Source: a virus. From it: DNA of 64,000 nucleotides. Both the position numbers and the translations under genes were made by a program. Below the pieces are notes generated by a model. It had not been told where the DNA came from. It saw only the letters and a list, made by a program, of their open reading frames with translations, and did no database searches. This document shows positions 1 through 64,000 of this stretch, piece after piece. Positions within the stretch are counted from its first letter, which is position 1. Every line of letters begins with the position of its first letter. The DNA lies in IMG/VR virus record IMGVR_UViG_3300020193_000009, positions 16,669-80,668 of that record. One strand, written 5' to 3'.

Positions 1-1469
1 TTCTGAATCTTGAAATTTAAACCTTGCAAATATGGTAGATCAGATATCTTAACTTTGATATCACGACTACCTTTCTTCACATTGAGCACTTTTGCCTTGT
101 AGTTTTTAACCATCAACTCTCCGATTCTTTTATCTGCTAGGTCTCTAAAATCTGGATGACTATCACTCATACCTGTTGAGTAATGATCAAATTCATGAAC
201 TAATGTACCAACAATGCCTTCAATTGATGAAGTTTTAGCGTGAGACTTTGTTATCAAAATTTGTCTTTGAGAAATAGGTTGTCTTGAATTTATGGTAAGA
301 CCAAGAATTTCTACAGAGTTTGGTGAAAATAAAGCAACTTTCTTTTCCATATCAATAAATTCAGGGATGTAGTCGCCAACTATCTTCATTGCTTGTACAA
401 AATTTGGGTATTCTTCATAATCATAAGACAAATCATATGATAGTTCTTGACCAGCAATTACAGCAAGTGTTTTTACACCGGCAGATTTTAAGATCATATA
501 AAGATTATCTGATTTACACCTAATTGGCACATAATCAAGTTCTTTTACTTTCCTATCAACTCCGGGGATAGTATACTCTAATAAACCCAGCAATACTGCT
601 TTTTCACCAAACTTATTGGTGAATCTTTCTTGCCACATTTTACTTGCCTTAAGATATTCAAATGCTGTACTTGGAAATGACCAAAACTCAGTAGAATTTG
701 AATCATATGGATTATCTCCAATTGTGTTTTGTAACACTTCATCAATTGCTTCTTTATTAGTCATTGAAACAATTGCTCTAGCAATATCATATTGAAGACC
801 GTAATAGTTTGCAAGTTTTCGTTCTTCATTCAACTTAGCAGACTTTACATTGTAATGAAAATAGCTTGTTTCTTGTTCATCTTCATGAACTAATACACTC
901 TTGCAATATATAGCCAAATTCCCGTAGTTATTTTTTAAGATGGAAATATCATCATCGAAGCGATGAAAAACTGGAGTGTTGTCACAATAATAATATTCAT
1001 GTCTTGAAGCAATACTTCTCATTTCAGGAGTTGCTGAAATAAATACAGAAAACTCTCCATAATGATGTTTAGCTTCTCTTACAATTTCAAAACCCCAATC
1101 TGATGGAGTTATGGCGCTGTCTTTAGCATTGCTAACAACTTCTCGATAAATTTGCCATTCAGACTCCCAAGAAAGTCTGCCAGCATCAACCGTAAATGAA
1201 GATGGAATTTTGTTTATTCCATAGTCGTAATGAATGACTTCAATACCTTTAATATTAACTGGGGTGTATCGTAGTTCATACAACCCATCTTCATCTTCAC
1301 CAAAAATTGCAAAATCAATTTCTTTTCTCAGTGCTAGAATTGGTGCATATTTAATACCGGAACCAAATTGACCAATTGTTTCATCATCATCACGCTTAGT
1401 AGATAGACCAAGATATTGCAAATGCAGCCTGTTTACTCCATCTGATTTATTCCATACCCTGATATACAT
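1..1469 (-). CDS. GHKL (Hsp90/MutL-like) ATPase with permuted motif order plus C-terminal HExxH motif; 3' end runs off the window
   Basis: Not in the ORF track; translated by hand from ATG 1469 (AAGGAG RBS), open to base 1. Contains LGLSTKRDDDETIGQFGSGIKYA, then WQIYREVVSNAKDS, and GTLVHEFDHY (HEFDH at 183-197). Confidence 0.75.
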   Translation of the reverse strand, partial: MYIRVWNKSDGVNRLHLQYLGLSTKRDDDETIGQFGSGIKYAPILALRKEIDFAIFGEDEDGLYELRYTPVNIKGIEVIHYDYGINKIPSSFTVDAGRLSWESEWQIYREVVSNAKDSAITPSDWGFEIVREAKHHYGEFSVFISATPEMRSIASRHEYYYCDNTPVFHRFDDDISILKNNYGNLAIYCKSVLVHEDEQETSYFHYNVKSAKLNEERKLANYYGLQYDIARAIVSMTNKEAIDEVLQNTIGDNPYDSNSTEFWSFPSTAFEYLKASKMWQERFTNKFGEKAVLLGLLEYTIPGVDRKVKELDYVPIRCKSDNLYMILKSAGVKTLAVIAGQELSYDLSYDYEEYPNFVQAMKIVGDYIPEFIDMEKKVALFSPNSVEILGLTINSRQPISQRQILITKSHAKTSSIEGIVGTLVHEFDHYSTGMSDSHPDFRDLADKRIGELMVKNYKAKVLNVKKGSRDIKVKISDLPYLQGLNFKIQ

Positions 1470-1478
1470 ATATCTCCT

Positions 1479-2369
1479 TTAGTTGAGTATTTTTTGATTT
1501 ACTGCATTAATAAATTCATCACGAACATAAGCTTTTACATTATCAGAAAGCTCAAGTTTGTTAATAAAATCTCGTACATCTGCAACACTTAATTTTGGAT
1601 CAAAGCCATCAACTTCTCTTCCATCAACTAAATGTGCATCAACTACATCTTCTTTTGGTTTAAGGTATTCATCTCTGTTGGCAAGATACTTCTGCTTTTC
1701 TTCTTCAATAACTTTCTTAGTGACATTCTCAGATACAGTAGTTATCAGTTTAACAAGATCAATAACCATTGTATCTAAACGTGGAAATTTTATCAGATCA
1801 ACACTGCCTTCTTGAATCTTGTCCAAATGCAATGAAATATCTGAATTAACAGTATGGCAAATAGCATTCCAAACTGATTTACCAAGTGAACAAAGATTTG
1901 CTGGATTTTGACCTTGATATGAATCAAGTTGATTTTCAATCCATTCTTCTGTTACTTCAGAATCTTGTGCATTGGTAATTGCATTATTAACATCGCTTTC
2001 AATTGTATCCCATACATTATCTGAATTAAGATAGTCAGACATTTTATCTTCAATTTGGTATGCAACTACACTTTCAACATTGTCTTTAACCAGTAATTCA
2101 ACATCATCTGAAATAGATTCCTTCATTTGCTCATAGACAACATCAATGAATTTCTCGTCTTTTGCCAAAGCATCTATAGCTACTTTTACTGGGACTGTGA
2201 GAGTAACTATGTGAGCAAATTCTTTGTCTAGATTGTCAATTACTTGCATTTCGTTTTCCATTTTATTCTCCTCTTGGTGTTTTATTGTAGTTGTAATTAC
2301 ATTTCCAGCAGCCTCTGTTCTTTCAAGATGCTCTGTTTGTTTCATATCATAGGTATCTCTACTTGTCAT
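1479..2369 (-). CDS. acidic hypothetical protein
   Basis: Track ORF 1479..2396. In-frame ATGs with AGGAG RBS at 2369 and at 2261 (MENEMQ), so the start is uncertain. Confidence 0.65.
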   Translation of the reverse strand: MTSRDTYDMKQTEHLERTEAAGNVITTTIKHQEENKMENEMQVIDNLDKEFAHIVTLTVPVKVAIDALAKDEKFIDVVYEQMKESISDDVELLVKDNVESVVAYQIEDKMSDYLNSDNVWDTIESDVNNAITNAQDSEVTEEWIENQLDSYQGQNPANLCSLGKSVWNAICHTVNSDISLHLDKIQEGSVDLIKFPRLDTMVIDLVKLITTVSENVTKKVIEEEKQKYLANRDEYLKPKEDVVDAHLVDGREVDGFDPKLSVADVRDFINKLELSDNVKAYVRDEFINAVNQKILN

Positions 2370-2392
2370 TTTTTCTCCTGTCTCAAGAAACA

Positions 2393-2866
2393 TCACCTAT
2401 AAGCATGACCATACATATCATAAAACCAATTAGCATATTCATACATATTTGAGTTTTCTGGGACTATCATTGATGCACCATCAAACCAATCTTGGTAATG
2501 ATACACAACGTTATCAATATCTTCTTCGTCAGGATATCCTGACAAGAATATCTCAATAAAATCAGCTGGACCACCCCAACTAAATTGAACTTTAATTACT
2601 CTGTGACAAGATACGCCAATTGGGAACTCGTCAAGACTAGTTTCTGTATACTCGTGATTTTTATGTTGCTCTTCAATAAATTTACTTACTTCATCTTCAG
2701 TTGGCTCTTCGCCAGATGAAGTAGTTACTTTTTCGATAAACTCTTCAACTAACTCTCGAAGTTGTTCATCAAATTCTCCGTTAACCATTGCTGTCATTTC
2801 TTTAATCATTTGGTCGCGGGATTCAAACTTTTCTTGAATCAGTTCTAGACAAGTTTTTTTTTCCAT
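2393..2866 (-). CDS. hypothetical phage protein (SWGGP motif)
   Basis: 157-aa ORF, AAGGAG RBS, tightly packed with neighbours. Confidence 0.7.
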   Translation of the reverse strand: MEKKTCLELIQEKFESRDQMIKEMTAMVNGEFDEQLRELVEEFIEKVTTSSGEEPTEDEVSKFIEEQHKNHEYTETSLDEFPIGVSCHRVIKVQFSWGGPADFIEIFLSGYPDEEDIDNVVYHYQDWFDGASMIVPENSNMYEYANWFYDMYGHAYR

Positions 2867-2885
2867 AAACTCTCCTTAATTTGCA

Positions 2886-3851
2886 TTAACCTTTTTGAGT
2901 CCATACTTGTTGAGCAAGTAAATTCATTGGGAAATCGGTAAGGCGATTAGTCTTCAATTTCACATTGTATCTACTAACAATAAGATATGGCAATGAAGTG
3001 AAAGTAACTACTTGACCACTACTAATCATTGCTTGTGCTTGAGCAATCACTAATGAAGGGTTGCCAATCTTTGCCAATACTTCTGACAATCGTTGTTGAT
3101 CAACTTTCTTACCGTATCTGTTAAATATACAGGCAACAGCAGAAATCATTTGATCACGAAACATTTCATTGTTATTTGGATACGCAGCTTTTAGCGTCTG
3201 TAGTGTCTTTAGCAATACGGTTGCGCCGGCATTGTCATACACTTTACGCAATGTTGCAACACAACGAACATTATCTGGACCAGGGGCAAAATGAATTTTT
3301 GCTCCGACTTTCTCGACAATTTCATTGATAGCAATTGCTGATTTGTCTCCAGCAACAATACCAGCTTTAAAGATTTGCGCCGGCGTTGGCTTTGTATGTT
3401 CTTTATTAGTCAGAGCAAAGATGTGTGCTTCATCTTCAATTGATAGACCAAAGTAAACAAGTGCGTTTACATTTGCGTCTTTCATTCCCATAGCAATAAG
3501 CGAGTGATACCTATGGCTACCGTCAATGATTGCCAATGTGTTATCATCACGCATTGAGACTGTGATTACACCAAGCAAATCTGGGTTAAAATTCTTTGTG
3601 ATACGGTTGATTTTTGCCTTCAACGGCTGTCGTTGATAGGTATAATCAACAAACATATCAGAAATTTTGATCAAAGACGACATCTTTGAGATGTGTCCAA
3701 CATCAAAGTTTGCACCAAGAGATTCGTGTTTAGTAGCAATTGCTACTTTCAAATCTTTGTTTACTTGTTTTGTGGTTAATTGCTTGGATGTAGTTTTGTT
3801 TTTCACTACTGTCTCCTTGTTGTTTAATTTGGATAATTGCTTATTTTTCAT
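2886..3851 (-). CDS. ParB/Srx-like N-terminal domain protein
   Basis: VDYTYQR...GVITVSMR...IIDGSHR pattern of ParB/Srx domains. Start may be GTG 3806 (AAGGAG upstream). Confidence 0.75.
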   Translation of the reverse strand: MKNKQLSKLNNKETVVKNKTTSKQLTTKQVNKDLKVAIATKHESLGANFDVGHISKMSSLIKISDMFVDYTYQRQPLKAKINRITKNFNPDLLGVITVSMRDDNTLAIIDGSHRYHSLIAMGMKDANVNALVYFGLSIEDEAHIFALTNKEHTKPTPAQIFKAGIVAGDKSAIAINEIVEKVGAKIHFAPGPDNVRCVATLRKVYDNAGATVLLKTLQTLKAAYPNNNEMFRDQMISAVACIFNRYGKKVDQQRLSEVLAKIGNPSLVIAQAQAMISSGQVVTFTSLPYLIVSRYNVKLKTNRLTDFPMNLLAQQVWTQKG

Positions 3852-3853
3852 GA

Positions 3854-4063
3854 TTAGCCTCCTAGGTTAATCTTATCTCTTTCGGCAATTTTTCTGCCGT
3901 GGTTGTATTCTTCTATAACATTTACTTTTAAAGTTTCTAAAAAGTATTCTTGTAAATCAAGATTGGGTGGATTGTTTACATTATTCATACAATCATTGTA
4001 TCCAATAGCAAACCAATACTTTGCTGTATAAGAAACACCTTTAGATTTAACACTATATGCCAT
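3854..4063 (-). CDS. hypothetical protein
   Basis: 69-aa ORF, TAATG overlap with the upstream gene. Confidence 0.6.
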   Translation of the reverse strand: MAYSVKSKGVSYTAKYWFAIGYNDCMNNVNNPPNLDLQEYFLETLKVNVIEEYNHGRKIAERDKINLGG

Positions 4064-4413
4064 TAGAGTTCATTTTTCTGAAGTTTATATTTAATCATAT
4101 GCATAGTCTTATTTACCACTTTAGAAGCAACAGATTTATAATCTTCTTGTCTAAATAAACTGCGTAAAGTACCACGTTCTCTTGAAGTGAAACCACCCCA
4201 TACTCCAAATTTAATATCTTCATTTAGAGCATAAGTTAAGCATTGTTCAATAACAGGGCATTCTTTACAATAAGCTTTTGCTTTGTCTGTTTCTTTCTTT
4301 ATATTTCTATTTTCTTCATCTGATTCAAAGTAAAATACATCAATAGGTACGCCTTTACAGGCTGCCCTATCGCGCCATATTTCTTTAATTGGACTAAATA
4401 ATTTACGATTCAT
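4063..4413 (-). CDS. whiB: WhiB-family transcription factor
   Basis: WRDRAACKG...CKECPVIEQC...GVWGG: four Cys plus the GVWGG turn. Confidence 0.92.
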   Translation of the reverse strand: MNRKLFSPIKEIWRDRAACKGVPIDVFYFESDEENRNIKKETDKAKAYCKECPVIEQCLTYALNEDIKFGVWGGFTSRERGTLRSLFRQEDYKSVASKVVNKTMHMIKYKLQKNEL

Positions 4414-4771
4414 AGTACGGAATAACTGGCTTTTCTACTAGTGGATTAAGTAATGTTTGCTCGTAAGATTCATAATACTTTTCAAGTGGCAAACCAATTG
4501 CTTTTAGTGAAGAAATTAGATGTGAGATGTGCGATGACATTGCAATAATAACATTCACCGCTTTGTTAACATCTACTTCTCCATCTTCTCCACAACACAA
4601 ATTGATTAGTTCAAGACCATAAACTGTCCTGCCTTGTGATGTATCATAGTTTGTAGATTTAAACAGATTAGTTACCTGTTGTAATGTATTGACGAAATCT
4701 GTCTCGTCAGACATTCCATCAGGAATTTTGTTTTCTACGTTTGCATTTTCTATGTCTTTTTTGTTGTACAT
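4403..4771 (-). CDS. hypothetical protein
   Basis: Track ORF; probable start ATG 4771 after TAAGGA. Confidence 0.6.
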   Translation of the reverse strand: MYNKKDIENANVENKIPDGMSDETDFVNTLQQVTNLFKSTNYDTSQGRTVYGLELINLCCGEDGEVDVNKAVNVIIAMSSHISHLISSLKAIGLPLEKYYESYEQTLLNPLVEKPVIPYYES

Positions 4772-4778
4772 ATTTTCC

Positions 4779-5282
4779 TTAATACCAAATTGATGAACCA
4801 TCGGCGCTTTTTGATACAAAATTTAACCACCAAGCAGCGTATATCCAATCGGCAATTAATTCTTGTGGATCACAATCTTCTTCTTTTGATGCATAAGCGT
4901 ATGCCTGCTCAGCAAATTTTTCTGCATTATCTTTCATCCATTTTGACATTTCTGAACAATATTCTGCTGACATACCTTCTTTCCCATCTTCAAATCCTTC
5001 ACCATAAAAGTGATATGTTGTATTTTCATATGCATCAAAATCACCATTTTCAAGCAAAGAAATTAAAGCATTTCCATACTTTCCGCGATACCAACAACCA
5101 GTTCCAAGCATTCCGTATGATGGTTTTGATTTAGATACCATTGGATCTAAATTAAACTCAATATGCCAAGGACAATTGTTTTTAGCAATTGTTTCATCGC
5201 AATCTATTCTCCCATCTTCAGAATATATAACAGTTCCGGCTTTTACACACGGATATTCGTGTGGTATATTATCTAACCCCAC
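4779..5282 (-). CDS. hypothetical phage protein (MGLD- N-terminus)
   Basis: Track ORF 4779..5474; likely start GTG 5282 (GAGGAG upstream), which avoids a long overlap with the next gene. Confidence 0.6.
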   Translation of the reverse strand: MGLDNIPHEYPCVKAGTVIYSEDGRIDCDETIAKNNCPWHIEFNLDPMVSKSKPSYGMLGTGCWYRGKYGNALISLLENGDFDAYENTTYHFYGEGFEDGKEGMSAEYCSEMSKWMKDNAEKFAEQAYAYASKEEDCDPQELIADWIYAAWWLNFVSKSADGSSIWY

Positions 5283-5640
5283 AACCTTGTTTCTCCTCTC
5301 TTGCTTTTTGTTTTCTAGCTCTTCTTCTTTCATTATTTTTAGCTTTGTATTGCTTTTGCCTTGAAATATTAATAGTTTTTTCCCACTTAGGAGTCTTAAC
5401 AATTTTTTTGTCTCTAAATTTAGACTCAATCCATTTATTGTGGGCAGTAAAGGCATACTTTTCATCGTGTTCAAATAGCATCTTTACCGATAGAATATCT
5501 ACATTTTTGTAATGATACTCAAGACCACTTTGATATTCAACTACTAACTTACCAATGTTACTAGATGTATTGTAATCAAATTTTGCTTTATTGATAACAA
5601 TGTCATCAAATACTTTACTTATCTTTTTTCTGTTACTCAT
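5269..5640 (-). CDS. KTSC-like domain protein
   Basis: Start ATG 5640 (GGAG RBS); FDY...LVVEYQSGLEYHYKNVD...HNKWI resembles the KTSC pattern; basic C-terminal tail. Confidence 0.45.
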   Translation of the reverse strand: MSNRKKISKVFDDIVINKAKFDYNTSSNIGKLVVEYQSGLEYHYKNVDILSVKMLFEHDEKYAFTAHNKWIESKFRDKKIVKTPKWEKTINISRQKQYKAKNNERRRARKQKAREEKQGCGVR

Positions 5641-6055
5641 AATCTTCTCCAAATTGTGCTTCCATTTCCATAAAATCTTCTTCATCAGCCACAGGATAAT
5701 TTTCCAATTTATCTTGCCAGAACATTGCTGATTTAAAAGCTTCAGTAATATTATCAATTACTACACCAGATTCTTTATCTTTCAGCACACGGCATAATAG
5801 TCTATCAATACTACCGACAGCCCAATGCCTGTATGTTTCTATTCGGAAATCATCTGGGAATCTCTCCATTAGGTCTGAGGAAATTACTTTAAAATTTGAC
5901 AACTCAAGAGCATCTGAATCTCTGGTTTTATCAAATCCACAAAATCCCCAAGTTACAAATGTATCTTCTGGACCCCAATACCCAAAGTCTTCTGGCTTTT
6001 CAATTGCATCACCAGCACACTTTAAAAGATTTTCCGAATAAATAAATTTAGTCAT
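5633..6055 (-). CDS. hypothetical phage protein
   Basis: 140-aa ORF, GGAG RBS, overlaps both neighbours. Confidence 0.7.
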   Translation of the reverse strand: MTKFIYSENLLKCAGDAIEKPEDFGYWGPEDTFVTWGFCGFDKTRDSDALELSNFKVISSDLMERFPDDFRIETYRHWAVGSIDRLLCRVLKDKESGVVIDNITEAFKSAMFWQDKLENYPVADEEDFMEMEAQFGEDYE

Positions 6056-6512
6056 TTGATCTCCAGTTTTCCATAAACTCTGTAAATGCTACTTGCAATG
6101 AACCTCTGGCAGTCATATAATTAAATACATCTTCACCTTCACCAGCAATTGATAGCATAGAGGCATATTGAATTGCTGTATTACCAACTAATGTCATTTT
6201 AACTCTTTTTCTATCAGGATGTTCAGATGGTGGTAAATGGCTATTTTCATCATTGTCGTTATTAGGCGCAGCCCAACCAGCAGTCAATACGGCAAGTAAA
6301 TTGTATTCATTTAACTTGATCGCCTTAATTGTTCTTTTGCTACTTAGCAATTTGTAAATATCACCATTTGAATTAACAGTTTCGTATTGAACACCTTCAT
6401 CTGACATTTTAATGCCAACTAGTGTTGCAGCTTTTACTTCTCTGTATTTATCTACATCTGTATGAATATTTCTTACAATTTGTTCAAATAGCTCTTCTGG
6501 ATAAATTTCCAT
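6048..6512 (-). CDS. hypothetical protein
   Basis: 154-aa ORF, AGGAG RBS. Confidence 0.7.
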   Translation of the reverse strand: MEIYPEELFEQIVRNIHTDVDKYREVKAATLVGIKMSDEGVQYETVNSNGDIYKLLSSKRTIKAIKLNEYNLLAVLTAGWAAPNNDNDENSHLPPSEHPDRKRVKMTLVGNTAIQYASMLSIAGEGEDVFNYMTARGSLQVAFTEFMENWRSND

Positions 6513-6533
6513 TGTTTTCTCCTGTTTTGTTGT

Positions 6534-6884
6534 TTATTTGTATAACATTTCATTAGTTTTATCACTTGCCCATCTAAAAGCATCATCTTCTGATGTTTCA
6601 CCAAAAAATTGCTCACACCTTACTTCATTTATTTCTTCGCGCCATACTTCGGCATAGGCAAACATTCCACCGTATGTACGATTTTGTTTTGGATCATATC
6701 CACTAGATGTCCAGATATAAACAGTTACAATTTTATTTGTAAATGACTCAAATGGGCTATCTTCTTTTTGAAAATCATATGTTTTGACCCAATCGTGTAA
6801 GACAGTCATACCTGTTTTATCTGCTTCATCAATATTAAACGATCTAAATTTCATTGGAAATGTTTTTATCTCTTCCATTACCAA
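6534..6884 (-). CDS. hypothetical protein
   Basis: 116-aa ORF, AGGAG upstream. Confidence 0.65.
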   Translation of the reverse strand: MVMEEIKTFPMKFRSFNIDEADKTGMTVLHDWVKTYDFQKEDSPFESFTNKIVTVYIWTSSGYDPKQNRTYGGMFAYAEVWREEINEVRCEQFFGETSEDDAFRWASDKTNEMLYK

Positions 6885-7246
6885 TCTCCTTTTTCTTGTC
6901 TAATTAAAATTTCAAAGTTATTCAACCATGCATCTACTGGTAATCTATCGTGAATAGTTTGCAATCTATCAATTAAAATTAAATCAACTTTCCAGTTTGG
7001 AAGTGATTTTTGCAAAGCTTCGACAATTGCTTTATTTGGACGCATATTTGCGTCTAATACTGTATTGCCTTCAAATTCTATATCATAAAAACTATCATCA
7101 ATAAGGCAACCAACTGCACATTTTGTACCGTCTGTTGTACGATAATTGCAAGAAATTGGTTGTTTTGGTTGTTTTTGATTTTTAAAAAAATCACGAACAT
7201 ATTCAATTACATCAATGTTTGTATGTAACTCATTTAATGTTTTCAT
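6878..7246 (-). CDS. hypothetical protein, tandem paralog A (CxYR...KCAxGxLIDD...QxIHD)
   Basis: Start ATG 7246 with GGAG; aligns end to end with 7296..7649. Confidence 0.75.
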   Translation of the reverse strand: MKTLNELHTNIDVIEYVRDFFKNQKQPKQPISCNYRTTDGTKCAVGCLIDDSFYDIEFEGNTVLDANMRPNKAIVEALQKSLPNWKVDLILIDRLQTIHDRLPVDAWLNNFEILIRQEKGDW

Positions 7247-7295
7247 ATTTTTCACTCCATTTATCATAATTGGGTATGTATTTGCTTTTGTCATA

Positions 7296-7649
7296 TTAGT
7301 ACGACACCATCAATCTACTAAATTTCCATTCCCATTCATTTGGTTGAAAATGATCGTGAATATTTTGAAATTCTTGCAATAACTCCATATCAATTTTCCA
7401 ATTTGGAACTGATTTTTCAACAGCACTATACACTCTACGGTCAGTTATTGTTTTATCTTCAAAAGATGTTTGATACCATTCATCATCTATAAGCCAACCA
7501 ATAGCGCACTTTAAATCGTAATCTTTACCACCACGATACTTACAGTTCCCATTATAGACTGATCGACTTTGTTTTCCTTGACTAATTAAGCGATCACGAA
7601 CATATTCAATAACCTGATGATTTGTTTTTAATTTACTCAGTGATTTCAT
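7296..7649 (-). CDS. hypothetical protein, tandem paralog B
   Basis: Start ATG 7649 with GGAG; shares VIEYVRD, KCAIGWLIDD, PNWKID and QNIHD with paralog A. Confidence 0.75.
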   Translation of the reverse strand: MKSLSKLKTNHQVIEYVRDRLISQGKQSRSVYNGNCKYRGGKDYDLKCAIGWLIDDEWYQTSFEDKTITDRRVYSAVEKSVPNWKIDMELLQEFQNIHDHFQPNEWEWKFSRLMVSY

Positions 7650-8109
7650 ATCTTCCACTCCATTTATCGTATTGATAAATATGATAATTAACAATTGCTT
7701 TTACGAATTTGGCATCTGGGGAAACAGATTTGTTATTTCGAATAAAGTTATTAACCCATTCAGAAAGTGTTCTAGTGCTGTGATTTGTTCCAAGACCAAT
7801 ATGACTTTTTACATCATTCATTGTCATAAACAAATCAAATGGCTTCCATTCGTCATTTTCATCTTTCTTCCACTCTTCCATAAATGATCGACCAGTAATT
7901 TCTTCAATTGCTTTAGAACGACCATAATATTCAGCAGCGTTGCTTTCTTTAATTTCACCAATGGCAACAGCACCACCCCAGAATATAAATGTTTTAGTTA
8001 CCGGTACTAAATCAAATACTTTGACTCCGCCTTCTAATCTTTCAATATAGGCAGAATCAATGTTGTCTTTATACATTGCAATTTCACCAATATTCCATGA
8101 TAATGGCAT
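7633..8109 (-). CDS. hypothetical protein
   Basis: 158-aa ORF, AAGGAG RBS. Confidence 0.7.
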   Translation of the reverse strand: MPLSWNIGEIAMYKDNIDSAYIERLEGGVKVFDLVPVTKTFIFWGGAVAIGEIKESNAAEYYGRSKAIEEITGRSFMEEWKKDENDEWKPFDLFMTMNDVKSHIGLGTNHSTRTLSEWVNNFIRNNKSVSPDAKFVKAIVNYHIYQYDKWSGRYEITE

Positions 8110-8312
8110 TATTCATCTCCTTGTGGTGTATTATTTTTATCGTATTCTTTTCTTGCTGCACTAATTTCTTCTTGAACAGGCATACCTAGTTCTTCAAGAA
8201 TAAAAATGATTTGGTCTAGGATTTCACCATCATTCATTTCTTCACCAGGTGTTGCTATTATTTTCATTATATGTAATAATGCAGATGATTCACTCATTGT
8301 CATTTTATTCAT
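8109..8312 (-). CDS. hypothetical protein
   Basis: 67-aa ORF, GGAGG upstream. Confidence 0.55.
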   Translation of the reverse strand: MNKMTMSESSALLHIMKIIATPGEEMNDGEILDQIIFILEELGMPVQEEISAARKEYDKNNTPQGDE

Positions 8313-8397
8313 CCTCCATTGTTAAACCTTTAATTGCTATTGCTACCATAATGCCGGCTATTGATAGAATCAATAACATTAAAACTGCTTCAAACAT
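8305..8397 (-). CDS. small single-pass membrane protein (30 aa)
   Basis: Hand-translated MFEAVLMLLILSIAGIMVAIAIKGLTMEDE; GGAG RBS; fills the gap between neighbours. Confidence 0.55.
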   Translation of the reverse strand: MFEAVLMLLILSIAGIMVAIAIKGLTMEDE

Positions 8398-8878
8398 TTT
8401 GTCTCCCATCTTCTATAAATCCGATTTCACCATATTTATCTTCAAAATTTGCTTTGGCTGATTCATAAACCCATTCAAATTGTGGATGGTCTTCTATTGG
8501 ACCATCAAATAAATGTAAATGTGCGTACTCTGTCATTCTATCAAATGTTTTTTCAATAAATCTTTCCATATATTCTTCAGACAAATCTTCAAAAGTATGG
8601 CAAGTTTTAAATGAAAACCCACACAACAATCGTATTTTATTTTGAACAACTTGATCTTTTCCATTGTCAAAATCATTGCTTGAATGCCAAGAATTATATT
8701 TAGCTTTACAAGCAGCAAGAAGTCTTTCTTTATCAACAAGAGATAAATTTACAGTATCTTTTAAAATACCTTCTTGTATCAAAAAATTTGCTCGCCATAC
8801 ACTGTTGTCATCTGAGTATTCAAATGTATGATCAAAAAGAACAATTCTTTCTTTGAGCTTTTCTAATGTAGATTCCAT
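8390..8878 (-). CDS. hypothetical protein
   Basis: 162-aa ORF, GAGG RBS. Confidence 0.65.
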   Translation of the reverse strand: MESTLEKLKERIVLFDHTFEYSDDNSVWRANFLIQEGILKDTVNLSLVDKERLLAACKAKYNSWHSSNDFDNGKDQVVQNKIRLLCGFSFKTCHTFEDLSEEYMERFIEKTFDRMTEYAHLHLFDGPIEDHPQFEWVYESAKANFEDKYGEIGFIEDGRQNV

Positions 8879-8880
8879 TA

Positions 8881-9288
8881 TTAATATCCCCTCGCTAGTT
8901 GGTTAAATGCTATTTCATCTGTTTTATCATTTTGAATTTCAAGACGCTTCTTTATCATAAAGAAGTAATCTTCTACCTTCATTAATTTATTCAATGATAC
9001 TTCATCCCATTGTTCCGGGAAATTGTTATCAATATCATACACAAGTTTGTGGTCTGGAATGTCTGAATTATAAACTATCTTGATACCTATATACCTACCA
9101 AAATCGTGGTCATTATATGTTTTTTTGAAGTCTAAACCAAGTGGGTATGCTTGTGGAAATGTTCGCTTCAATTGATCAATCAATACATTGGCTTCTAAAG
9201 TTGCCAGATTCCAATAATTTTCATGACCAATTTGTACACAAGGTTCATTAGAAGGAACTGTGTCAAATTCTAAATAATCGGTTGGCAT
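8881..9288 (-). CDS. hypothetical phage protein
   Basis: 135-aa ORF, AGGAG RBS. Confidence 0.7.
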   Translation of the reverse strand: MPTDYLEFDTVPSNEPCVQIGHENYWNLATLEANVLIDQLKRTFPQAYPLGLDFKKTYNDHDFGRYIGIKIVYNSDIPDHKLVYDIDNNFPEQWDEVSLNKLMKVEDYFFMIKKRLEIQNDKTDEIAFNQLARGY

Positions 9289-9318
9289 TATTTTTCTCCT
9301 GTTGTTGTTTATTGATAT

Positions 9319-9506
9319 TATAAATACAATAGAAATAGGCGGGAAATATTTATATCCGTGTATTCATCTGTAAGTACAAACCCAACTAAGCCTTACAGAT
9401 ATAGTTATCATAATGATAACAAATACTTTGATATGATCATTACAATCATACATATTTCCCTTCACCCGTGAAAGGAGAGGGCTAGCCTATTTCTATTCTA
9501 TTTATA
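9319..9506 (-). ncRNA. candidate multi-stem structured RNA
   Basis: Nested complementary pairs 9319-9340/9485-9506, 9341-9349/9452-9460, 9366-9374/9392-9400, 9404-9410/9414-9420 and 9431-9439/9443-9451. G-U wobbles favour the minus strand. Confidence 0.6.
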
Positions 9507-9882
9507 GTTCTTCCCAGATTCTACGATATTGAAAAACTTCATCATCATTACCAACTAAATATAATGAGATTACGTGTTTTCCAAGTTTTCTATCATCTGA
9601 ACCAATGTATGGATAAATCATTTGAATTGCAAATTTCCATTTACGAATAAATTTAATGTTGTCTCGATTATTGCTATTCCATTTATACTGAGTAATGTTG
9701 TAATCAGTATTTAAATACTCTTTGATAGTTCCGAGAAATACATATTCAAAGTGTTTATCTGGCACTGGTCTTGGCGTAAATCCATCATTTTTAATTGCAT
9801 TATCAAATAACCATTGCTTTTCCAAAACCATAAGATATTGCCCATCAGTGGTTGTCTTGAATCTATTGTAGTATTTTTTCAT
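9502..9882 (-). CDS. hypothetical protein
   Basis: 126-aa ORF, AGGAG RBS. Confidence 0.65.
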   Translation of the reverse strand: MKKYYNRFKTTTDGQYLMVLEKQWLFDNAIKNDGFTPRPVPDKHFEYVFLGTIKEYLNTDYNITQYKWNSNNRDNIKFIRKWKFAIQMIYPYIGSDDRKLGKHVISLYLVGNDDEVFQYRRIWEEL

Positions 9883-10082
9883 TACGGGTTCTCCTTTAAG
9901 GTTTTGATTATGTTAATAATTTGATCTTCTAATAGAGATACTCTATCTGACAAATTAGATGTGCAGCTTTTAAGATTTTCCAATATCTCCGTTACAACTT
10001 TTGTATTTGATGATTCTTGAGCAATTGCTTGCTGCATTAATTCAGCAAACTTTATAATTTCGTTACTGTCAATTTCACTCAT
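9882..10082 (-). CDS. small coiled-coil hypothetical protein
   Basis: 66-aa ORF, AGGAG RBS. Confidence 0.6.
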   Translation of the reverse strand: MSEIDSNEIIKFAELMQQAIAQESSNTKVVTEILENLKSCTSNLSDRVSLLEDQIINIIKTLKENP

Positions 10083-10347
10083 ATTGGTCTCCTTTGTTTT
10101 GCATTTCTAAATCCCACAATTTAAAATCCGCATTCATTTCTAAATCCAATTTCCAATCGTATGGATCAATTATTTCGTGCATACCAAGAACTTCTTTTGT
10201 AATGCAATATTGCCAATTTTTTCGATAATTATTCATTGTTGTACCTTTCCATTTGATTTTGACTGTTTCTTCATTTTTAACATCTGCTAATTTTCTGATT
10301 ATCTTTTGATTTTCAAACACCCATTTATAAAATTCATTACTCATCAA
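10075..10347 (-). CDS. hypothetical protein
   Basis: Overlapping operon packing. Confidence 0.55.
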   Translation of the reverse strand: MMSNEFYKWVFENQKIIRKLADVKNEETVKIKWKGTTMNNYRKNWQYCITKEVLGMHEIIDPYDWKLDLEMNADFKLWDLEMQNKGDQYE

Positions 10348-10525
10348 ATTTACCTTCTTTCTTTGCTTCCCAAAGTTTAGCTATAATCATTGCTTTATCA
10401 GCATCTGTCATTCCACGAATTTTTTCAGCAATGTTATAGCATTCATTTCCTTCTCGATGTTTTCCAATGGCATAGTAATGGTTTCCCAATTCTTCCCACT
10501 CTTTCCATTCTTGTTGCTTATCCAT
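10337..10525 (-). CDS. hypothetical protein
   Basis: 62-aa ORF overlapping its neighbours. Confidence 0.55.
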   Translation of the reverse strand: MDKQQEWKEWEELGNHYYAIGKHREGNECYNIAEKIRGMTDADKAMIIAKLWEAKKEGKFDE

Positions 10526-10862
10526 AAAGTTTCCCTTCTTTTAACTCCATAATTCGAACAAATTTATCAATACTAAATACGCAATCAAGAGCACTTTCAC
10601 CACAATAAATTGCACCATTGATAACAAAATTGTTGCTTCTCTCACCATTAGATAGCACTAAATCTATATAATTAATTATTTTGTATTTGTTGGTAAATCT
10701 AACAAAGACATCTCTATCTCCATCATAATGTAAAATTACCATACGAATCATATAGTATGATTCAAAGTTTTCGTGATTTTTATCTTTTTGCTTTTTCCAA
10801 GCAAGTATTTCGGTTTCTCGATGGAACAATGTTTGTTTATCGTAAATTTTAGTCATTAGCAT
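10518..10862 (-). CDS. hypothetical protein
   Basis: 114-aa ORF, GAGG upstream. Confidence 0.6.
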   Translation of the reverse strand: MLMTKIYDKQTLFHRETEILAWKKQKDKNHENFESYYMIRMVILHYDGDRDVFVRFTNKYKIINYIDLVLSNGERSNNFVINGAIYCGESALDCVFSIDKFVRIMELKEGKLYG

Positions 10863-11197
10863 TCCTCTCTTAGATGTTCTTCAATAGTTTTATCAATATC
10901 TTTATCTGTAAAACACCATTCACAACATCTTGAACCATCAGAATTTATTGTGTAATGTCCACCTTTTTGTGTAAGATTTGGATCAACTATTTTCATTACT
11001 TTAACTGCACAACTGTGACAGAGTGAAATTTTAAGTCTATCTTTTTCACCAATTGTATCAAAGAATTCACCATATCCACCAAAAATGTCAAATGATAATC
11101 CATTGTCTATTTGCCACAATTTATCATCTTGAAATGGAAATTGTTCAAATACGGGAATTATTTCTTCTGAACAAGATGTACAAACATATTTACTCAT
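10856..11197 (-). CDS. Cys-rich (Zn-binding) hypothetical protein
   Basis: CTSC...CHSC...CCEWC motifs. Confidence 0.65.
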   Translation of the reverse strand: MSKYVCTSCSEEIIPVFEQFPFQDDKLWQIDNGLSFDIFGGYGEFFDTIGEKDRLKISLCHSCAVKVMKIVDPNLTQKGGHYTINSDGSRCCEWCFTDKDIDKTIEEHLREEC

Positions 11198-11199
11198 TT

Positions 11200-11394
11200 T
11201 CAGTAATGCTCCTCGTTTATTAGATATTTACAAATCTTGAATATTTTATTTAAGTTTTTATGATCTGGGTTATTTATACTTGCATTACGCAATAACCAAT
11301 GTGGGTCTCTTTGTCTTTGAAAAGGAATATCCATTACCTTTGTCAAATTTTCAAGTTCATTGAGAAGTTGATTTTTGGTTTTGTTATCTATCAC
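11200..11394 (-). CDS. hypothetical protein
   Basis: 64-aa ORF, GTGA overlap with the upstream gene. Confidence 0.6.
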   Translation of the reverse strand: MIDNKTKNQLLNELENLTKVMDIPFQRQRDPHWLLRNASINNPDHKNLNKIFKICKYLINEEHY

Positions 11395-11969
11395 TCTAAT
11401 CCTTTTGCTTTTCGAACTTCGGCAATTTGTTTTCTAAACTCTTCTAACTCTTTTTGCTTTTGTTCAGGATTGTTATTGGTTTTATTACCATAACGAATCC
11501 ACATTAGTTTTTCCAAAGTTTGTTTCTTGCTTTCTTGTCTTTCAATTTCATCTTTCTCCAACTTATCAAGTTCAATTTTGATTTCCTTGATGTTTTCATC
11601 ATTAGATTGCTCAACACAATCATCAATAGTTACATCAACACCTGATTGAAGTAGACTAATAATAAGTTTGAGTTGATTGATTTGATTTAGTCGAAGGAAT
11701 AAATCTTCATCACCTAAGTCAATAACAATGCCTTTACGAGCATTTGTAATAACTCTTACACGAAGTAATGACATAATAAATTGAATTTCTTCTGCTGTAT
11801 CGTATGTCACACACTTTACATACTGCTTTACTGCCGGCTTTTTCTTTCGCCTGCGAATACGACCAGACTTTATCAAATCAGATAGATTGACTTTGTTAGA
11901 GTTTGGATTTGGAATAGCCTTATGCTTTACAATACGGGCTTCCACATCTGTGAGTTTGATTTTAGTCAT
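11391..11969 (-). CDS. basic/coiled-coil hypothetical protein
   Basis: 192-aa ORF, TAATG overlap. Confidence 0.65.
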   Translation of the reverse strand: MTKIKLTDVEARIVKHKAIPNPNSNKVNLSDLIKSGRIRRRKKKPAVKQYVKCVTYDTAEEIQFIMSLLRVRVITNARKGIVIDLGDEDLFLRLNQINQLKLIISLLQSGVDVTIDDCVEQSNDENIKEIKIELDKLEKDEIERQESKKQTLEKLMWIRYGNKTNNNPEQKQKELEEFRKQIAEVRKAKGLE

Positions 11970-12394
11970 TACTTTTTACCTTTCTTTCCATAAGTGTAAT
12001 AATCAAATTGTGACGGGTGAATAAATGATGAACTTGTAATAACATTTCCTTTTCTACTACGCTTTGGCTTTACCCAATTTTCTGCGTAATCAGAACCTTG
12101 TGGATAAACAATTTCTACGCCATTTGCTTTCAATTCAATAAGTCTGAGCAAATACATTAGTTGTTCACACTCAAACTCAAAGCCTTTGTCTGTGACTGCG
12201 TATGTGCGTATGTCGCGTTGTTTTTCACAAGATTTGAAATAGGTAATAGTGCCATACTCAATTGTTCCAAACGCTAACTCTAAGCCAAAGAGTTTGCGAT
12301 AAACTTTGAGGAAATAATAATCTATGTTGGCATTACGCAGTGCGTATGCCAATGCGTCTGTGTAAGACTGTTTGTAATCCGATAGATTTGTCAT
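11969..12394 (-). CDS. hypothetical protein, first gene of the accessory cluster
   Basis: 141-aa ORF, GAAAGGGA RBS. Confidence 0.65.
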   Translation of the reverse strand: MTNLSDYKQSYTDALAYALRNANIDYYFLKVYRKLFGLELAFGTIEYGTITYFKSCEKQRDIRTYAVTDKGFEFECEQLMYLLRLIELKANGVEIVYPQGSDYAENWVKPKRSRKGNVITSSSFIHPSQFDYYTYGKKGKK

Positions 12395-12796
12395 AGTAAA
12401 TCCCTTTCATTGATTGTTTATTTTTTTATTTGAATAGTTATTTTTGGGCGTAATCGTGGTCGTGGGGGCAAGGGTACAGCATAGAATAAAAAACAGCAAC
12501 CTCACAGCAAATAAATATTTTGAAAAGATTATTTCGCATAGGCAATCGCACAGGGCTAAACAGCCATCATAAAGGCTTTATTAAAGAATGATCGGACAGC
12601 TATGTAAATAACTATTTTGCGGGGCTCGTTATGAAGTAAATAATAAACGAAATTTAGTACACGCTTACCAAGCATTACTAAATAATATGATATATGAACT
12701 ACCCGTGTTTTTTTCTATTTACAGGAAAATTTGAGTATATATTTTTCAGAGTCTAAGGGTCTGAGAAAAAAATCCATTTTCGTAACTGATTTCAGA
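12395..12796. promoter_or_regulatory. 400-bp non-coding interval upstream of the accessory gene cluster
   Basis: Longest gene-free gap in the window; 11-bp inverted repeat AATAGTTATTT (12433-12443) / AAATAACTATT (12606-12616). Confidence 0.4.
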
Positions 12797-13615
12797 TTAT
12801 TCCAATACCGTTGCGTGCTTCTCTATGAATGACATCAGAGTTCCTTTATATTTCATACGACCTATATGTGTTAATTCAATACTCGGCTCTACCCAAATCT
12901 TTCCACCAATGTTTTGCCAATACCTACAGAAACCATAATCTTCAGAAAGAAATCTATTAAGATGCGGATCGATATACGAATTGAAGAATGCATAAGTCCA
13001 TTTCTTTTCTGCATCATTCAAAGCACCGGTGTCATCATTATATTTTAACTCTGGATACTTCTTAATTAATTTATGAATAACTTCCCTTTTAATCAACATA
13101 AACCCCGTGCCGGCATCAAAGATTTCTATTGCACCATTACTTACATTAAGAGTTCTATTATCTGCACTTTTAACAGGGTTGATTACAAATCTTACGCTAT
13201 TTTCTAATAGCAGATCTTTCGACATACTAGCTTTTACATTTTCCTCAACTCTATTCCACTCAATTTGTTTTATTGGATAGGCTGCAGTAACAACCTCTTT
13301 ATTATGCCAAAGAAGTTTTATAATTGCCTCCGGCTCCCACGCAATATCTGCATCAATAAACATTAAATGCGTTGCTTGTTCATACGCCATAAACTTAGCG
13401 ATTACATTATTACGCGCTCGATTAATTAAACTGTCAGTAATTGTGCAGAGACCAAATTTAATTCCGTGATCTCTAAAATACATCATAGTTTTGATTAATG
13501 ATAAAACTGTTGGTTCAGATATTAATTGATCATAACAAGGTATTGCGAATAGAACATTCCATTTGGAAGCTACATCTTGACTAATCTCGATTTTTTGTGT
13601 CTCAAATAATGGCAT
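12797..13615 (-). CDS. GT-A fold (family 2-like) glycosyltransferase
   Basis: FAIPCY, RARN, FIDAD (DxD), AGTGFMLI, LSEDYGFC, HIG motifs. Confidence 0.85.
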   Translation of the reverse strand: MPLFETQKIEISQDVASKWNVLFAIPCYDQLISEPTVLSLIKTMMYFRDHGIKFGLCTITDSLINRARNNVIAKFMAYEQATHLMFIDADIAWEPEAIIKLLWHNKEVVTAAYPIKQIEWNRVEENVKASMSKDLLLENSVRFVINPVKSADNRTLNVSNGAIEIFDAGTGFMLIKREVIHKLIKKYPELKYNDDTGALNDAEKKWTYAFFNSYIDPHLNRFLSEDYGFCRYWQNIGGKIWVEPSIELTHIGRMKYKGTLMSFIEKHATVLE

Positions 13616-13621
13616 ACAAAA

Positions 13622-13627
13622 ATTATA
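13622..13627 (-). promoter_or_regulatory. -10 element (TATAAT), leaderless-type promoter
   Basis: TATAAT 6 nt before ATG 13615; no Shine-Dalgarno. Confidence 0.55.
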
Positions 13628-13629
13628 CT

Positions 13630-13655
13630 AAAAAAAAGTGGGGCTTGCGCCCCAC
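13630..13655 (-). terminator. rho-independent terminator
   Basis: Minus strand GTGGGGC-GCAA-GCCCCAC followed by T8. Confidence 0.85.
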
Positions 13656-13691
13656 CCGAAAAAATATTGCTATTTGTTTCTAAATTGTTAA

Positions 13692-14033
13692 TTACGCCTT
13701 AACAGTTGTCTTGACGTTTTTAACATCTTTTGCTTTTACTGAAGTATTTTTGGTAATCGTAACTTCAGCATCATTCTTCCCCGGCACTCTGAAATAGAGC
13801 GTTTCATTGACTTTATCAAAGTGAATCTGAACTTGCAGATTCAACTTTTTAGCCTGCGCTCTAATTCTCTGTTGCATTGAATTGTATTTCTTACCAGCAA
13901 CAATTCCCGTAATTGAGAATGCGTTACCAGTTTCAGATGACAACACCAATGTGTCGATAATTTGCTGTAACTCAGCAGATGTACGACCACTGCGTGAAAT
14001 AACAGGGAAATTGCTTGCTTGATTAATTTGCAT
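13692..14033 (-). CDS. small basic hypothetical protein, possibly DNA-binding
   Basis: 113-aa ORF, AGGAG RBS, own terminator, Lys-rich tail. Confidence 0.7.
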   Translation of the reverse strand: MQINQASNFPVISRSGRTSAELQQIIDTLVLSSETGNAFSITGIVAGKKYNSMQQRIRAQAKKLNLQVQIHFDKVNETLYFRVPGKNDAEVTITKNTSVKAKDVKNVKTTVKA

Positions 14034-14120
14034 TTTATGCTCCTATTTACTAGTTGTTTTTGTCGCCTTGTGACGACAACACAGATAGTAGCAGGTCAAT
14101 TAAAAACTACACAGTGTTCG

Positions 14121-14297
14121 CTAAACTATTTTCGAAGAGTTTTTTTCTTGTTCCTGCTTGATCATCTTTACCAAACCATTTATCTGTGCAGTAAGCACCG
14201 CGTTTTGAGCTACTAAATCAGCAATTTTATCTGTAAGAATTGCTATAATATCTGCCGCTTCTACCTGTATGTTTTTGTTTATATCGATTCTATCCAC
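14121..14297 (-). CDS. small coiled-coil protein (58 aa)
   Basis: Hand-translated from GTG 14297 (GGAGG RBS): MDRIDINKNIQVEAADIIAILTDKIADLVAQNAVLTAQINGLV... Confidence 0.55.
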   Translation of the reverse strand: MDRIDINKNIQVEAADIIAILTDKIADLVAQNAVLTAQINGLVKMIKQEQEKNSSKIV

Positions 14298-16018
14298 TTT
14301 CCCACCTCCTGTCCTGGTACATTTAATTCCTTATATCCGGGCGTGAATTCTCTCAAATTATGATTATACACGCTTGCTGTGCCAAATTCTTCGAGATCTT
14401 CATCAATCTCTGACTGCATAGAAAAATCTAAGATTTCTACTTCTACTTCTTGTTCGACCGCCATATTTTCTACACAATTAAATACCGAACCAGCCAAAGA
14501 ATCTGCCATATCTTTTGAACCACCAGATGGGTGATCAATTTTATTATTACTAAATAATCTAAGCTTAAGTAGCTCTTCATTTACCAATATCTCGTTCCAA
14601 TATCCTCTTAATCTTGTATCGTATATAGATGTCATTAATGTGTCATAGTCAGTCTTTTTTACGCTATGAAAATCAGCTGCGATTCCTTGCGCTCTCAAAC
14701 TTTGAATCATTTCAATAGATTGCCATCTATCAAATGTAACTTTAGCTACATCAAACTTTCTACACAAATCGACTATCATTTGCCTCACAGATGCAAAATT
14801 AATTTCTTCGCCTGGTGCGGCTTGCCAAGAATATATTAAATCAACATTTATTACCGGAAGCTTTTCTACGCCCATAGAAGTTTTAATTTCTTTAAACCCA
14901 GCACAATGTGTCAAACAAAGAGCTGATCTATCTCTTTTAAATCCTAAGTCAACATGTATAAATCTTCTGTGACCATCTGAATTATTAAACCATTTATGAA
15001 ACCTTCCATCTTCATCAATCGGATCATCTGCATACATAAATGCTTTTCTAACTAAATCTTCATCTCTAAAATATGCGTCTTCCATTGTAGGTGGTTCACA
15101 TTCAAATCTCGATGCAGCTTCAATAGGATTTCTTATGTATTCAGACTCAAGATCAGATCTCTTAATTGTTGGATTAACTTCCCAGGTAGCTGCTTTTATA
15201 TACCATGTTTTTGGCTCGTTTTTTTCATGAGCACCAAAATATCTTTGTTGAATAAAATCACCTTTATATCTAGGGAATGATAATAAAATTACTTTACCTA
15301 CTTCTGGGAATCGTGACATCACAGATAACTTGCTCATATTATATATTGCAGAAGCTGACCCTTTAGCTCTTGTATCACCTTTTAATTCGATATCTGTTTT
15401 AAAAGCAGAGATCTCGTCTAAGACTATAGTTAATACTTCATAACCTTCCCATCCTTCACTTTCTGAGTGACCGGAGAATAGCCTTACTGGTCTGGAAAAG
15501 AAAAAGATTTCTGACACTCTAGGTTCAAACCCAACGCTATTAAAATACGGAGATCCAAGCAATAGGTTTTTTAACGGCTCAAAGAAAACCCTTTGAGCTT
15601 GCTGTGCGTTTACAGCTAGGTTTAGTAGGTCAACATATACGCCATTTGCTTTACCGTAGTAACTGAGAGGATCGCGTAAACAATGTAGCAAATAAGCCGT
15701 ATATGCGATTGAAATTCTGCTACAATGGTCTTTGCCAGACCCCTTACCTAACATACAAATTACTTCATTATCAGTATATTTTTTATAGTATTCGAGACCA
15801 TTATGTTCACCCATAAGCTTTTGCAAAGTCGGCAATTTAAATATTTGCGTACTGTGTCGAACTATTTCAAGCTGTATATTAGACAATGGCGGCAAGCCAA
15901 GATATTTTTTTTCTTGTACAAATGTTTCAATAGATACCGGTTGTTCCATCAATTCATCTTGTCTAAGCAATCTATCAAAGTCTGCAAATTCCAAATTAAT
16001 TCCAAGGTACTCAGACAT
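14279..16018 (-). CDS. terL: terminase large subunit
   Basis: Walker A GKGSGKD, Walker B IVLDE, LLSFPR coupling motif, nuclease HVDLG...DHPSGGSKDMADSLAG. Confidence 0.92.
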   Translation of the reverse strand: MSEYLGINLEFADFDRLLRQDELMEQPVSIETFVQEKKYLGLPPLSNIQLEIVRHSTQIFKLPTLQKLMGEHNGLEYYKKYTDNEVICMLGKGSGKDHCSRISIAYTAYLLHCLRDPLSYYGKANGVYVDLLNLAVNAQQAQRVFFEPLKNLLLGSPYFNSVGFEPRVSEIFFFSRPVRLFSGHSESEGWEGYEVLTIVLDEISAFKTDIELKGDTRAKGSASAIYNMSKLSVMSRFPEVGKVILLSFPRYKGDFIQQRYFGAHEKNEPKTWYIKAATWEVNPTIKRSDLESEYIRNPIEAASRFECEPPTMEDAYFRDEDLVRKAFMYADDPIDEDGRFHKWFNNSDGHRRFIHVDLGFKRDRSALCLTHCAGFKEIKTSMGVEKLPVINVDLIYSWQAAPGEEINFASVRQMIVDLCRKFDVAKVTFDRWQSIEMIQSLRAQGIAADFHSVKKTDYDTLMTSIYDTRLRGYWNEILVNEELLKLRLFSNNKIDHPSGGSKDMADSLAGSVFNCVENMAVEQEVEVEILDFSMQSEIDEDLEEFGTASVYNHNLREFTPGYKELNVPGQEVGKWIESI

Positions 16019-16055
16019 AATTATTTACCAACATATGACTTAGAGGCTTCAAAAC

Positions 16056-16141
16056 CCGTTCTCAAATTCTGGACATAAAGGCTCAAAAACCCGTTCTCAA
16101 ATTCTGACATAAAACCCCTTAATTACCGTTCTCAAATTCTG
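16056..16141. repeat. three copies of CCGTTCTCAAATTCTG at exact 35-bp spacing
   Basis: Copies at 16056-16071, 16091-16106 and 16126-16141. Confidence 0.9.
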
Positions 16142-16727
16142 ATGAATTTGTATCAATGGCTGATTCTTTTGAAAGATCTATTCTTTCACCTGACATAATT
16201 TCAAATGCAATTTCTAATTCTTTTCTGACCTCTTCTGCAATCGCGGGATGTTTTGCAATAACATCTCTTAGTATTTTAGAAAGAATTTGATTAACATTTT
16301 CCGCTTTCTGCATTCTTGCAATGTACTCCCCATCAGCTTGATTGCCGCCCATAAGTTTATGCAATTGAGCTTTTTTAGATGCAATCTCCCCGGCAAGCTT
16401 GATTGCCTGAATTCTTGCGGCAACCATACCATTGTCTGTTGCAATTGCAATTGTTTCCCAAGCCTCTTTGCTTAGTTGATCAAACTCCTGCAATGCTTTA
16501 ATTGTATTAAATTGAACCCTTTCAAGAAAATAAGGATCTTCATCAACAGTTTTATTTAAGATAATTTTATATTCTTCTACATATTCTTTTACTTCATTTG
16601 GTTTTAGCGACATCAATGCGCCAATCTCTCTATTACTATAGCCCTTTACATGAAGTAAACCAACTTGTTCTACATCTTTAATTTTATCAATTAAAGATTT
16701 ATTTTTAATTGGTTCGATATCTGACAT
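16119..16727 (-). CDS. terS: probable terminase small subunit
   Basis: N-terminal HTH-like KGYSNREIGALMSL..EV; helical; directly upstream of terL. Confidence 0.65.
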   Translation of the reverse strand: MSDIEPIKNKSLIDKIKDVEQVGLLHVKGYSNREIGALMSLKPNEVKEYVEEYKIILNKTVDEDPYFLERVQFNTIKALQEFDQLSKEAWETIAIATDNGMVAARIQAIKLAGEIASKKAQLHKLMGGNQADGEYIARMQKAENVNQILSKILRDVIAKHPAIAEEVRKELEIAFEIMSGERIDLSKESAIDTNSSEFENGN

Positions 16728-17785
16728 AATCTCTCTTTATACTCTTGACTCACTTTCTCCCAGGTAAGATTTTTATGGACCCATTTTGCGCCATGAAAAG
16801 TTTTATCTGCTACTTCATCGTAGTTATTTACAACATATAACATTTTATCACATAAATCATCGAAATCCGGCTCTGCCCAGTCACCGCACCCTTCGTATAT
16901 TCCGAACATATTCATAGTTCCCCACTTATAATTAAGCGGCACAGACAGATGTGCAAACTCAGTACAAGCAGTAGCGTTAGTGCAAATAGTTGGAATACCT
17001 TTTGCTATACCTTGCAATGGAAGCAACCCCCACCCTTCACCACTTGTAGGGTATAAAACACAGTCCACTTCATCATAAATTTTTGCAAGATCTGAATCAG
17101 TGGTTTGCCAATCAATTACTTTAATTCTATCGTGGTCTTTCAAATACATTCTAGAACCATCATTAAAGTAAATTCTTGCATCTGCATGCCCATTTGATTT
17201 ATAAATAAGATTAAAGCGGTCATCTTTGCCAAACAGCTTTAGAAAAGCGTTTACAGACATCTGGGAGTTCTTTCTGGTCGACGGAGAGCCTATACTTAAG
17301 AAAGTAAATCGCCCCGGTTTCCTCAATATTCTTGGCTCAGAGGGCATTGAGTAGATTACATCATTAACACCAAGTTTAAAATCATAAACAGGTATCTTAA
17401 CTCCAGAGTTGATAAAGACATTTTTAGCCCATGCAGATGTTGTCCAAAACTCATCAGCGCTATTAATTAGATCAATCCAGTTTGCTGGTATTTTATTTGT
17501 TTCCCAATATGTAAAACAAACATTGTAGCCAGGTTTTTTATTAAAAAATATTGGCAAAGCATTATAGATATATATATCAGCAGAATTTGTAGATTTTTCA
17601 TATAGAAAATTTATGCCCGCATTATGCAGTTTGTTAATTTCTTCTACCCGCTCTTTGCTTTGATCAGTAATATTTTCTTCTATTAGGTCAAAATCATTTT
17701 TCAAATATGATTTTAGATATGAAGCAGAATCACTGTACCCTTCAGACTTGTTCAATATTACTGCTGTAGTCCATTGCACTCTCAT
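16691..17785 (-). CDS. GT-B fold (family 4-like) glycosyltransferase
   Basis: YWETN, RKN, YPTSGEGWGLLPLQGIAKGIPTI motifs. Confidence 0.85.
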   Translation of the reverse strand: MRVQWTTAVILNKSEGYSDSASYLKSYLKNDFDLIEENITDQSKERVEEINKLHNAGINFLYEKSTNSADIYIYNALPIFFNKKPGYNVCFTYWETNKIPANWIDLINSADEFWTTSAWAKNVFINSGVKIPVYDFKLGVNDVIYSMPSEPRILRKPGRFTFLSIGSPSTRKNSQMSVNAFLKLFGKDDRFNLIYKSNGHADARIYFNDGSRMYLKDHDRIKVIDWQTTDSDLAKIYDEVDCVLYPTSGEGWGLLPLQGIAKGIPTICTNATACTEFAHLSVPLNYKWGTMNMFGIYEGCGDWAEPDFDDLCDKMLYVVNNYDEVADKTFHGAKWVHKNLTWEKVSQEYKERLCQISNQLKINL

Positions 17786-18533
17786 CTATTTTAAACCCAA
17801 TCTCTCCGCCTGCCGCAGCCGCTTCTTCTTTCAATCTTGGCAAAGGTAAGCCGTGAATTTTTGTATACTCAACTCTATAATTATACCACCCTTGAACAGC
17901 TCGCCACATTCTATCATCAGTAGTTCGTGCAAGTTCTTCAAGCTCCTCAGTTGATATTAAAAAACTAAGAACGCCCAATGGCATATATACAACCACGTCA
18001 TAGCTTGAATTTTTTCCCTCTGCATATTTTTTTAAGAGCAATTGAAATTGCCTAATTGTATCCTCTACAGGCTCGCCGGCAAAAAAATCAATATTACCAT
18101 ATGCATTTCTAATCCGAGGGCAGTAATCATCAACTCCTACAATCGTACCATAACTTCTGCAAACCATCGGGCGATGATCATAAATTGTGCATCCATTTTT
18201 ATAGAATGCGCACCACTTTTCAGTTTCGCCGCCAAACTCCCAACTAGTGTCATTCATTGCTTCTTTTAACTTTAGTATAACTGCATTAAAAGATTGTTTG
18301 GCAAATTCTTCACCTTTATTTTCTAGATCTAAATAATATTTCCTATTTATATTGTATGCAATATTTGCACACTCAGCCATATGAATAGTAACACCAATCT
18401 TACAGCATTTACCTGAACCGAGGCACTTAAACTTACCACTATTTTGACGAGCCTCAAGCACGCGAACATGATTGTAAAGCATATCTATTTCGCCAAAAAT
18501 TGCAATATCACTAAGCGCTACTTTTCTTTGCAC
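17742..18533 (-). CDS. YkgJ-like Cys-cluster (zinc/iron-chelating) protein
   Basis: CLGSGKCC...CAFY..GCTIYDHRPMVCRSYG. Confidence 0.8.
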   Translation of the reverse strand: MQRKVALSDIAIFGEIDMLYNHVRVLEARQNSGKFKCLGSGKCCKIGVTIHMAECANIAYNINRKYYLDLENKGEEFAKQSFNAVILKLKEAMNDTSWEFGGETEKWCAFYKNGCTIYDHRPMVCRSYGTIVGVDDYCPRIRNAYGNIDFFAGEPVEDTIRQFQLLLKKYAEGKNSSYDVVVYMPLGVLSFLISTEELEELARTTDDRMWRAVQGWYNYRVEYTKIHGLPLPRLKEEAAAAGGEIGFKIDESAMDYSSNIEQV

Positions 18534-18829
18534 TATCTACCGTAACCTTTCTTTCTCATTTGTATTTCTTTTCTTTTTTGTCGCTTTCGTTTTTCAACTT
18601 CTTTTTGCATTGGCGATTGCGGTCGCCGCTTTGCTGTTGAAGAAAGATTCCTGCCTTTTCCTCTAAATCTTAACAACTGATATTTTTCACACCAGTTATA
18701 CAAACCTTGTGGGGTAATTTCTATATTATAAGTTTGTTTTAATAGTTTAACTATGTCTGTAAGGTTCATCCTCTTGCGAACATAATGTTCGTAAAGCCAG
18801 ATTTTATCTTTGTACGGTTCTAGTGCCAT
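18533..18829 (-). CDS. HTH DNA-binding protein
   Basis: YKDKIWLYEHYV..RMNLTDI...LYNW pattern; basic tail. Confidence 0.6.
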   Translation of the reverse strand: MALEPYKDKIWLYEHYVRKRMNLTDIVKLLKQTYNIEITPQGLYNWCEKYQLLRFRGKGRNLSSTAKRRPQSPMQKEVEKRKRQKRKEIQMRKKGYGR

Positions 18830-19385
18830 TTGCGCTCAACATTAAATAATACCACAAACCAATGCCAACTGCATCGATAATATCGTCATCATCAAGATCT
18901 TCATTTGTCATTTCAAAGTAATCAGTTATAATGTCTCTGACCCTATCTTTTCTTTCTTTTTTTCTACTTGATTCTGTAATTAAGTGCTCTTTATCTTCCT
19001 TGGAAAGATTTTTATACCCTATGCCTCGTTTCCATATCATCGGATTTATATCAACAACTTTCGAGCAATGCTCCTGAGCAACGCCCCAAGAATAACCTAT
19101 AATATAAGAAATTATTCTACTTGTTTGAAAATTTTGAATATACACAGATTGCTCTATCACGCATTCATTTGGTTTATATTTGGCACACACCTCAACTAAA
19201 CCATCCCTTACAGCCCGAAATTTAATATGCATTTCTGTAGACTTGGGAAATTTAATCTTTCCACACTTTATCAAACGAGGTTGCTTAACTCCCATCTCAA
19301 TTACAGCCCAACCTAAAGAATGTGATGATGGATCTAAAGATAAAACTTTAGTAAAATTATTTTTAGCAATAGACTTTATACTCAC
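18804..19385 (-). CDS. ruvC: RuvC-like Holliday junction resolvase
   Basis: LSLDPSSHSLGWA, VIEQ, WKRGIG, DDIIDAVGIG; probable start GTG 19385. Confidence 0.85.
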   Translation of the reverse strand: MSIKSIAKNNFTKVLSLDPSSHSLGWAVIEMGVKQPRLIKCGKIKFPKSTEMHIKFRAVRDGLVEVCAKYKPNECVIEQSVYIQNFQTSRIISYIIGYSWGVAQEHCSKVVDINPMIWKRGIGYKNLSKEDKEHLITESSRKKERKDRVRDIITDYFEMTNEDLDDDDIIDAVGIGLWYYLMLSANGTRTVQR

Positions 19386-19693
19386 ATTTTTTCTTTTCGA
19401 AGCTTTTCTTCGTCCCATCCCCAGCTTATGAGTCTTTGAATGAATCTTTCGTCTTTGCATCTTTCGCATATGTTTTCCTTGTTGTAACGAGATAAAATTG
19501 TATTACACTCCGGTGTTTCACAGACTCTTTTTTTATTCTTGTTACGTTTTTTTTCGTAATAATTTTCTAATAATTTTTTGTTAGTAACTACCCTTCTGCA
19601 TTCTGCAGAACAATATATACTGTTGTAAACTTTTGCTTCAAACTTCTTTTTGCATTTTTCGTTTTTGCAAATTCTAAAAACACCACTACCCAC
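19382..19693 (-). CDS. zinc-finger protein
   Basis: Cx4C...YCSAECR and Cx4C...CxxC; probable start GTG 19693. Confidence 0.7.
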   Translation of the reverse strand: MGSGVFRICKNEKCKKKFEAKVYNSIYCSAECRRVVTNKKLLENYYEKKRNKNKKRVCETPECNTILSRYNKENICERCKDERFIQRLISWGWDEEKLRKEKM

Positions 19694-20411
19694 TGTCTCC
19701 CCAGCATAAAGCAGCCAAATCACAAGAAGAACAATTTTTTGATGTTCGCTTGTATGGTCTGTCAGGAATACTTTGTGTTATAAAGTTTCCATAATATTCT
19801 CTGTACTTTTTGAATAATTTATTTATAAAGTCTTGATCTTTTTGAATATATATTGGTAATATCTCTTGATTATTTTTGTTTTCATAAATCACGAAACCAG
19901 AATCAAGATTTAAACATTGCATGTATATTTGAGCTTGACGATAGTGTTCATCTTTTGGTTTTTTATAAATCTGTCTATAATGGAAACCCTCAGAGCTAAT
20001 TGATTTTAACTCTATCAGCTTATCTCCATACCAATTAATAATACCATCTGCCGTGCCCTCAATTGGCGGATCAGAATAAGTAACTGGTATTTCTTCATCT
20101 ACAAGAATACCCATATCTCTAAAATATCCGTATAATCTGTCATGTACAGCATGACCATTATCAAATATTCTATGCGTTTGTGGACTAAAATCTGAAGCTA
20201 CATCTACACCATCAAATAAATAATACCAATATCTAGAGCATTGATTGGTATAGCTTGGATGAAACCCACTAACTTTTTTAAATATTGTCTCGTTTTTCTT
20301 TAAAAGCTGGTCATCTATTGCTTTACACAAAGTGTTTTCTAAATCCGTTGGAGATTTAGACTCAACAACAACCACATCCTTTGGCTTTCTTAACTGTTTT
20401 AATGATTTCAT
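19686..20411 (-). CDS. Cas4/RecB-like PD-(D/E)XK exonuclease
   Basis: HPS...C.R, GHAVH, GTADG, ELKS, QAQIY and C-terminal CxxC...C. Confidence 0.85.
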   Translation of the reverse strand: MKSLKQLRKPKDVVVVESKSPTDLENTLCKAIDDQLLKKNETIFKKVSGFHPSYTNQCSRYWYYLFDGVDVASDFSPQTHRIFDNGHAVHDRLYGYFRDMGILVDEEIPVTYSDPPIEGTADGIINWYGDKLIELKSISSEGFHYRQIYKKPKDEHYRQAQIYMQCLNLDSGFVIYENKNNQEILPIYIQKDQDFINKLFKKYREYYGNFITQSIPDRPYKRTSKNCSSCDLAALCWGDSG

Positions 20412-20731
20412 TGGTTATAACCGCCCTTTCCGGCAATTTTTAATGCATTTATATTTTCTGTTAGAGCTTCGTACATAGTTTTCCAAATATCATTTACAAA
20501 CTTATCTTGGTCTGTCATAACCGCAGACTTTCTTTTGAATGCCTGTGATTTTACAATCATTAGTGTTCTATACGCAGCAAGTATATTAGCATACTTAATC
20601 GCTTGAGTTCCTAAATAATGATCTGGATTGTCAATAATATCTTGAACAATCCTGATGCATTCAATAAATTCATCAGCTTTATCACCCATTTGCTCAGCAA
20701 TAATTTCTTTATTAATAATAATGTCTGGCAT
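20408..20731 (-). CDS. helical hypothetical protein in the recombination block
   Basis: 107-aa ORF translationally coupled on both sides. Confidence 0.7.
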   Translation of the reverse strand: MPDIIINKEIIAEQMGDKADEFIECIRIVQDIIDNPDHYLGTQAIKYANILAAYRTLMIVKSQAFKRKSAVMTDQDKFVNDIWKTMYEALTENINALKIAGKGGYNQ

Positions 20732-21030
20732 TATTCGTACTCGCTTCCTTTAACTAGCTCTTTAAAAACTTCCCAATCAATTATTGCAACTTTTGTTTCA
20801 GAATCTTTGCCCATGACTACAGATACGCACGGATATCTATAATTGTTATTCCAAGCATCTTTTGTAATCTTTTTCCAAAATTTATGTGTAAGCGTAAATG
20901 TTTTTTCATTATGCTTATAGTCAAGCACAAATTTATTCATAACCGCATCACCCTTCTTAATTCCTCTACCGGAATTTTTAACAGCCTTTGCCTTGTCTTT
21001 TTTTATTTCTTCCTTCTCAGTTCTTTTCAT
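20731..21030 (-). CDS. Hjc-like PD-(D/E)XK resolvase/endonuclease
   Basis: E...NSGRG..KGDA...LDYK pattern. Confidence 0.65.
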   Translation of the reverse strand: MKRTEKEEIKKDKAKAVKNSGRGIKKGDAVMNKFVLDYKHNEKTFTLTHKFWKKITKDAWNNNYRYPCVSVVMGKDSETKVAIIDWEVFKELVKGSEYE

Positions 21031-21941
21031 CCAAGAATCGCTTTCCCAATTTCTGCACGCTGTTTGTCTGTGAATTCAATAGCGGTAAGACCGTTCCACT
21101 TCTGATCTTCGTAAGAATACCACGCGCCTTTGCGCTGAATGATCTCCATTGCAATAGCGATATCGATTAGTTCTCTATCAACATCTATTTTACCTTCTTG
21201 TGGAAGAACATAATAATAACCCGTAGTGCCGATGCTTGGTAACTGCTTTGTCTTTTCAATTGTCCATGTAGCACGTTGACTAGTAATAAGGTTTGTGTCA
21301 TCTCTTTCCATTTCACTCTTCGACATTGACAGAAACAGTTTAACAATATTATGCATATTGTGATGCACTGTATTACCCATCTTTGCTTTTGTTACAGCAA
21401 ACATACCACTAAGATCAACTGTCTGGTGAGCAACAAAAAGCATAATATTTCTTTCCTTATGCAAATAGTTAACTAGCTTCTGCATAAGGAATCCTTGTGA
21501 TCTTGATTGAAGACCCATTGCCTTACCGCCCTCCGGCTTATCATAGAACTCTTCTTTAATAATGTTAGAGAGGCTGTCAAATAAAAAGATGTGCTTTTCG
21601 GTTAAATGTGTCAGATATTCATAAATATTTTTCAATATCTCCTCTACAATTGTTGACTGCACCACTACAATATCTTTAATATCGATACCGCACTTAGCTG
21701 CATATTCATCATTATAAGATGATTCTGAATCAATAATTATTGGTCGATAGCCGAGTTTCTGTGCTTCAGCAAGAATTCTAAAGCACATTGTTGTCTTACC
21801 AACAGAAGGTGTACCCCAGAATAAATGCGTTGCACCAGTGTTCAACCCACCGCCAAGTGCTCTATTTAATCCAATGCTTGGTGTCGGTATCACTTCGTGT
21901 ACCGGCATTAAATCGCCCTTGCGTTTATCTACTAATAGCAT
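21027..21941 (-). CDS. RecA/UvsX-like recombinase
   Basis: IPTPSIGLNRALGGG, Walker A GTPSVGKT, IDSE, FDSL, KGAWYSY. Confidence 0.9.
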   Translation of the reverse strand: MLLVDKRKGDLMPVHEVIPTPSIGLNRALGGGLNTGATHLFWGTPSVGKTTMCFRILAEAQKLGYRPIIIDSESSYNDEYAAKCGIDIKDIVVVQSTIVEEILKNIYEYLTHLTEKHIFLFDSLSNIIKEEFYDKPEGGKAMGLQSRSQGFLMQKLVNYLHKERNIMLFVAHQTVDLSGMFAVTKAKMGNTVHHNMHNIVKLFLSMSKSEMERDDTNLITSQRATWTIEKTKQLPSIGTTGYYYVLPQEGKIDVDRELIDIAIAMEIIQRKGAWYSYEDQKWNGLTAIEFTDKQRAEIGKAILG

Positions 21942-22431
21942 TTTTCTCCTTTAATGTGTAAAGTGTTCTATCTTGAAATGGTGGATGACCAGGTGTTTCA
22001 ACAACTGGCATTTTAAAGTTAATTTCGTTCTCCACAACAAGTCCAGTTCTTGACAATATTGTATCAAATTGGTGCTGCGAAGGCGTGTGTTGTTTTGAAA
22101 ATTCTATCACGACAACAGAAGATTTTTTTATCAAATCAACTACGCAATCAAATTCTTTTTCTTCACCTTCAATATGAAGACCTAAAATTACTGTTGCAAT
22201 TTTTTTATCATGTAATTCACTTGAGTGTGCTGAATACCAGTCTGAAATACTTCCATGAAATGTATCTTCAAGTGTTTTAAGCGGATCAATGCAATATAGT
22301 TTTTTATTTGTTTTTATTTTTTTCCTATACGTTCCTATGTCAATGACAACATCAATATCATCAAGATAATATTCAGCAACATGATGTCTAATTGAATATG
22401 ATTTTGTGTAAAGATATTCCCACCTGTCCAT
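21925..22431 (-). CDS. putative SAM-dependent methyltransferase-like protein
   Basis: VVIDIGT and YCIDP resemble Rossmann MTase motifs I/II; start ATG 22431. Confidence 0.45.
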   Translation of the reverse strand: MDRWEYLYTKSYSIRHHVAEYYLDDIDVVIDIGTYRKKIKTNKKLYCIDPLKTLEDTFHGSISDWYSAHSSELHDKKIATVILGLHIEGEEKEFDCVVDLIKKSSVVVIEFSKQHTPSQHQFDTILSRTGLVVENEINFKMPVVETPGHPPFQDRTLYTLKEKNAISR

Positions 22432-23027
22432 TAGATTCCAACCTTTGGCATAATCAATGCTGTTCCACACCCGATTGTAAAATTAACAAATCCATAATTA
22501 TTTTCCTCAGCCCATTGCTTTGAAGCTTGATAACAACCAATCCCAAGATTACCAATCTTGGCTCCTACGTTATTTGTATCATGAACAGTAATTGCCCAAT
22601 TTTCTCTTCTCATTCTACTTCCATAATTGCATAAGTCTTTATATACTTGCTCATATGTATGATCTGCATCAACATGTAAATATGCAATATTGTTAAAATT
22701 TTCAAAAGCAGAATCGGTTAATTGTTTATATATTTTAATCCCCTCATATCCATCTATTACATTTTCATATACAGGTCTGCCCCAAATACCAATATCTGCA
22801 TCAACAAGTGATGTGTCTATTTTATGAATTATTTGTTCTCTCATTAATACTTCTTGTGCATAATGCATCAGTTTTGGTACAAAACCAGCCCCAGAACCTA
22901 AACAAACACATACATCCGCTTTTAATGAATATGGTAGGGCATAATAAATTGCACCAAGACCAGCAAAATCATTATCTGCACCGTGAGATTCTGACCATTT
23001 TGATGTTTCAATTATATCTCTATACAT
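22431..23027 (-). CDS. class I SAM-dependent methyltransferase (Methyltransf_24-like)
   Basis: CLGSGAGF, LHVDADHTYEQV..D, VHDT motifs. Confidence 0.8.
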   Translation of the reverse strand: MYRDIIETSKWSESHGADNDFAGLGAIYYALPYSLKADVCVCLGSGAGFVPKLMHYAQEVLMREQIIHKIDTSLVDADIGIWGRPVYENVIDGYEGIKIYKQLTDSAFENFNNIAYLHVDADHTYEQVYKDLCNYGSRMRRENWAITVHDTNNVGAKIGNLGIGCYQASKQWAEENNYGFVNFTIGCGTALIMPKVGI

Positions 23028-23029
23028 TT

Positions 23030-26000
23030 TTAAACCATTTCTATTTGCATTTTTTTGATCTGCTTGCGCTCAATATAGTCTTCTATCGTAATTATTTTAT
23101 CAGCAGAATCGAGCTTAAAAGAGTCAAGTCGATTAAGTGTTTCTTTATCTTCGACCCTTGATAGTCGTGCTACATACCACTCACCTTTCTTTAACAAACC
23201 TTTCACTTTTTTATACACTGCTGCAAAAATAACTACCTTAAAAAACTGTTTTCCATCCCAACAATACACACTTGCCATCTCTTTACCTGACGATGTTATA
23301 AAATTTCTAATATTGAATACATACATCATTGTTTTTGGATCATTAATAAAACCAATATCATGTTTATACACCCAGGCATATTTGTGATCTAGCCCTTGTT
23401 TCTTCATCATCATTACATTAAACAATTTCGAATCTTGCGCTTGATACACGTCACAATATGCGTGCAATGTTCTGTCGCCAATTAGAGCATAAACATAATC
23501 CCTCTGTGCCAATTCTGTATTTCTTTCACCAAAAACAGTGCAGGAACCGGAATGATCTTCAAATTCAACACGCAAATAATTCTGAGCTTTCTTTGTAGAC
23601 CTCACCACAGCTTTAATCAAGGTAAGGCTTGACATTGTTTCATGAAAATCCGCAGCATTTTCAACAAATTCATCAATCTCTGTTTTAAATTCACTTGACT
23701 TGATTGGAAATCCAAGCACAGGTAGGTAATATCTTTGATGATCAAACTGCGATACGTGACCCATTGAATCAAATGCGCCAACTTTATCAAAATTCTCTCG
23801 CAACGGAGCCTTCACCGCAGATTTAGAACACTTATTATTAAACTCTTCAAAGGAATTAAAAGGTCTTTTGTCAAAAATCTCTTTAATTGCGCTCACACCA
23901 CAGCCAGTTACATTAGTAAGACCGAACCTAATGCCTTCATCTTCACCCGGCAGTGACATTGAGAAGAATTCTTGTGACTTATTGATGTCTGGCGGATAAA
24001 TTTTAAGCCCTAAGCGTTGTGCTTCCATCAAGTATGCAGTGATTTTGTCAGTTGCTGACTCATTGTACAAAAGAGCCCATACAAATTCGAGCGGATAATT
24101 GACTTTTAACCACATTGTCTGATACGACATCAAAGAATAGGCAACAGCATGAGATTTATTAAACATATACAACGCCGACATCTCAAATTCAGACCATATT
24201 TTGTCCGATTTTGATTTGGTCAAGTAAGGATTGCTAATAAACTTCTCCTTGAATTTATCAAACTCGGCTACATCACGTTTTTTACCAATAATTTTGCGCA
24301 ATGAGTCTGCTTCTGACCAAGAAAATCCCGCCAACAGCACCGCCATTTGCATGAGTTGCTCTTGGAAGATAACTGTGCCATATGTTTCTTCTAAAATTGA
24401 CTTCACAACCTCATGTGGATACTTCGGATCAGCATCACCCTTCTTACAGTCAATATATTTCTGCCCTTGCGACAACAAAGCGCCGGGTCTAACCAGGGCA
24501 TTTGACACCACAAGGTCGTTAAAGTTATCAATACCCATTCTTTCAATCAAATTACGGTAGGCGGCGGCATCAGTTTGAAAAATACCCACCGTATTGATGT
24601 TATTAAAGTTCTCATACACCCCTTGGTCATCCAGAGCCAGGGATTGTGCCTCCACATCAAGCCCATAGCGCTCTCTAATCATCGCTAGCGCGTCTTTAAT
24701 GACCGATACGGTCTTGAGACCCAAAACATCTATTTTTATAAGCCCAACGGCTTCTGCGTCTTCCATCGCAAACGCTGTAACCGCACTTCGCTCCCCGCCT
24801 TGAGAGACCTTTCTTGACTCCACAGGGCATACTTCTGTTAATGGTACGGCAGATACCACCATTCCTGCAGCATGCACGCCCGCTGTACGCACACGCTCTT
24901 GCAATCTCTCTGCCAATACCGGAATATCGGGATATTTGCGAACAAATATCTTTCCCTTTTCCGTATTCTTTAATTCTTCGATTGTTTCAAAAAATGGGGT
25001 GATGGAATTGATTTCAGCATACGGAACCTGTAGAATTCGGGCAACATCTTTGACCGCACTCTTTGGCTTAAACGTGCCATAGATCGAAATTGCCGCAACC
25101 TTATCTTCACCCCAGCGCGTGGCAAGATAATTTTTGACTTCATCTCTGCGTTTATCTTCAAAGTCCAGGTCAATGTCGGGATAGTCGTTTCTTTCGGGGT
25201 TAATAAATCGGGAAAACAAAAGGTTGTATTTTATCGGGTCTACTTTGGTAATGTCGAGCAAGTACGCCAGCACGCTACCGCCAACGGAGCCTCGCCCTGT
25301 GCCTCTGCCAATGTTGTTGTTGTCTGCCCATTTAACAAGATCCCATACAATCAAGAAATAGTCGGCAAAGCCGAGCTGTTTAATAATCTCCAACTCCTCG
25401 TTAAGTCGTTGCACATATTCTTCACCCAAGCCCAGCTCTTTTAGGCGAAAGCTTGTAACTTCAGCCAAATAATCGTCCGAATTTATTGTACGCATAAATT
25501 TTGGCAACAGATTCTTTCGCTTTTCCAACTTGGCAGTGCATTTTTGCGCTACCTCTATCGTATTTTCCAGAATATCGGTACGATCATACCCGGCATCTTT
25601 AAACCACGAAGCCACCTCGTCTACATTTGCCACATATGGATTAATCTTATCAAACCTAAGAAACCGGTTAGGATACATATTATTAATTTTTGCTACCATA
25701 TCAATTCCAGCCACATGAATGCAATCAGCATGCTCTTTAGCATGCCTTTGTTCTGCTGCGTTAAGGCTGGGGTATTGTGAAAGCATTAATAGGATTTCTT
25801 CACATCCTTTGTCATGCTTTGTTGGGAAATGACAATCTGCTGTTGCTACGACAGGTCTATTATATGTACCCGCCAAACTTATAAGACCGTCATTTAACTC
25901 TTTTGGATTCCAAGCCTGTATTTCATAGTAAAAATCATCTTTAAATATCTTTAAAAAGCGCTCCGATAACTCTTGAGCCCTATTTGTATCTCCCGCCAAA

Positions 26001-26437
26001 ATTGATTTTGATATAGCACTCGCCATACAACCGGAAAGCGCAATAATATCATTGTCTACCAATTCTTCAAGAAGATTAAAATCCATTCTAGGCTTGTAGT
26101 AAAAATTGTCGCTCCAAGCTTTTTGATTCATCTTAAATAATTTTTGCAAACCTTCATTTGTTTTAGCAAGGAGTATTAAATGAAACCTTTCGCTTGTGTC
26201 TTTTGCATCGTGTTCAATTGATGGTACAAAGTAGGCTTCAATACCAAACAATGGTTTAACATTGTGTTTATTACAAGCATCTTGGAATTTTAACACACCG
26301 CCCATTGTACCGTGGTCTGTAATTGCGGCGGCAATTTGTCCATTAGTGCTAGTAATTTTGGCAATTTCATCCGGCGTTGACATTCCATCAAGCAGTGAAT
26401 ATTCAGAATGACAATGTAAGTGAACAAATTCAGTCAC
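23030..26437 (-). CDS. dnaE: DNA polymerase III alpha subunit
   Basis: PHP domain FVHLHCHSEYSLLDG and AITDHG; GRGS; PDIDLDF; HAAG; KIDVLGL; FNKSHA. Confidence 0.97.
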   Translation of the reverse strand: MTEFVHLHCHSEYSLLDGMSTPDEIAKITSTNGQIAAAITDHGTMGGVLKFQDACNKHNVKPLFGIEAYFVPSIEHDAKDTSERFHLILLAKTNEGLQKLFKMNQKAWSDNFYYKPRMDFNLLEELVDNDIIALSGCMASAISKSILAGDTNRAQELSERFLKIFKDDFYYEIQAWNPKELNDGLISLAGTYNRPVVATADCHFPTKHDKGCEEILLMLSQYPSLNAAEQRHAKEHADCIHVAGIDMVAKINNMYPNRFLRFDKINPYVANVDEVASWFKDAGYDRTDILENTIEVAQKCTAKLEKRKNLLPKFMRTINSDDYLAEVTSFRLKELGLGEEYVQRLNEELEIIKQLGFADYFLIVWDLVKWADNNNIGRGTGRGSVGGSVLAYLLDITKVDPIKYNLLFSRFINPERNDYPDIDLDFEDKRRDEVKNYLATRWGEDKVAAISIYGTFKPKSAVKDVARILQVPYAEINSITPFFETIEELKNTEKGKIFVRKYPDIPVLAERLQERVRTAGVHAAGMVVSAVPLTEVCPVESRKVSQGGERSAVTAFAMEDAEAVGLIKIDVLGLKTVSVIKDALAMIRERYGLDVEAQSLALDDQGVYENFNNINTVGIFQTDAAAYRNLIERMGIDNFNDLVVSNALVRPGALLSQGQKYIDCKKGDADPKYPHEVVKSILEETYGTVIFQEQLMQMAVLLAGFSWSEADSLRKIIGKKRDVAEFDKFKEKFISNPYLTKSKSDKIWSEFEMSALYMFNKSHAVAYSLMSYQTMWLKVNYPLEFVWALLYNESATDKITAYLMEAQRLGLKIYPPDINKSQEFFSMSLPGEDEGIRFGLTNVTGCGVSAIKEIFDKRPFNSFEEFNNKCSKSAVKAPLRENFDKVGAFDSMGHVSQFDHQRYYLPVLGFPIKSSEFKTEIDEFVENAADFHETMSSLTLIKAVVRSTKKAQNYLRVEFEDHSGSCTVFGERNTELAQRDYVYALIGDRTLHAYCDVYQAQDSKLFNVMMMKKQGLDHKYAWVYKHDIGFINDPKTMMYVFNIRNFITSSGKEMASVYCWDGKQFFKVVIFAAVYKKVKGLLKKGEWYVARLSRVEDKETLNRLDSFKLDSADKIITIEDYIERKQIKKMQIEMV

Positions 26438-26446
26438 TTTTTCTCC

Positions 26447-27010
26447 TTAAAGCTTAGAAGGATCTGAACTTACCGTAATATCAAATAATGTATCAATGGT
26501 ATTATATTCTCCCCAATACTTTTGGTTGTACCATTGTTTTCTAAGATAACACTTAATACCGTTTTCCTGCAATTTATTTATTTCTGCAGGATTGTCTTCT
26601 ACCACAAATATTGGATCAATATTTTTAATAATGTCAATTTTATTTCCAACTGTTGAGAAATGTGGCAACCTTGAATTTATATTCCACTTTTCCAACCAAG
26701 GCAACGCCTGCTCTTTTGATGCTACTTGCTGTCGTGCTGTAACAATTTCAATATCGTATCCAATGCTAAACCAATAATTTATTTGATACCAAGCATCTTC
26801 ATACGGCTTCATATTTGCCCAAAATAATACATTGTTAAATATTTTTAACATGTCCGGGTCATTTACTTTAGATATTAGTAAGTCGCCATAATTCATTTCA
26901 TTAACTGGCACACCGATACTGCAAAGCCAATTGTACATTGCAGTGTCAATGTCGGCAATAACACCATCTAAATCAAATACCATTGTAGGATTGCTTTTTG
27001 TTATTTTCAT
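26447..27010 (-). CDS. HAD-family 5'(3')-deoxyribonucleotidase-like phosphatase
   Basis: FDLDGVIAD, VTAR, VEDNP motifs. Confidence 0.85.
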   Translation of the reverse strand: MKITKSNPTMVFDLDGVIADIDTAMYNWLCSIGVPVNEMNYGDLLISKVNDPDMLKIFNNVLFWANMKPYEDAWYQINYWFSIGYDIEIVTARQQVASKEQALPWLEKWNINSRLPHFSTVGNKIDIIKNIDPIFVVEDNPAEINKLQENGIKCYLRKQWYNQKYWGEYNTIDTLFDITVSSDPSKL

Positions 27011-27023
27011 TTTCCCTCTTTCG

Positions 27024-27097
27024 TGGAGACAAAGGGACTTGAACCCTTAGCCTTCTGCTTGCAAAGCAGATGCTCTTGCCAGTTGAGCTATGCCCCC
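27024..27097 (-). tRNA. tRNA-Ala(UGC)
   Basis: Cloverleaf: acceptor GGGGGCA/TGTCTCC with G3-U70, anticodon arm TCTGC-TTTGCAA-GCAGA, T-loop TTCAAGT. CCA not encoded. Confidence 0.93.
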
Positions 27098-27105
27098 TGC
27101 CTTAA

Positions 27106-27747
27106 TCACCAACTATCTTTTAATTCACCGGTAGTCAAGAACACTTGCTGCTTTTCATATGGCAGTCTCATGTAAACATTGTCTAACTGATGCATTGGTA
27201 GATCTGTTATAGCCTTAAGCTCGGGCGACACATCCAGAGGAATAAGCGAATAATTTGTATCCGCCGCCGTTGAGCCAGTACGTGAATACTTATAATATCT
27301 ATCAGTAACCGTACTAAACTCTTTTGCATACTCAATAAGTGTCAAACCAACATGTCGTTGGTTAAATGTTGTATCCAATACTCTTGGCTCCCAAACACCC
27401 GGCTCTGTTTCAACCGCAATATTGATAAGTAGGTGTGGCTTTGGTCTCCACGCTTTATCAACTACTGCCTGCTCACTTGCCCAACATCTATAGTTAAATT
27501 CTTCCATAGATGCAGTGGATGCAACTCTCCATTTCCAATTGACTGGTGAAGTTACAACCGGTACAGTAATGCCTGTGCCAATAGTTTCAGAATAATTTTT
27601 AGAGTCTTCTGTTAATTCTTGTCTAAATCTAATTCTAAATGACTGCCCTGCTTGAACAGTAAAGAATCGTTTCGGACCGCTCTTTCCACCTGCCGGTGCT
27701 ACTGCCTTTTCAAGGTCTTTTAGTGTTTTAACTGATGTAAATGCCAT
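27106..27747 (-). CDS. single-stranded DNA-binding protein (phage gp32-like)
   Basis: RIRF...C...W+PK..LLIN...YKYSRTG...TNYSLIP pattern; located next to primase. Confidence 0.7.
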   Translation of the reverse strand: MAFTSVKTLKDLEKAVAPAGGKSGPKRFFTVQAGQSFRIRFRQELTEDSKNYSETIGTGITVPVVTSPVNWKWRVASTASMEEFNYRCWASEQAVVDKAWRPKPHLLINIAVETEPGVWEPRVLDTTFNQRHVGLTLIEYAKEFSTVTDRYYKYSRTGSTAADTNYSLIPLDVSPELKAITDLPMHQLDNVYMRLPYEKQQVFLTTGELKDSW

Positions 27748-27758
27748 GTAATTTTCTC

Positions 27759-28685
27759 CTATATAATTTGATTTTTGTTGTTAATTGCTTGTTGTATTTC
27801 ATTACTACCCATCTCACCAGGATCTTTCAATCCCAGCGGGATGCTTGCGAACGAGAGATTTTTCCCTCGACACATCTCTATGATAGCACGCCGCATGGCA
27901 TGTCCAGCCTCGTCGTTGTCAGAAAATATGATAATTTCATCAAAAAATTTTCGTATCATTTTTATTTGTTTTTCAGACACAGCCGCCCCTAGTGTTGCGA
28001 CAGTGTTTGGAAAACCAGCTTGGTGAACAAACATGCAATCAATACTACCCTCAACAATTATACACGATGGGTGTTTTTTTGCATTTGATATGTTGAACAA
28101 ATTATCTGCTCTTTTAAAGCCTTTGTTGTAGAGATACCTTGGCTCTTGATGTGATTCTATCGCTCTACCAATAAAGCCTGTTAACCTATAGTTGTGCGAC
28201 CTCACCGGAATAACTACCCTGTTCTTTTGATCGGAGAAGCCAACTTCAAAATATTTTAAGGTATTAATTGACAACCCCCTTTCAATTAATGTTTTTACCT
28301 TTTGCACTTGACTATCATCATCATAATTAATTAAAACACTGTCAATCACAAGTTCATCAATATCTTCTTTTACATATTTGTAACTATTAAGTTGTTTTTC
28401 AACAGATAACTTGTCCAGCGCAAAATCTTTACCATATGACTTTCCTGTAAAGTGAAAATACAGTTGCCTAAAATTACCTTTCTTACCGCATGATGGATTA
28501 AAGCACTGCCATAAACCTGTTTTAACATTAATGTACATAGCGGCTGTATGTACATTTTTGTGAAAAGGGCAAAATACATTTAACTCCTCACCAGCCGCAG
28601 ACTGCACCGGCACAGAGTATTTTGCAAAGAGATTGTAAATCTCTTCCTCTAATTGTTTAGACGAAAATTTTGAATTTATAGACAT
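27759..28685 (-). CDS. dnaG: DNA primase
   Basis: CHC2 finger CPFH...CFNPSC; RVVIP, GR, PRY; Toprim VEG..D and DNDEAG. Confidence 0.92.
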   Translation of the reverse strand: MSINSKFSSKQLEEEIYNLFAKYSVPVQSAAGEELNVFCPFHKNVHTAAMYINVKTGLWQCFNPSCGKKGNFRQLYFHFTGKSYGKDFALDKLSVEKQLNSYKYVKEDIDELVIDSVLINYDDDSQVQKVKTLIERGLSINTLKYFEVGFSDQKNRVVIPVRSHNYRLTGFIGRAIESHQEPRYLYNKGFKRADNLFNISNAKKHPSCIIVEGSIDCMFVHQAGFPNTVATLGAAVSEKQIKMIRKFFDEIIIFSDNDEAGHAMRRAIIEMCRGKNLSFASIPLGLKDPGEMGSNEIQQAINNKNQII

Positions 28686-28839
28686 TACGTTTTGCATCAT
28701 AGTCTGTAATTAAACTTGTTTTTCCAAACTCACCCTTTTTCTTTTTTGCTTCTTCTTCCATCCAGGATCTTAATCTAGACAGCGTTTCAATATCTATAAC
28801 TTCGCCTGAAACAATAACTTTGTTAATTTTCTTACGCAT
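28657..28839 (-). CDS. hypothetical protein
   Basis: Start ATG 28839 (TAATG overlap with the helicase stop). Confidence 0.6.
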   Translation of the reverse strand: MRKKINKVIVSGEVIDIETLSRLRSWMEEEAKKKKGEFGKTSLITDYDAKRNVYKFKIFV

Positions 28840-30053
28840 TAAATATCCCACTCCTCTGTCCATTTTCCTGTTTCTAAGTTCCACCTAAGATAGAAGCCGA
28901 AATGCGGAGCTCGCCTTACTTTCCTAGATACCACTTGAAATAAGTCTGACGATATTTCTCTATGTATCGCCAATACTAAGTCGGCATCATATGCCAACTG
29001 TTTACTCCAAGCGACTTCTTCCAACTCCGGTGGTCTTTCCGAGTGACCATCAGCCATTGTTACAGCAGCAACATCTACAATTGGAACATTGTTTTTTACC
29101 GCCATTCGTTTAAAGGATTTAGATAAGTTCTTTGCTTTTTCAGTCTCTGTTCTAGAACCTGATGCGTCATCAAATAAGCCATGATAATCTAAAATAACAA
29201 TGTCCGGATGATATTGATCTATCTTTGCTTGCACCATATTTTGGTCTGCAGTTTCAAGACCTTCTGACGTAACAAGATGAATTGCGTGTTTGCCAGTAAA
29301 TGTTGCTTCAGCCCATTTTTCGTATGTCTCAATAATCGCCGGATTGGCTTTTACCAAATCGCTATTGGTAAAATGCCCTTCGCCATTATTTAAAAGAGTA
29401 TCTAACCTTTGCCCCTCTTGTTGTTTATTCATTTCAAGAGAAATAATTAAAGGTCTATATCCAGCTTTCCATGCGTTCACTGCAAACAATCTTGCAATAA
29501 ATGATTTACCAACGCCTGTCCAGCCTAAAAGAACAACAAAGTCTCCAGGTTGCCAACCACCAAACACTTTGTCAATAACATTGATGCCTGAAGGTATTCC
29601 TTGAATTTCTTTTTTATTCTTAGATCTTTCCTTTAAATCCTCTGACCTATCTTTCCACTCACCAACCAAGTCAGTATCTTTTAAATTACTTGAAAACTTG
29701 TAGAGCTTAGATGTCTCCTCCATTAAATAAGACAGCGCTTGCCTTGCGCCGGTGTCACTAATAAGGCTGTGAGCTTTAGAGACGATGCTTCTTGTTTGAT
29801 ATGCTAAAGATTCTTTTTTTGCCTCATCAATATAATATTCAATTGGCTCAGGTGTTGATATAAACTCAAAATCTGGATGGTGTTGCTTAATTGTTTCTTT
29901 AGATGGTACACGCTTGTGATTTTCATAATGATTGACAATAAAATTCCAGATATCACGGTACTCTAAGAAAACATTTTCAACTCCACCATTTACGGAAGAA
30001 ATATAATCTTTGGACTCAATAATTGCATTAAGCAATCTAACTTCGTAATTCAT
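28839..30053 (-). CDS. dnaB: DnaB-like replicative helicase
   Basis: GWTGVGKS, SLEM, ILDY, YDADLV motifs. Confidence 0.92.
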   Translation of the reverse strand: MNYEVRLLNAIIESKDYISSVNGGVENVFLEYRDIWNFIVNHYENHKRVPSKETIKQHHPDFEFISTPEPIEYYIDEAKKESLAYQTRSIVSKAHSLISDTGARQALSYLMEETSKLYKFSSNLKDTDLVGEWKDRSEDLKERSKNKKEIQGIPSGINVIDKVFGGWQPGDFVVLLGWTGVGKSFIARLFAVNAWKAGYRPLIISLEMNKQQEGQRLDTLLNNGEGHFTNSDLVKANPAIIETYEKWAEATFTGKHAIHLVTSEGLETADQNMVQAKIDQYHPDIVILDYHGLFDDASGSRTETEKAKNLSKSFKRMAVKNNVPIVDVAAVTMADGHSERPPELEEVAWSKQLAYDADLVLAIHREISSDLFQVVSRKVRRAPHFGFYLRWNLETGKWTEEWDI

Positions 30054-30356
30054 TTACGATTCCAGTCTTTTTTTAGTTTCCTGTACAATGTCCTTAAACC
30101 TATCCTGTGATTTCTTCTCAAATTCTACCCTTTCAACGAATGTTCTAGATTCTATCGCAAAATCAAATACTAAAAATGGACCCGGACGATTTTTTATAAA
30201 ATATTCAACGGCTGCCTCAAGATTATCTTTTTTATAAAAAGATGCCAATGCATCAGCAACTTGCTCCTGCCTTGGAGAATCGGGTATAAAAAGCTTATGA
30301 TACTTTTTGCAACAACTTTTGAAGTACTCTATCAGTTCGCTTCCAGTTAGTATCAT
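30054..30356 (-). CDS. hypothetical protein upstream of the helicase
   Basis: 100-aa ORF abutting dnaB. Confidence 0.65.
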   Translation of the reverse strand: MILTGSELIEYFKSCCKKYHKLFIPDSPRQEQVADALASFYKKDNLEAAVEYFIKNRPGPFLVFDFAIESRTFVERVEFEKKSQDRFKDIVQETKKRLES

Positions 30357-30585
30357 CTCCTTTACTCACCTCTTTCCAAGTCTCCTGCATTACATCAAAC
30401 TCTGACAAGCCGCCATTTACGCCGTAAAAAGAATCCGTTTGCCACATATTAAGAATACATTCTTTTCTTACAGTGCATGACTTGCAAACATTTTTTGCAT
30501 ACTGCACTTCTTCATATTTATAAGAAAACCAACGTTTACTATTTTTATCTATAAGGCAAAGCGCACGCTTTCTCCAAGAACTCAT
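30295..30585 (-). CDS. whiB: WhiB-family transcription factor (divergent)
   Basis: WRKRALC...AKNVCKSCTVRKEC...GVNGG. Confidence 0.8.
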   Translation of the reverse strand: MSSWRKRALCLIDKNSKRWFSYKYEEVQYAKNVCKSCTVRKECILNMWQTDSFYGVNGGLSEFDVMQETWKEVSKGDDTNWKRTDRVLQKLLQKVS

Positions 30586-30803
30586 GATTTTTCTGTATCC
30601 AGCTCCTGCAGTTTAGCTTCAATTTGAGAGTCAACTGCTTCCCATAATTTCTCCCAACCTTCTTCGTCTTCAATTCCTTTGCAAACAACTCTTGCACCAG
30701 CATCTAATCTGAGTGACTCGTAGTTACCAAGATTTTTGGTAATACCAACGGATGCCCAAATCTCAACCTGATCTTGTTGTAGCTGTTTATTTACTTGTGC
30801 CAT
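30582..30803 (-). CDS. hypothetical phage protein (NLGNYESLR motif)
   Basis: 73-aa ORF, AGGAG RBS. Confidence 0.7.
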   Translation of the reverse strand: MAQVNKQLQQDQVEIWASVGITKNLGNYESLRLDAGARVVCKGIEDEEGWEKLWEAVDSQIEAKLQELDTEKS

Positions 30804-30805
30804 AA

Positions 30806-31240
30806 CTATCTCCTTTTTAATTTTATTTTTTGTGACATTCTTATAACCTTAGCCTGAACTGGTTTACTGCTAGACGGTCTCCCCGGTGTTCTGCCATTAA
30901 AAAAAGCAACCATATCGTAGACATCTTGCTTTTCATAATATCGCCAATTTTTATACCCATCGCAAGTTTCGCTAAACTTTTTCCCGCTTGGTATTAGATT
31001 ACGTTTTTCATATTTTCTAATCGTATCTGGTCTTTTCTCTACTATCTTTGCAACCTCTCCTATTGTATATATTCTATGCAAAATAAGTTCTGCATTTTGA
31101 AATGGAAATATATTTTCTTGCTTTGTCAATAAATCAACCGCATAAACTTGATTCATATTCTTAACAATTTTTTTTATTTTAACAATTGTATTAGAATATT
31201 TGTAAAATTTATTTTTGATAATTTTGTCATGTAATGACAT
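30806..31240 (-). CDS. MerR-like HTH DNA-binding protein
   Basis: YTIGEVAKIV...DTIRKYEKRNLIP...WRYY. Confidence 0.8.
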   Translation of the reverse strand: MSLHDKIIKNKFYKYSNTIVKIKKIVKNMNQVYAVDLLTKQENIFPFQNAELILHRIYTIGEVAKIVEKRPDTIRKYEKRNLIPSGKKFSETCDGYKNWRYYEKQDVYDMVAFFNGRTPGRPSSSKPVQAKVIRMSQKIKLKRR

Positions 31241-31484
31241 ATCTTTCCTTAACTGGCTTAAATCCAAACTCTTTAAGAATTATATTTAACTCGCCTATTT
31301 CTATATCAACGCCCCTAGCGCACCCAATACATGTTAAATCAATATAATTTTTCTTTAATGCAAAGTATTGAACACCCAACAGCATTTTATTATGACACCT
31401 TACACATCTTAACTCTCTATTGCGATAATAACTTTTTAATTCCGGTATATCAATTCTTTTATTTTTAGATTTATCATTCATCAT
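31227..31484 (-). CDS. zinc-ribbon protein
   Basis: CVRC...CIGC. Confidence 0.65.
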   Translation of the reverse strand: MMNDKSKNKRIDIPELKSYYRNRELRCVRCHNKMLLGVQYFALKKNYIDLTCIGCARGVDIEIGELNIILKEFGFKPVKERYVIT

Positions 31485-32646
31485 CTAACCAGCAATTATA
31501 TTCTGCTGTTACCATTCCTTTCTCGGGATGTATAAATATTAATGATTGTGATGGTCTACCTGCAGCAGCTAAAGTTTCAGCAGCATATGTATTTACAGAT
31601 TCCGGACTGCCTGAAATTCTTAATTGAACAGTATTAAAAGTCATCTTCGTTGGGGCATGAAAATGACCAATATAAATATCATCAAAGTCTTCTTCTATTG
31701 CACCAACTTTCCAACCATACGCTTTCTTTTGAAAGGTATAAAAAGACGAAAAACTTTTAAACTGATCGCCGTGACAAAGTAATGCTCTATATTTACCAAC
31801 TTTATCAATTGCATACCAATGTCGATCACCACGTCCATCTGGAATAATGAATTTGATTCGGGGCTCTTTCTCAAACATTAACTGAGTAATACGGTACAGC
31901 ATTCTGTCTCCGTTTGTTTCTGGGTCGTGGTCTTTGCTTGCCCTACCACCGATTCTACCGTGATTACCAATAACACCAACAAATGTAACCTTTTCAAAAT
32001 TTTCAAGCATTATATTAATAAAATTTTTCATTATTCTTGGACCATCTACAGTAATTTGTCTATACAAACCACCATCTACTAAGAATGATTGACCAGGAAA
32101 TATAAGCTCACCTTCTATTAAATCACCAAGAGCCCATATTCTTATTTCTTTTACTGGATGATCTTTTCTTTGTATATTTGTAAGATTAATAACTTTTTCT
32201 GCATACTTATAAATTCTTTGTTCACATATAGAAGAATTATAGTCTGGTGTTATCTTTGACAACTGCCAATCGGATAAAATAGCAGCAGCAACTTCTTCAT
32301 TGCCGCGTCTTTTATCAATTTTTGGCTTTGGTGCTGGCTTATATTTTGCTGAAATAATTTCATCCCTTACAGCTTCATATACTGCCGAAGCAAGGTCATC
32401 ACTCTTTGTCTTTAATTTATTATACTCTTGCAACAATCTAGTATATGCAACTTTTATTTCCGCTTCCGACTCAGGCTTCTTACCTGAAACTGGATCTGTT
32501 GGCACTTCAAATAACCCCTTTTCTCTACGAAATTTACAAAGACCATTAATATCGACCGACCTGCGACATTCTTTATCCGCATATTTTTGATTTGCTGTTT
32601 TGGGTTCGAATTCTTGGTCGCAACCATCTGTGTCGCAAATTTTCAT
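31474..32646 (-). CDS. calcineurin-like metallophosphoesterase with N-terminal Zn finger and coiled coil
   Basis: SDWQ, LGD, GNHG, HGD, GHFH motifs. Confidence 0.85.
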   Translation of the reverse strand: MKICDTDGCDQEFEPKTANQKYADKECRRSVDINGLCKFRREKGLFEVPTDPVSGKKPESEAEIKVAYTRLLQEYNKLKTKSDDLASAVYEAVRDEIISAKYKPAPKPKIDKRRGNEEVAAAILSDWQLSKITPDYNSSICEQRIYKYAEKVINLTNIQRKDHPVKEIRIWALGDLIEGELIFPGQSFLVDGGLYRQITVDGPRIMKNFINIMLENFEKVTFVGVIGNHGRIGGRASKDHDPETNGDRMLYRITQLMFEKEPRIKFIIPDGRGDRHWYAIDKVGKYRALLCHGDQFKSFSSFYTFQKKAYGWKVGAIEEDFDDIYIGHFHAPTKMTFNTVQLRISGSPESVNTYAAETLAAAGRPSQSLIFIHPEKGMVTAEYNCWLDDE

Positions 32647-32653
32647 AAGGTCA

Positions 32654-32659
32654 ATTATA
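32654..32659 (-). promoter_or_regulatory. -10 element (TATAAT), leaderless-type promoter
   Basis: TATAAT 7 nt before ATG 32646; no SD. Confidence 0.5.
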
Positions 32660-33104
32660 CACCATCGCTGTAAAATTTTTGATCGCCCGAAACATTCTTT
32701 AAATTTATTTTAGACTTTTCTCTTAATTCATCATTCTTCCGGCGCATCGTTTCTCGCATCTTAGCACGGTGCTTTTCAGATGGCTTTCTACCTTCTCTGT
32801 GTATCGCACTGTGTTCAGGAACTGTACATAAAAATAAATTTTCTACACGATTGTCTGTTTTTATTTCATTTATATGATGAACGGTTTCCCAAGGTTCAAG
32901 GTATCTATTTAGATATGCTTCAAAAACAAGCCGATGCTCATACACATATCCTTTAATATTATATTGATGTTCTGGATTTAAAATCCTAACATAGCCTTTA
33001 TCATCTATATATTTACCACCACCATAATTTGGATTATTTTCTCCATGAATTGTTTTAGCTGTCCATTCAATATCTTTTCTTTTAGAAGCTAAAGTTTCTT
33101 TCAT
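32655..33104 (-). CDS. HNH endonuclease
   Basis: YEHRLV...VHHINEIKTDNRVENL...EH..IH. Confidence 0.9.
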   Translation of the reverse strand: MKETLASKRKDIEWTAKTIHGENNPNYGGGKYIDDKGYVRILNPEHQYNIKGYVYEHRLVFEAYLNRYLEPWETVHHINEIKTDNRVENLFLCTVPEHSAIHREGRKPSEKHRAKMRETMRRKNDELREKSKINLKNVSGDQKFYSDGV

Positions 33105-33763
33105 TAAACAGCAGCGCCAGCATCTTCTATCATTAATTGTAATCTTTCAGTTTGACTAGAAATAACGGCAACTTGTGGAGCGTTTGTTAAGTTAGATGTA
33201 CCGCCAGTTCTTTCGACAGAAACTGAAAATGATTCCGCAGTTAACCCACCACCGCTTGGTAGCAAAACAGAATACGTTCCGGCTCCAACATAAGCAATAT
33301 CACCAGATTTTATAGTTGTAGCTATTGTGCTTGCATTTGCAGCTACATTGTAAAGTTCATAAGCAAACGGTGTAAAATTCCACACAGCTCTTGGGGATGT
33401 AGCCCCGTAGCCAGCCGATAGGGCATTCCATATCTTTAATGACAATTTTGCATCCTCCGCGCCTTTTCCGGTAATTTGAAAACCAGGAAACACACATGTT
33501 ATTTTATACAAACGATTTTGATCGACGGTTACTCTTTGATCAGAACCACCATTTGGATTTGTCAAGGCTAATATTTGAGTATTACTTGTTACATTTGCAA
33601 CTAAAGTTCCACTTGTATGCTCTATGTATTCTAAAACACCCTGTGGTTTTGAATCATTAGCATCTCTAATTTGTTCTATATTTAAAGACATCTGAGCTAG
33701 GCGGTCTGATGAAAGAGGTGTTCCATCGGTCCATGAGACAAAGACGTAATTTTCGTAAGCCAT
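33104..33763 (-). CDS. minor tail protein (putative)
   Basis: Beta-rich ORF following the tail fiber; N-terminal W.DGTPLS..RL..M motif typical of tail proteins. Confidence 0.55.
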   Translation of the reverse strand: MAYENYVFVSWTDGTPLSSDRLAQMSLNIEQIRDANDSKPQGVLEYIEHTSGTLVANVTSNTQILALTNPNGGSDQRVTVDQNRLYKITCVFPGFQITGKGAEDAKLSLKIWNALSAGYGATSPRAVWNFTPFAYELYNVAANASTIATTIKSGDIAYVGAGTYSVLLPSGGGLTAESFSVSVERTGGTSNLTNAPQVAVISSQTERLQLMIEDAGAAV

Positions 33764-35260
33764 TTAACTATTATACCCTAATTGCTGTTCCAGTGCTTTC
33801 AATCTGGCATTTAAATCTACAATAGCTGCCAGTAGATGCGGGATCATTTTTGCATAAATAACTTGATAATACCCTCCTGGGGTTTGAGGGGCTTCTACAA
33901 ATTCTGGGAAATTAACCTTTAATTCATCCGCCATAACACCAATACTATGTTTGCCTTGAAGCCAGGGACTGGAAATGTCTTTTTTATAATCAAATTCATA
34001 GATTTTTGTATTATAAATTTTTTGCAATACATCAGAAGTAATTGATTGAATATTTTCTTTTAATCTTCTATCTGAATCATAGCCATCTGGGTAAAAGAAT
34101 GGTCTAACATTTGGGTCATTGTTGACTATACATGTCAGCTCGCCGGCGGCGTTATCCCAACCAAACGCTATTCCAAATCTGTCTCCAGCAAGATTAGATG
34201 CGTTATAATAAACACCAGTCCCCCCAGCGATAATCGTATCGCCTGACTCAATCCCCCCGCCCGATTCAAGGGTTCCATCAGCATATATATCTGCATCAGA
34301 AATAATATCTACACCAGCATAAATAGTGTCATTAGCAACAATAACGTCTCCCTCAATAACTCCGTTTGTTTCTATTTTAGAATATGTAGCATAAGAATAA
34401 TTCCCACCACTTTGCAATCTCCAATTGTCATACAAATATTCTGCACCTATAAAAACTCCAGCCATTGGATCACTGAATGGTGCATCTATTCGAAGCCCTG
34501 CTCTAACTTCGCCAGTATTTTGCCAATTACTGTGCAGAGGGGCAAGTCCAGATCCGTATGGAAATAATTTGCCTATATCCAGTGTCCCAAGGAAATTTCC
34601 ACCGGTATGCATACTGTCTGGGGAATTAGCATGCCCAATGTCAAATCCAGCAATCTTCCCACCTGTAGCTTGCAAATTACCAGTTGTGACATCTCCTGTA
34701 ACAGACAGATCTGACCCATTAAATAACATAAATTCAGAACTGCTGCCGACTCTAAAGTGTCCATTTGAATACCAATAATTATTATTATTAATAACTAAAG
34801 CACCGGCTGTGAGTGTTCCTCGAATAGTAGTTGCATCAAATGCAGCATCTCCAGCATATGTTATAGCCCAGCCCAGTGTGCCTTTTGATGTTATAGTACC
34901 ATTTGCTGCAATTGTTCCATCAAAGTTACTACTTCGTATAACATTGTTAATTAAAACAATATTTGCAGATAGTTCACCGGCAGTAACGGCTCCAGCTGCA
35001 ATATGAACAGATTGAATTGAATTTGGCAACAGTCTGATTCCGGCAGGACCAAGAACGTCTGAGCTAACAATATCTGAAATAACAGCCTTAAGTGATTGAA
35101 AATTGGCTTCCTGCCTATTCCTTCTTGCGCTACTAATTGTGCCTGTAAATCCTATATTAAAATCATATATAGAATATTTATCAGTTTTAATTAAAGAAGA
35201 TGCATCGCCATCATGATCGTGACCACCTGGAAAAAATATTATAGAGTTTTCAGATGTCAT
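33764..35260 (-). CDS. tail fiber/spike with C-terminal intramolecular chaperone (peptidase S74)
   Basis: SDRRLKENI...GVMADEL...Y..MIPHLLAAIVDLNARL; Gly-rich beta repeats. Confidence 0.85.
   Translation of the reverse strand: MTSENSIIFFPGGHDHDGDASSLIKTDKYSIYDFNIGFTGTISSARRNRQEANFQSLKAVISDIVSSDVLGPAGIRLLPNSIQSVHIAAGAVTAGELSANIVLINNVIRSSNFDGTIAANGTITSKGTLGWAITYAGDAAFDATTIRGTLTAGALVINNNNYWYSNGHFRVGSSSEFMLFNGSDLSVTGDVTTGNLQATGGKIAGFDIGHANSPDSMHTGGNFLGTLDIGKLFPYGSGLAPLHSNWQNTGEVRAGLRIDAPFSDPMAGVFIGAEYLYDNWRLQSGGNYSYATYSKIETNGVIEGDVIVANDTIYAGVDIISDADIYADGTLESGGGIESGDTIIAGGTGVYYNASNLAGDRFGIAFGWDNAAGELTCIVNNDPNVRPFFYPDGYDSDRRLKENIQSITSDVLQKIYNTKIYEFDYKKDISSPWLQGKHSIGVMADELKVNFPEFVEAPQTPGGYYQVIYAKMIPHLLAAIVDLNARLKALEQQLGYNS
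33770..33775 (-). promoter_or_regulatory. -10 element (TATAAT), leaderless-type promoter
   Basis: TATAAT 6 nt before ATG 33763; no SD. Confidence 0.5.
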
Positions 35261-38200
35261 TACACAACCTTCCTTATAACTAATTTTTGATTTAGTGATT
35301 TATTATAATCAAGATCACTGCTAATTACCCAATAGTCACCATTTATTATATCAAAAGCATTAAAGCTAGATATTCTTATCCTATCTCCCAATTGAAGTTT
35401 TGCAACTGGTAATATTGAAATATTAATAATCGGTACAGGCTCACCCATTTTTGAAATTATAAAACTAGCTAATTTTCTAGCATATTCTAGATTTGTTATA
35501 TATTCATTTTCTATAACCAGCTCTTTCAAACCATATTTTCTAATGTTGTCATCAAGCACTTGTTTTTGCTCTTTAACATCTCCATTTGCATCAGTTATTG
35601 CAACAGGTATACCGGCTATACGAGATTGATGAGTTTCACCCGTTTCTGCATTTGTTCCTTCTAAATAAATAATATCACCAGAAAAAGTATTATTTGATGC
35701 AGCAATAATCATCATTGCACCATAAGGTGTTGGATTAAACCTAATCAATTCTAATTTTGGAGGTTTAACCTGTGTTATATTTGTTATTAGCGGAAGCTGG
35801 ACCATGAAGGCAGGAGACTTGTCAAATTTTAATTGATCGTATACTTTAACTTCTCGAACGAGAGCATTTTGATTATGACTAGCAGCAGCCGTATCATATT
35901 GAGCTCTATCAAGTATTAAAAATGAATTTGAAGTAGCATTTGAATATTTAATTATTTCATCATCAATTTTAACATAACCATTTTTTGGAAAGTACGGCTC
36001 ATTTGTTGATTTTACACTCATACTTACATCAGCGCTTGTCATTGCGCTAGTTAAGTTTGTAACCGCTACAGATGTAGTTTCTGGATGCCAAAGACCTTGT
36101 TTAGAAGATTCTGGTTTTGAAACACCAGCTACTTTAATTACAACTTTATTTGTTTGCAATTGAACATTAAAATCTGCTTCAATAATATTAGTTGAATCTG
36201 AAAATGTATACTGAACATTTGCATGTTGATCAATAGATGGTTCAAAAAATCTAAAATAGTGATCATATTTTGCATTATTTAACTCATCAAAATATAATCT
36301 ACCTAAATCAGCTATTGTTATATCATTTATAATAGATTCTATTGTAGTATCATTTCCATATATAAATGGTAAAATTTGTATTGGTTGCATTTGTGTTTGT
36401 ATATAGTTTTCCTTTACTTGTTGCGCATCGAATGAGTCATTAAAAATTGCAAATTCATCTATGTAAAAAGATCTAGTAGTTGCCGGGGCAACCTCTCCAG
36501 CGCCAGCATTAAAACTTGAACCACGACCACCGATTGTTATATCTTTATCTGTAAAATTCAAAAGACTTCCTGATGTTGTAACAGTATTTTTCAAATCCCC
36601 GTTTACATAATATTTTAAAGAATTATTACTAAAAGTAATACTAATTAAACTAGAATTAGTATTTGACAAAGCTGAATTAGAAGAAATAGTTTGTATTCCG
36701 TTAGAGGTTATAAATTTAAAACCATTTGATGAAGAATTAGAATAGAATTCAAATCCATTAGAAGGAGATGAATTATTAAAACAACTTAAATATTCACCAT
36801 CATTTGAGAAAGATCCATTATGAAATTTACCATATAATTCTATAGAAAATTTACCTGTATAATTATCTCCAGCAGAATTAAAAACATCAAAAGACTGGTG
36901 ATATGGGATTCTAATATAGCTATTAGAATTTAATAAAACACTTCTGTTGTCAGAATCAGAAACTACTCCAGAAAGTTCAGAAATTTTTGGTTCAGATAAA
37001 TACAGCCCATTATTTCTGGTTCCAGATCTCTCAACAATATTTACGTTTGGAATCCCATTTACAATGGGAAGCGTAGGTGTCCACGAATTAGACGAAAAAG
37101 TAAGATATGAGTTGCTATTTTTAGAACCTACATAATCGACCGCAGCAATTGTAAAGCATTCGTTACTGTATACCCAGTCAATACTTGCATTAAATTCTTT
37201 TTGTAGAAAAATTTGAAATGGCTCATTTGCAGGATTTTGTTCTGTAAAAAATTCAATTCTAATATCATAAACCTTACCGGCAGTTAGGTTGTATAAAGCA
37301 GAAGATACATATGCGGCACTATTGGTTCCTGTATCCAGGTTGTACCATCTATCAATAATTTTTACATTATTTAAATACAGCCTTGCACCACCATTGTTTA
37401 AACCTAAAATCAATCTTTGATTACCGGTATTTTTTGGAATATAGTAGCCATCAAATACACCATTAAAATAACTTGTTACTGTCTCATTTGTTTTTGAAAC
37501 AAATTGACCGGATATAAAATTTAAAGCTTTGCTCGCTCCAGCTTGAGTAGATATTTCTTTTGATGTTGTATGTAGAGATGGAGAAACAAATGTTCTTATC
37601 TCCAAAGCTCTTTCATATGATGATAAATATTTGTCATTAGCGTCTAGAACAATATCCCTTACCGAGTTAAGATCGGTATTTGGAACTTTAAACAATCTTG
37701 CTCTCAAAGAAGTAGCTACAGTTCTTTGATTATTAGCTCTATCAACACTATTTTCATCAAAACCAAAATGCAATACTGCATTATTTTTACAATAAAATTC
37801 TTTTGGTTTTTTTAAATATTTTATATCTTTTTTAGGAAAATTTGTCATCATTAACAATTGTTCAATAGCTTTCCCAACAGTACTTTCTTGAATTAAATAA
37901 CCTTTTGTGATCATTTTATCTTTAGAAAATTTTCCTCTATCTGTCAGATTAGCTTTTATAGACATACTGCTTGATGACCCCTGCCACTCATCAACATAAA
38001 AAACACCAACTGGAACATATTCAAATATGTCAAATACTACTGACGAATTAACTGTGTGATTTCTTGCTTTTGTATCCCCCACCCCTCTCTCTATAACATT
38101 AAAAGAATTCCCGCTTTCTTTTCTTGCAATGATTCTTTCTTGATTTGTGGTTCCGGGATTTATTGTTAAGAGGTAATCATCTCCAGCCCCACCGGTTGGG

Positions 38201-39285
38201 AAATCGTTTACATTAAAAACGCTAATTGTATTTGCCACAGTTGAAACATTTGATGCGATAGTTGTGGTAATTTGATCACTAGGGTGTGATTGCCTCTCCC
38301 ACCCTAAATATATATGACAACGTAAATCTTTTTTCATATACTTTCCAAATGTTGAGGAAGAGTTGAAAATATTAAAGTCTTTAAGTGAGTTGTCTAAATT
38401 TATAGAAGCAGAATTACTACCACCGCCTGCAATCGGCAAACTGCTTTCATGAACATCTCTAGTTTTAGAACTATTAAAGTCCATAATATAATCTGTTAAA
38501 TCATATCTATAAATTGGACATACCTCATTAACTCTTGCATGATCTAATGGATTTTTAGTTGTATAAATTGTTAATAATATTTTATTAATATTATCATTAC
38601 TAATAGATTCTAAATAATGATTAAAGTAATAAGAATTAGCTGGTATTTCTCCATCTTCATTATAAACAAGTGTATTGGTATTATAATATGCTTTAATATT
38701 ATAAGCACATATTTGACCATTATACTCAGAAGTAATTATTTTAATTAAATTTACTTTTCTTTCTGTAAACAAATATGTTAATATTACTGGGGATGCAAAT
38801 TCATAACCGGTAAATGTAGCATGAAGATTTGATGTAGTTTTAGTAGATGATTCATAACCAAATTCATAATTTTCTTCTTTTGTAGGCGGCAGACAGTGCC
38901 ACTGACCATTTGCCGTAATTGTTTTACCATATTTATCTTTTGCATCACAAACACCCCACGTAAAAGATTGCCTTTCAATTCCATTTATAGATTCATTTGG
39001 CGTAAAATAAAAATCTTTTTGCCTAGCTTTGTTAAAAACTATTTCATTAGCAGAAAGCGCTCTTTGCTTTGCGAGGAGTCCGTTGGCATTATTAATTATA
39101 TCTTGATTGGACTTTGATGTGTAGGTAGAATTAGACGATGCTATTTGCGTATTTCCAACTTTATCAACATGCCTGCTGTCCAGCCAGTCTATAATAATTA
39201 ATGGTTTAACTCTTTGTGAAATTGCAGATATAGCAGTATTATAAGAAGATGAAAGATCAATATTATATTTGCCTTTTGTAAGCAT
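35260..39285 (-). CDS. large minor tail (hub-like) protein with PA14 and LamG/ConA-like domains
   Basis: PA14-like FDGYY.P...GARLYLNN..IIDRW...LTAGKVYDIRIEF; LamG-like FSIE...YYVNG...IDEFAIFN. Confidence 0.75.
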   Translation of the reverse strand: MLTKGKYNIDLSSSYNTAISAISQRVKPLIIIDWLDSRHVDKVGNTQIASSNSTYTSKSNQDIINNANGLLAKQRALSANEIVFNKARQKDFYFTPNESINGIERQSFTWGVCDAKDKYGKTITANGQWHCLPPTKEENYEFGYESSTKTTSNLHATFTGYEFASPVILTYLFTERKVNLIKIITSEYNGQICAYNIKAYYNTNTLVYNEDGEIPANSYYFNHYLESISNDNINKILLTIYTTKNPLDHARVNEVCPIYRYDLTDYIMDFNSSKTRDVHESSLPIAGGGSNSASINLDNSLKDFNIFNSSSTFGKYMKKDLRCHIYLGWERQSHPSDQITTTIASNVSTVANTISVFNVNDFPTGGAGDDYLLTINPGTTNQERIIARKESGNSFNVIERGVGDTKARNHTVNSSVVFDIFEYVPVGVFYVDEWQGSSSSMSIKANLTDRGKFSKDKMITKGYLIQESTVGKAIEQLLMMTNFPKKDIKYLKKPKEFYCKNNAVLHFGFDENSVDRANNQRTVATSLRARLFKVPNTDLNSVRDIVLDANDKYLSSYERALEIRTFVSPSLHTTSKEISTQAGASKALNFISGQFVSKTNETVTSYFNGVFDGYYIPKNTGNQRLILGLNNGGARLYLNNVKIIDRWYNLDTGTNSAAYVSSALYNLTAGKVYDIRIEFFTEQNPANEPFQIFLQKEFNASIDWVYSNECFTIAAVDYVGSKNSNSYLTFSSNSWTPTLPIVNGIPNVNIVERSGTRNNGLYLSEPKISELSGVVSDSDNRSVLLNSNSYIRIPYHQSFDVFNSAGDNYTGKFSIELYGKFHNGSFSNDGEYLSCFNNSSPSNGFEFYSNSSSNGFKFITSNGIQTISSNSALSNTNSSLISITFSNNSLKYYVNGDLKNTVTTSGSLLNFTDKDITIGGRGSSFNAGAGEVAPATTRSFYIDEFAIFNDSFDAQQVKENYIQTQMQPIQILPFIYGNDTTIESIINDITIADLGRLYFDELNNAKYDHYFRFFEPSIDQHANVQYTFSDSTNIIEADFNVQLQTNKVVIKVAGVSKPESSKQGLWHPETTSVAVTNLTSAMTSADVSMSVKSTNEPYFPKNGYVKIDDEIIKYSNATSNSFLILDRAQYDTAAASHNQNALVREVKVYDQLKFDKSPAFMVQLPLITNITQVKPPKLELIRFNPTPYGAMMIIAASNNTFSGDIIYLEGTNAETGETHQSRIAGIPVAITDANGDVKEQKQVLDDNIRKYGLKELVIENEYITNLEYARKLASFIISKMGEPVPIINISILPVAKLQLGDRIRISSFNAFDIINGDYWVISSDLDYNKSLNQKLVIRKVV

Positions 39286-40362
39286 TTAGACCTCTTCCAA
39301 ACTCATAGAGCAGTCAAAGAAATAAATATCATCAACCAAATCCCGTCGAATTAGAGTTTCACTGTAATCTTTCACCAATACATTATAACTTGTTTCTGTG
39401 TACGGCACATTACTATTTTCGTCCATATTTACTATTTTTAATACATGATGCTGAGGTTTACCAGCTATTTCTTTTAGATAGTCCCTGCCTCGTTTCCCAT
39501 CAACTGTATGAGAATGAGAATTTGGCACATATGACCATGACAAATTAAAGGTTCTTCTTGCAGGTCTAGCGGACGATTTATAATATCTAGATTTTCTATT
39601 ATTCCAGTTAATATTTTCTACAAAAATAGGATCAACAGAAACTCCTAGTTTTCTATTATGATTTGTTATTGGCTTGTCATCGATTAACAAAACTGTTCTT
39701 ATATCAGATAAATCGCTTGCAGATATTACATTTCCAACAATAAATTTAATCGCTTTGGTAGTAACATTGCCCATATTATTGATAATAATTTTTATTGTTG
39801 TCAATACAATTTTACCAACAATTGTTAGATTAACAGAACCACTTAATGCAGAAGATATAGATTTAACACTTACTGCTACCGCAAAAACTTCTGAGGATGG
39901 CGCTATGACAGACGCGGCAAATGAATCTTTTTTAATTACTGTAACCATATTGCTTTCAATGTTAATTAAAATTTGAGCTTTCAAAATTTCTTGCGCAATT
40001 GCTACAGTAGACGTAATACTTGCAGAAATTGATACCGAGGCAAACAAAATTTCTTTGGCAATTACTGTAGCACTAGATTCAATAGAAAGAACAGCTGATG
40101 CAAGTTTAATTTTTGTTCCAAGAGTTAACGTTGCACCATCTATTATAATTATAGATTGTGCAAGCTTAACTTTAGTAGCAGATATAATTAAATTACTTTC
40201 AACAGAAATATTAGAATAAATAAGACCCGCACCAAAAGTCAAAGTTGCTATCGCAGATGAACTAATTGATATTTGTATTTGTGCTTCTTTAGCCTCATCT
40301 GGATTAAAAAAATCTAAACCTGATTTTAACGGTTCAGAAAATGAGTAAAAACTTGTTGTCAT
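39286..40362 (-). CDS. minor tail protein: A/I/S-rich repeats plus a domain paralogous to 40364..40759
   Basis: The C-terminal ~130 aa align with the adjacent gene. Confidence 0.7.
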   Translation of the reverse strand: MTTSFYSFSEPLKSGLDFFNPDEAKEAQIQISISSSAIATLTFGAGLIYSNISVESNLIISATKVKLAQSIIIIDGATLTLGTKIKLASAVLSIESSATVIAKEILFASVSISASITSTVAIAQEILKAQILINIESNMVTVIKKDSFAASVIAPSSEVFAVAVSVKSISSALSGSVNLTIVGKIVLTTIKIIINNMGNVTTKAIKFIVGNVISASDLSDIRTVLLIDDKPITNHNRKLGVSVDPIFVENINWNNRKSRYYKSSARPARRTFNLSWSYVPNSHSHTVDGKRGRDYLKEIAGKPQHHVLKIVNMDENSNVPYTETSYNVLVKDYSETLIRRDLVDDIYFFDCSMSLEEV

Positions 40363-40363
40363 T

Positions 40364-40759
40364 TTATCTCTCCGTTAAAGTTAAAGAAACATCGTAATAA
40401 GAGCACTGGGAGGTATAATCTCGTCTTATTAGATCTTCGCTATATGAATCTATATAGCAATCTAATGTTTGATACTGACCTGGCGATAATTCAATAATAA
40501 TTGTCGCAGCAGCTGAGCCATTAGCTAACGAATAAAGAAAATCTCTGCCTACCCGATTGTCCACAGTTTTTGATTGTAAACTTGGTAAATATGACCATTT
40601 TAAAGAAAATTGTTTTTTATTCCTTGAATAATATCTACGTTTATGACCCGATGCTAAATCAATATCATCAGCAGCAATCTGTTCACTAATAGATATTTTT
40701 CTGTTATGTTCTGTTATTTCTGTTGAGTTAATTGATAAAAGTTTATGTATTGACATCAC
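40364..40759 (-). CDS. minor tail protein (distal-tail-like position)
   Basis: First gene after the TMP; F.L.WSYLP motif. Confidence 0.65.
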   Translation of the reverse strand: MMSIHKLLSINSTEITEHNRKISISEQIAADDIDLASGHKRRYYSRNKKQFSLKWSYLPSLQSKTVDNRVGRDFLYSLANGSAAATIIIELSPGQYQTLDCYIDSYSEDLIRRDYTSQCSYYDVSLTLTER

Positions 40760-43700
40760 ACGCCTCTATTTAAACCTGTATATGTTTTAATTACCCTATT
40801 TTCTAAACCAGCTGTTTTTTGATTTCTTGGCAAAACTTTTGTATTATATTCTTTCATCATTGAATTAAACCACTCTGGTTCACCAACAAATGTATCAACA
40901 TAGATATTTACATTCTGCGTTGATGAACTCGTTCCACCAGCAGACTGCATTGCTGGCGCTGGAACCCTCATTGATGGAATTTGCGGGACAGAGAACTTTG
41001 CTTTATTAAGCTGAGTCAGGGCAGGTATGCCAATCTTCCTTACAGCCTCTGCATTTAGAACAAATTCACCACCATGCAGAGTTGCAGGAATTGGCATAGA
41101 TGGAGCGCCGGGTACATAACCACCTTCTTTTCTGTTCACGCTTGGCAATGGGATTGGTCCCAATTGATTCTTTGTACGATAAAATCTATCATAGTAATCC
41201 TTCGCTCTCCTTATCAAAATTCTTTCAATCCTTGTATTTATCGCAAGATTTTCTACAGGGACAGTGCCTATTTGCATAAAAGGATCTCTTCCAACTATTC
41301 TTGCAAAGGCATTGAAACTTGCCTTACCTTCACCAAAGTAGTATAGTAAATTCTCAAAACCGTATAGGTCATCCGTCATGCCGTATGGTTGTCCTTTAGT
41401 AATATTTTTCAGACTAGAATATGAGCCAAGAAGGAAGTCATCAAAATGCCTTGCCATTCTTATATAATATTCCTGAAACTGCGCAAATTCACCAATGATT
41501 TTCCAAAGAGTTTGTGTTTGCACAACACTACTCAACCCGTGACCACCAATATCTGGATCAAATTTTTGCCTTTCTAAGATCGTTCGCCAACTATTCTCTA
41601 AAGCCTCGTCAAAGCTCTGACCAGGAATAAAATCACGCATATCAAGACCTTGCAATCTTGCAAAAATCTCATTTAGTGCATACCGCTGTTCATTAGTATA
41701 GTTCTGAATTGGCAGATTCTTGTAATCAAGAATTTCATACTTACCAGCAGGGAACCTGAGCCCCTCACCAGGTCTTGGAGTAAAATATGTGTCTACACCC
41801 ATTATATTTTCAATTGCCCCGGGGTTAGCATCAATTAGATCTTTTAATTTAATGGCTATTAACCGACCTGTTTCCCGGGAAGCACTTCCTCTATTCATTA
41901 TTGGTCGCACAAGGTGATTTAATGCAAAATGAATTGTGTCTCTAATAATTTCATTATTATCACTATTCATAACCCTATAATGGTCACTTGTTGGACGTAA
42001 AATAGCATCACCAATTTCATTTATTTCAAATGGATATGATGTTTCATGAACAGCCATCAACTTATCAAGAGTCAACTCTCTCATCCCACGATCCAATTGA
42101 ATACTCTTCATTATTTGTTCTTCGATAACTACAGGCTTGTTTCTCGCAGCGACTTCTATGGCTGTTAGCCTCTTTCCTTCTAGCACTAAACGGGCATATT
42201 CAAGCTGAGCCTGAAGATTGTTTTTTACCTTGGCGGCATAAAGGAGCGCTGATACATATGTATCATTAACATCACCGCCAAAAGATTTATACCCAACGTG
42301 TGCTTCGAGCCATCCTCTTACCGTACTAACTGCATTTGGACCAATTTTTGATGTCCCAGTAATATCAAGGGGGTTTAAAGGAATATTTCGAACCTTTCTT
42401 AAATCCGGAAGAGCTTTTAATAAATCATCACTTAATCCAAATCCAACTGTTTCGCCTAAAATATTATGAATATACGCGCCTACTGATTCAGTAACTTCCG
42501 GGGACCCTTCGAGATGAGAAAATTCAAGTAAACTTTCAGGCAAAATAGAGCGACCAGTCACTTTTTTAGTTTGTATGTTAAATTGTTTTTGAACTAAAGC
42601 AGGTAGATTTTTACCAGTAGTTCTTGTACCAGATGGCAAAGCAAGTTGTCGAGGTATAAGATTTTTAACATCTGTTAATTTTGAAGATTCTTTTTGAAGG
42701 CTGGATACTATACCTTTTGCATCATTATTTATTTTAATAGACCTATTTACTCTAAGCAAAGCTCTCTTTAACAAATCTTTTGTGAAAAACCCACCTCTTC
42801 TTCTAACTTGTTTTAGTATATTTACAAGTTCCATATCGTCAATGTCAAGAGGAATTTCAGCCAATATTTTCTGGGTCCGTGTGCGCATACTAGTTGAGCC
42901 AGGGATATTGATATCTTCGAGGAGCCTGCCTCCTTTTGTTATATAGAAAGAACCTTTTGGACGGAGGATTGGAAGACTGGTTTCATCAATAGGAGAAAGA
43001 TCGTAACCCAGTTTTCTAGCAATTTTTGCAGCACGACCTTCTCCTTGAAATACATCGCCAGCAAACCCCCTGTCGTCTGCGTAGTACCTGGCAGAATTTA
43101 CTATTTCTTCGACTTTACCTCTAACCCATGAATAAGTATAATCTCCAAGATTATCTCCAGGACCAAACGATCTACCAGATAAAGATTCCGAAATAATATT
43201 ATCTTTAATACCTTCTGGACCCACATGGATCCCAATTCTTCTTGAAGGTAACAGATTTAATGGATTTAGAGACCTTATTGCTTCGATTGCCTTAGTGATA
43301 GGTCCTGGTTGCAAGATTGCATCACGTGTTCTATATGGCATTGATTCTTGTCTCAGGGCGGGTGGCATTGATTCATTAGCTATAAATGCTGCTTTATTTG
43401 CAGCTAATCTTGCATTTCTAATTGCAATATTATCTGCTCTAATAAGATTATTAATTACGCCTTTAACACCAGCCTCTAAAGCATTGCCTTGTGGTGGATT
43501 TACAGAACCCTTAAGAGTGTTAACAACTTCTGGAATATAATTTTTTGCAACCTCAATTTTATCAACAACTGAACCTACCTTTTCTGCAATCACTCCAGCA
43601 CGGATTTTTGCTGATTGACCAACAGTTAATCTTCCAGCTTTGGCAGCAGAGACCGCCTTTGCAGCTCTTGCAACATCATCAAACCTGCTAACCGCTGTCA

Positions 43701-46700
43701 CTGGAGTACCGGATGCCGCTGTGCCGAGTATGTTGAGAGTGTGTAGACCTTTTTCAAAAGTACTTAATTCTTTACCGGAAGCCAATTGCATAGCGGATCT
43801 TGCTACCCCGACTACTGGAATGAATTGTGAAACATTTAAAAGATCCTTCATCTTCCCCTTGCTTGCTATGTTTTCTTGAACTGGAGAAATGCCTAAACCT
43901 CGTGTAAGATTAGATGCTCCAGTTGCAGCGACATATGGATTCCTAGAAGCTGTAACTGCTCTGGACGCTGAACTTGATCTGTAAGAACCTGATGCATCAT
44001 CAAAGTCGCCTTCTGCTGCACTAAATAACATTCCAAGGTTTGCAAAAGCAACAGATGCATTAACTAAACCGGTAGCAACAGACTTACCAATATTAGAAGC
44101 AGCACCTTTTACACCACCAACAACATTAGAAATAGCATCACCAATACCACCAAATATTCCACCACCTTTACCGCCAGGGACTTTTCCGCCCTTAAAGTAC
44201 CCACCGTGTCTCAAGTTATTTAATCTCTCAAGAGATCCAAGACCAATCTTTCTTACAGACTCTGCGTTTAATACATATTCACCACCATGCAGAGTTGCAG
44301 GAATTGGCATAGATGGAGCGCCGGGTACAAATCCGCCTTTTTTATATTTAGGAATATATCCACCTTTATATTTTCCATACTTAAGTGAGTCCAAAATTCT
44401 TTGCAAATTTGGTGGTATTGGGTCTTCATCATCAATTTCTTTTGGCAAAATTTGACCCTGTAATTGATATCTTATAAAATCAATATCTTGTTTTGTTAAT
44501 TCTCCAGTATAATTAAGATAACTCATTATTGAATTTGCACTTTTATTCAACATGGCATCATCTGTGGTAATATCAGGTGCTCCAAATATGGCATGCATTA
44601 ATTCATGTTTAAGAACATGACCCTGATCATTAAGCCCTAATATTCCCTGGATACCAGATGGGAGGACCGCAAACCCTTCACTAGCTAATGATTTTTTATA
44701 TTTTTCAGTTCTTGCTAATCCACTAAACATACCTTCACCAGAGGTAATATTTATGTAACCTTTCATCAGATAATTAACTACTTCTTTAATTGGCTGTGGT
44801 ATAAGATCAGTTGGAGCAAAAATTTTACTTGGTGTTATATAAATAGGAGTTGTAGATAAATACCTACCATATTTTTCATTTTCTTTAATATCGTTACCTA
44901 CCGTATAATAACCGCCCTTGAAGGTAAGCATTTTCGGATCGTGAGTAATTTTAATAATGTAGCTAAGACCATTTTTGGTAATATACGCATTATCATCAAA
45001 TTTCGTTGCATCTTTTACTGTAACTATTTTATAATTAGCACCAGCTAAAGTTGCAATTTCCTTCATAGCGTTCTTATATTGATCATATCTTAACTGCCCT
45101 ATTACACCATGTGTAATATCTTGAACAAATGTTATTGTATTATTAGATTTTCTTAATGCTGCAGCAAGAGCAGACTCTCCAATTTTTTGATCTCCTCCAA
45201 CAAACGATGGGTATGAATTAATATCAAACGCCGGATCCATACCATAAGTCTCACCAAATATTCGATATATTTCTTTACCATATTGAAGGTAACTTCCCCT
45301 TCCTTTATCACCCGGGTTGTATCTAGCTCCTGTACGATATGCAAAAGGCAGAGGGTTTTCTACCCCACGAACTTGATACTTACTTGGCTGCCAATCCGGA
45401 ATTTCGTCTTGGAATAAAACAGCAAAATCAATTAATTGTTGTTTTGAAAGCGCAAATTTTATTCCTTTTTTCTTATAATACTCTTTAGCTTGTTTTACAA
45501 CATGAGGATCATTGTAATAACGAGGATCATTGCTCTCGATATAATCTCTATAACGAACAGTTCCAGTAAATAAATCTTTTAATGTTCTTGGTGGAGCGCC
45601 AGCTTGAGATTTGTATTGATCTATATTAAATAATTTCTTTACACCTTCAGTAGCCAAATATAGTGGTGATGTTTTAGAGTCATGCTGAATTATATCAAAA
45701 ACCCTACCAAGCAGGGTTTTATCTTCATCATTACCAAAGATTGCACCGCCAAGTGAACTAATACCACCAATGCCAAGCAATCCTTTTAATTTACCAAATT
45801 TACCACCGAATAACCCCGTCTGAACCCCAGATCTCGCTTCTTGTAGATGACGAACAAGAGCCGCTACTGCCTTTGCTTTTTCTTCTGGGTTGTTTACAAT
45901 TTTCTTTAGTAATTCTGGAGATACATTTAGTTCTCTTAATACATTTGCTCCAGTAAACCTTCTAGCTTCGCTAGCAAATAGATTTGTATCTCTTAATATT
46001 TTTGCACCCCTTTTAGCCTGAAGTATATAAATTGATGCATTTTTTCCTTCAAATTGACCCTCTAAGAATCCAATCGCCCTATCTGCCAAATTTTTATCTG
46101 CCAGCCCTCTATATACTTTTGCGGCTTCTTCTATTGGCATACCTCTTAATTTGTTTACTAATTTAACATTTGACAAACCTTTCATCCACGTATACACAGT
46201 TCCAAGGAGATGGTCTCCTGGTCCAGCCGGCTTAGCGTCCATCATTCCATGTTTTGTAAAATCATCAACACCTGGTCTGCCCACATGAATTCCAATTCTT
46301 CTGCTTGGAATCTTTGTAAGTGGATTTAAATTATGCATAAGGTCTACAACTTTTGTAAATACACCCGGTGCTTTTGTAATGTTCTTTTGCATTCTAGCAA
46401 TTACGCTATTGCCACCCGTAAACAAGGAACGATATAATTCATCTTTCTCTAACAATTCGCTTAATACTGGATTTAACTTTTCGGTTGCGCCAAATTTAAT
46501 ATATGGATCAATTCCAACCTTTTTTGCAAACCTTTCAATATACATGCCCATTTGAGAATTTTTACCAACGCTAAGAGCTGAATAAGCTTTTTCTACGCCT
46601 TTAAATTGAAGCTCATTTCTTGCTCTTGCCAACATTCCCAATGATCTACCAATCTTATTTATAAACCCGGGACCCTTTTGACCAACATTAGAACTCTCTG

Positions 46701-49700
46701 TCATTATCCCAGCATCAAAAGCCTCTCTAGTTAATTTAGGAGCAATCTTAATTTTCTCAGCAAACCCTAGTAAATTAGAAATAATTGGTCTATAAACACT
46801 TTGAGCAGTGTTGGTAGCCCTTTGCCCCTCAAATGGAACCCCTGTTTTAGTTAAACCACCCCGGATTAATCTCTTTGTATCATCAATGACGCGCCTAATG
46901 ATACCTGGCTGTTTTATATTTTCTATTACTTCACCCTGAAGGTTGGTCACTAACTTAGAAACATCATCAGCAGATTTTGCAGTTAATGCAGAAGATGTAG
47001 AACGGAAAGGAGCAACGAGGCTAGAGCCAGCAGAAGCAAGCAACGACTTTAAATTTCCACCAGCCATAGTCTCTCTCGTTACTCCAGGCGGTGGTGTTGG
47101 TCCAAAGAAAAACGACTTAACTAGACCGCCCACAGTTGCTTTTTTAGCAGATTCTTTTGCTGCCGCCTGCACCATTTTTTCAACTGCTAGTTCAGATGAT
47201 GTTTTTGTAGACCCTTTAGCCATTGCACTCAGTGTTGCTTTCAAACCAACTTGACCGGCAGTAACAGCAGCTTTGCTTACGCCTCCAGTCAATATTGTTG
47301 CTGCAACATCAGCAGTATTTGTAGCAGATTCAATCAACCCGGATGTGCGAAGATTTGGGTTTTTACCAATAGCTTTACCAGCAAGATTAATATATGGATT
47401 AATAAATGTGGCATTAAGACTTTCTCCATATGATGTTAGTGCATTATATGCGCCTTTTCCAACTTTCTTAACGGCTCCAACAGATTTAGAAATAGCATCA
47501 CCAATACCACCAAATATTCCACCACCTTTACCGCCAGGGACTTTTCCGCCCTTAAAGTATCCACCGTGTCTGAGGTTGTTCAATTCATCAAGAGGACCAC
47601 GACCAATCTTTTCCACAACTTTATGATTTAGAACATATTCACCGCCATGAAGCAGGGCTGGCACACCTTGTTGTGGGAAGCCTGGTGTTGGACCACTACC
47701 TGTAAATGCTCCAACGTGTCCACCATAATACCGACTAAACTTACTAAGCCTTGTAGCAACAAATCCAAGAGCAGATTTTGCAACATTACCCAATTGCCCA
47801 ACTAATTTGCCAACGACATTATCGTTCCAGTTTTCAACAAAAGTATCCCACCCGTCTTTAAATTTATCGGGTATGTTGCCAAAATGTTCTTTTAATTTTC
47901 CAACTAAATAATTAAGACCAGTATTGTCGGAGAGCCAATCTTTAATATGTCGCATTGTTGGTTTAATGTATGTGTCATAACCACTTTGAAACCCAGCTGA
48001 CAACTCGTGCCACTTTGTTTTTATATTATCCACAGCAGTAAGAAGAGCATCTTCTCCAATTAGAGCATTCTTCCATCGTGTTAATACCGGTGAAATATCT
48101 GTTGACCACTTTGTTGTAACGGCAGAAGCAATCTCTTCAATTTTTGTCTTAACACCACCAAATGCAGTTGCAATTATATTTACAGGTATTGCTGAAAGCG
48201 ATGCAATACCATTTATAAACCCTTGCATTATATTTCTGCCAATGCTAAAGAACACAGTAGATGGGGATTGAATTCCAAATATTCCTTTAACAGTATCCAC
48301 CACTCTACCCCACCAACCTAAGAAAGCACTCCATCCTGACGGGTCACCTAGTCCGTTCATTATTCCGCTCTTTAGTGATTCACCTATAGAACGACCTTTA
48401 TCTATAATTGGCTGAATAAGAGATTTAATAGTATCTTCAAACCATTCTGCCAAGATTAGACCGAACGACGTATGTTCGCCACCCCCAAATTGAGGGTCGC
48501 GAGTCGTTAATCTATCTTTAAATCCTTCTTTTAAGGAATTAGCAATTTCTGCACCAGTCGTTGCGGCTTGAATTTTTAGTGCTTCGGCATGTTCTTTTGC
48601 TACAATATTTGGAATAAAAGTAGTCGTTCTAAGCTGCATTATAAGGTCTTTATATGGTTTATAATCTGGATCAAATTGAGGAAAGTCTTTTAGTTCTGGG
48701 AATGTAGCTACTGTTTGCTCCCTGGTAAGAGATATTGGTCTATTAAGATCTTGTTTGCCGTGATAGCCCAAATTAATTAATTCTTGAGTTACTTTATATT
48801 TAATCTTTTTATCTGCCGGGTCATAATAAAATGGTGGTGGAAGATTTTGTGGCAAGAATGTTTTACCACCGTAGATATCCTTACCAACAAGAGATTTTGT
48901 AACCACTGGAACAGGTGGCTTTTTTGTACCGCTGCTGGAGTCTTGAGATGCATTTGCTGCTTCATCTAATGCAACAATTTTGGCTTTTGCCTCTTCTAAC
49001 ATCCCCTGCAATTCCTGCAGTCTCTTCTTTAACTCTTCAAACGGATCAAAATCTGGCGGAATAGGTGGGAAAAAGTCAGCTAATCCAGGAAAGGATTCTA
49101 AGTCTGTTTCAAGATTTTTAAATATCTTCATGAACTCATCATAGACATCACCACTCTTTGCCCGAATCTCTCTCTTCATAGCATCAAGCATTTCCACAGC
49201 AGCCTTAACCCCTGCAAGTATCCATTCATGCTCTGGGACAATCTTTGCCACCTCAGTTCTAACTGCGGTAGCCCAAGGCGTTACATATTGAGCAATAATT
49301 CCTTGAGTAAATGCTTTACTAAATGCGTCCGGCAAGCCTTGTACGAGCACATATGCAGCACCAAGTATTGAACTTGCGTTTGCAGTACCAATTGAAGCGC
49401 CAAATTTATTTGTGGCTTCTGCTACAAGCTTATCCATTGTCATAGAGAACATTCCAATTGATGGATCAATAACTTCTCTTATAGCATTTGGCAATGCAAG
49501 CATTGATTTCTCAAATGTTTTGGCAATATCGTCTGAAAACTCTATCCCGGCTGCGCCAAGGTCTCTCAATAATAATGCAAATTCATCCTTTGTAGAGAAA
49601 CCTCTTGCTTTAATTCTATCTAGACGTAATTCAAACTCTTTAAACATTAAGTCATATTGTTTAACTAATTCTTCTTTTTGTCTGTTAATTACAGCAATAG

Positions 49701-52700
49701 CTATTTCACGCTGCTGAGCCTGCAGCTGTTTCCTGCGGTCCGTGTCAAGATCTTTCAATTCCTTTTCAGAATCTTTATCTGATTTTCTAAATGCAAGGTC
49801 AAGCTCTCTGACATCTTCCGTTCTGCCTTCATAAGCAGCCACTTTTCTTTCACGCAAATAATTATCTCTATCCAAAGCCCTTGTCTTTATTAATTCACGC
49901 CTTCTTTCTTCATATTCCATTTTTGCAGTCAAACGTTCTTCTGCATCAGCAAGTTCTTGAATTGCTTCAACTTGTTTATCAAATGCCTCAAGTGCTTTAT
50001 CTTTTTGTCTTTCAAGAGAATCTTTCATATTGTCAATAAATCTTGAAACAGATTCGTCAGCATTTGCGAATACAGCCATACCAAATTCTTCTTTCATTTG
50101 CATCATGCCTTTTTCAATAGCTTTCTTAAGATCGCCCCCAAGTTTTTCTCCGCCAGCTTTTGCTTTAACCGTTGCTTTCTTTAATAGTTCCAAAATCGGC
50201 AACTCTGCAAGATTCCTCATTCTCTTCGCTAGTGGCACACTAACATCTTGTCCAAATATTTTTAGATATTGATTAGCAACTGTAGTTCTAAGACTACCGA
50301 TACCGTCTGCAAAAGCTAAACCTGCATCTTTAATTTTATTAGCTAAATTTTTAGTAAAATCTTGCTCTGTCATGAAATCTGACAATGTATTGCCAGCTTT
50401 ATCAGCAATACTTGCTATATCTTGCAATATAGATTTTTCTTGTTGTGGAGGTGCTCCAAATATAAAATCTAAATAACGTGCATCTAATACGTAATTAATT
50501 GCCCCAGCTGTTTTGGCAATCCAACCAAATTGAGATGAAATTTTCTTTTTCATTTCTTGTATAAGAATATCCATTAAATACAAAACTCCAATAACAATAT
50601 TTTTAAATACATCAATTACTACAGCCGCCATATTTGTATAGAATGTTTCAAACAATGGAACGGCATTTGCCGCACCTTTTACAAGAAGCTCAAGTAATCC
50701 AAGTGCGTCATAAGATAATGAGTAGAAAAGCCCGTTCAATGAATCTTTTACCTTTTGACTGTCTTTATCAATAATTCCAGAAAACACGCGGTATATCAAT
50801 ATAAATTTATTAACAGCTCTTGTGAGAAGAGGAATAAATGTTCCAGTATTTTTATTATCTGTTATCTCCCTCATTCTCCCTATAAAAGATTTTAATGGAC
50901 CCTCCGCAAAACGCTTAAATGCATCCGCCGCAGATCTTGCCACTAAAGACAATGCGTAAAGGACTCCAGCTGTTTTAGCTGTGCTTGTTTCCATTTGATC
51001 TATGCCGGCAATATAAAGAATAAAATCTTTAATCGGATCGAAAATTGCAACCAAAGCTTCTCTTATTGTTTTCCAAGCCAACTTAAAGTTATTAAGGACA
51101 GGTTCCATGTTTGTAATCCCGCCTCTAAGTGCTTTAACAGCCGCTACCACAGCTATAATAATTGGAATTGTGACAACTCCAAAAGCTACAACTTTTACAA
51201 CTAGTGCGGTAAAGCTAAATATAGTTTTTGTTATTGACTGGAGCAGTGTTGTTACGGCAGCGCCCAAACCAGCCATTATCCCACCGGATTTAGAAAATGT
51301 AACTAATTTAACTAACGCAATCATAGCGGACTTGCTCAGCGTGCTAAACCCAGCAGTTAAGAAGAAAAGAACCCCTCTAATTGTTCGACTTCTTGCAAGA
51401 GATGCAACAAACATTTTACTTTCAGTAGCAACTACTTTTAACATCGCAAGTTGCATTAGACCAAATTGTTTTGCTACATTTGCAATTCCACGACCAATTG
51501 GTGCAAACGGAGCTGCCACTGAACCAAGCAGAGATTGCATTCTTCCAAATATCGGAATTGATTGAATAAGTTTTTGATTAACAGCAAGCAGCCCTTGCTT
51601 CATTGCTTTAAATGTGTCAACTGATCTTATTTTAAGAGACTCAATTGCCAATTGTAAACGAGACATATTTTTTACTGTTTCTTGCAAAACTTTAGTTTCT
51701 ATTGGAGCGGCAGTGCGGATTCCCTTTAAAGTTTCTTTTCTAACATTTGCTGGCATTGGAACGCCATGTTCTTTTAGATATTTCTCTTTTGCAGCTTGTA
51801 ACTCACGAGCAATCCTTGCTCGTTCTTCTTTTAACGCAGCCGCTCTTTGCCTTGGTGTCATTTCTCCAACATTTTTTCTTGCTGCATCAATTTCCTGTTT
51901 ACTTACACCGCCATCTATTACTTCAAAATTTCCACCTTGAGTTATTGGTGCTTCAAAAATATTTGGACCCTGAAACAGATTGGGTCCTTTAAATACATTA
52001 GCCAACGACTTATTTAATTTTATAATATTTTCATTTGTTTTTGCTGTGTTTGTAGCCGTTTGTTGAGTATTTTGCTGAATTTGATTTAAACCATCAGTAG
52101 CACCAGGACTTGGCTGACCAGATGGTGTCAGATCTCCACCCACAACTGGAGCTCCACCTACAGCCGCCTTCCCCTTCCCCCTTCCCCTTCCACCAGCTTG
52201 TTGTCCACCAGTATTTCTTGCCGCTTCTCTTTGCGCGCTCTTTGCTTCTCTTTCCGCATCTCTAGCTTCTTTAGATATTGCACTATTTGCATCTTTAACA
52301 GCCTTGTCAACTGCTCTTTGCAAACTATTCATAGCTTCTGCATGTCGCCTAAGAGCTCTCTGTAGCAACTTAATTCTTTGCTTCGCCATAGATTTCATAT
52401 TTGCATTCTTATTGTGCTCTGCAACCCTTACTCTGTTTTCTTGATTTTCAATTTCTTCGTTAATATTTTCTATAGTTACTCCAGCATCAGCCAATTGAGG
52501 GAAAAGCTGTTTAATTGTTCTACCTTGACCCGAAATGCTTTGACCTGCACTTTCAATAACTTGCTGTAATGAAAATGCTCCCGATCGCAATGAATTTATA
52601 AATTTTTCATTTATTTTCTTCGTTGTTTTACCAATTTTTACTTTAGCGTCTTCTCCAACCTGTTGAATAATTTCAGCCGGTGTTGCTGTAGCTACCTGTA

Positions 52701-55700
52701 CAGCTTTCAAAACTTGTTTTTGAACTTTATCAATATTACCCTTAACTACTTGATCAACCTGTGGACCGGGTACAACTGGAGCATCTGGCTTTACAGCTGG
52801 CGGTGCAACTGCCGGGGTTGGCTTTGTAGTTGGCGCTGGCTGTGCAGTTGGCTCTGGCTGTGCAGGTTGCTGTACAGGTGTTACATTCTTACCTGCCTCA
52901 CCGGTTTTCCTTGCATTTTTATTTTTTTCTTCTGCAATCTTTTTTTCTCTTTTATCATTTTCCTGATTAAGTTCATTAGTATTTTCATCTGTGTCACTTA
53001 TTGCTTTTTGATTTGCAAGCCTTTGTTCAGCTGCTTGTGCGTCATTTTGAGCTTTTTCACTTGCCTTGGCAACCCTATCTTGTTCTCTTTTAACCCTATT
53101 GGCTTCTGCATTTTCCTGCCTTGTACCACGAGATTGGTCCTCACTCTTGCGAGCTTTCTTTGTAGCTTCTTTTCTTTTATCTATAATGAATCCTTCTGGA
53201 TCTTTTATTGCAGCCTCTACACCGTCTCTTGCAGCTTGTACGGCGGTTGCGCCTGCAGTTATTGCATCAGCAATTGCGCCATTTATAGTTTTCATTAAAT
53301 TCTTAATACCCTTACTTTGATCTATAATTTTTAATTTATCAGGAGAAGAATAAATCTTCTGTGCCATACTCTTTAATTTATTAAGTGTGACACCAGCTTT
53401 ACCTGGTATATTTTTAATTAATTGTCCATAAGTACTTTTATTAATTTCTATACTTTTAATAAATAAATCATCAAGACTCTTTTGCAAATCTTCAAACATG
53501 CTTGTAAATGCTCTTAGAATTACCGGTCTATTTTCTGCTGTTAACTTAACATCTCTAAAATCAACTGCACCGCTAGCTATCTTTTCTGCGGCGGAGCCGC
53601 CCACCGGCATTGTTTCTAAAACTTTCTTTGTTGATTTTTCAAAAATTTGCCTTAATGTTTTATCAGCGCCTGCGGGTATTGTTTTAAATAGATCATCAAG
53701 ATACGCTGTAACAGCTTCACCAACAGTTGATGTTCTGTGAATAATAGATTGTATACCTGCTTCTATTGAACCACCACCAATCCTTGGCAAAAACATTTCT
53801 CTTACAACATTTCCGTAACCAGATGTTAAGCCAGCAGTGCGTTTCCGCATATTTGCAAGCGAAAAGGGCATAGCAGTTGGAATAAGTTTTTGTAAATTAG
53901 AAACCATATCCTGAACCATTCGCTCAGTAGTGGTTTTAACTAATAAGGCAAGCCTTTGTCTCTTTGGTGAGAAAAATTCAGTATCAATTGGTGTTGATAT
54001 ATTTTCAAACATTTGTCTTACGACATTTCCATAGCCAGATGTTAAGTTTTTAAATGGTCTTGCAGGAGTAGTTAATATCGGGTCTCCACCAAAAATTGCT
54101 CTAAACTCAGAGAGGTATTGAACTGTTGATGTTGTAGTAGTTGCCAAATTTCTTTTAATTCGTTCAATAAAATACCTAAGCTTTATCCCTCTCATGCGTT
54201 TTAATTCTTCATCAAAAGACGGTGGAAGTTGACCAGTTAATGCAGCAAACTCCGCAGCTGCTCTTGTAAGATTTTGCTGAACTTGCTTTACTTGTGCCTG
54301 AAATGGAACGGCTGCCCCTTCGAGGAAACCCCCTCCTCTTTTAACTGCCTCTATCAATTTTCTTTGACTGCGTACTGCTTGTTTATATCTTTCAGCAGCA
54401 TCACGTCTTGCTTGAACAACAGCCGGTTGTGATTCTGCAATCATTGAGTCCAGCGCCCTAGTTAATTCAGCACCCTCATCCCCCATATTTTTAAGATTAG
54501 ACCTTACAACATCAACAACTTTTTTATTAGACAAAAGAGCGTTTTCAGCCATATCGTCATAATCTCCATATGGCATAAATCTAGTAAAATCAGCACCGCC
54601 AGATTTTTCTACCAAATTCCTTAATGCTTGAGCTTGAATTCTTTCAGCAACAGTTCTGCCTGTTTGATTTTTGATCAGCTTGCCTCTTTCTCCTAGCGGC
54701 ATTGCTTTTATTCTATTAATCTCATCTTGTAATGATTGCTGAACCGCTACATCAGTAGAATTCAATATGTTTTGCATTTGCTCTTCTATTAACAATCTTT
54801 GCAAAACATTTAATTTTGATGCAGCATCACCTTTTTTAAGATTTGAAAGAACTTTTGCTGCCGCTGCCCGCTTTACTGCACCCTCTTCTACTTCTAATGC
54901 AGTCCTAATTCTGCCTTGTGTTAATTCTAGCAACTCTCCTGTTTTTTTATCGACAGCACCAATTGCCACAGGCATTTCTTCTTTTAATTTATTAAAAGCA
55001 GCCTCCAAAGCTTGTCTAATGCCTACACTTCTATTTCTTAAAATTTTTCCAATAGCCTCCTCTTCTGTTTTACTACTTAAAATAGATTTAATTTGTGAAG
55101 GAAGAACGCCTTTTATCGCATCCTTGCCGGCTGCTGTTATATTATCAATTGATTGTTTCAACACCTTTAATAAAGGTTGTTTATCTACAATAGAAGCACC
55201 CTTTTTCAAACCTGGACCATACTTTACCAGATCGTCTGTTTTATCAACTATCTCCTCAGCTGCATCCCCAAGAGCTCTACCAATAGTTGACACTGGCAAG
55301 ATTGAATCAGAAAATGGCATTGTTTTTGGAAAATCAGTGAGACTAATTTGGTTTTTGATTTTTAATGGTAACGATTCTATAAAATCTACAAAACTATATA
55401 CCTTTGCTTTTGCAAATTTTCCAGCACCAAGCATTTTGTCCGTTTCAAAAGCTCTAAGGGCAGCTATTTTATATAATGAAGAATCTGGATCGAGCGTAAA
55501 AAGTTGTAAAAATTCAGAATGCAGTTTTGCAAGTCTTTGTTTTAGAGCATAAATTTTCATATCCCCGGCAATTCCAGGACCAGCTTTTCTAACAAGTGGA
55601 ATTGTATCTTTGATTATTTTTTGCGGTTTTATTTCTTCAATTGTCGGATCAATTATATCCCCATATATTTTTTCAAAAAAATCACCAACAATTCTGCCAG

Positions 55701-58700
55701 CTTTAAATTCTTGTATTAACTTTCTAGCCCTTTTAGCTTGCAAATCACGCAGCACTCTTTCAGCGGCACTTCCCGGTTTAGCGACTTTGCCAAGAGCCGG
55801 TAGACTTGCCGCTTCCCTGCCAGCTTTTGTCAATCCTTCTTCTGTGGTATTAAATCTAAAAGTAACATATTTACCGGCTTGCTCTTCAATGCCATCAAAA
55901 GATTTACCAAGAGCTTTAGCCATTGCAAGAGCTTTAATCCTTAATTGTTCTTGAATTGATGTTCCTTCGCCAGAGATGCCAGTGCCTATTCTCATCCCTG
56001 CTGGACCAAACTGTTTACTTGTAGTTGCTACTGCTGCTTGTTGCAATCCTTTTACGCTTCTTGGATCAGGAATTAATGTTTCTGCATCAGCAATTTCTGC
56101 AACTGTGCTTTCAATAGCATCTCTTAATGTAAACAACTTTCTAGTTATTGCTGGATCAACTATTAATTCTTTAATATTTGACTTAGTAGGATTTAATGCA
56201 TTTCGCAATCTTTCTAAAAGTGATTGTCTGTATACAGTATCTGGTTGAGCAATTTCATTAATATATGTATTTTGATCAAATCTACCAAGCAGGTTTCTTG
56301 GTGTTGGCATCATTGCTCTAAAACGCCCTAAAGCTCTTTTACCTTCTAAAATTCTTGCCTGCTCAATTCCTTTTTGGACCATTTCACCGGTCCTATCCAT
56401 AAAGTTTTTAACATTATCTAAAAAGCCAATTTTAATATTATTAGATACATCAGTTAAATACGTTCGCAGCTTATCTCTTACTTGCCTTATTGGAATTTCT
56501 TCTGATTTATGCGGGATTATAGTTCTAGCTAACACCTCATCACTTGAATTTGCAACATGTTCAGCAACTAATTCCCCAAAAAAAGCTATTTGTTTATCTG
56601 CGGCTTCTTTTACAAGTGAGGCAAGATTTTCAGCCGCTCCACCAGGCATAGGCTTTCTAGTTTTAATTACAAATCTTGGCTTTCCAGTTTTTGGGTGTAT
56701 ATTCTTACTTGGATCAGTAGGAAATTGGCTTCCTGGAATAATCTTAATACCTTTTTCGCCGCCAGCGTCAATAATGTCAGCAAATGGATAAGTTACATTC
56801 AACCCCTGTGATTGCAAACTTTTAATAGCATTAGCCCTTGTTGCCTCTGCAAGCCTCGCCCCTTCTCTCCTAGGAACCCAACCAAATTCACTGTTGGGGT
56901 TAAAGGATCTAGCCCTAGCTTTCGACCCATCTGCCACGACTTCAGCTTGCTCTGCGAGACTTGCCATCTCTTCTGCAATAGTTTGTTCAGCTAGTAAAAT
57001 TCTATTTTTAATTTTTGTCAAAATATTTTTTCTCTGCGTCATTACCTTTCCGGGCTTAGGCGACTGACCTTCTACTTTAAATTCTTTATCTAATGTTCTA
57101 AGATAAGATAAATCTTCTGGTAACTCCAACCCCAGCTCAGTGTAAAGCTGGACAAGTTCTCTTGCATGAATAGTTGTTTTATCTATAACATCAATAACTG
57201 ATTTAGCACCAGCACCAGTTAATGGCACTACGGCTGCTGATAATTTTTCAGATAAATTTCTTAAACCTGTAGCTAAATTAGTTCTCAATTGCGTTATATC
57301 TGGAACGCTGGCAGCAATATCATTAGCCAAATTTTGAGGTAAGCTACTTAAACTTGCTAAATATGTTCTTAATTGTGTTACACCTGCCGCATCTGAAAGA
57401 TCAGGGCTGCTAGTTAAAACTGTTCCCCTGCCAAAAAAATCTTTAATTCTTCCAAGAATACCTCTACCACCACCGGGAGCTTTTGGCGGCGGTGGCGCAC
57501 CTCCGCTTGCCGCCGCTGGTGGTGTTGCTGGCGGTGTATCTGCTGATGGTGCGGATGGACCGCCGCCTGGACCACCGGGGGCATTTATACTTCCAGGCTT
57601 ACCACCTTGAAAACTATTACCGATAAATGTGTTTTTCATAAACACAGTATCTGTTAATGCCGTTCTTACAGCTTCAGCCATATCACCAGTAGCATCTGCT
57701 GCTGCCTCACCTATTTCACCAACAGCCTTAGCCGTAGAAGACTCTACGGCTGATCCAATATTCATATATATAGATCTAGCCATTGCCTCTGAACTTGGTA
57801 AATTAAATTCACCTTTAAATAATTTTTTAATAACACCGACATTTGGTTGCTGTCCTGGCGTTAACCCAGCCTGCGCAAGTTTTTCTTGTAACGGAACTGA
57901 TAATCCGCTTATTCCTGCTTGACCAAAACGATTTCTTCCTTTTAATAAAATAGAATTTTCTGTAAATTGAATAGCTTCACGATATCCTTTTAGAGCTTTA
58001 CCATTAGATAAAAACAAATCTTGAACTGTTATTAATTTTGATGCCGTACCACTAAGCGCACCTGTCATTTTTGAGAATGTTGCTGTTGCAGCTATGCCAA
58101 AGTATTTAACAGCAGTTCCAAGAACTCTAAAGCCTGGAATTAGAAGAGCACTAATTGTTAAAAAACTTAAAAATGTTTTAACCCCTTGATCCATGTTTGC
58201 AAGAAAATCTCTAACTTTAGCAATAATTGGATTTAAAAATTCAATAATAGGTTTAAAAGCTGTAACAAAAATTCTTCCAATGGATAGCATTGCTTCTTTA
58301 AGAATTCTAAATTGAACAATAGTTGTGTTTAGTTGGATCTGTAATTCTTGATCCATTTGTTTACCAGCAACATCCTCAACCCTAAATCCAGTAGACAAGA
58401 ATATTTTTCCAGCTTCAGTTTGAACTTTAGAAAGAAAATCCCCTTGATATCTTTGTGCCAAAACATCAAACGCTTCTTTTTGAGCAGCTCTATAAATGTG
58501 AGCTCTTTGTGTTAAAACACCATTCATGTTTTCATTAGCTTGCGTATTTAAGTTAGATATATCAACTAAATTTCTTACGGCAATTTGTTCTTCATTAATA
58601 GCAGATAATCTACGATTTACAGATTGCTCTAATGTAAATGCTATGTCTTTTTCAACTGAATTAGTTTGCGACAAAGCCTCTTGAAATTGAGCAAGTTGTC

Positions 58701-60072
58701 GAATAGCAACTTCCATTCTTGGTCCCTGGCGAACACCAAACAATCTTGCAAACAATTCTAGCGTGCCTTGCTCACCTTTAAGTCTTAATAATGAATTAAA
58801 TCCATCAACAAGTTGTTGAATATTTTCGACACCCACACCAGACGCATACGCAAAATCTTTACCAAGAGCTCGATTCAGCTCACCAATAATTTCGGTATTT
58901 TGTTTTGTCATCGCAACCATTCTTTGAAGCGACACTTTAATTGAGTTTGCAGAAGCCCCCACTTGGAATCCAGCTGCAACCATCGGTGCAAGAACTGCCA
59001 TTGTTTCTGTCATAGACAAACCGAAAGTAGTAGCTGCAGCTGAAACTTCTGGGAAAGCGTCGGCAATATCTTTAAGAGCTAGTGTTGTTTTATTTTCAAT
59101 TAAGTTAAATTCAGCCATTTGACTTGTTAATTCCGCAACTGTCTGATTCATAAATTCAATATTTGTTAAATCAACATTAACACCTTGCTCTCTTTTAATT
59201 CTTAAAATATTTTGCAATACAGATTCAACAAATTTTTGAGATTGAGCAATATCAACATTACCCAATTTTTCTACTGCCGCAGTCAATTCAACAAGACCAG
59301 CAATACCAGCTTGTGTTGAAACACCCAATTCTGCAAAGTCTCCGGCTATCCCTTGCAATAAAACACGGCTTGTTCCATACCTTTGCGTAATCTTGTCAAG
59401 CATGAGACCAAGACCTTCTGTAAATTGTTCAGCACCAATTTTTGCTTTCTTAAATGCATCTTCTGATGAGCTACCAATCTTATAAAAGTTATCAAGCATA
59501 AGTTTAGTTACTCTTGCAGATTGCGATTCTAAATCTGCCATGCTAAAGAAAGCAGCTCTTAAACCTCTTACCAATGGCAAAGTTGCTATTGAAAAGCTGT
59601 AAAAAGCTCTATTGGCTGCTGTCAATGAAGTTCTTGCTTTATATGCCCATTGATCAAGCGCATTTCGTTTAAGAGCAGATGCCAGAGTATCTGAGGATTT
59701 AGATACTGCTAATAAATGAGTAGCTTGGGCTTGTAAATTTTTAGAAACGGCGGGGTTCGCAATGCTAGCTTGTGCTATAACTTTATTTAAAGCACCATAT
59801 TGAACCGCAGCTGTTTGCGCAGCCGCACCAGCTGCGGTTGTAGCTTGTGCCAAAGCCATGTTTTTTGAAGCTAAAATTCCATAATTACGAGCACTTTGTC
59901 TTGTTAAATTATCTAGTACAGATTGAACACTTGAGGCTTTCTGCGCAGCTGCTGAATAAGATGCAATTTGTGTCGTTAATTGGCTTAAACTACGACTTAA
60001 TATAGCTGATGCACTTGCCGCATCTCCTATATCAACAGTGGTTTTTATATGAAGATTGCCAATATCAGACAT
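40756..60072 (-). CDS. giant tape measure protein (6438 aa) with C-terminal effector cassettes
   Basis: Follows the tail tube and chaperone genes; N-terminal TP901-type core (FAELG...ENKT...AATTFGLS...ANSIKVSLQR); long helical/amphipathic stretches. Confidence 0.9.
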   Translation of the reverse strand: MSDIGNLHIKTTVDIGDAASASAILSRSLSQLTTQIASYSAAAQKASSVQSVLDNLTRQSARNYGILASKNMALAQATTAAGAAAQTAAVQYGALNKVIAQASIANPAVSKNLQAQATHLLAVSKSSDTLASALKRNALDQWAYKARTSLTAANRAFYSFSIATLPLVRGLRAAFFSMADLESQSARVTKLMLDNFYKIGSSSEDAFKKAKIGAEQFTEGLGLMLDKITQRYGTSRVLLQGIAGDFAELGVSTQAGIAGLVELTAAVEKLGNVDIAQSQKFVESVLQNILRIKREQGVNVDLTNIEFMNQTVAELTSQMAEFNLIENKTTLALKDIADAFPEVSAAATTFGLSMTETMAVLAPMVAAGFQVGASANSIKVSLQRMVAMTKQNTEIIGELNRALGKDFAYASGVGVENIQQLVDGFNSLLRLKGEQGTLELFARLFGVRQGPRMEVAIRQLAQFQEALSQTNSVEKDIAFTLEQSVNRRLSAINEEQIAVRNLVDISNLNTQANENMNGVLTQRAHIYRAAQKEAFDVLAQRYQGDFLSKVQTEAGKIFLSTGFRVEDVAGKQMDQELQIQLNTTIVQFRILKEAMLSIGRIFVTAFKPIIEFLNPIIAKVRDFLANMDQGVKTFLSFLTISALLIPGFRVLGTAVKYFGIAATATFSKMTGALSGTASKLITVQDLFLSNGKALKGYREAIQFTENSILLKGRNRFGQAGISGLSVPLQEKLAQAGLTPGQQPNVGVIKKLFKGEFNLPSSEAMARSIYMNIGSAVESSTAKAVGEIGEAAADATGDMAEAVRTALTDTVFMKNTFIGNSFQGGKPGSINAPGGPGGGPSAPSADTPPATPPAAASGGAPPPPKAPGGGRGILGRIKDFFGRGTVLTSSPDLSDAAGVTQLRTYLASLSSLPQNLANDIAASVPDITQLRTNLATGLRNLSEKLSAAVVPLTGAGAKSVIDVIDKTTIHARELVQLYTELGLELPEDLSYLRTLDKEFKVEGQSPKPGKVMTQRKNILTKIKNRILLAEQTIAEEMASLAEQAEVVADGSKARARSFNPNSEFGWVPRREGARLAEATRANAIKSLQSQGLNVTYPFADIIDAGGEKGIKIIPGSQFPTDPSKNIHPKTGKPRFVIKTRKPMPGGAAENLASLVKEAADKQIAFFGELVAEHVANSSDEVLARTIIPHKSEEIPIRQVRDKLRTYLTDVSNNIKIGFLDNVKNFMDRTGEMVQKGIEQARILEGKRALGRFRAMMPTPRNLLGRFDQNTYINEIAQPDTVYRQSLLERLRNALNPTKSNIKELIVDPAITRKLFTLRDAIESTVAEIADAETLIPDPRSVKGLQQAAVATTSKQFGPAGMRIGTGISGEGTSIQEQLRIKALAMAKALGKSFDGIEEQAGKYVTFRFNTTEEGLTKAGREAASLPALGKVAKPGSAAERVLRDLQAKRARKLIQEFKAGRIVGDFFEKIYGDIIDPTIEEIKPQKIIKDTIPLVRKAGPGIAGDMKIYALKQRLAKLHSEFLQLFTLDPDSSLYKIAALRAFETDKMLGAGKFAKAKVYSFVDFIESLPLKIKNQISLTDFPKTMPFSDSILPVSTIGRALGDAAEEIVDKTDDLVKYGPGLKKGASIVDKQPLLKVLKQSIDNITAAGKDAIKGVLPSQIKSILSSKTEEEAIGKILRNRSVGIRQALEAAFNKLKEEMPVAIGAVDKKTGELLELTQGRIRTALEVEEGAVKRAAAAKVLSNLKKGDAASKLNVLQRLLIEEQMQNILNSTDVAVQQSLQDEINRIKAMPLGERGKLIKNQTGRTVAERIQAQALRNLVEKSGGADFTRFMPYGDYDDMAENALLSNKKVVDVVRSNLKNMGDEGAELTRALDSMIAESQPAVVQARRDAAERYKQAVRSQRKLIEAVKRGGGFLEGAAVPFQAQVKQVQQNLTRAAAEFAALTGQLPPSFDEELKRMRGIKLRYFIERIKRNLATTTTSTVQYLSEFRAIFGGDPILTTPARPFKNLTSGYGNVVRQMFENISTPIDTEFFSPKRQRLALLVKTTTERMVQDMVSNLQKLIPTAMPFSLANMRKRTAGLTSGYGNVVREMFLPRIGGGSIEAGIQSIIHRTSTVGEAVTAYLDDLFKTIPAGADKTLRQIFEKSTKKVLETMPVGGSAAEKIASGAVDFRDVKLTAENRPVILRAFTSMFEDLQKSLDDLFIKSIEINKSTYGQLIKNIPGKAGVTLNKLKSMAQKIYSSPDKLKIIDQSKGIKNLMKTINGAIADAITAGATAVQAARDGVEAAIKDPEGFIIDKRKEATKKARKSEDQSRGTRQENAEANRVKREQDRVAKASEKAQNDAQAAEQRLANQKAISDTDENTNELNQENDKREKKIAEEKNKNARKTGEAGKNVTPVQQPAQPEPTAQPAPTTKPTPAVAPPAVKPDAPVVPGPQVDQVVKGNIDKVQKQVLKAVQVATATPAEIIQQVGEDAKVKIGKTTKKINEKFINSLRSGAFSLQQVIESAGQSISGQGRTIKQLFPQLADAGVTIENINEEIENQENRVRVAEHNKNANMKSMAKQRIKLLQRALRRHAEAMNSLQRAVDKAVKDANSAISKEARDAEREAKSAQREAARNTGGQQAGGRGRGKGKAAVGGAPVVGGDLTPSGQPSPGATDGLNQIQQNTQQTATNTAKTNENIIKLNKSLANVFKGPNLFQGPNIFEAPITQGGNFEVIDGGVSKQEIDAARKNVGEMTPRQRAAALKEERARIARELQAAKEKYLKEHGVPMPANVRKETLKGIRTAAPIETKVLQETVKNMSRLQLAIESLKIRSVDTFKAMKQGLLAVNQKLIQSIPIFGRMQSLLGSVAAPFAPIGRGIANVAKQFGLMQLAMLKVVATESKMFVASLARSRTIRGVLFFLTAGFSTLSKSAMIALVKLVTFSKSGGIMAGLGAAVTTLLQSITKTIFSFTALVVKVVAFGVVTIPIIIAVVAAVKALRGGITNMEPVLNNFKLAWKTIREALVAIFDPIKDFILYIAGIDQMETSTAKTAGVLYALSLVARSAADAFKRFAEGPLKSFIGRMREITDNKNTGTFIPLLTRAVNKFILIYRVFSGIIDKDSQKVKDSLNGLFYSLSYDALGLLELLVKGAANAVPLFETFYTNMAAVVIDVFKNIVIGVLYLMDILIQEMKKKISSQFGWIAKTAGAINYVLDARYLDFIFGAPPQQEKSILQDIASIADKAGNTLSDFMTEQDFTKNLANKIKDAGLAFADGIGSLRTTVANQYLKIFGQDVSVPLAKRMRNLAELPILELLKKATVKAKAGGEKLGGDLKKAIEKGMMQMKEEFGMAVFANADESVSRFIDNMKDSLERQKDKALEAFDKQVEAIQELADAEERLTAKMEYEERRRELIKTRALDRDNYLRERKVAAYEGRTEDVRELDLAFRKSDKDSEKELKDLDTDRRKQLQAQQREIAIAVINRQKEELVKQYDLMFKEFELRLDRIKARGFSTKDEFALLLRDLGAAGIEFSDDIAKTFEKSMLALPNAIREVIDPSIGMFSMTMDKLVAEATNKFGASIGTANASSILGAAYVLVQGLPDAFSKAFTQGIIAQYVTPWATAVRTEVAKIVPEHEWILAGVKAAVEMLDAMKREIRAKSGDVYDEFMKIFKNLETDLESFPGLADFFPPIPPDFDPFEELKKRLQELQGMLEEAKAKIVALDEAANASQDSSSGTKKPPVPVVTKSLVGKDIYGGKTFLPQNLPPPFYYDPADKKIKYKVTQELINLGYHGKQDLNRPISLTREQTVATFPELKDFPQFDPDYKPYKDLIMQLRTTTFIPNIVAKEHAEALKIQAATTGAEIANSLKEGFKDRLTTRDPQFGGGEHTSFGLILAEWFEDTIKSLIQPIIDKGRSIGESLKSGIMNGLGDPSGWSAFLGWWGRVVDTVKGIFGIQSPSTVFFSIGRNIMQGFINGIASLSAIPVNIIATAFGGVKTKIEEIASAVTTKWSTDISPVLTRWKNALIGEDALLTAVDNIKTKWHELSAGFQSGYDTYIKPTMRHIKDWLSDNTGLNYLVGKLKEHFGNIPDKFKDGWDTFVENWNDNVVGKLVGQLGNVAKSALGFVATRLSKFSRYYGGHVGAFTGSGPTPGFPQQGVPALLHGGEYVLNHKVVEKIGRGPLDELNNLRHGGYFKGGKVPGGKGGGIFGGIGDAISKSVGAVKKVGKGAYNALTSYGESLNATFINPYINLAGKAIGKNPNLRTSGLIESATNTADVAATILTGGVSKAAVTAGQVGLKATLSAMAKGSTKTSSELAVEKMVQAAAKESAKKATVGGLVKSFFFGPTPPPGVTRETMAGGNLKSLLASAGSSLVAPFRSTSSALTAKSADDVSKLVTNLQGEVIENIKQPGIIRRVIDDTKRLIRGGLTKTGVPFEGQRATNTAQSVYRPIISNLLGFAEKIKIAPKLTREAFDAGIMTESSNVGQKGPGFINKIGRSLGMLARARNELQFKGVEKAYSALSVGKNSQMGMYIERFAKKVGIDPYIKFGATEKLNPVLSELLEKDELYRSLFTGGNSVIARMQKNITKAPGVFTKVVDLMHNLNPLTKIPSRRIGIHVGRPGVDDFTKHGMMDAKPAGPGDHLLGTVYTWMKGLSNVKLVNKLRGMPIEEAAKVYRGLADKNLADRAIGFLEGQFEGKNASIYILQAKRGAKILRDTNLFASEARRFTGANVLRELNVSPELLKKIVNNPEEKAKAVAALVRHLQEARSGVQTGLFGGKFGKLKGLLGIGGISSLGGAIFGNDEDKTLLGRVFDIIQHDSKTSPLYLATEGVKKLFNIDQYKSQAGAPPRTLKDLFTGTVRYRDYIESNDPRYYNDPHVVKQAKEYYKKKGIKFALSKQQLIDFAVLFQDEIPDWQPSKYQVRGVENPLPFAYRTGARYNPGDKGRGSYLQYGKEIYRIFGETYGMDPAFDINSYPSFVGGDQKIGESALAAALRKSNNTITFVQDITHGVIGQLRYDQYKNAMKEIATLAGANYKIVTVKDATKFDDNAYITKNGLSYIIKITHDPKMLTFKGGYYTVGNDIKENEKYGRYLSTTPIYITPSKIFAPTDLIPQPIKEVVNYLMKGYINITSGEGMFSGLARTEKYKKSLASEGFAVLPSGIQGILGLNDQGHVLKHELMHAIFGAPDITTDDAMLNKSANSIMSYLNYTGELTKQDIDFIRYQLQGQILPKEIDDEDPIPPNLQRILDSLKYGKYKGGYIPKYKKGGFVPGAPSMPIPATLHGGEYVLNAESVRKIGLGSLERLNNLRHGGYFKGGKVPGGKGGGIFGGIGDAISNVVGGVKGAASNIGKSVATGLVNASVAFANLGMLFSAAEGDFDDASGSYRSSSASRAVTASRNPYVAATGASNLTRGLGISPVQENIASKGKMKDLLNVSQFIPVVGVARSAMQLASGKELSTFEKGLHTLNILGTAASGTPVTAVSRFDDVARAAKAVSAAKAGRLTVGQSAKIRAGVIAEKVGSVVDKIEVAKNYIPEVVNTLKGSVNPPQGNALEAGVKGVINNLIRADNIAIRNARLAANKAAFIANESMPPALRQESMPYRTRDAILQPGPITKAIEAIRSLNPLNLLPSRRIGIHVGPEGIKDNIISESLSGRSFGPGDNLGDYTYSWVRGKVEEIVNSARYYADDRGFAGDVFQGEGRAAKIARKLGYDLSPIDETSLPILRPKGSFYITKGGRLLEDINIPGSTSMRTRTQKILAEIPLDIDDMELVNILKQVRRRGGFFTKDLLKRALLRVNRSIKINNDAKGIVSSLQKESSKLTDVKNLIPRQLALPSGTRTTGKNLPALVQKQFNIQTKKVTGRSILPESLLEFSHLEGSPEVTESVGAYIHNILGETVGFGLSDDLLKALPDLRKVRNIPLNPLDITGTSKIGPNAVSTVRGWLEAHVGYKSFGGDVNDTYVSALLYAAKVKNNLQAQLEYARLVLEGKRLTAIEVAARNKPVVIEEQIMKSIQLDRGMRELTLDKLMAVHETSYPFEINEIGDAILRPTSDHYRVMNSDNNEIIRDTIHFALNHLVRPIMNRGSASRETGRLIAIKLKDLIDANPGAIENIMGVDTYFTPRPGEGLRFPAGKYEILDYKNLPIQNYTNEQRYALNEIFARLQGLDMRDFIPGQSFDEALENSWRTILERQKFDPDIGGHGLSSVVQTQTLWKIIGEFAQFQEYYIRMARHFDDFLLGSYSSLKNITKGQPYGMTDDLYGFENLLYYFGEGKASFNAFARIVGRDPFMQIGTVPVENLAINTRIERILIRRAKDYYDRFYRTKNQLGPIPLPSVNRKEGGYVPGAPSMPIPATLHGGEFVLNAEAVRKIGIPALTQLNKAKFSVPQIPSMRVPAPAMQSAGGTSSSTQNVNIYVDTFVGEPEWFNSMMKEYNTKVLPRNQKTAGLENRVIKTYTGLNRGV
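41064..41116. repeat. TMP junction repeat A, copy 2
   Basis: 53 bp identical to 44277-44329 (encodes VPGAPSMPIPATLHGGE). Confidence 0.95.
44126..44211. repeat. TMP junction repeat B, copy 2
   Basis: 85 of 86 bp identical to 47486-47571 (encodes RHGGYFKGGKVPGGKGGGIFGGIGDAIS). Confidence 0.95.
44277..44329. repeat. TMP junction repeat A, copy 1
   Basis: 53 bp identical to 41064-41116; offset 3213 bp. Confidence 0.95.
47486..47571. repeat. TMP junction repeat B, copy 1
   Basis: 85 of 86 bp identical to 44126-44211; offset 3360 bp. Confidence 0.95.
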
Positions 60073-60112
60073 AATTTAGCCACATTAATTATTACACATT
60101 AGGTAAATAAAA

Positions 60113-60442
60113 TCAACTATTTTTAGGAGTTTGTTCATATCCAAGACCAATTCCCATCTGAGCAATATCAAGTCCTTGGATAATTCTCTTTGGCTGAGGG
60201 TCGTACCAGTCTTCATCGAAGTCAACATCTGCGCCTTGTGCTGCAGCAGCTATCTTCATTGCCGTACTTGTTTCATTAACAGCCGCACGATAAAGAAGGA
60301 ACAGCTCGTTGAGAGTTAGGCATGACTCTAACTCTCCGATGCTGTTCCAAGCCCCGGTTTTTATAAATATTTCAGATTCATATTTGAGAAGAGGAATATT
60401 CTCCCAACTTGTGTCGGAAGTAACCTCGCTCCCCTCGCCTAG
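60113..60442 (-). CDS. tail assembly chaperone, frameshifted C-terminal extension (gpT-like)
   Basis: Open -1 frame with no early start codon: LGEGSEVTSDTSWENIPLLKYESEIF...AAAQGADVDF...MGIGLGYEQTPKNS*. Confidence 0.75.
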   Translation of the reverse strand, partial: LGEGSEVTSDTSWENIPLLKYESEIFIKTGAWNSIGELESCLTLNELFLLYRAAVNETSTAMKIAAAAQGADVDFDEDWYDPQPKRIIQGLDIAQMGIGLGYEQTPKNS

Positions 60443-60741
60443 AAGGAAGGGTCGGACCCCATTGCGGCTGACATAAGAGCACCGAAGGAGCGTAAGTCTA
60501 ACACGTCCTCAAGCTTCTCTTTATCCGCAGCCAGGTCAGGATCAACGACAGCCAGGGCAACCGCAGCAGCCTGAACCATCACATCAATGTCTGCATCCTC
60601 AAGAGCCTCATTGGTCTTAAGATCTTTAACAATCTTCATAAACTTTCGAAGATTACGAATTGTTAATGGCTTAATCGCCCTCTTCTTTCCATCTGCGAAA
60701 AGAATTTCGGTTCCTGCCAGGATATCCTTATTATCACTCAT
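60439..60741 (-). CDS. tail assembly chaperone (gpG-like)
   Basis: 100-aa ORF between the major tail protein and the TMP; IKPLTIR motif. Confidence 0.8.
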   Translation of the reverse strand: MSDNKDILAGTEILFADGKKRAIKPLTIRNLRKFMKIVKDLKTNEALEDADIDVMVQAAAVALAVVDPDLAADKEKLEDVLDLRSFGALMSAAMGSDPSF

Positions 60742-60853
60742 TTTTAAAGCACCTCGCTTTGTTGTTAAAATAAAGAAGCTCTCGCTCCCTTACCTATCAA
60801 GTTTATCACAAGATAGTAGGTTGCAAGAGCAACTTTACGATTTTTCAATCAAA

Positions 60854-61438
60854 TTATTGCTGATCGATAATCTTGCCGTATTCGTAGTTTGTATCCGCCA
60901 CTGTGGGAAGGATACGGAAGCCAACGGTGAACATCGTTGCCTCTGCACGCTTCATGCTGATCATCGATGATTCCATCGAGATTGCACGCTTTGTGTAGAA
61001 TTTACGAGTCTTAACCGCAGCTGCCGACGAACCCGGGGCTGAGCCAGTAATAACCAAGCCCTTTTCACGTGGATAGACGTTCTGCGTACCGAACAAGAAT
61101 GTGTTCGTGCTTGAAGGCGAACCTGCGAAGTTTGCCTTCACATCATCACCACCTGTTTCGTCATCATAATTCCATGCAACTGCAAGGTTATTAAGTGTTG
61201 ACTCAGCAAGGGTTGTCTTAACCATTACCTTAACTTTCGATTGAATGAGCTTTGCTGCATCACCGAATTGATCAATTTCAATATCCACAATATCCGGCTC
61301 CCAAGAAATCTCGACACCATTTTGTGTAGCGCCGATATCTGCGAAGTTGTCCATTGCGGCAATTGACGTTGCGTTAGCATTTGTGCCAAGTTTAAGTGTT
61401 GCCTCACCAACGACAATATTTGCGACATTAACTGCCAT
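60854..61438 (-). CDS. major tail (tube) protein
   Basis: NIVVGEA, DIGATQNGVEI, EIDQ, KTTLAESTLNNL motifs; GGAGG RBS; canonical position. Confidence 0.85.
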   Translation of the reverse strand: MAVNVANIVVGEATLKLGTNANATSIAAMDNFADIGATQNGVEISWEPDIVDIEIDQFGDAAKLIQSKVKVMVKTTLAESTLNNLAVAWNYDDETGGDDVKANFAGSPSSTNTFLFGTQNVYPREKGLVITGSAPGSSAAAVKTRKFYTKRAISMESSMISMKRAEATMFTVGFRILPTVADTNYEYGKIIDQQ

Positions 61439-61649
61439 TTGTATTACCTCCTAATTTATCCAGTCGAAATATCCTTCGACCGTTCTTATCACGCCAATTA
61501 GCGATCTTAGAAATATGTGATGGATTTACCTCCCCAAGTCTTTTTCCAATTCCAAGGGATTTATTCCATTCAAATTCATATATAGAACTTCCAACTTTTA
61601 CTATATAGCCAGGAGTCTTCCCGACATAAGTAATTGTAACAAATTCCAT
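61428..61649 (-). CDS. small hypothetical protein in the tail operon
   Basis: 73-aa ORF overlapping the tail tube start. Confidence 0.6.
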   Translation of the reverse strand: MEFVTITYVGKTPGYIVKVGSSIYEFEWNKSLGIGKRLGEVNPSHISKIANWRDKNGRRIFRLDKLGGNTNGS

Positions 61650-61658
61650 ACAGGATAT

Positions 61659-61667
61659 ATTGTACCA
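61659..61667 (-). promoter_or_regulatory. extended -10 promoter TGGTACAAT
   Basis: 9 nt before ATG 61649; same 9-mer as at 63738-63746. Confidence 0.5.
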
Positions 61668-61676
61668 TATCTTTTT

Positions 61677-62093
61677 TTATACATTAGATATTCTAAAATC
61701 TAAATTCATTCTATACCAGCCTTCTTTCTCTAAGGGCACGGCAAGGCTAGAATCAACCTGTGCCGATGTTAATATCCTACGGTTTGCACCTGTTGCCGCC
61801 ACTCCGGTAGACTTGGCAACCTGATCTGCTCTTCCTAATTCTCTAATAAACAATTCTGATATACTAAACAGCCTTGCCACATCTGTATCAAATATTGAAT
61901 ATCTAACAACATCCTTTCTCATCCAATATTTATCTGAATCCGGTATGAGGGGGTTGTAATAATAAACAACATACGGGGCTGCGGCATTTGACGGAGCTAC
62001 AACTGGATAGAAACTCATTTGCTTACCAGCAGCAGAAACGATATCTGAATTTGTTTTTAAATGATTGTTAATATCGTAAATGGGCAAACTCAT
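61677..62093 (-). CDS. tail terminator / tail completion protein
   Basis: YPVVAP....PYVVY motif; position before the tail tube. Confidence 0.65.
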   Translation of the reverse strand: MSLPIYDINNHLKTNSDIVSAAGKQMSFYPVVAPSNAAAPYVVYYYNPLIPDSDKYWMRKDVVRYSIFDTDVARLFSISELFIRELGRADQVAKSTGVAATGANRRILTSAQVDSSLAVPLEKEGWYRMNLDFRISNV

Positions 62094-62413
62094 ATTTTGA
62101 CCCCTAATTGATTTTTAATTCTATTTGTTAAAACTTGTTTTATTTTTAAACCAATATCGGAATATAAACCACCGGTTGTATTTTGATAATAATAATAATC
62201 TTCATCTAAATTTTTAATGTCCATAGTGACACCATCAGCGGATGGAGAAATCTCAATTTCAGTTTTTTCAAAATAAGAAGTATCAAATAAACTTTTTACT
62301 TCAGCCTGAGAAGAACTGACTGCTTCTGCGACAGCGGATTGAATATTGATATTTATCATATCAAGCTTATCAACAATTTTTGATAGATTATTTGTAACTT
62401 GAACTTTAAACAT
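62090..62413 (-). CDS. putative neck/tail completion protein
   Basis: Position between stopper and terminator; synteny only. Confidence 0.5.
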   Translation of the reverse strand: MFKVQVTNNLSKIVDKLDMININIQSAVAEAVSSSQAEVKSLFDTSYFEKTEIEISPSADGVTMDIKNLDEDYYYYQNTTGGLYSDIGLKIKQVLTNRIKNQLGVKI

Positions 62414-62802
62414 TATACCTCCACCACTCTTCTTAGAGAAATAATGATGTGATGTTTCCTGCCGGACGGAGTGAATTTTGGCTGTATTCCAACAATTTCA
62501 TATGTGTCAGTTTCAATTTGATTACCTTTTGAATCAGTAATATTTGTTATTCTATTATCAAAACTAATATACTCTTGATACATTGAAGGAACTATCCCTT
62601 CATATTTTGAAAGATTGTCAACATATGGCGACAATCTTCTGTCACTGGATGATGCTGATTGTGTAGTGGGAGCTTGCAATTGAAAAACTATTGTAGCCGT
62701 TTTAGAAAAAGCGGCGTACTCTTGCCCAGCAGCATTTGTAGTTGTTGTTTTTGCATAGACATCACATTTATGTGAAAAACGAAAAAACGTTTTGTTAGAC
62801 AT
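62413..62802 (-). CDS. head-closure (stopper) protein
   Basis: T.N.AGQE...RITNI...YEI..IQP pattern; position. Confidence 0.6.
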   Translation of the reverse strand: MSNKTFFRFSHKCDVYAKTTTTNAAGQEYAAFSKTATIVFQLQAPTTQSASSSDRRLSPYVDNLSKYEGIVPSMYQEYISFDNRITNITDSKGNQIETDTYEIVGIQPKFTPSGRKHHIIISLRRVVEV

Positions 62803-63729
62803 TTAGACCACATAATCCATTACAAATAATGTATAATCCATCAATAAAACATCAGCATCAATGTTGCCGGTAGATTCATAGAAGTCATCTTTAATGTCGT
62901 ATTTAAGAATATCCATATCTATAGATTTTATACCGTGCCTTCTAAAATCAGAATCATTATTCATCATATCTTCCAATAATAAACTTGCTGCTTGAATAAT
63001 ATTATCTGGCACGTAATCCCAACCAAAACCTCCTTCAATTTTAAAATCATCATCTTTACCAAATTTAGACTCATAAATACGATTTTGTGTTTTATCAATA
63101 TAAGACTTTCTAAATTGTAAATAATAAGAACTTTGGAAGTTGTGAGGTTCTCTTGTCTTTTCAATATTGTTTAGTGTTGCAACTGTTGAGTCATGCAAAA
63201 CTTGTTCATCCGCATCACCGATATTTACAGTAACTTTTGTGAGCGTGGTTATTGGTAGGGGGAGATGAAGTGTCTTTTTACCTGTTCCTTGAAGAATCAT
63301 AAATTTGGCTGGATAGTAATCAAATGATTGACCACAAAATGTATTAATAATATTGCGCACTCGTTTTTCCATTTTATCAAATTTTTCGTAATAGTCATTT
63401 TCTAAATCTGGATGATCTGTAAAGAATGTATCTATATCTGCATACGGCGTATACACATTAATATGTTGTGACTGGGTATATGATGTACCCGACATCGTAT
63501 AAGTAAAATCAGCTTTATGCTTTCCAGCGCTATTTAAAATGTAAATACCAGATGCTTGTTGCCCATATGTAATCGTATAAACACCGGCACTTGTCCTTGT
63601 TGCATTAGTCGGACCGGAAACAAGAGATCCCAATTCGTGATATAGGCTAACCGAAACAACGTTTCCAGTCGGGTCGCTAGGAAGTGTCAATGTAAGTGTT
63701 TTACTTGTATTAATTTTGACATCATCCAT
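62803..63729 (-). CDS. head-tail adaptor protein
   Basis: INTFCGQSF, G.FGWDYVPDNIIQAA, TGN..AD.LL.DY; probable start ATG 63729. Confidence 0.7.
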   Translation of the reverse strand: MDDVKINTSKTLTLTLPSDPTGNVVSVSLYHELGSLVSGPTNATRTSAGVYTITYGQQASGIYILNSAGKHKADFTYTMSGTSYTQSQHINVYTPYADIDTFFTDHPDLENDYYEKFDKMEKRVRNIINTFCGQSFDYYPAKFMILQGTGKKTLHLPLPITTLTKVTVNIGDADEQVLHDSTVATLNNIEKTREPHNFQSSYYLQFRKSYIDKTQNRIYESKFGKDDDFKIEGGFGWDYVPDNIIQAASLLLEDMMNNDSDFRRHGIKSIDMDILKYDIKDDFYESTGNIDADVLLMDYTLFVMDYVV

Positions 63730-63737
63730 AATACTCA

Positions 63738-63746
63738 ATTGTACCA
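63738..63746 (-). promoter_or_regulatory. extended -10 promoter TGGTACAAT
   Basis: 8 nt before ATG 63729; no SD. Confidence 0.5.
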
Positions 63747-63764
63747 GAAATTAGGTTTTACGCC

Positions 63765-63992
63765 TTAAAACGCTTGCATTGCAACTTCAACTTGAAGAGC
63801 AGAAACATTATTATCTATTTGTTGAATGTTGAAGACTCCACTTATGTCAAAAGCTACTACTGCATTACTTGCATTCTTATAAAATATTAAACCGTCTGCG
63901 TAGTTAATTGCAAGCTCTCCATACTCTAGGGCGCTAGCAGAAGGAGCAACGCTTGCCGTGCCTGATCTTTTAATCTTTATAATGTTAGCCAT
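63765..63992 (-). CDS. small virion protein with fiber N-terminal-like domain
   Basis: IKIKRS...P....L.YGELAINY.DG..FYK motif seen at phage fiber N-termini. Confidence 0.6.
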   Translation of the reverse strand: MANIIKIKRSGTASVAPSASALEYGELAINYADGLIFYKNASNAVVAFDISGVFNIQQIDNNVSALQVEVAMQAF

Positions 63993-64000
63993 ACGGCTCC

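Follow-up and report, generated by a model that had tools for sequence, protein, structure and literature searches.

The minus strand of positions 9319-9506 in the window (the whole 64,000-nucleotide stretch of viral DNA analysed here, taken from an 80.7-kb lake-water record that is 77% complete) carries what we regard, with a probability of about 0.9, as a member of a genuine, conserved family of structured RNAs. All 24 distinct members share a core that consists of a helix (P1), the dinucleotide UA, a hairpin (P2), the trinucleotide GAA and a second helix (P3), whose 3' strand continues unbroken into the 3' strand of P1. The family is new relative to Rfam 15; the 8,495 candidate RNAs from IMG/VR reported by Fremin et al. 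(2023) are unnamed, and might include the window RNA and its family. We infer from sequence that the family represents a small RNA presenting an anti-Shine-Dalgarno (anti-SD)-type loop, a known theme, on a new and highly conserved fold.

Fold and covariation of the RNA family

In the window's list of open reading frames (ORFs), 9289-9501 is the sole sizeable ORF-free stretch within a run of minus-strand genes. It is bounded by ORFs whose nearer edges are at 9288 and 9502, both on the minus strand, in agreement with an earlier note that had described this stretch as the only sizeable gap in a tightly packed run. The closing stem of the element includes the upstream ORF's stop codon (9502-9504). 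We found that the minus strand of 9319-9506 folds with a minimum free energy (MFE) of -60.0 kcal/mol, as compared to -35.2 ± 3.6 kcal/mol for dinucleotide shuffles (z = -6.83; 0/200 shuffles); the value for the plus strand is -53.7 kcal/mol (z = -6.55). The near-complete folding that had been read from the letters is thus borne out by the folding z-score. A scan for consensus promoters and terminators found none flanking the window element, the GC skew showed no turn at 9.4 kb and, in a search for repeated promoters, the TATAAATAG box upstream of the window copy proved to be essentially unique in its genome. The features of the element are collected in Table 1.

Table 1. Positions of the window RNA, its parts and the flanking ORFs (window coordinates).
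Feature	Position	Strand	Remarks
Whole structured RNA element	9319-9506	-	188 nt, including the long closing stem
Family-shared part of the element	~9331-9495	-	154 bits with R1 (covariance model) at 9331-9495
ORF B, upstream	9502-9882	-	126 aa, no family match; context, not RNA
ORF A, downstream	8881-9288	-	135 aa, no family match; ribosome-binding site (RBS) AGGAGA at 9295-9300; context, not RNA
P1 5' strand, UAUAAAUAGAAUAGAAAUAGGC	9485-9506	-	Holds the ORF B stop and the TATAAATA box; inner 8 pairs covary family-wide (5/8)
P1 3' strand, GCCUAUUUCUAUUGUAUUUAUA	9319-9340	-	Pairs with 9485-9506: 21 pairs and 1 mismatch
J1/2, UA	9483-9484	-	Identical in all members, including L097b (found without the pattern)
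P2 hairpin	9464-9482	-	GCCC (9479-9482) with GGGU (9464-9467); loop UCUCCUUUCAC at 9468-9478
P2 loop motif, CUCCUUUC	9470-9477	-	Equals 3' tail of actinobacterial 16S rRNA (anti-SD); together with the preceding U, complementary to the RBS consensus AAAGGAGA
J2/3, GAA	9461-9463	-	From comparison of members
P3 5' strand, GGGAAAUAU	9452-9460	-	7/9 pairs covary across the family
P3 3' strand, AUAUUUCCC	9341-9349	-	Continuous with the P1 3' strand, no linker
P4 hairpin, variable domain	9431-9451	-	Lake-clade consensus fold; three compensated pairs
J4/5, UCAAAGUAUU	9421-9430	-	UYAAA motif recurs in marine and GC-rich long forms
P5 hairpin	9404-9420	-	Compensated pairs 96/110, 99/107, 100/106
P6 hairpin	9366-9400	-	Loop carries GGGUU; compensated pairs 117/151, 119/149, 123/145

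Most of the helices proposed in the earlier note are present in the window copy and kept in its relatives: the long closing stem (now P1), the 9-bp stem (now P3), and the hairpins now called P4, P5 and P6, the last of which had been drawn as 9366-9374/9392-9400. Other proposals stood only in part. A 6-bp stem (9360-9365/9421-9426) forms in the window copy, but it is broken in relatives that are 95% identical and does not appear in the consensus fold. Similarly, a pseudoknot between AGCCC and the loop sequence GGGUU can be drawn for each of the four lake sequence types, where one change is compensatory, but its formation precludes P2, and nothing equivalent exists in marine, GC-rich or minimal members; it may be an alternative conformation within the lake clade, outside the family fold. 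Positions 9461-9484, which had been taken for a linker, in fact hold the covarying hairpin P2, missed earlier.

Relatives were collected in two steps. Protein searches with ORFs A and B yielded syntenic B-element-A loci in phage contigs from lake water, and a DNA pattern made from the most conserved stretch then yielded a marine group, from TARA and other ocean contigs, and a GC-rich group, whose members have 64-71% GC. The lake loci keep the order B-element-A, with flanking proteins that are 68-95% identical and an element that is kept via compensatory changes. Pattern matches without P1 or P3 (L019, L024, L036, L045 and L049-L052) were discarded; the element in record G003 was recognised as a family member by R1. 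In the long forms, which include the window copy, P3 bears the extra hairpins P4-P6, while the minimal members, of 75-85 nt, consist of P1, UA, P2, GAA and a P3 hairpin with a plain loop. The long closing stem is peculiar to the lake clade, in which its outer part shows one compensated change (pair 5/201); elsewhere, P1 measures 7-11 bp.

The shared fold is supported by comparisons both with and without reference to structure. Separate single-sequence MFE folds gave the P1/P2/P3 core in 5 of 6 marine and GC-rich sequences. In a MAFFT alignment of 15 sequences, made without structure fitting, 97.2% of cells were paired and 13 of 22 pairs had changed on both sides. Sliding the partners by 1-3 columns reduced pairing in this alignment to 35-51%, and 0/500 shuffles reached the observed values on four of five measures (11/500 did so for further pair types). 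The alignment of the 24 distinct members, which leans towards structure because it was fitted to model R1, was 98.3% paired, with compensatory changes in 14 of 22 pairs and 104 compensated cells, as compared to 28.6 ± 4 in shuffles; with slid partners, pairing fell to 44-51%. Covariation among homologues, which the earlier note had named as a check, is thus strong in both alignments.

P2 is the best-conserved part of the RNA. It starts with G-C-C and ends with G-G-U, and the G.U pair that closes it, like its two C-G pairs, is invariant (24/24 members), although part of the junction's invariance is imposed by the search patterns, the junction-only scan described below included. The outer two P2 pairs covary (CG, UA, GC, AU and UG). 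All three junction helices open with G-C-rich pairs, and UA and GAA are the linkers, with no third. A second, tandem copy in one contig (L097b), found by the model alone, has GUCG/CGAC in place of GCC/GGU, yet it keeps both UA and GAA. The lake clade has extra G.U pairs, in P3, P4 and P6, so that such pairs are found in at least four places on the minus strand; the four cited in the earlier note as marks of a minus-strand transcript are therefore upheld. Because G.U pairs read as A-C on the opposite strand, the functional strand is the minus strand, the one transcribed with the genes. Together, fold and conservation support the proposal of a structured noncoding RNA on this strand.

Carrier phages and gene neighbourhood

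The suggestion that the RNA belongs to no known family held when it was compared with Rfam 15 (4227 models). At the gathering threshold, the only match in the whole window is a tRNA at 27024-27097; within 9200-9620, E-values of up to 10 gave only chance matches of 20 bits or less, and the marine, GC-rich and minimal members gave tRNAs only. No self-cleaving ribozyme (hammerhead, twister, pistol, hatchet or HDV-like) was matched by Rfam in the window or in the marine, GC-rich or minimal members. At 9319-9506, ARAGORN found nothing and there was no match to RF00005; the element's only likeness to tRNA consists of a 7-8-bp closing helix, the UA, and a 4-5-bp hairpin closed by G...U.

Searches beyond the collected records were likewise negative. 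When the lake, marine and GC-rich elements were compared by blastn with 50,697 cultured phage records, no match was found, and R1 found nothing in nine cultured actinophages (Blueeyedbeauty, Braelyn, DSL-LC01, Grayson, BRock, GiJojo, Satis, Atuin and Neville). Across 185,579 bacterial and archaeal species (one genome each), the strict pattern had 0 matches; the relaxed pattern had 17, all of which scored 18 bits or less by R1 and are thus attributed to chance. The carriers found so far are exclusively records of uncultured phages. Among public runs, no RNA run is listed as containing window DNA.

The lake and marine carriers constitute one phage family, with identities of 59-89% for DnaE and 75-94% for terminase (59% and 75%, respectively, between lake and marine carriers), and the DnaE proteins of this family are closest to those of Streptomyces phages. 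Two GC-rich carriers, G001 (171 kb) and G005 (117 kb), have no DnaE or terminase match to the lake/marine family; the carrier phages as a whole span 43-171 kb. The RNA is thus a structured class without an Rfam 15 match that is shared by phage lineages unmatched in DnaE and terminase. WhiB, which is confined to Actinobacteria and their phages and is used for calling actinophages (PMC6802176), is encoded by each of the six records with a completeness of 72% or more (the window phage G000, and G001, G002, G004, G005 and G007), which marks these six carriers as likely actinophages. No WhiB was found in eight smaller or fragmentary carrier records. The only proteins common to the unrelated RNA-bearing phages are WhiB and one small unknown protein, neither of which is linked to the RNA.

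We found that the genes next to the RNA vary. In the marine phage G004, the RNA lies between homologues of the window ORFs 10856-11197 and 5633-6055, and neither ORF A nor ORF B has a homologue in that phage. In some marine members, a tRNA-Arg(UCU) begins two nt after P1, and in L111 a tRNA-Lys begins four nt after it; in other marine members (L029 and L030), a hairpin and U-run follow the RNA. The next gene encodes an HTH regulator in L013 and L025, where it lacks a complementary RBS, an HNH nuclease in L114 and an Erf recombinase in L096; otherwise it is an unknown ORF. In the marine members, a conserved 15-nt box with TATAAAG precedes P1, and the sequence farther upstream differs between contigs; this box, AGGTCTATAAAG, is essentially unique in its genome. 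The variety of downstream genes, some of which are tRNAs, argues for a stand-alone RNA and against both a regulator of the gene at 9288 and a miniature inverted-repeat element (MITE). It favours the view that the RNA is a gene of its own, which would produce a discrete, stable RNA.

The P2 loop and the tail of 16S rRNA

For comparison with the P2 loop, we took the terminal 11 nt of actinobacterial 16S rRNA as ACCUCCUUUCU, as inferred from cleavage data in PMC12274833. The CUCCUUUC in the window loop equals bases -9 to -2 of this rRNA. The commonest 5-mers found 4-18 nt before the starts of G000 genes are GGAGA, AGGAG, AAGGA and AAAGG, which combine into the consensus RBS AAAGGAGA, and the first eight loop bases, UCUCCUUU, are the exact complement of that consensus. 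In the GC-rich phage G001, GAAAGGAG occurs 37 times, against 3.8 expected, and 32 of the 37 occurrences are at gene starts. Covariation between the loop and each phage's own RBS consensus is suggestive for G000 and G004, but not clean. The P2 loop is unpaired in both the MFE and the consensus folds; the RNA thus has the accessible pyrimidine loop, complementary to RBSs, that characterises a base-pairing small RNA with an anti-SD loop. The succession UAGCC...GGUG...CUCCUUUC also resembles what we take to be helix 45 of 16S rRNA and its tail, but in permuted order.

Because the early search patterns included the P2 loop, its apparent invariance was partly imposed by the search. A loop-free scan, in which only the junction was fixed (GGCTAGCC, 6-24 free bases, GGTGAAGGG), returned 31 stretches; 23 loci were new, and 8 held model-confirmed matches. 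In L111, found by this junction-only pattern with the loop left free, the P2 loop reads CUAUCCUUUC. The loops of other members read AUCUCCU (L113), ACAUCUCCU (L109), UUGUCCCUU (L096), UUUCGUAAUA (L114) and, in the tandem pair, ACCUUCUC (L097a) and UCACCUCGUG (L097b, the second copy). In L108 and L110, the P2 loop is UUGGUUG and the P3 loop carries AUCCUUUCU. The content of C and U in the P2 loop is 73-100% in 22 of the 24 members, as compared to about 50% over the RNAs as a whole. The longest run common to the loop and the 16S tail CACCUCCUUUCU measures 7-9 nt in 18 of the 24 (L111 among them), 5 nt in two and at most 4 nt in four (L114, L108, L105 and L096); it is 6 nt in L097b, which stands outside the 24. 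In the large-phage clades, loop and tail agree over 8-9 nt. Conservation is strongest in the junction and weaker in the loop, and the anti-SD-like character of the P2 loop, so far as sequence can tell, is a strong tendency but no law.

Possible functions and related RNAs

We consider a trans-acting RNA that displays an anti-SD loop on a three-way junction to be the best explanation overall, and we hold it tentatively, at somewhat less than even odds. Since the 3' strands of P3 and P1 are contiguous, these two helices probably stack into one coaxial rod from which P2 projects. The junction would then serve as a rigid support for the working part, the unpaired pyrimidine loop of P2, which would pair in trans with Shine-Dalgarno (SD)-type purine tracts and so modulate the translation of phage or host messages. 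This pairing, as the mechanism, is possible, though we would lean slightly against it if pressed: eight nucleotides that are complementary to any SD site, and thus to the very sites used by the ribosome, confer no target specificity. In the window clade, the RNA may be released from a polycistronic transcript by a double-strand-specific RNase such as RNase III. The 21-bp closing stem is long enough for that enzyme, which makes release from the operon transcript a reasonable proposal for the lake clade only; in the marine relatives, the RNA looks like its own unit beside a tRNA. On this view, the RNA would be transcribed as a discrete species, processed, and active through its loop. The junction, which is conserved above the loop, might instead indicate a partner, either a protein or the ribosome, or a catalytic role.

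Several known RNAs share parts of this design. The actinobacterial small RNA 6C binds mRNAs by C-rich loops without a chaperone, neither Hfq nor ProQ (PMC6486639). Like the window RNA, 6C (B11), RsaE/RoxS and RNAIII expose a pyrimidine loop that can pair with G-rich ribosome-binding regions. In contrast to 6C, which is chromosomal and consists of two plain hairpins with C runs, the phage family is built as a three-way junction that is closed and bears a single CU-rich loop, and it has no Rfam match. The P6 element of OLE RNA is an anti-SD mimic, identical in sequence to the 16S tail, whose function includes the binding of bS21 (PMC12054373); however, that mimic is base-paired to an SD-like strand within an RNA of about 600 nt in Bacillota, whereas the mimic of the phage family is in a hairpin loop. 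Among phage RNAs, T4 rnaC and rnaD (species 1 and 2) are also stable and of unknown function, and lie in a tRNA cluster beside tRNA-Arg. With its filters off, R1 scored at most 5 bits on the T4 segment that holds them (70.7-71.4 kb); the folds differ, and the family described here lacks the tRNA-type T arm of rnaC. The pRNA of phi29 (Rfam Phage_pRNA) is likewise a phage RNA in which a three-way junction carries functional loops, but it forms a ring on the portal of podoviruses of about 20 kb with protein-primed replication, and the present family has no Rfam match. Y RNAs, the partners of Ro60/Rsr, similarly have their ends joined in a stem and a pyrimidine-rich loop. G001 encodes a Ro60-like protein, with the RNA 85 kb from the Ro gene; no TROVE gene was found in G000, G002 or G004, and Rfam scans gave no Y RNA match. 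As a general partner, Ro60/TROVE was rejected: it is above the cut-off only in G001 among 5 records.

The loop might instead capture a protein rather than mRNA, as a mimic of the 16S 3' tail that serves as a decoy or sponge for a factor that recognises the anti-SD tail, which might be a protein associated with the ribosome or a host toxin RNase that infection triggers. Such capture would fit the identity of loop and tail over 8-9 nt in the large-phage clades, the likely actinobacterial hosts indicated by WhiB, the binding of bS21 by the mimic in OLE RNA, and the highly conserved junction, which protein recognition could account for. In addition, two actinobacterial toxins, RelE1 (PMC12620021) and MazF-mt11 (PMC12274833), are reported to cut off the anti-SD tail. 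However, MazF-mt11 requires CACCU, which is absent from most loops (only L097b has CACCUC); RelE1 cleaves upstream of the anti-SD and in a ribosomal context; no bS21 gene was found in the RNA-bearing phages; and the loops of distant members are unlike the tail. We therefore view capture of a protein as doubtful. Should the loop act as a mimic of the 16S tail, it would give phages a new means of steering or protecting the ribosomes of their hosts. A bolder version, in which actinophages make a dedicated RNA copy of the mRNA-docking tail, held on the rigid junction, that either competes with 16S rRNA for SD sites and so controls translation globally during infection or decoys host factors and toxin RNases directed at the anti-SD tail, strikes us as unlikely; it would amount to an RNA-based device for takeover or counter-defence of a kind not yet described. 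Equally unlikely is a cis element of the polycistronic mRNA, whether as an RNase III site, as a stabilising structure or by masking the RBS of the next gene. The window copy does lie within a run of genes that shows neither a consensus promoter nor a consensus terminator, its 21-bp closing stem takes in the stop codon of ORF B, the change at outer-stem pair 5/201 is compensated, and the AGGAGA of ORF A begins 19 nt past the stem and could pair with five loop nucleotides. On the other hand, the long stem is confined to the lake clade, and a simple processing hairpin would need no invariant three-way junction common to unrelated phages. An association with ORF 8881-9288 is not constant across the family: marine relatives keep the RNA without either flanking ORF, the next gene in marine members and L111 is a tRNA that starts 2-4 nt beyond the RNA, and L013 and L025 provide no complementary RBS. 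The cis-regulator of the gene at 9288 that had been suggested earlier does not survive these comparisons.

The remaining explanations do not involve the 16S tail. A catalytic or ligand-binding RNA (a new self-cleaving ribozyme, an aptamer or a small-molecule sponge) could have such a compact junction, with invariant unpaired UA and GAA by G-C-rich helices, as is typical of these cores, and the carriers are phages, in which small ribozymes are common. Yet no Rfam ribozyme or riboswitch model scores with E-values of up to 10, the hammerhead core (CUGANGA/GAAA) is missing, the window copy has a 21-bp P1 that is too stable for a switch, and no consistent class of downstream gene is seen, as it would be with a riboswitch; we judge this explanation improbable. 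Still less probable is a processive antiterminator that, like HK022 putRNA, acts on RNA polymerase in cis and allows read-through of downstream terminators. The RNA occupies early-type regions ahead of varied genes and tRNAs, a hairpin and U-run follow it in L029 and L030, and a conserved box precedes the marine copies; however, putRNA forms a V of two long stem-loops and lacks a closing helix (PMC9378689), whereas the present family is closed by P1 and bears no sequence likeness to putRNA. An element that works as DNA, such as a MITE-like mobile repeat, a replication origin or a cruciform, is scarcely credible. The 22-nt terminal inverted repeats, the AT-rich surroundings and the good folding of both strands would suit it. 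However, each genome searched (G000-G004) has a single copy, with no dispersed copies and no duplication at the stem flanks (L097 is a tandem pair). In all lake relatives, the element occupies the same, syntenic site, with no presence/absence polymorphism. Its changes are compensatory rather than shared, and preserve helices whose G.U pairs would be A-C on the other strand. The absence of a GC-skew turn at 9.4 kb and the lack of copies in the pattern scans of bacterial genomes point the same way, and the MITE alternative raised in the earlier note falls with them.

Returning to the anti-SD-loop RNA, such careful conservation of an RNA, with a junction core that does not vary, usually reflects an important partner. 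The loop points to the machinery of translation start, in Actinobacteria, which have no Hfq-type chaperone and in which few mechanisms of small RNAs are known. The size of the minimal members lends itself to direct study of structure and biochemistry, and the covariance model permits a complete survey. The junction itself recalls the UA_handle (UAA/GAN), in that a UA on one strand faces a GAA on the next at a helix junction; this likeness, which we offer as a lead only, could explain why these junction bases never change.

Possible alternative pairing of the P2 loop

The pyrimidine-rich loop of P2, the short hairpin of the structured RNA, has a potential partner within the molecule. In every clade, we found that UCCUUUC can also pair with GAAGGGA, which comprises the J2/3 junction and the start of P3. 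This pairing can be read from the sequence as a candidate hairpin resembling a Shine-Dalgarno/anti-Shine-Dalgarno duplex, mutually exclusive with P2 and the base of P3. Because both strands are invariant, covariation is uninformative on this hairpin.

Coordinates of RNA elements and of genes in the window and in other RNA-bearing phages
Feature	Location	Strand	Basis or position
UCCUUUC/GAAGGGA pairing	window 9464-9478 with 9457-9463	-	
Two minimal RNA members in tandem	L097 5050-5133 and 5179-5257	+	
15-nt box AGGUCUAUAAAGAUU	L047 2251-2265; same place in L022, L027, L029, L030, L031, L034		directly 5' of P1
WhiB-family gene	window 4063-4413	-	Pfam, 76 bits
DnaE-like polymerase, 1,135 aa	window 23030-26437	-	
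tRNA-Ala(UGC)	window 27023-27097	-	
Single ORF, 6,438 aa	window 40756-60072	-	Pfam
Ro60-like (TROVE) RNA-binding protein	G001 93363-95162 (L063:13363-15162)	+	

Sequences flanking the RNA and gene starts

The tandem members on contig L097 are separated by 45 nt, and the second has diverged, with a GUCG/CGAC P2 stem and the loop UCACCUCGUG. Members L097, L105 and L108 each have a similar UCACAUUGA-like box on their 3' side. On the 5' side, the AGGUCUAUAAAGAUU box is invariant across all marine members while the sequence farther upstream varies, and it is unique within the marine relative G004. The box may serve as a promoter or may extend the RNA at its 5' end.

Across the whole record of the GC-rich phage G001 (IMGVR_UViG_3300025310_000004), GAAAGGAG occurs 37 times (3.8 expected), with a start codon 5-8 nt 3' of it in 32 cases. 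CGAC precedes most of these sites, and the initial 26 kb of the record, where the RNA also lies, contains over half of them. The G001 Ro60-like protein shares 38-44% identity with its best-matching Streptomyces and Arthrobacter phage proteins.

Gene content of the window

The WhiB-family gene marks the window phage as an actinophage, despite a GC content of only about 37%; homologues are present in G001, G002, G004, G005 and G007, all RNA-bearing phages. The closest cultured relatives of the DnaE-like polymerase are Streptomyces phages (about 37% identity). In marine relatives a tRNA adjoins the RNA, whereas the window's only tRNA, tRNA-Ala(UGC), does not.

Among Pfam families, the 6,438-aa ORF matches PhageMin_Tail alone, over residues 231-446 close to its N-terminus. 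The product is a tape-measure-like protein, several-fold longer than usual, and, if the usual length rule applies, would specify an exceptionally long tail.
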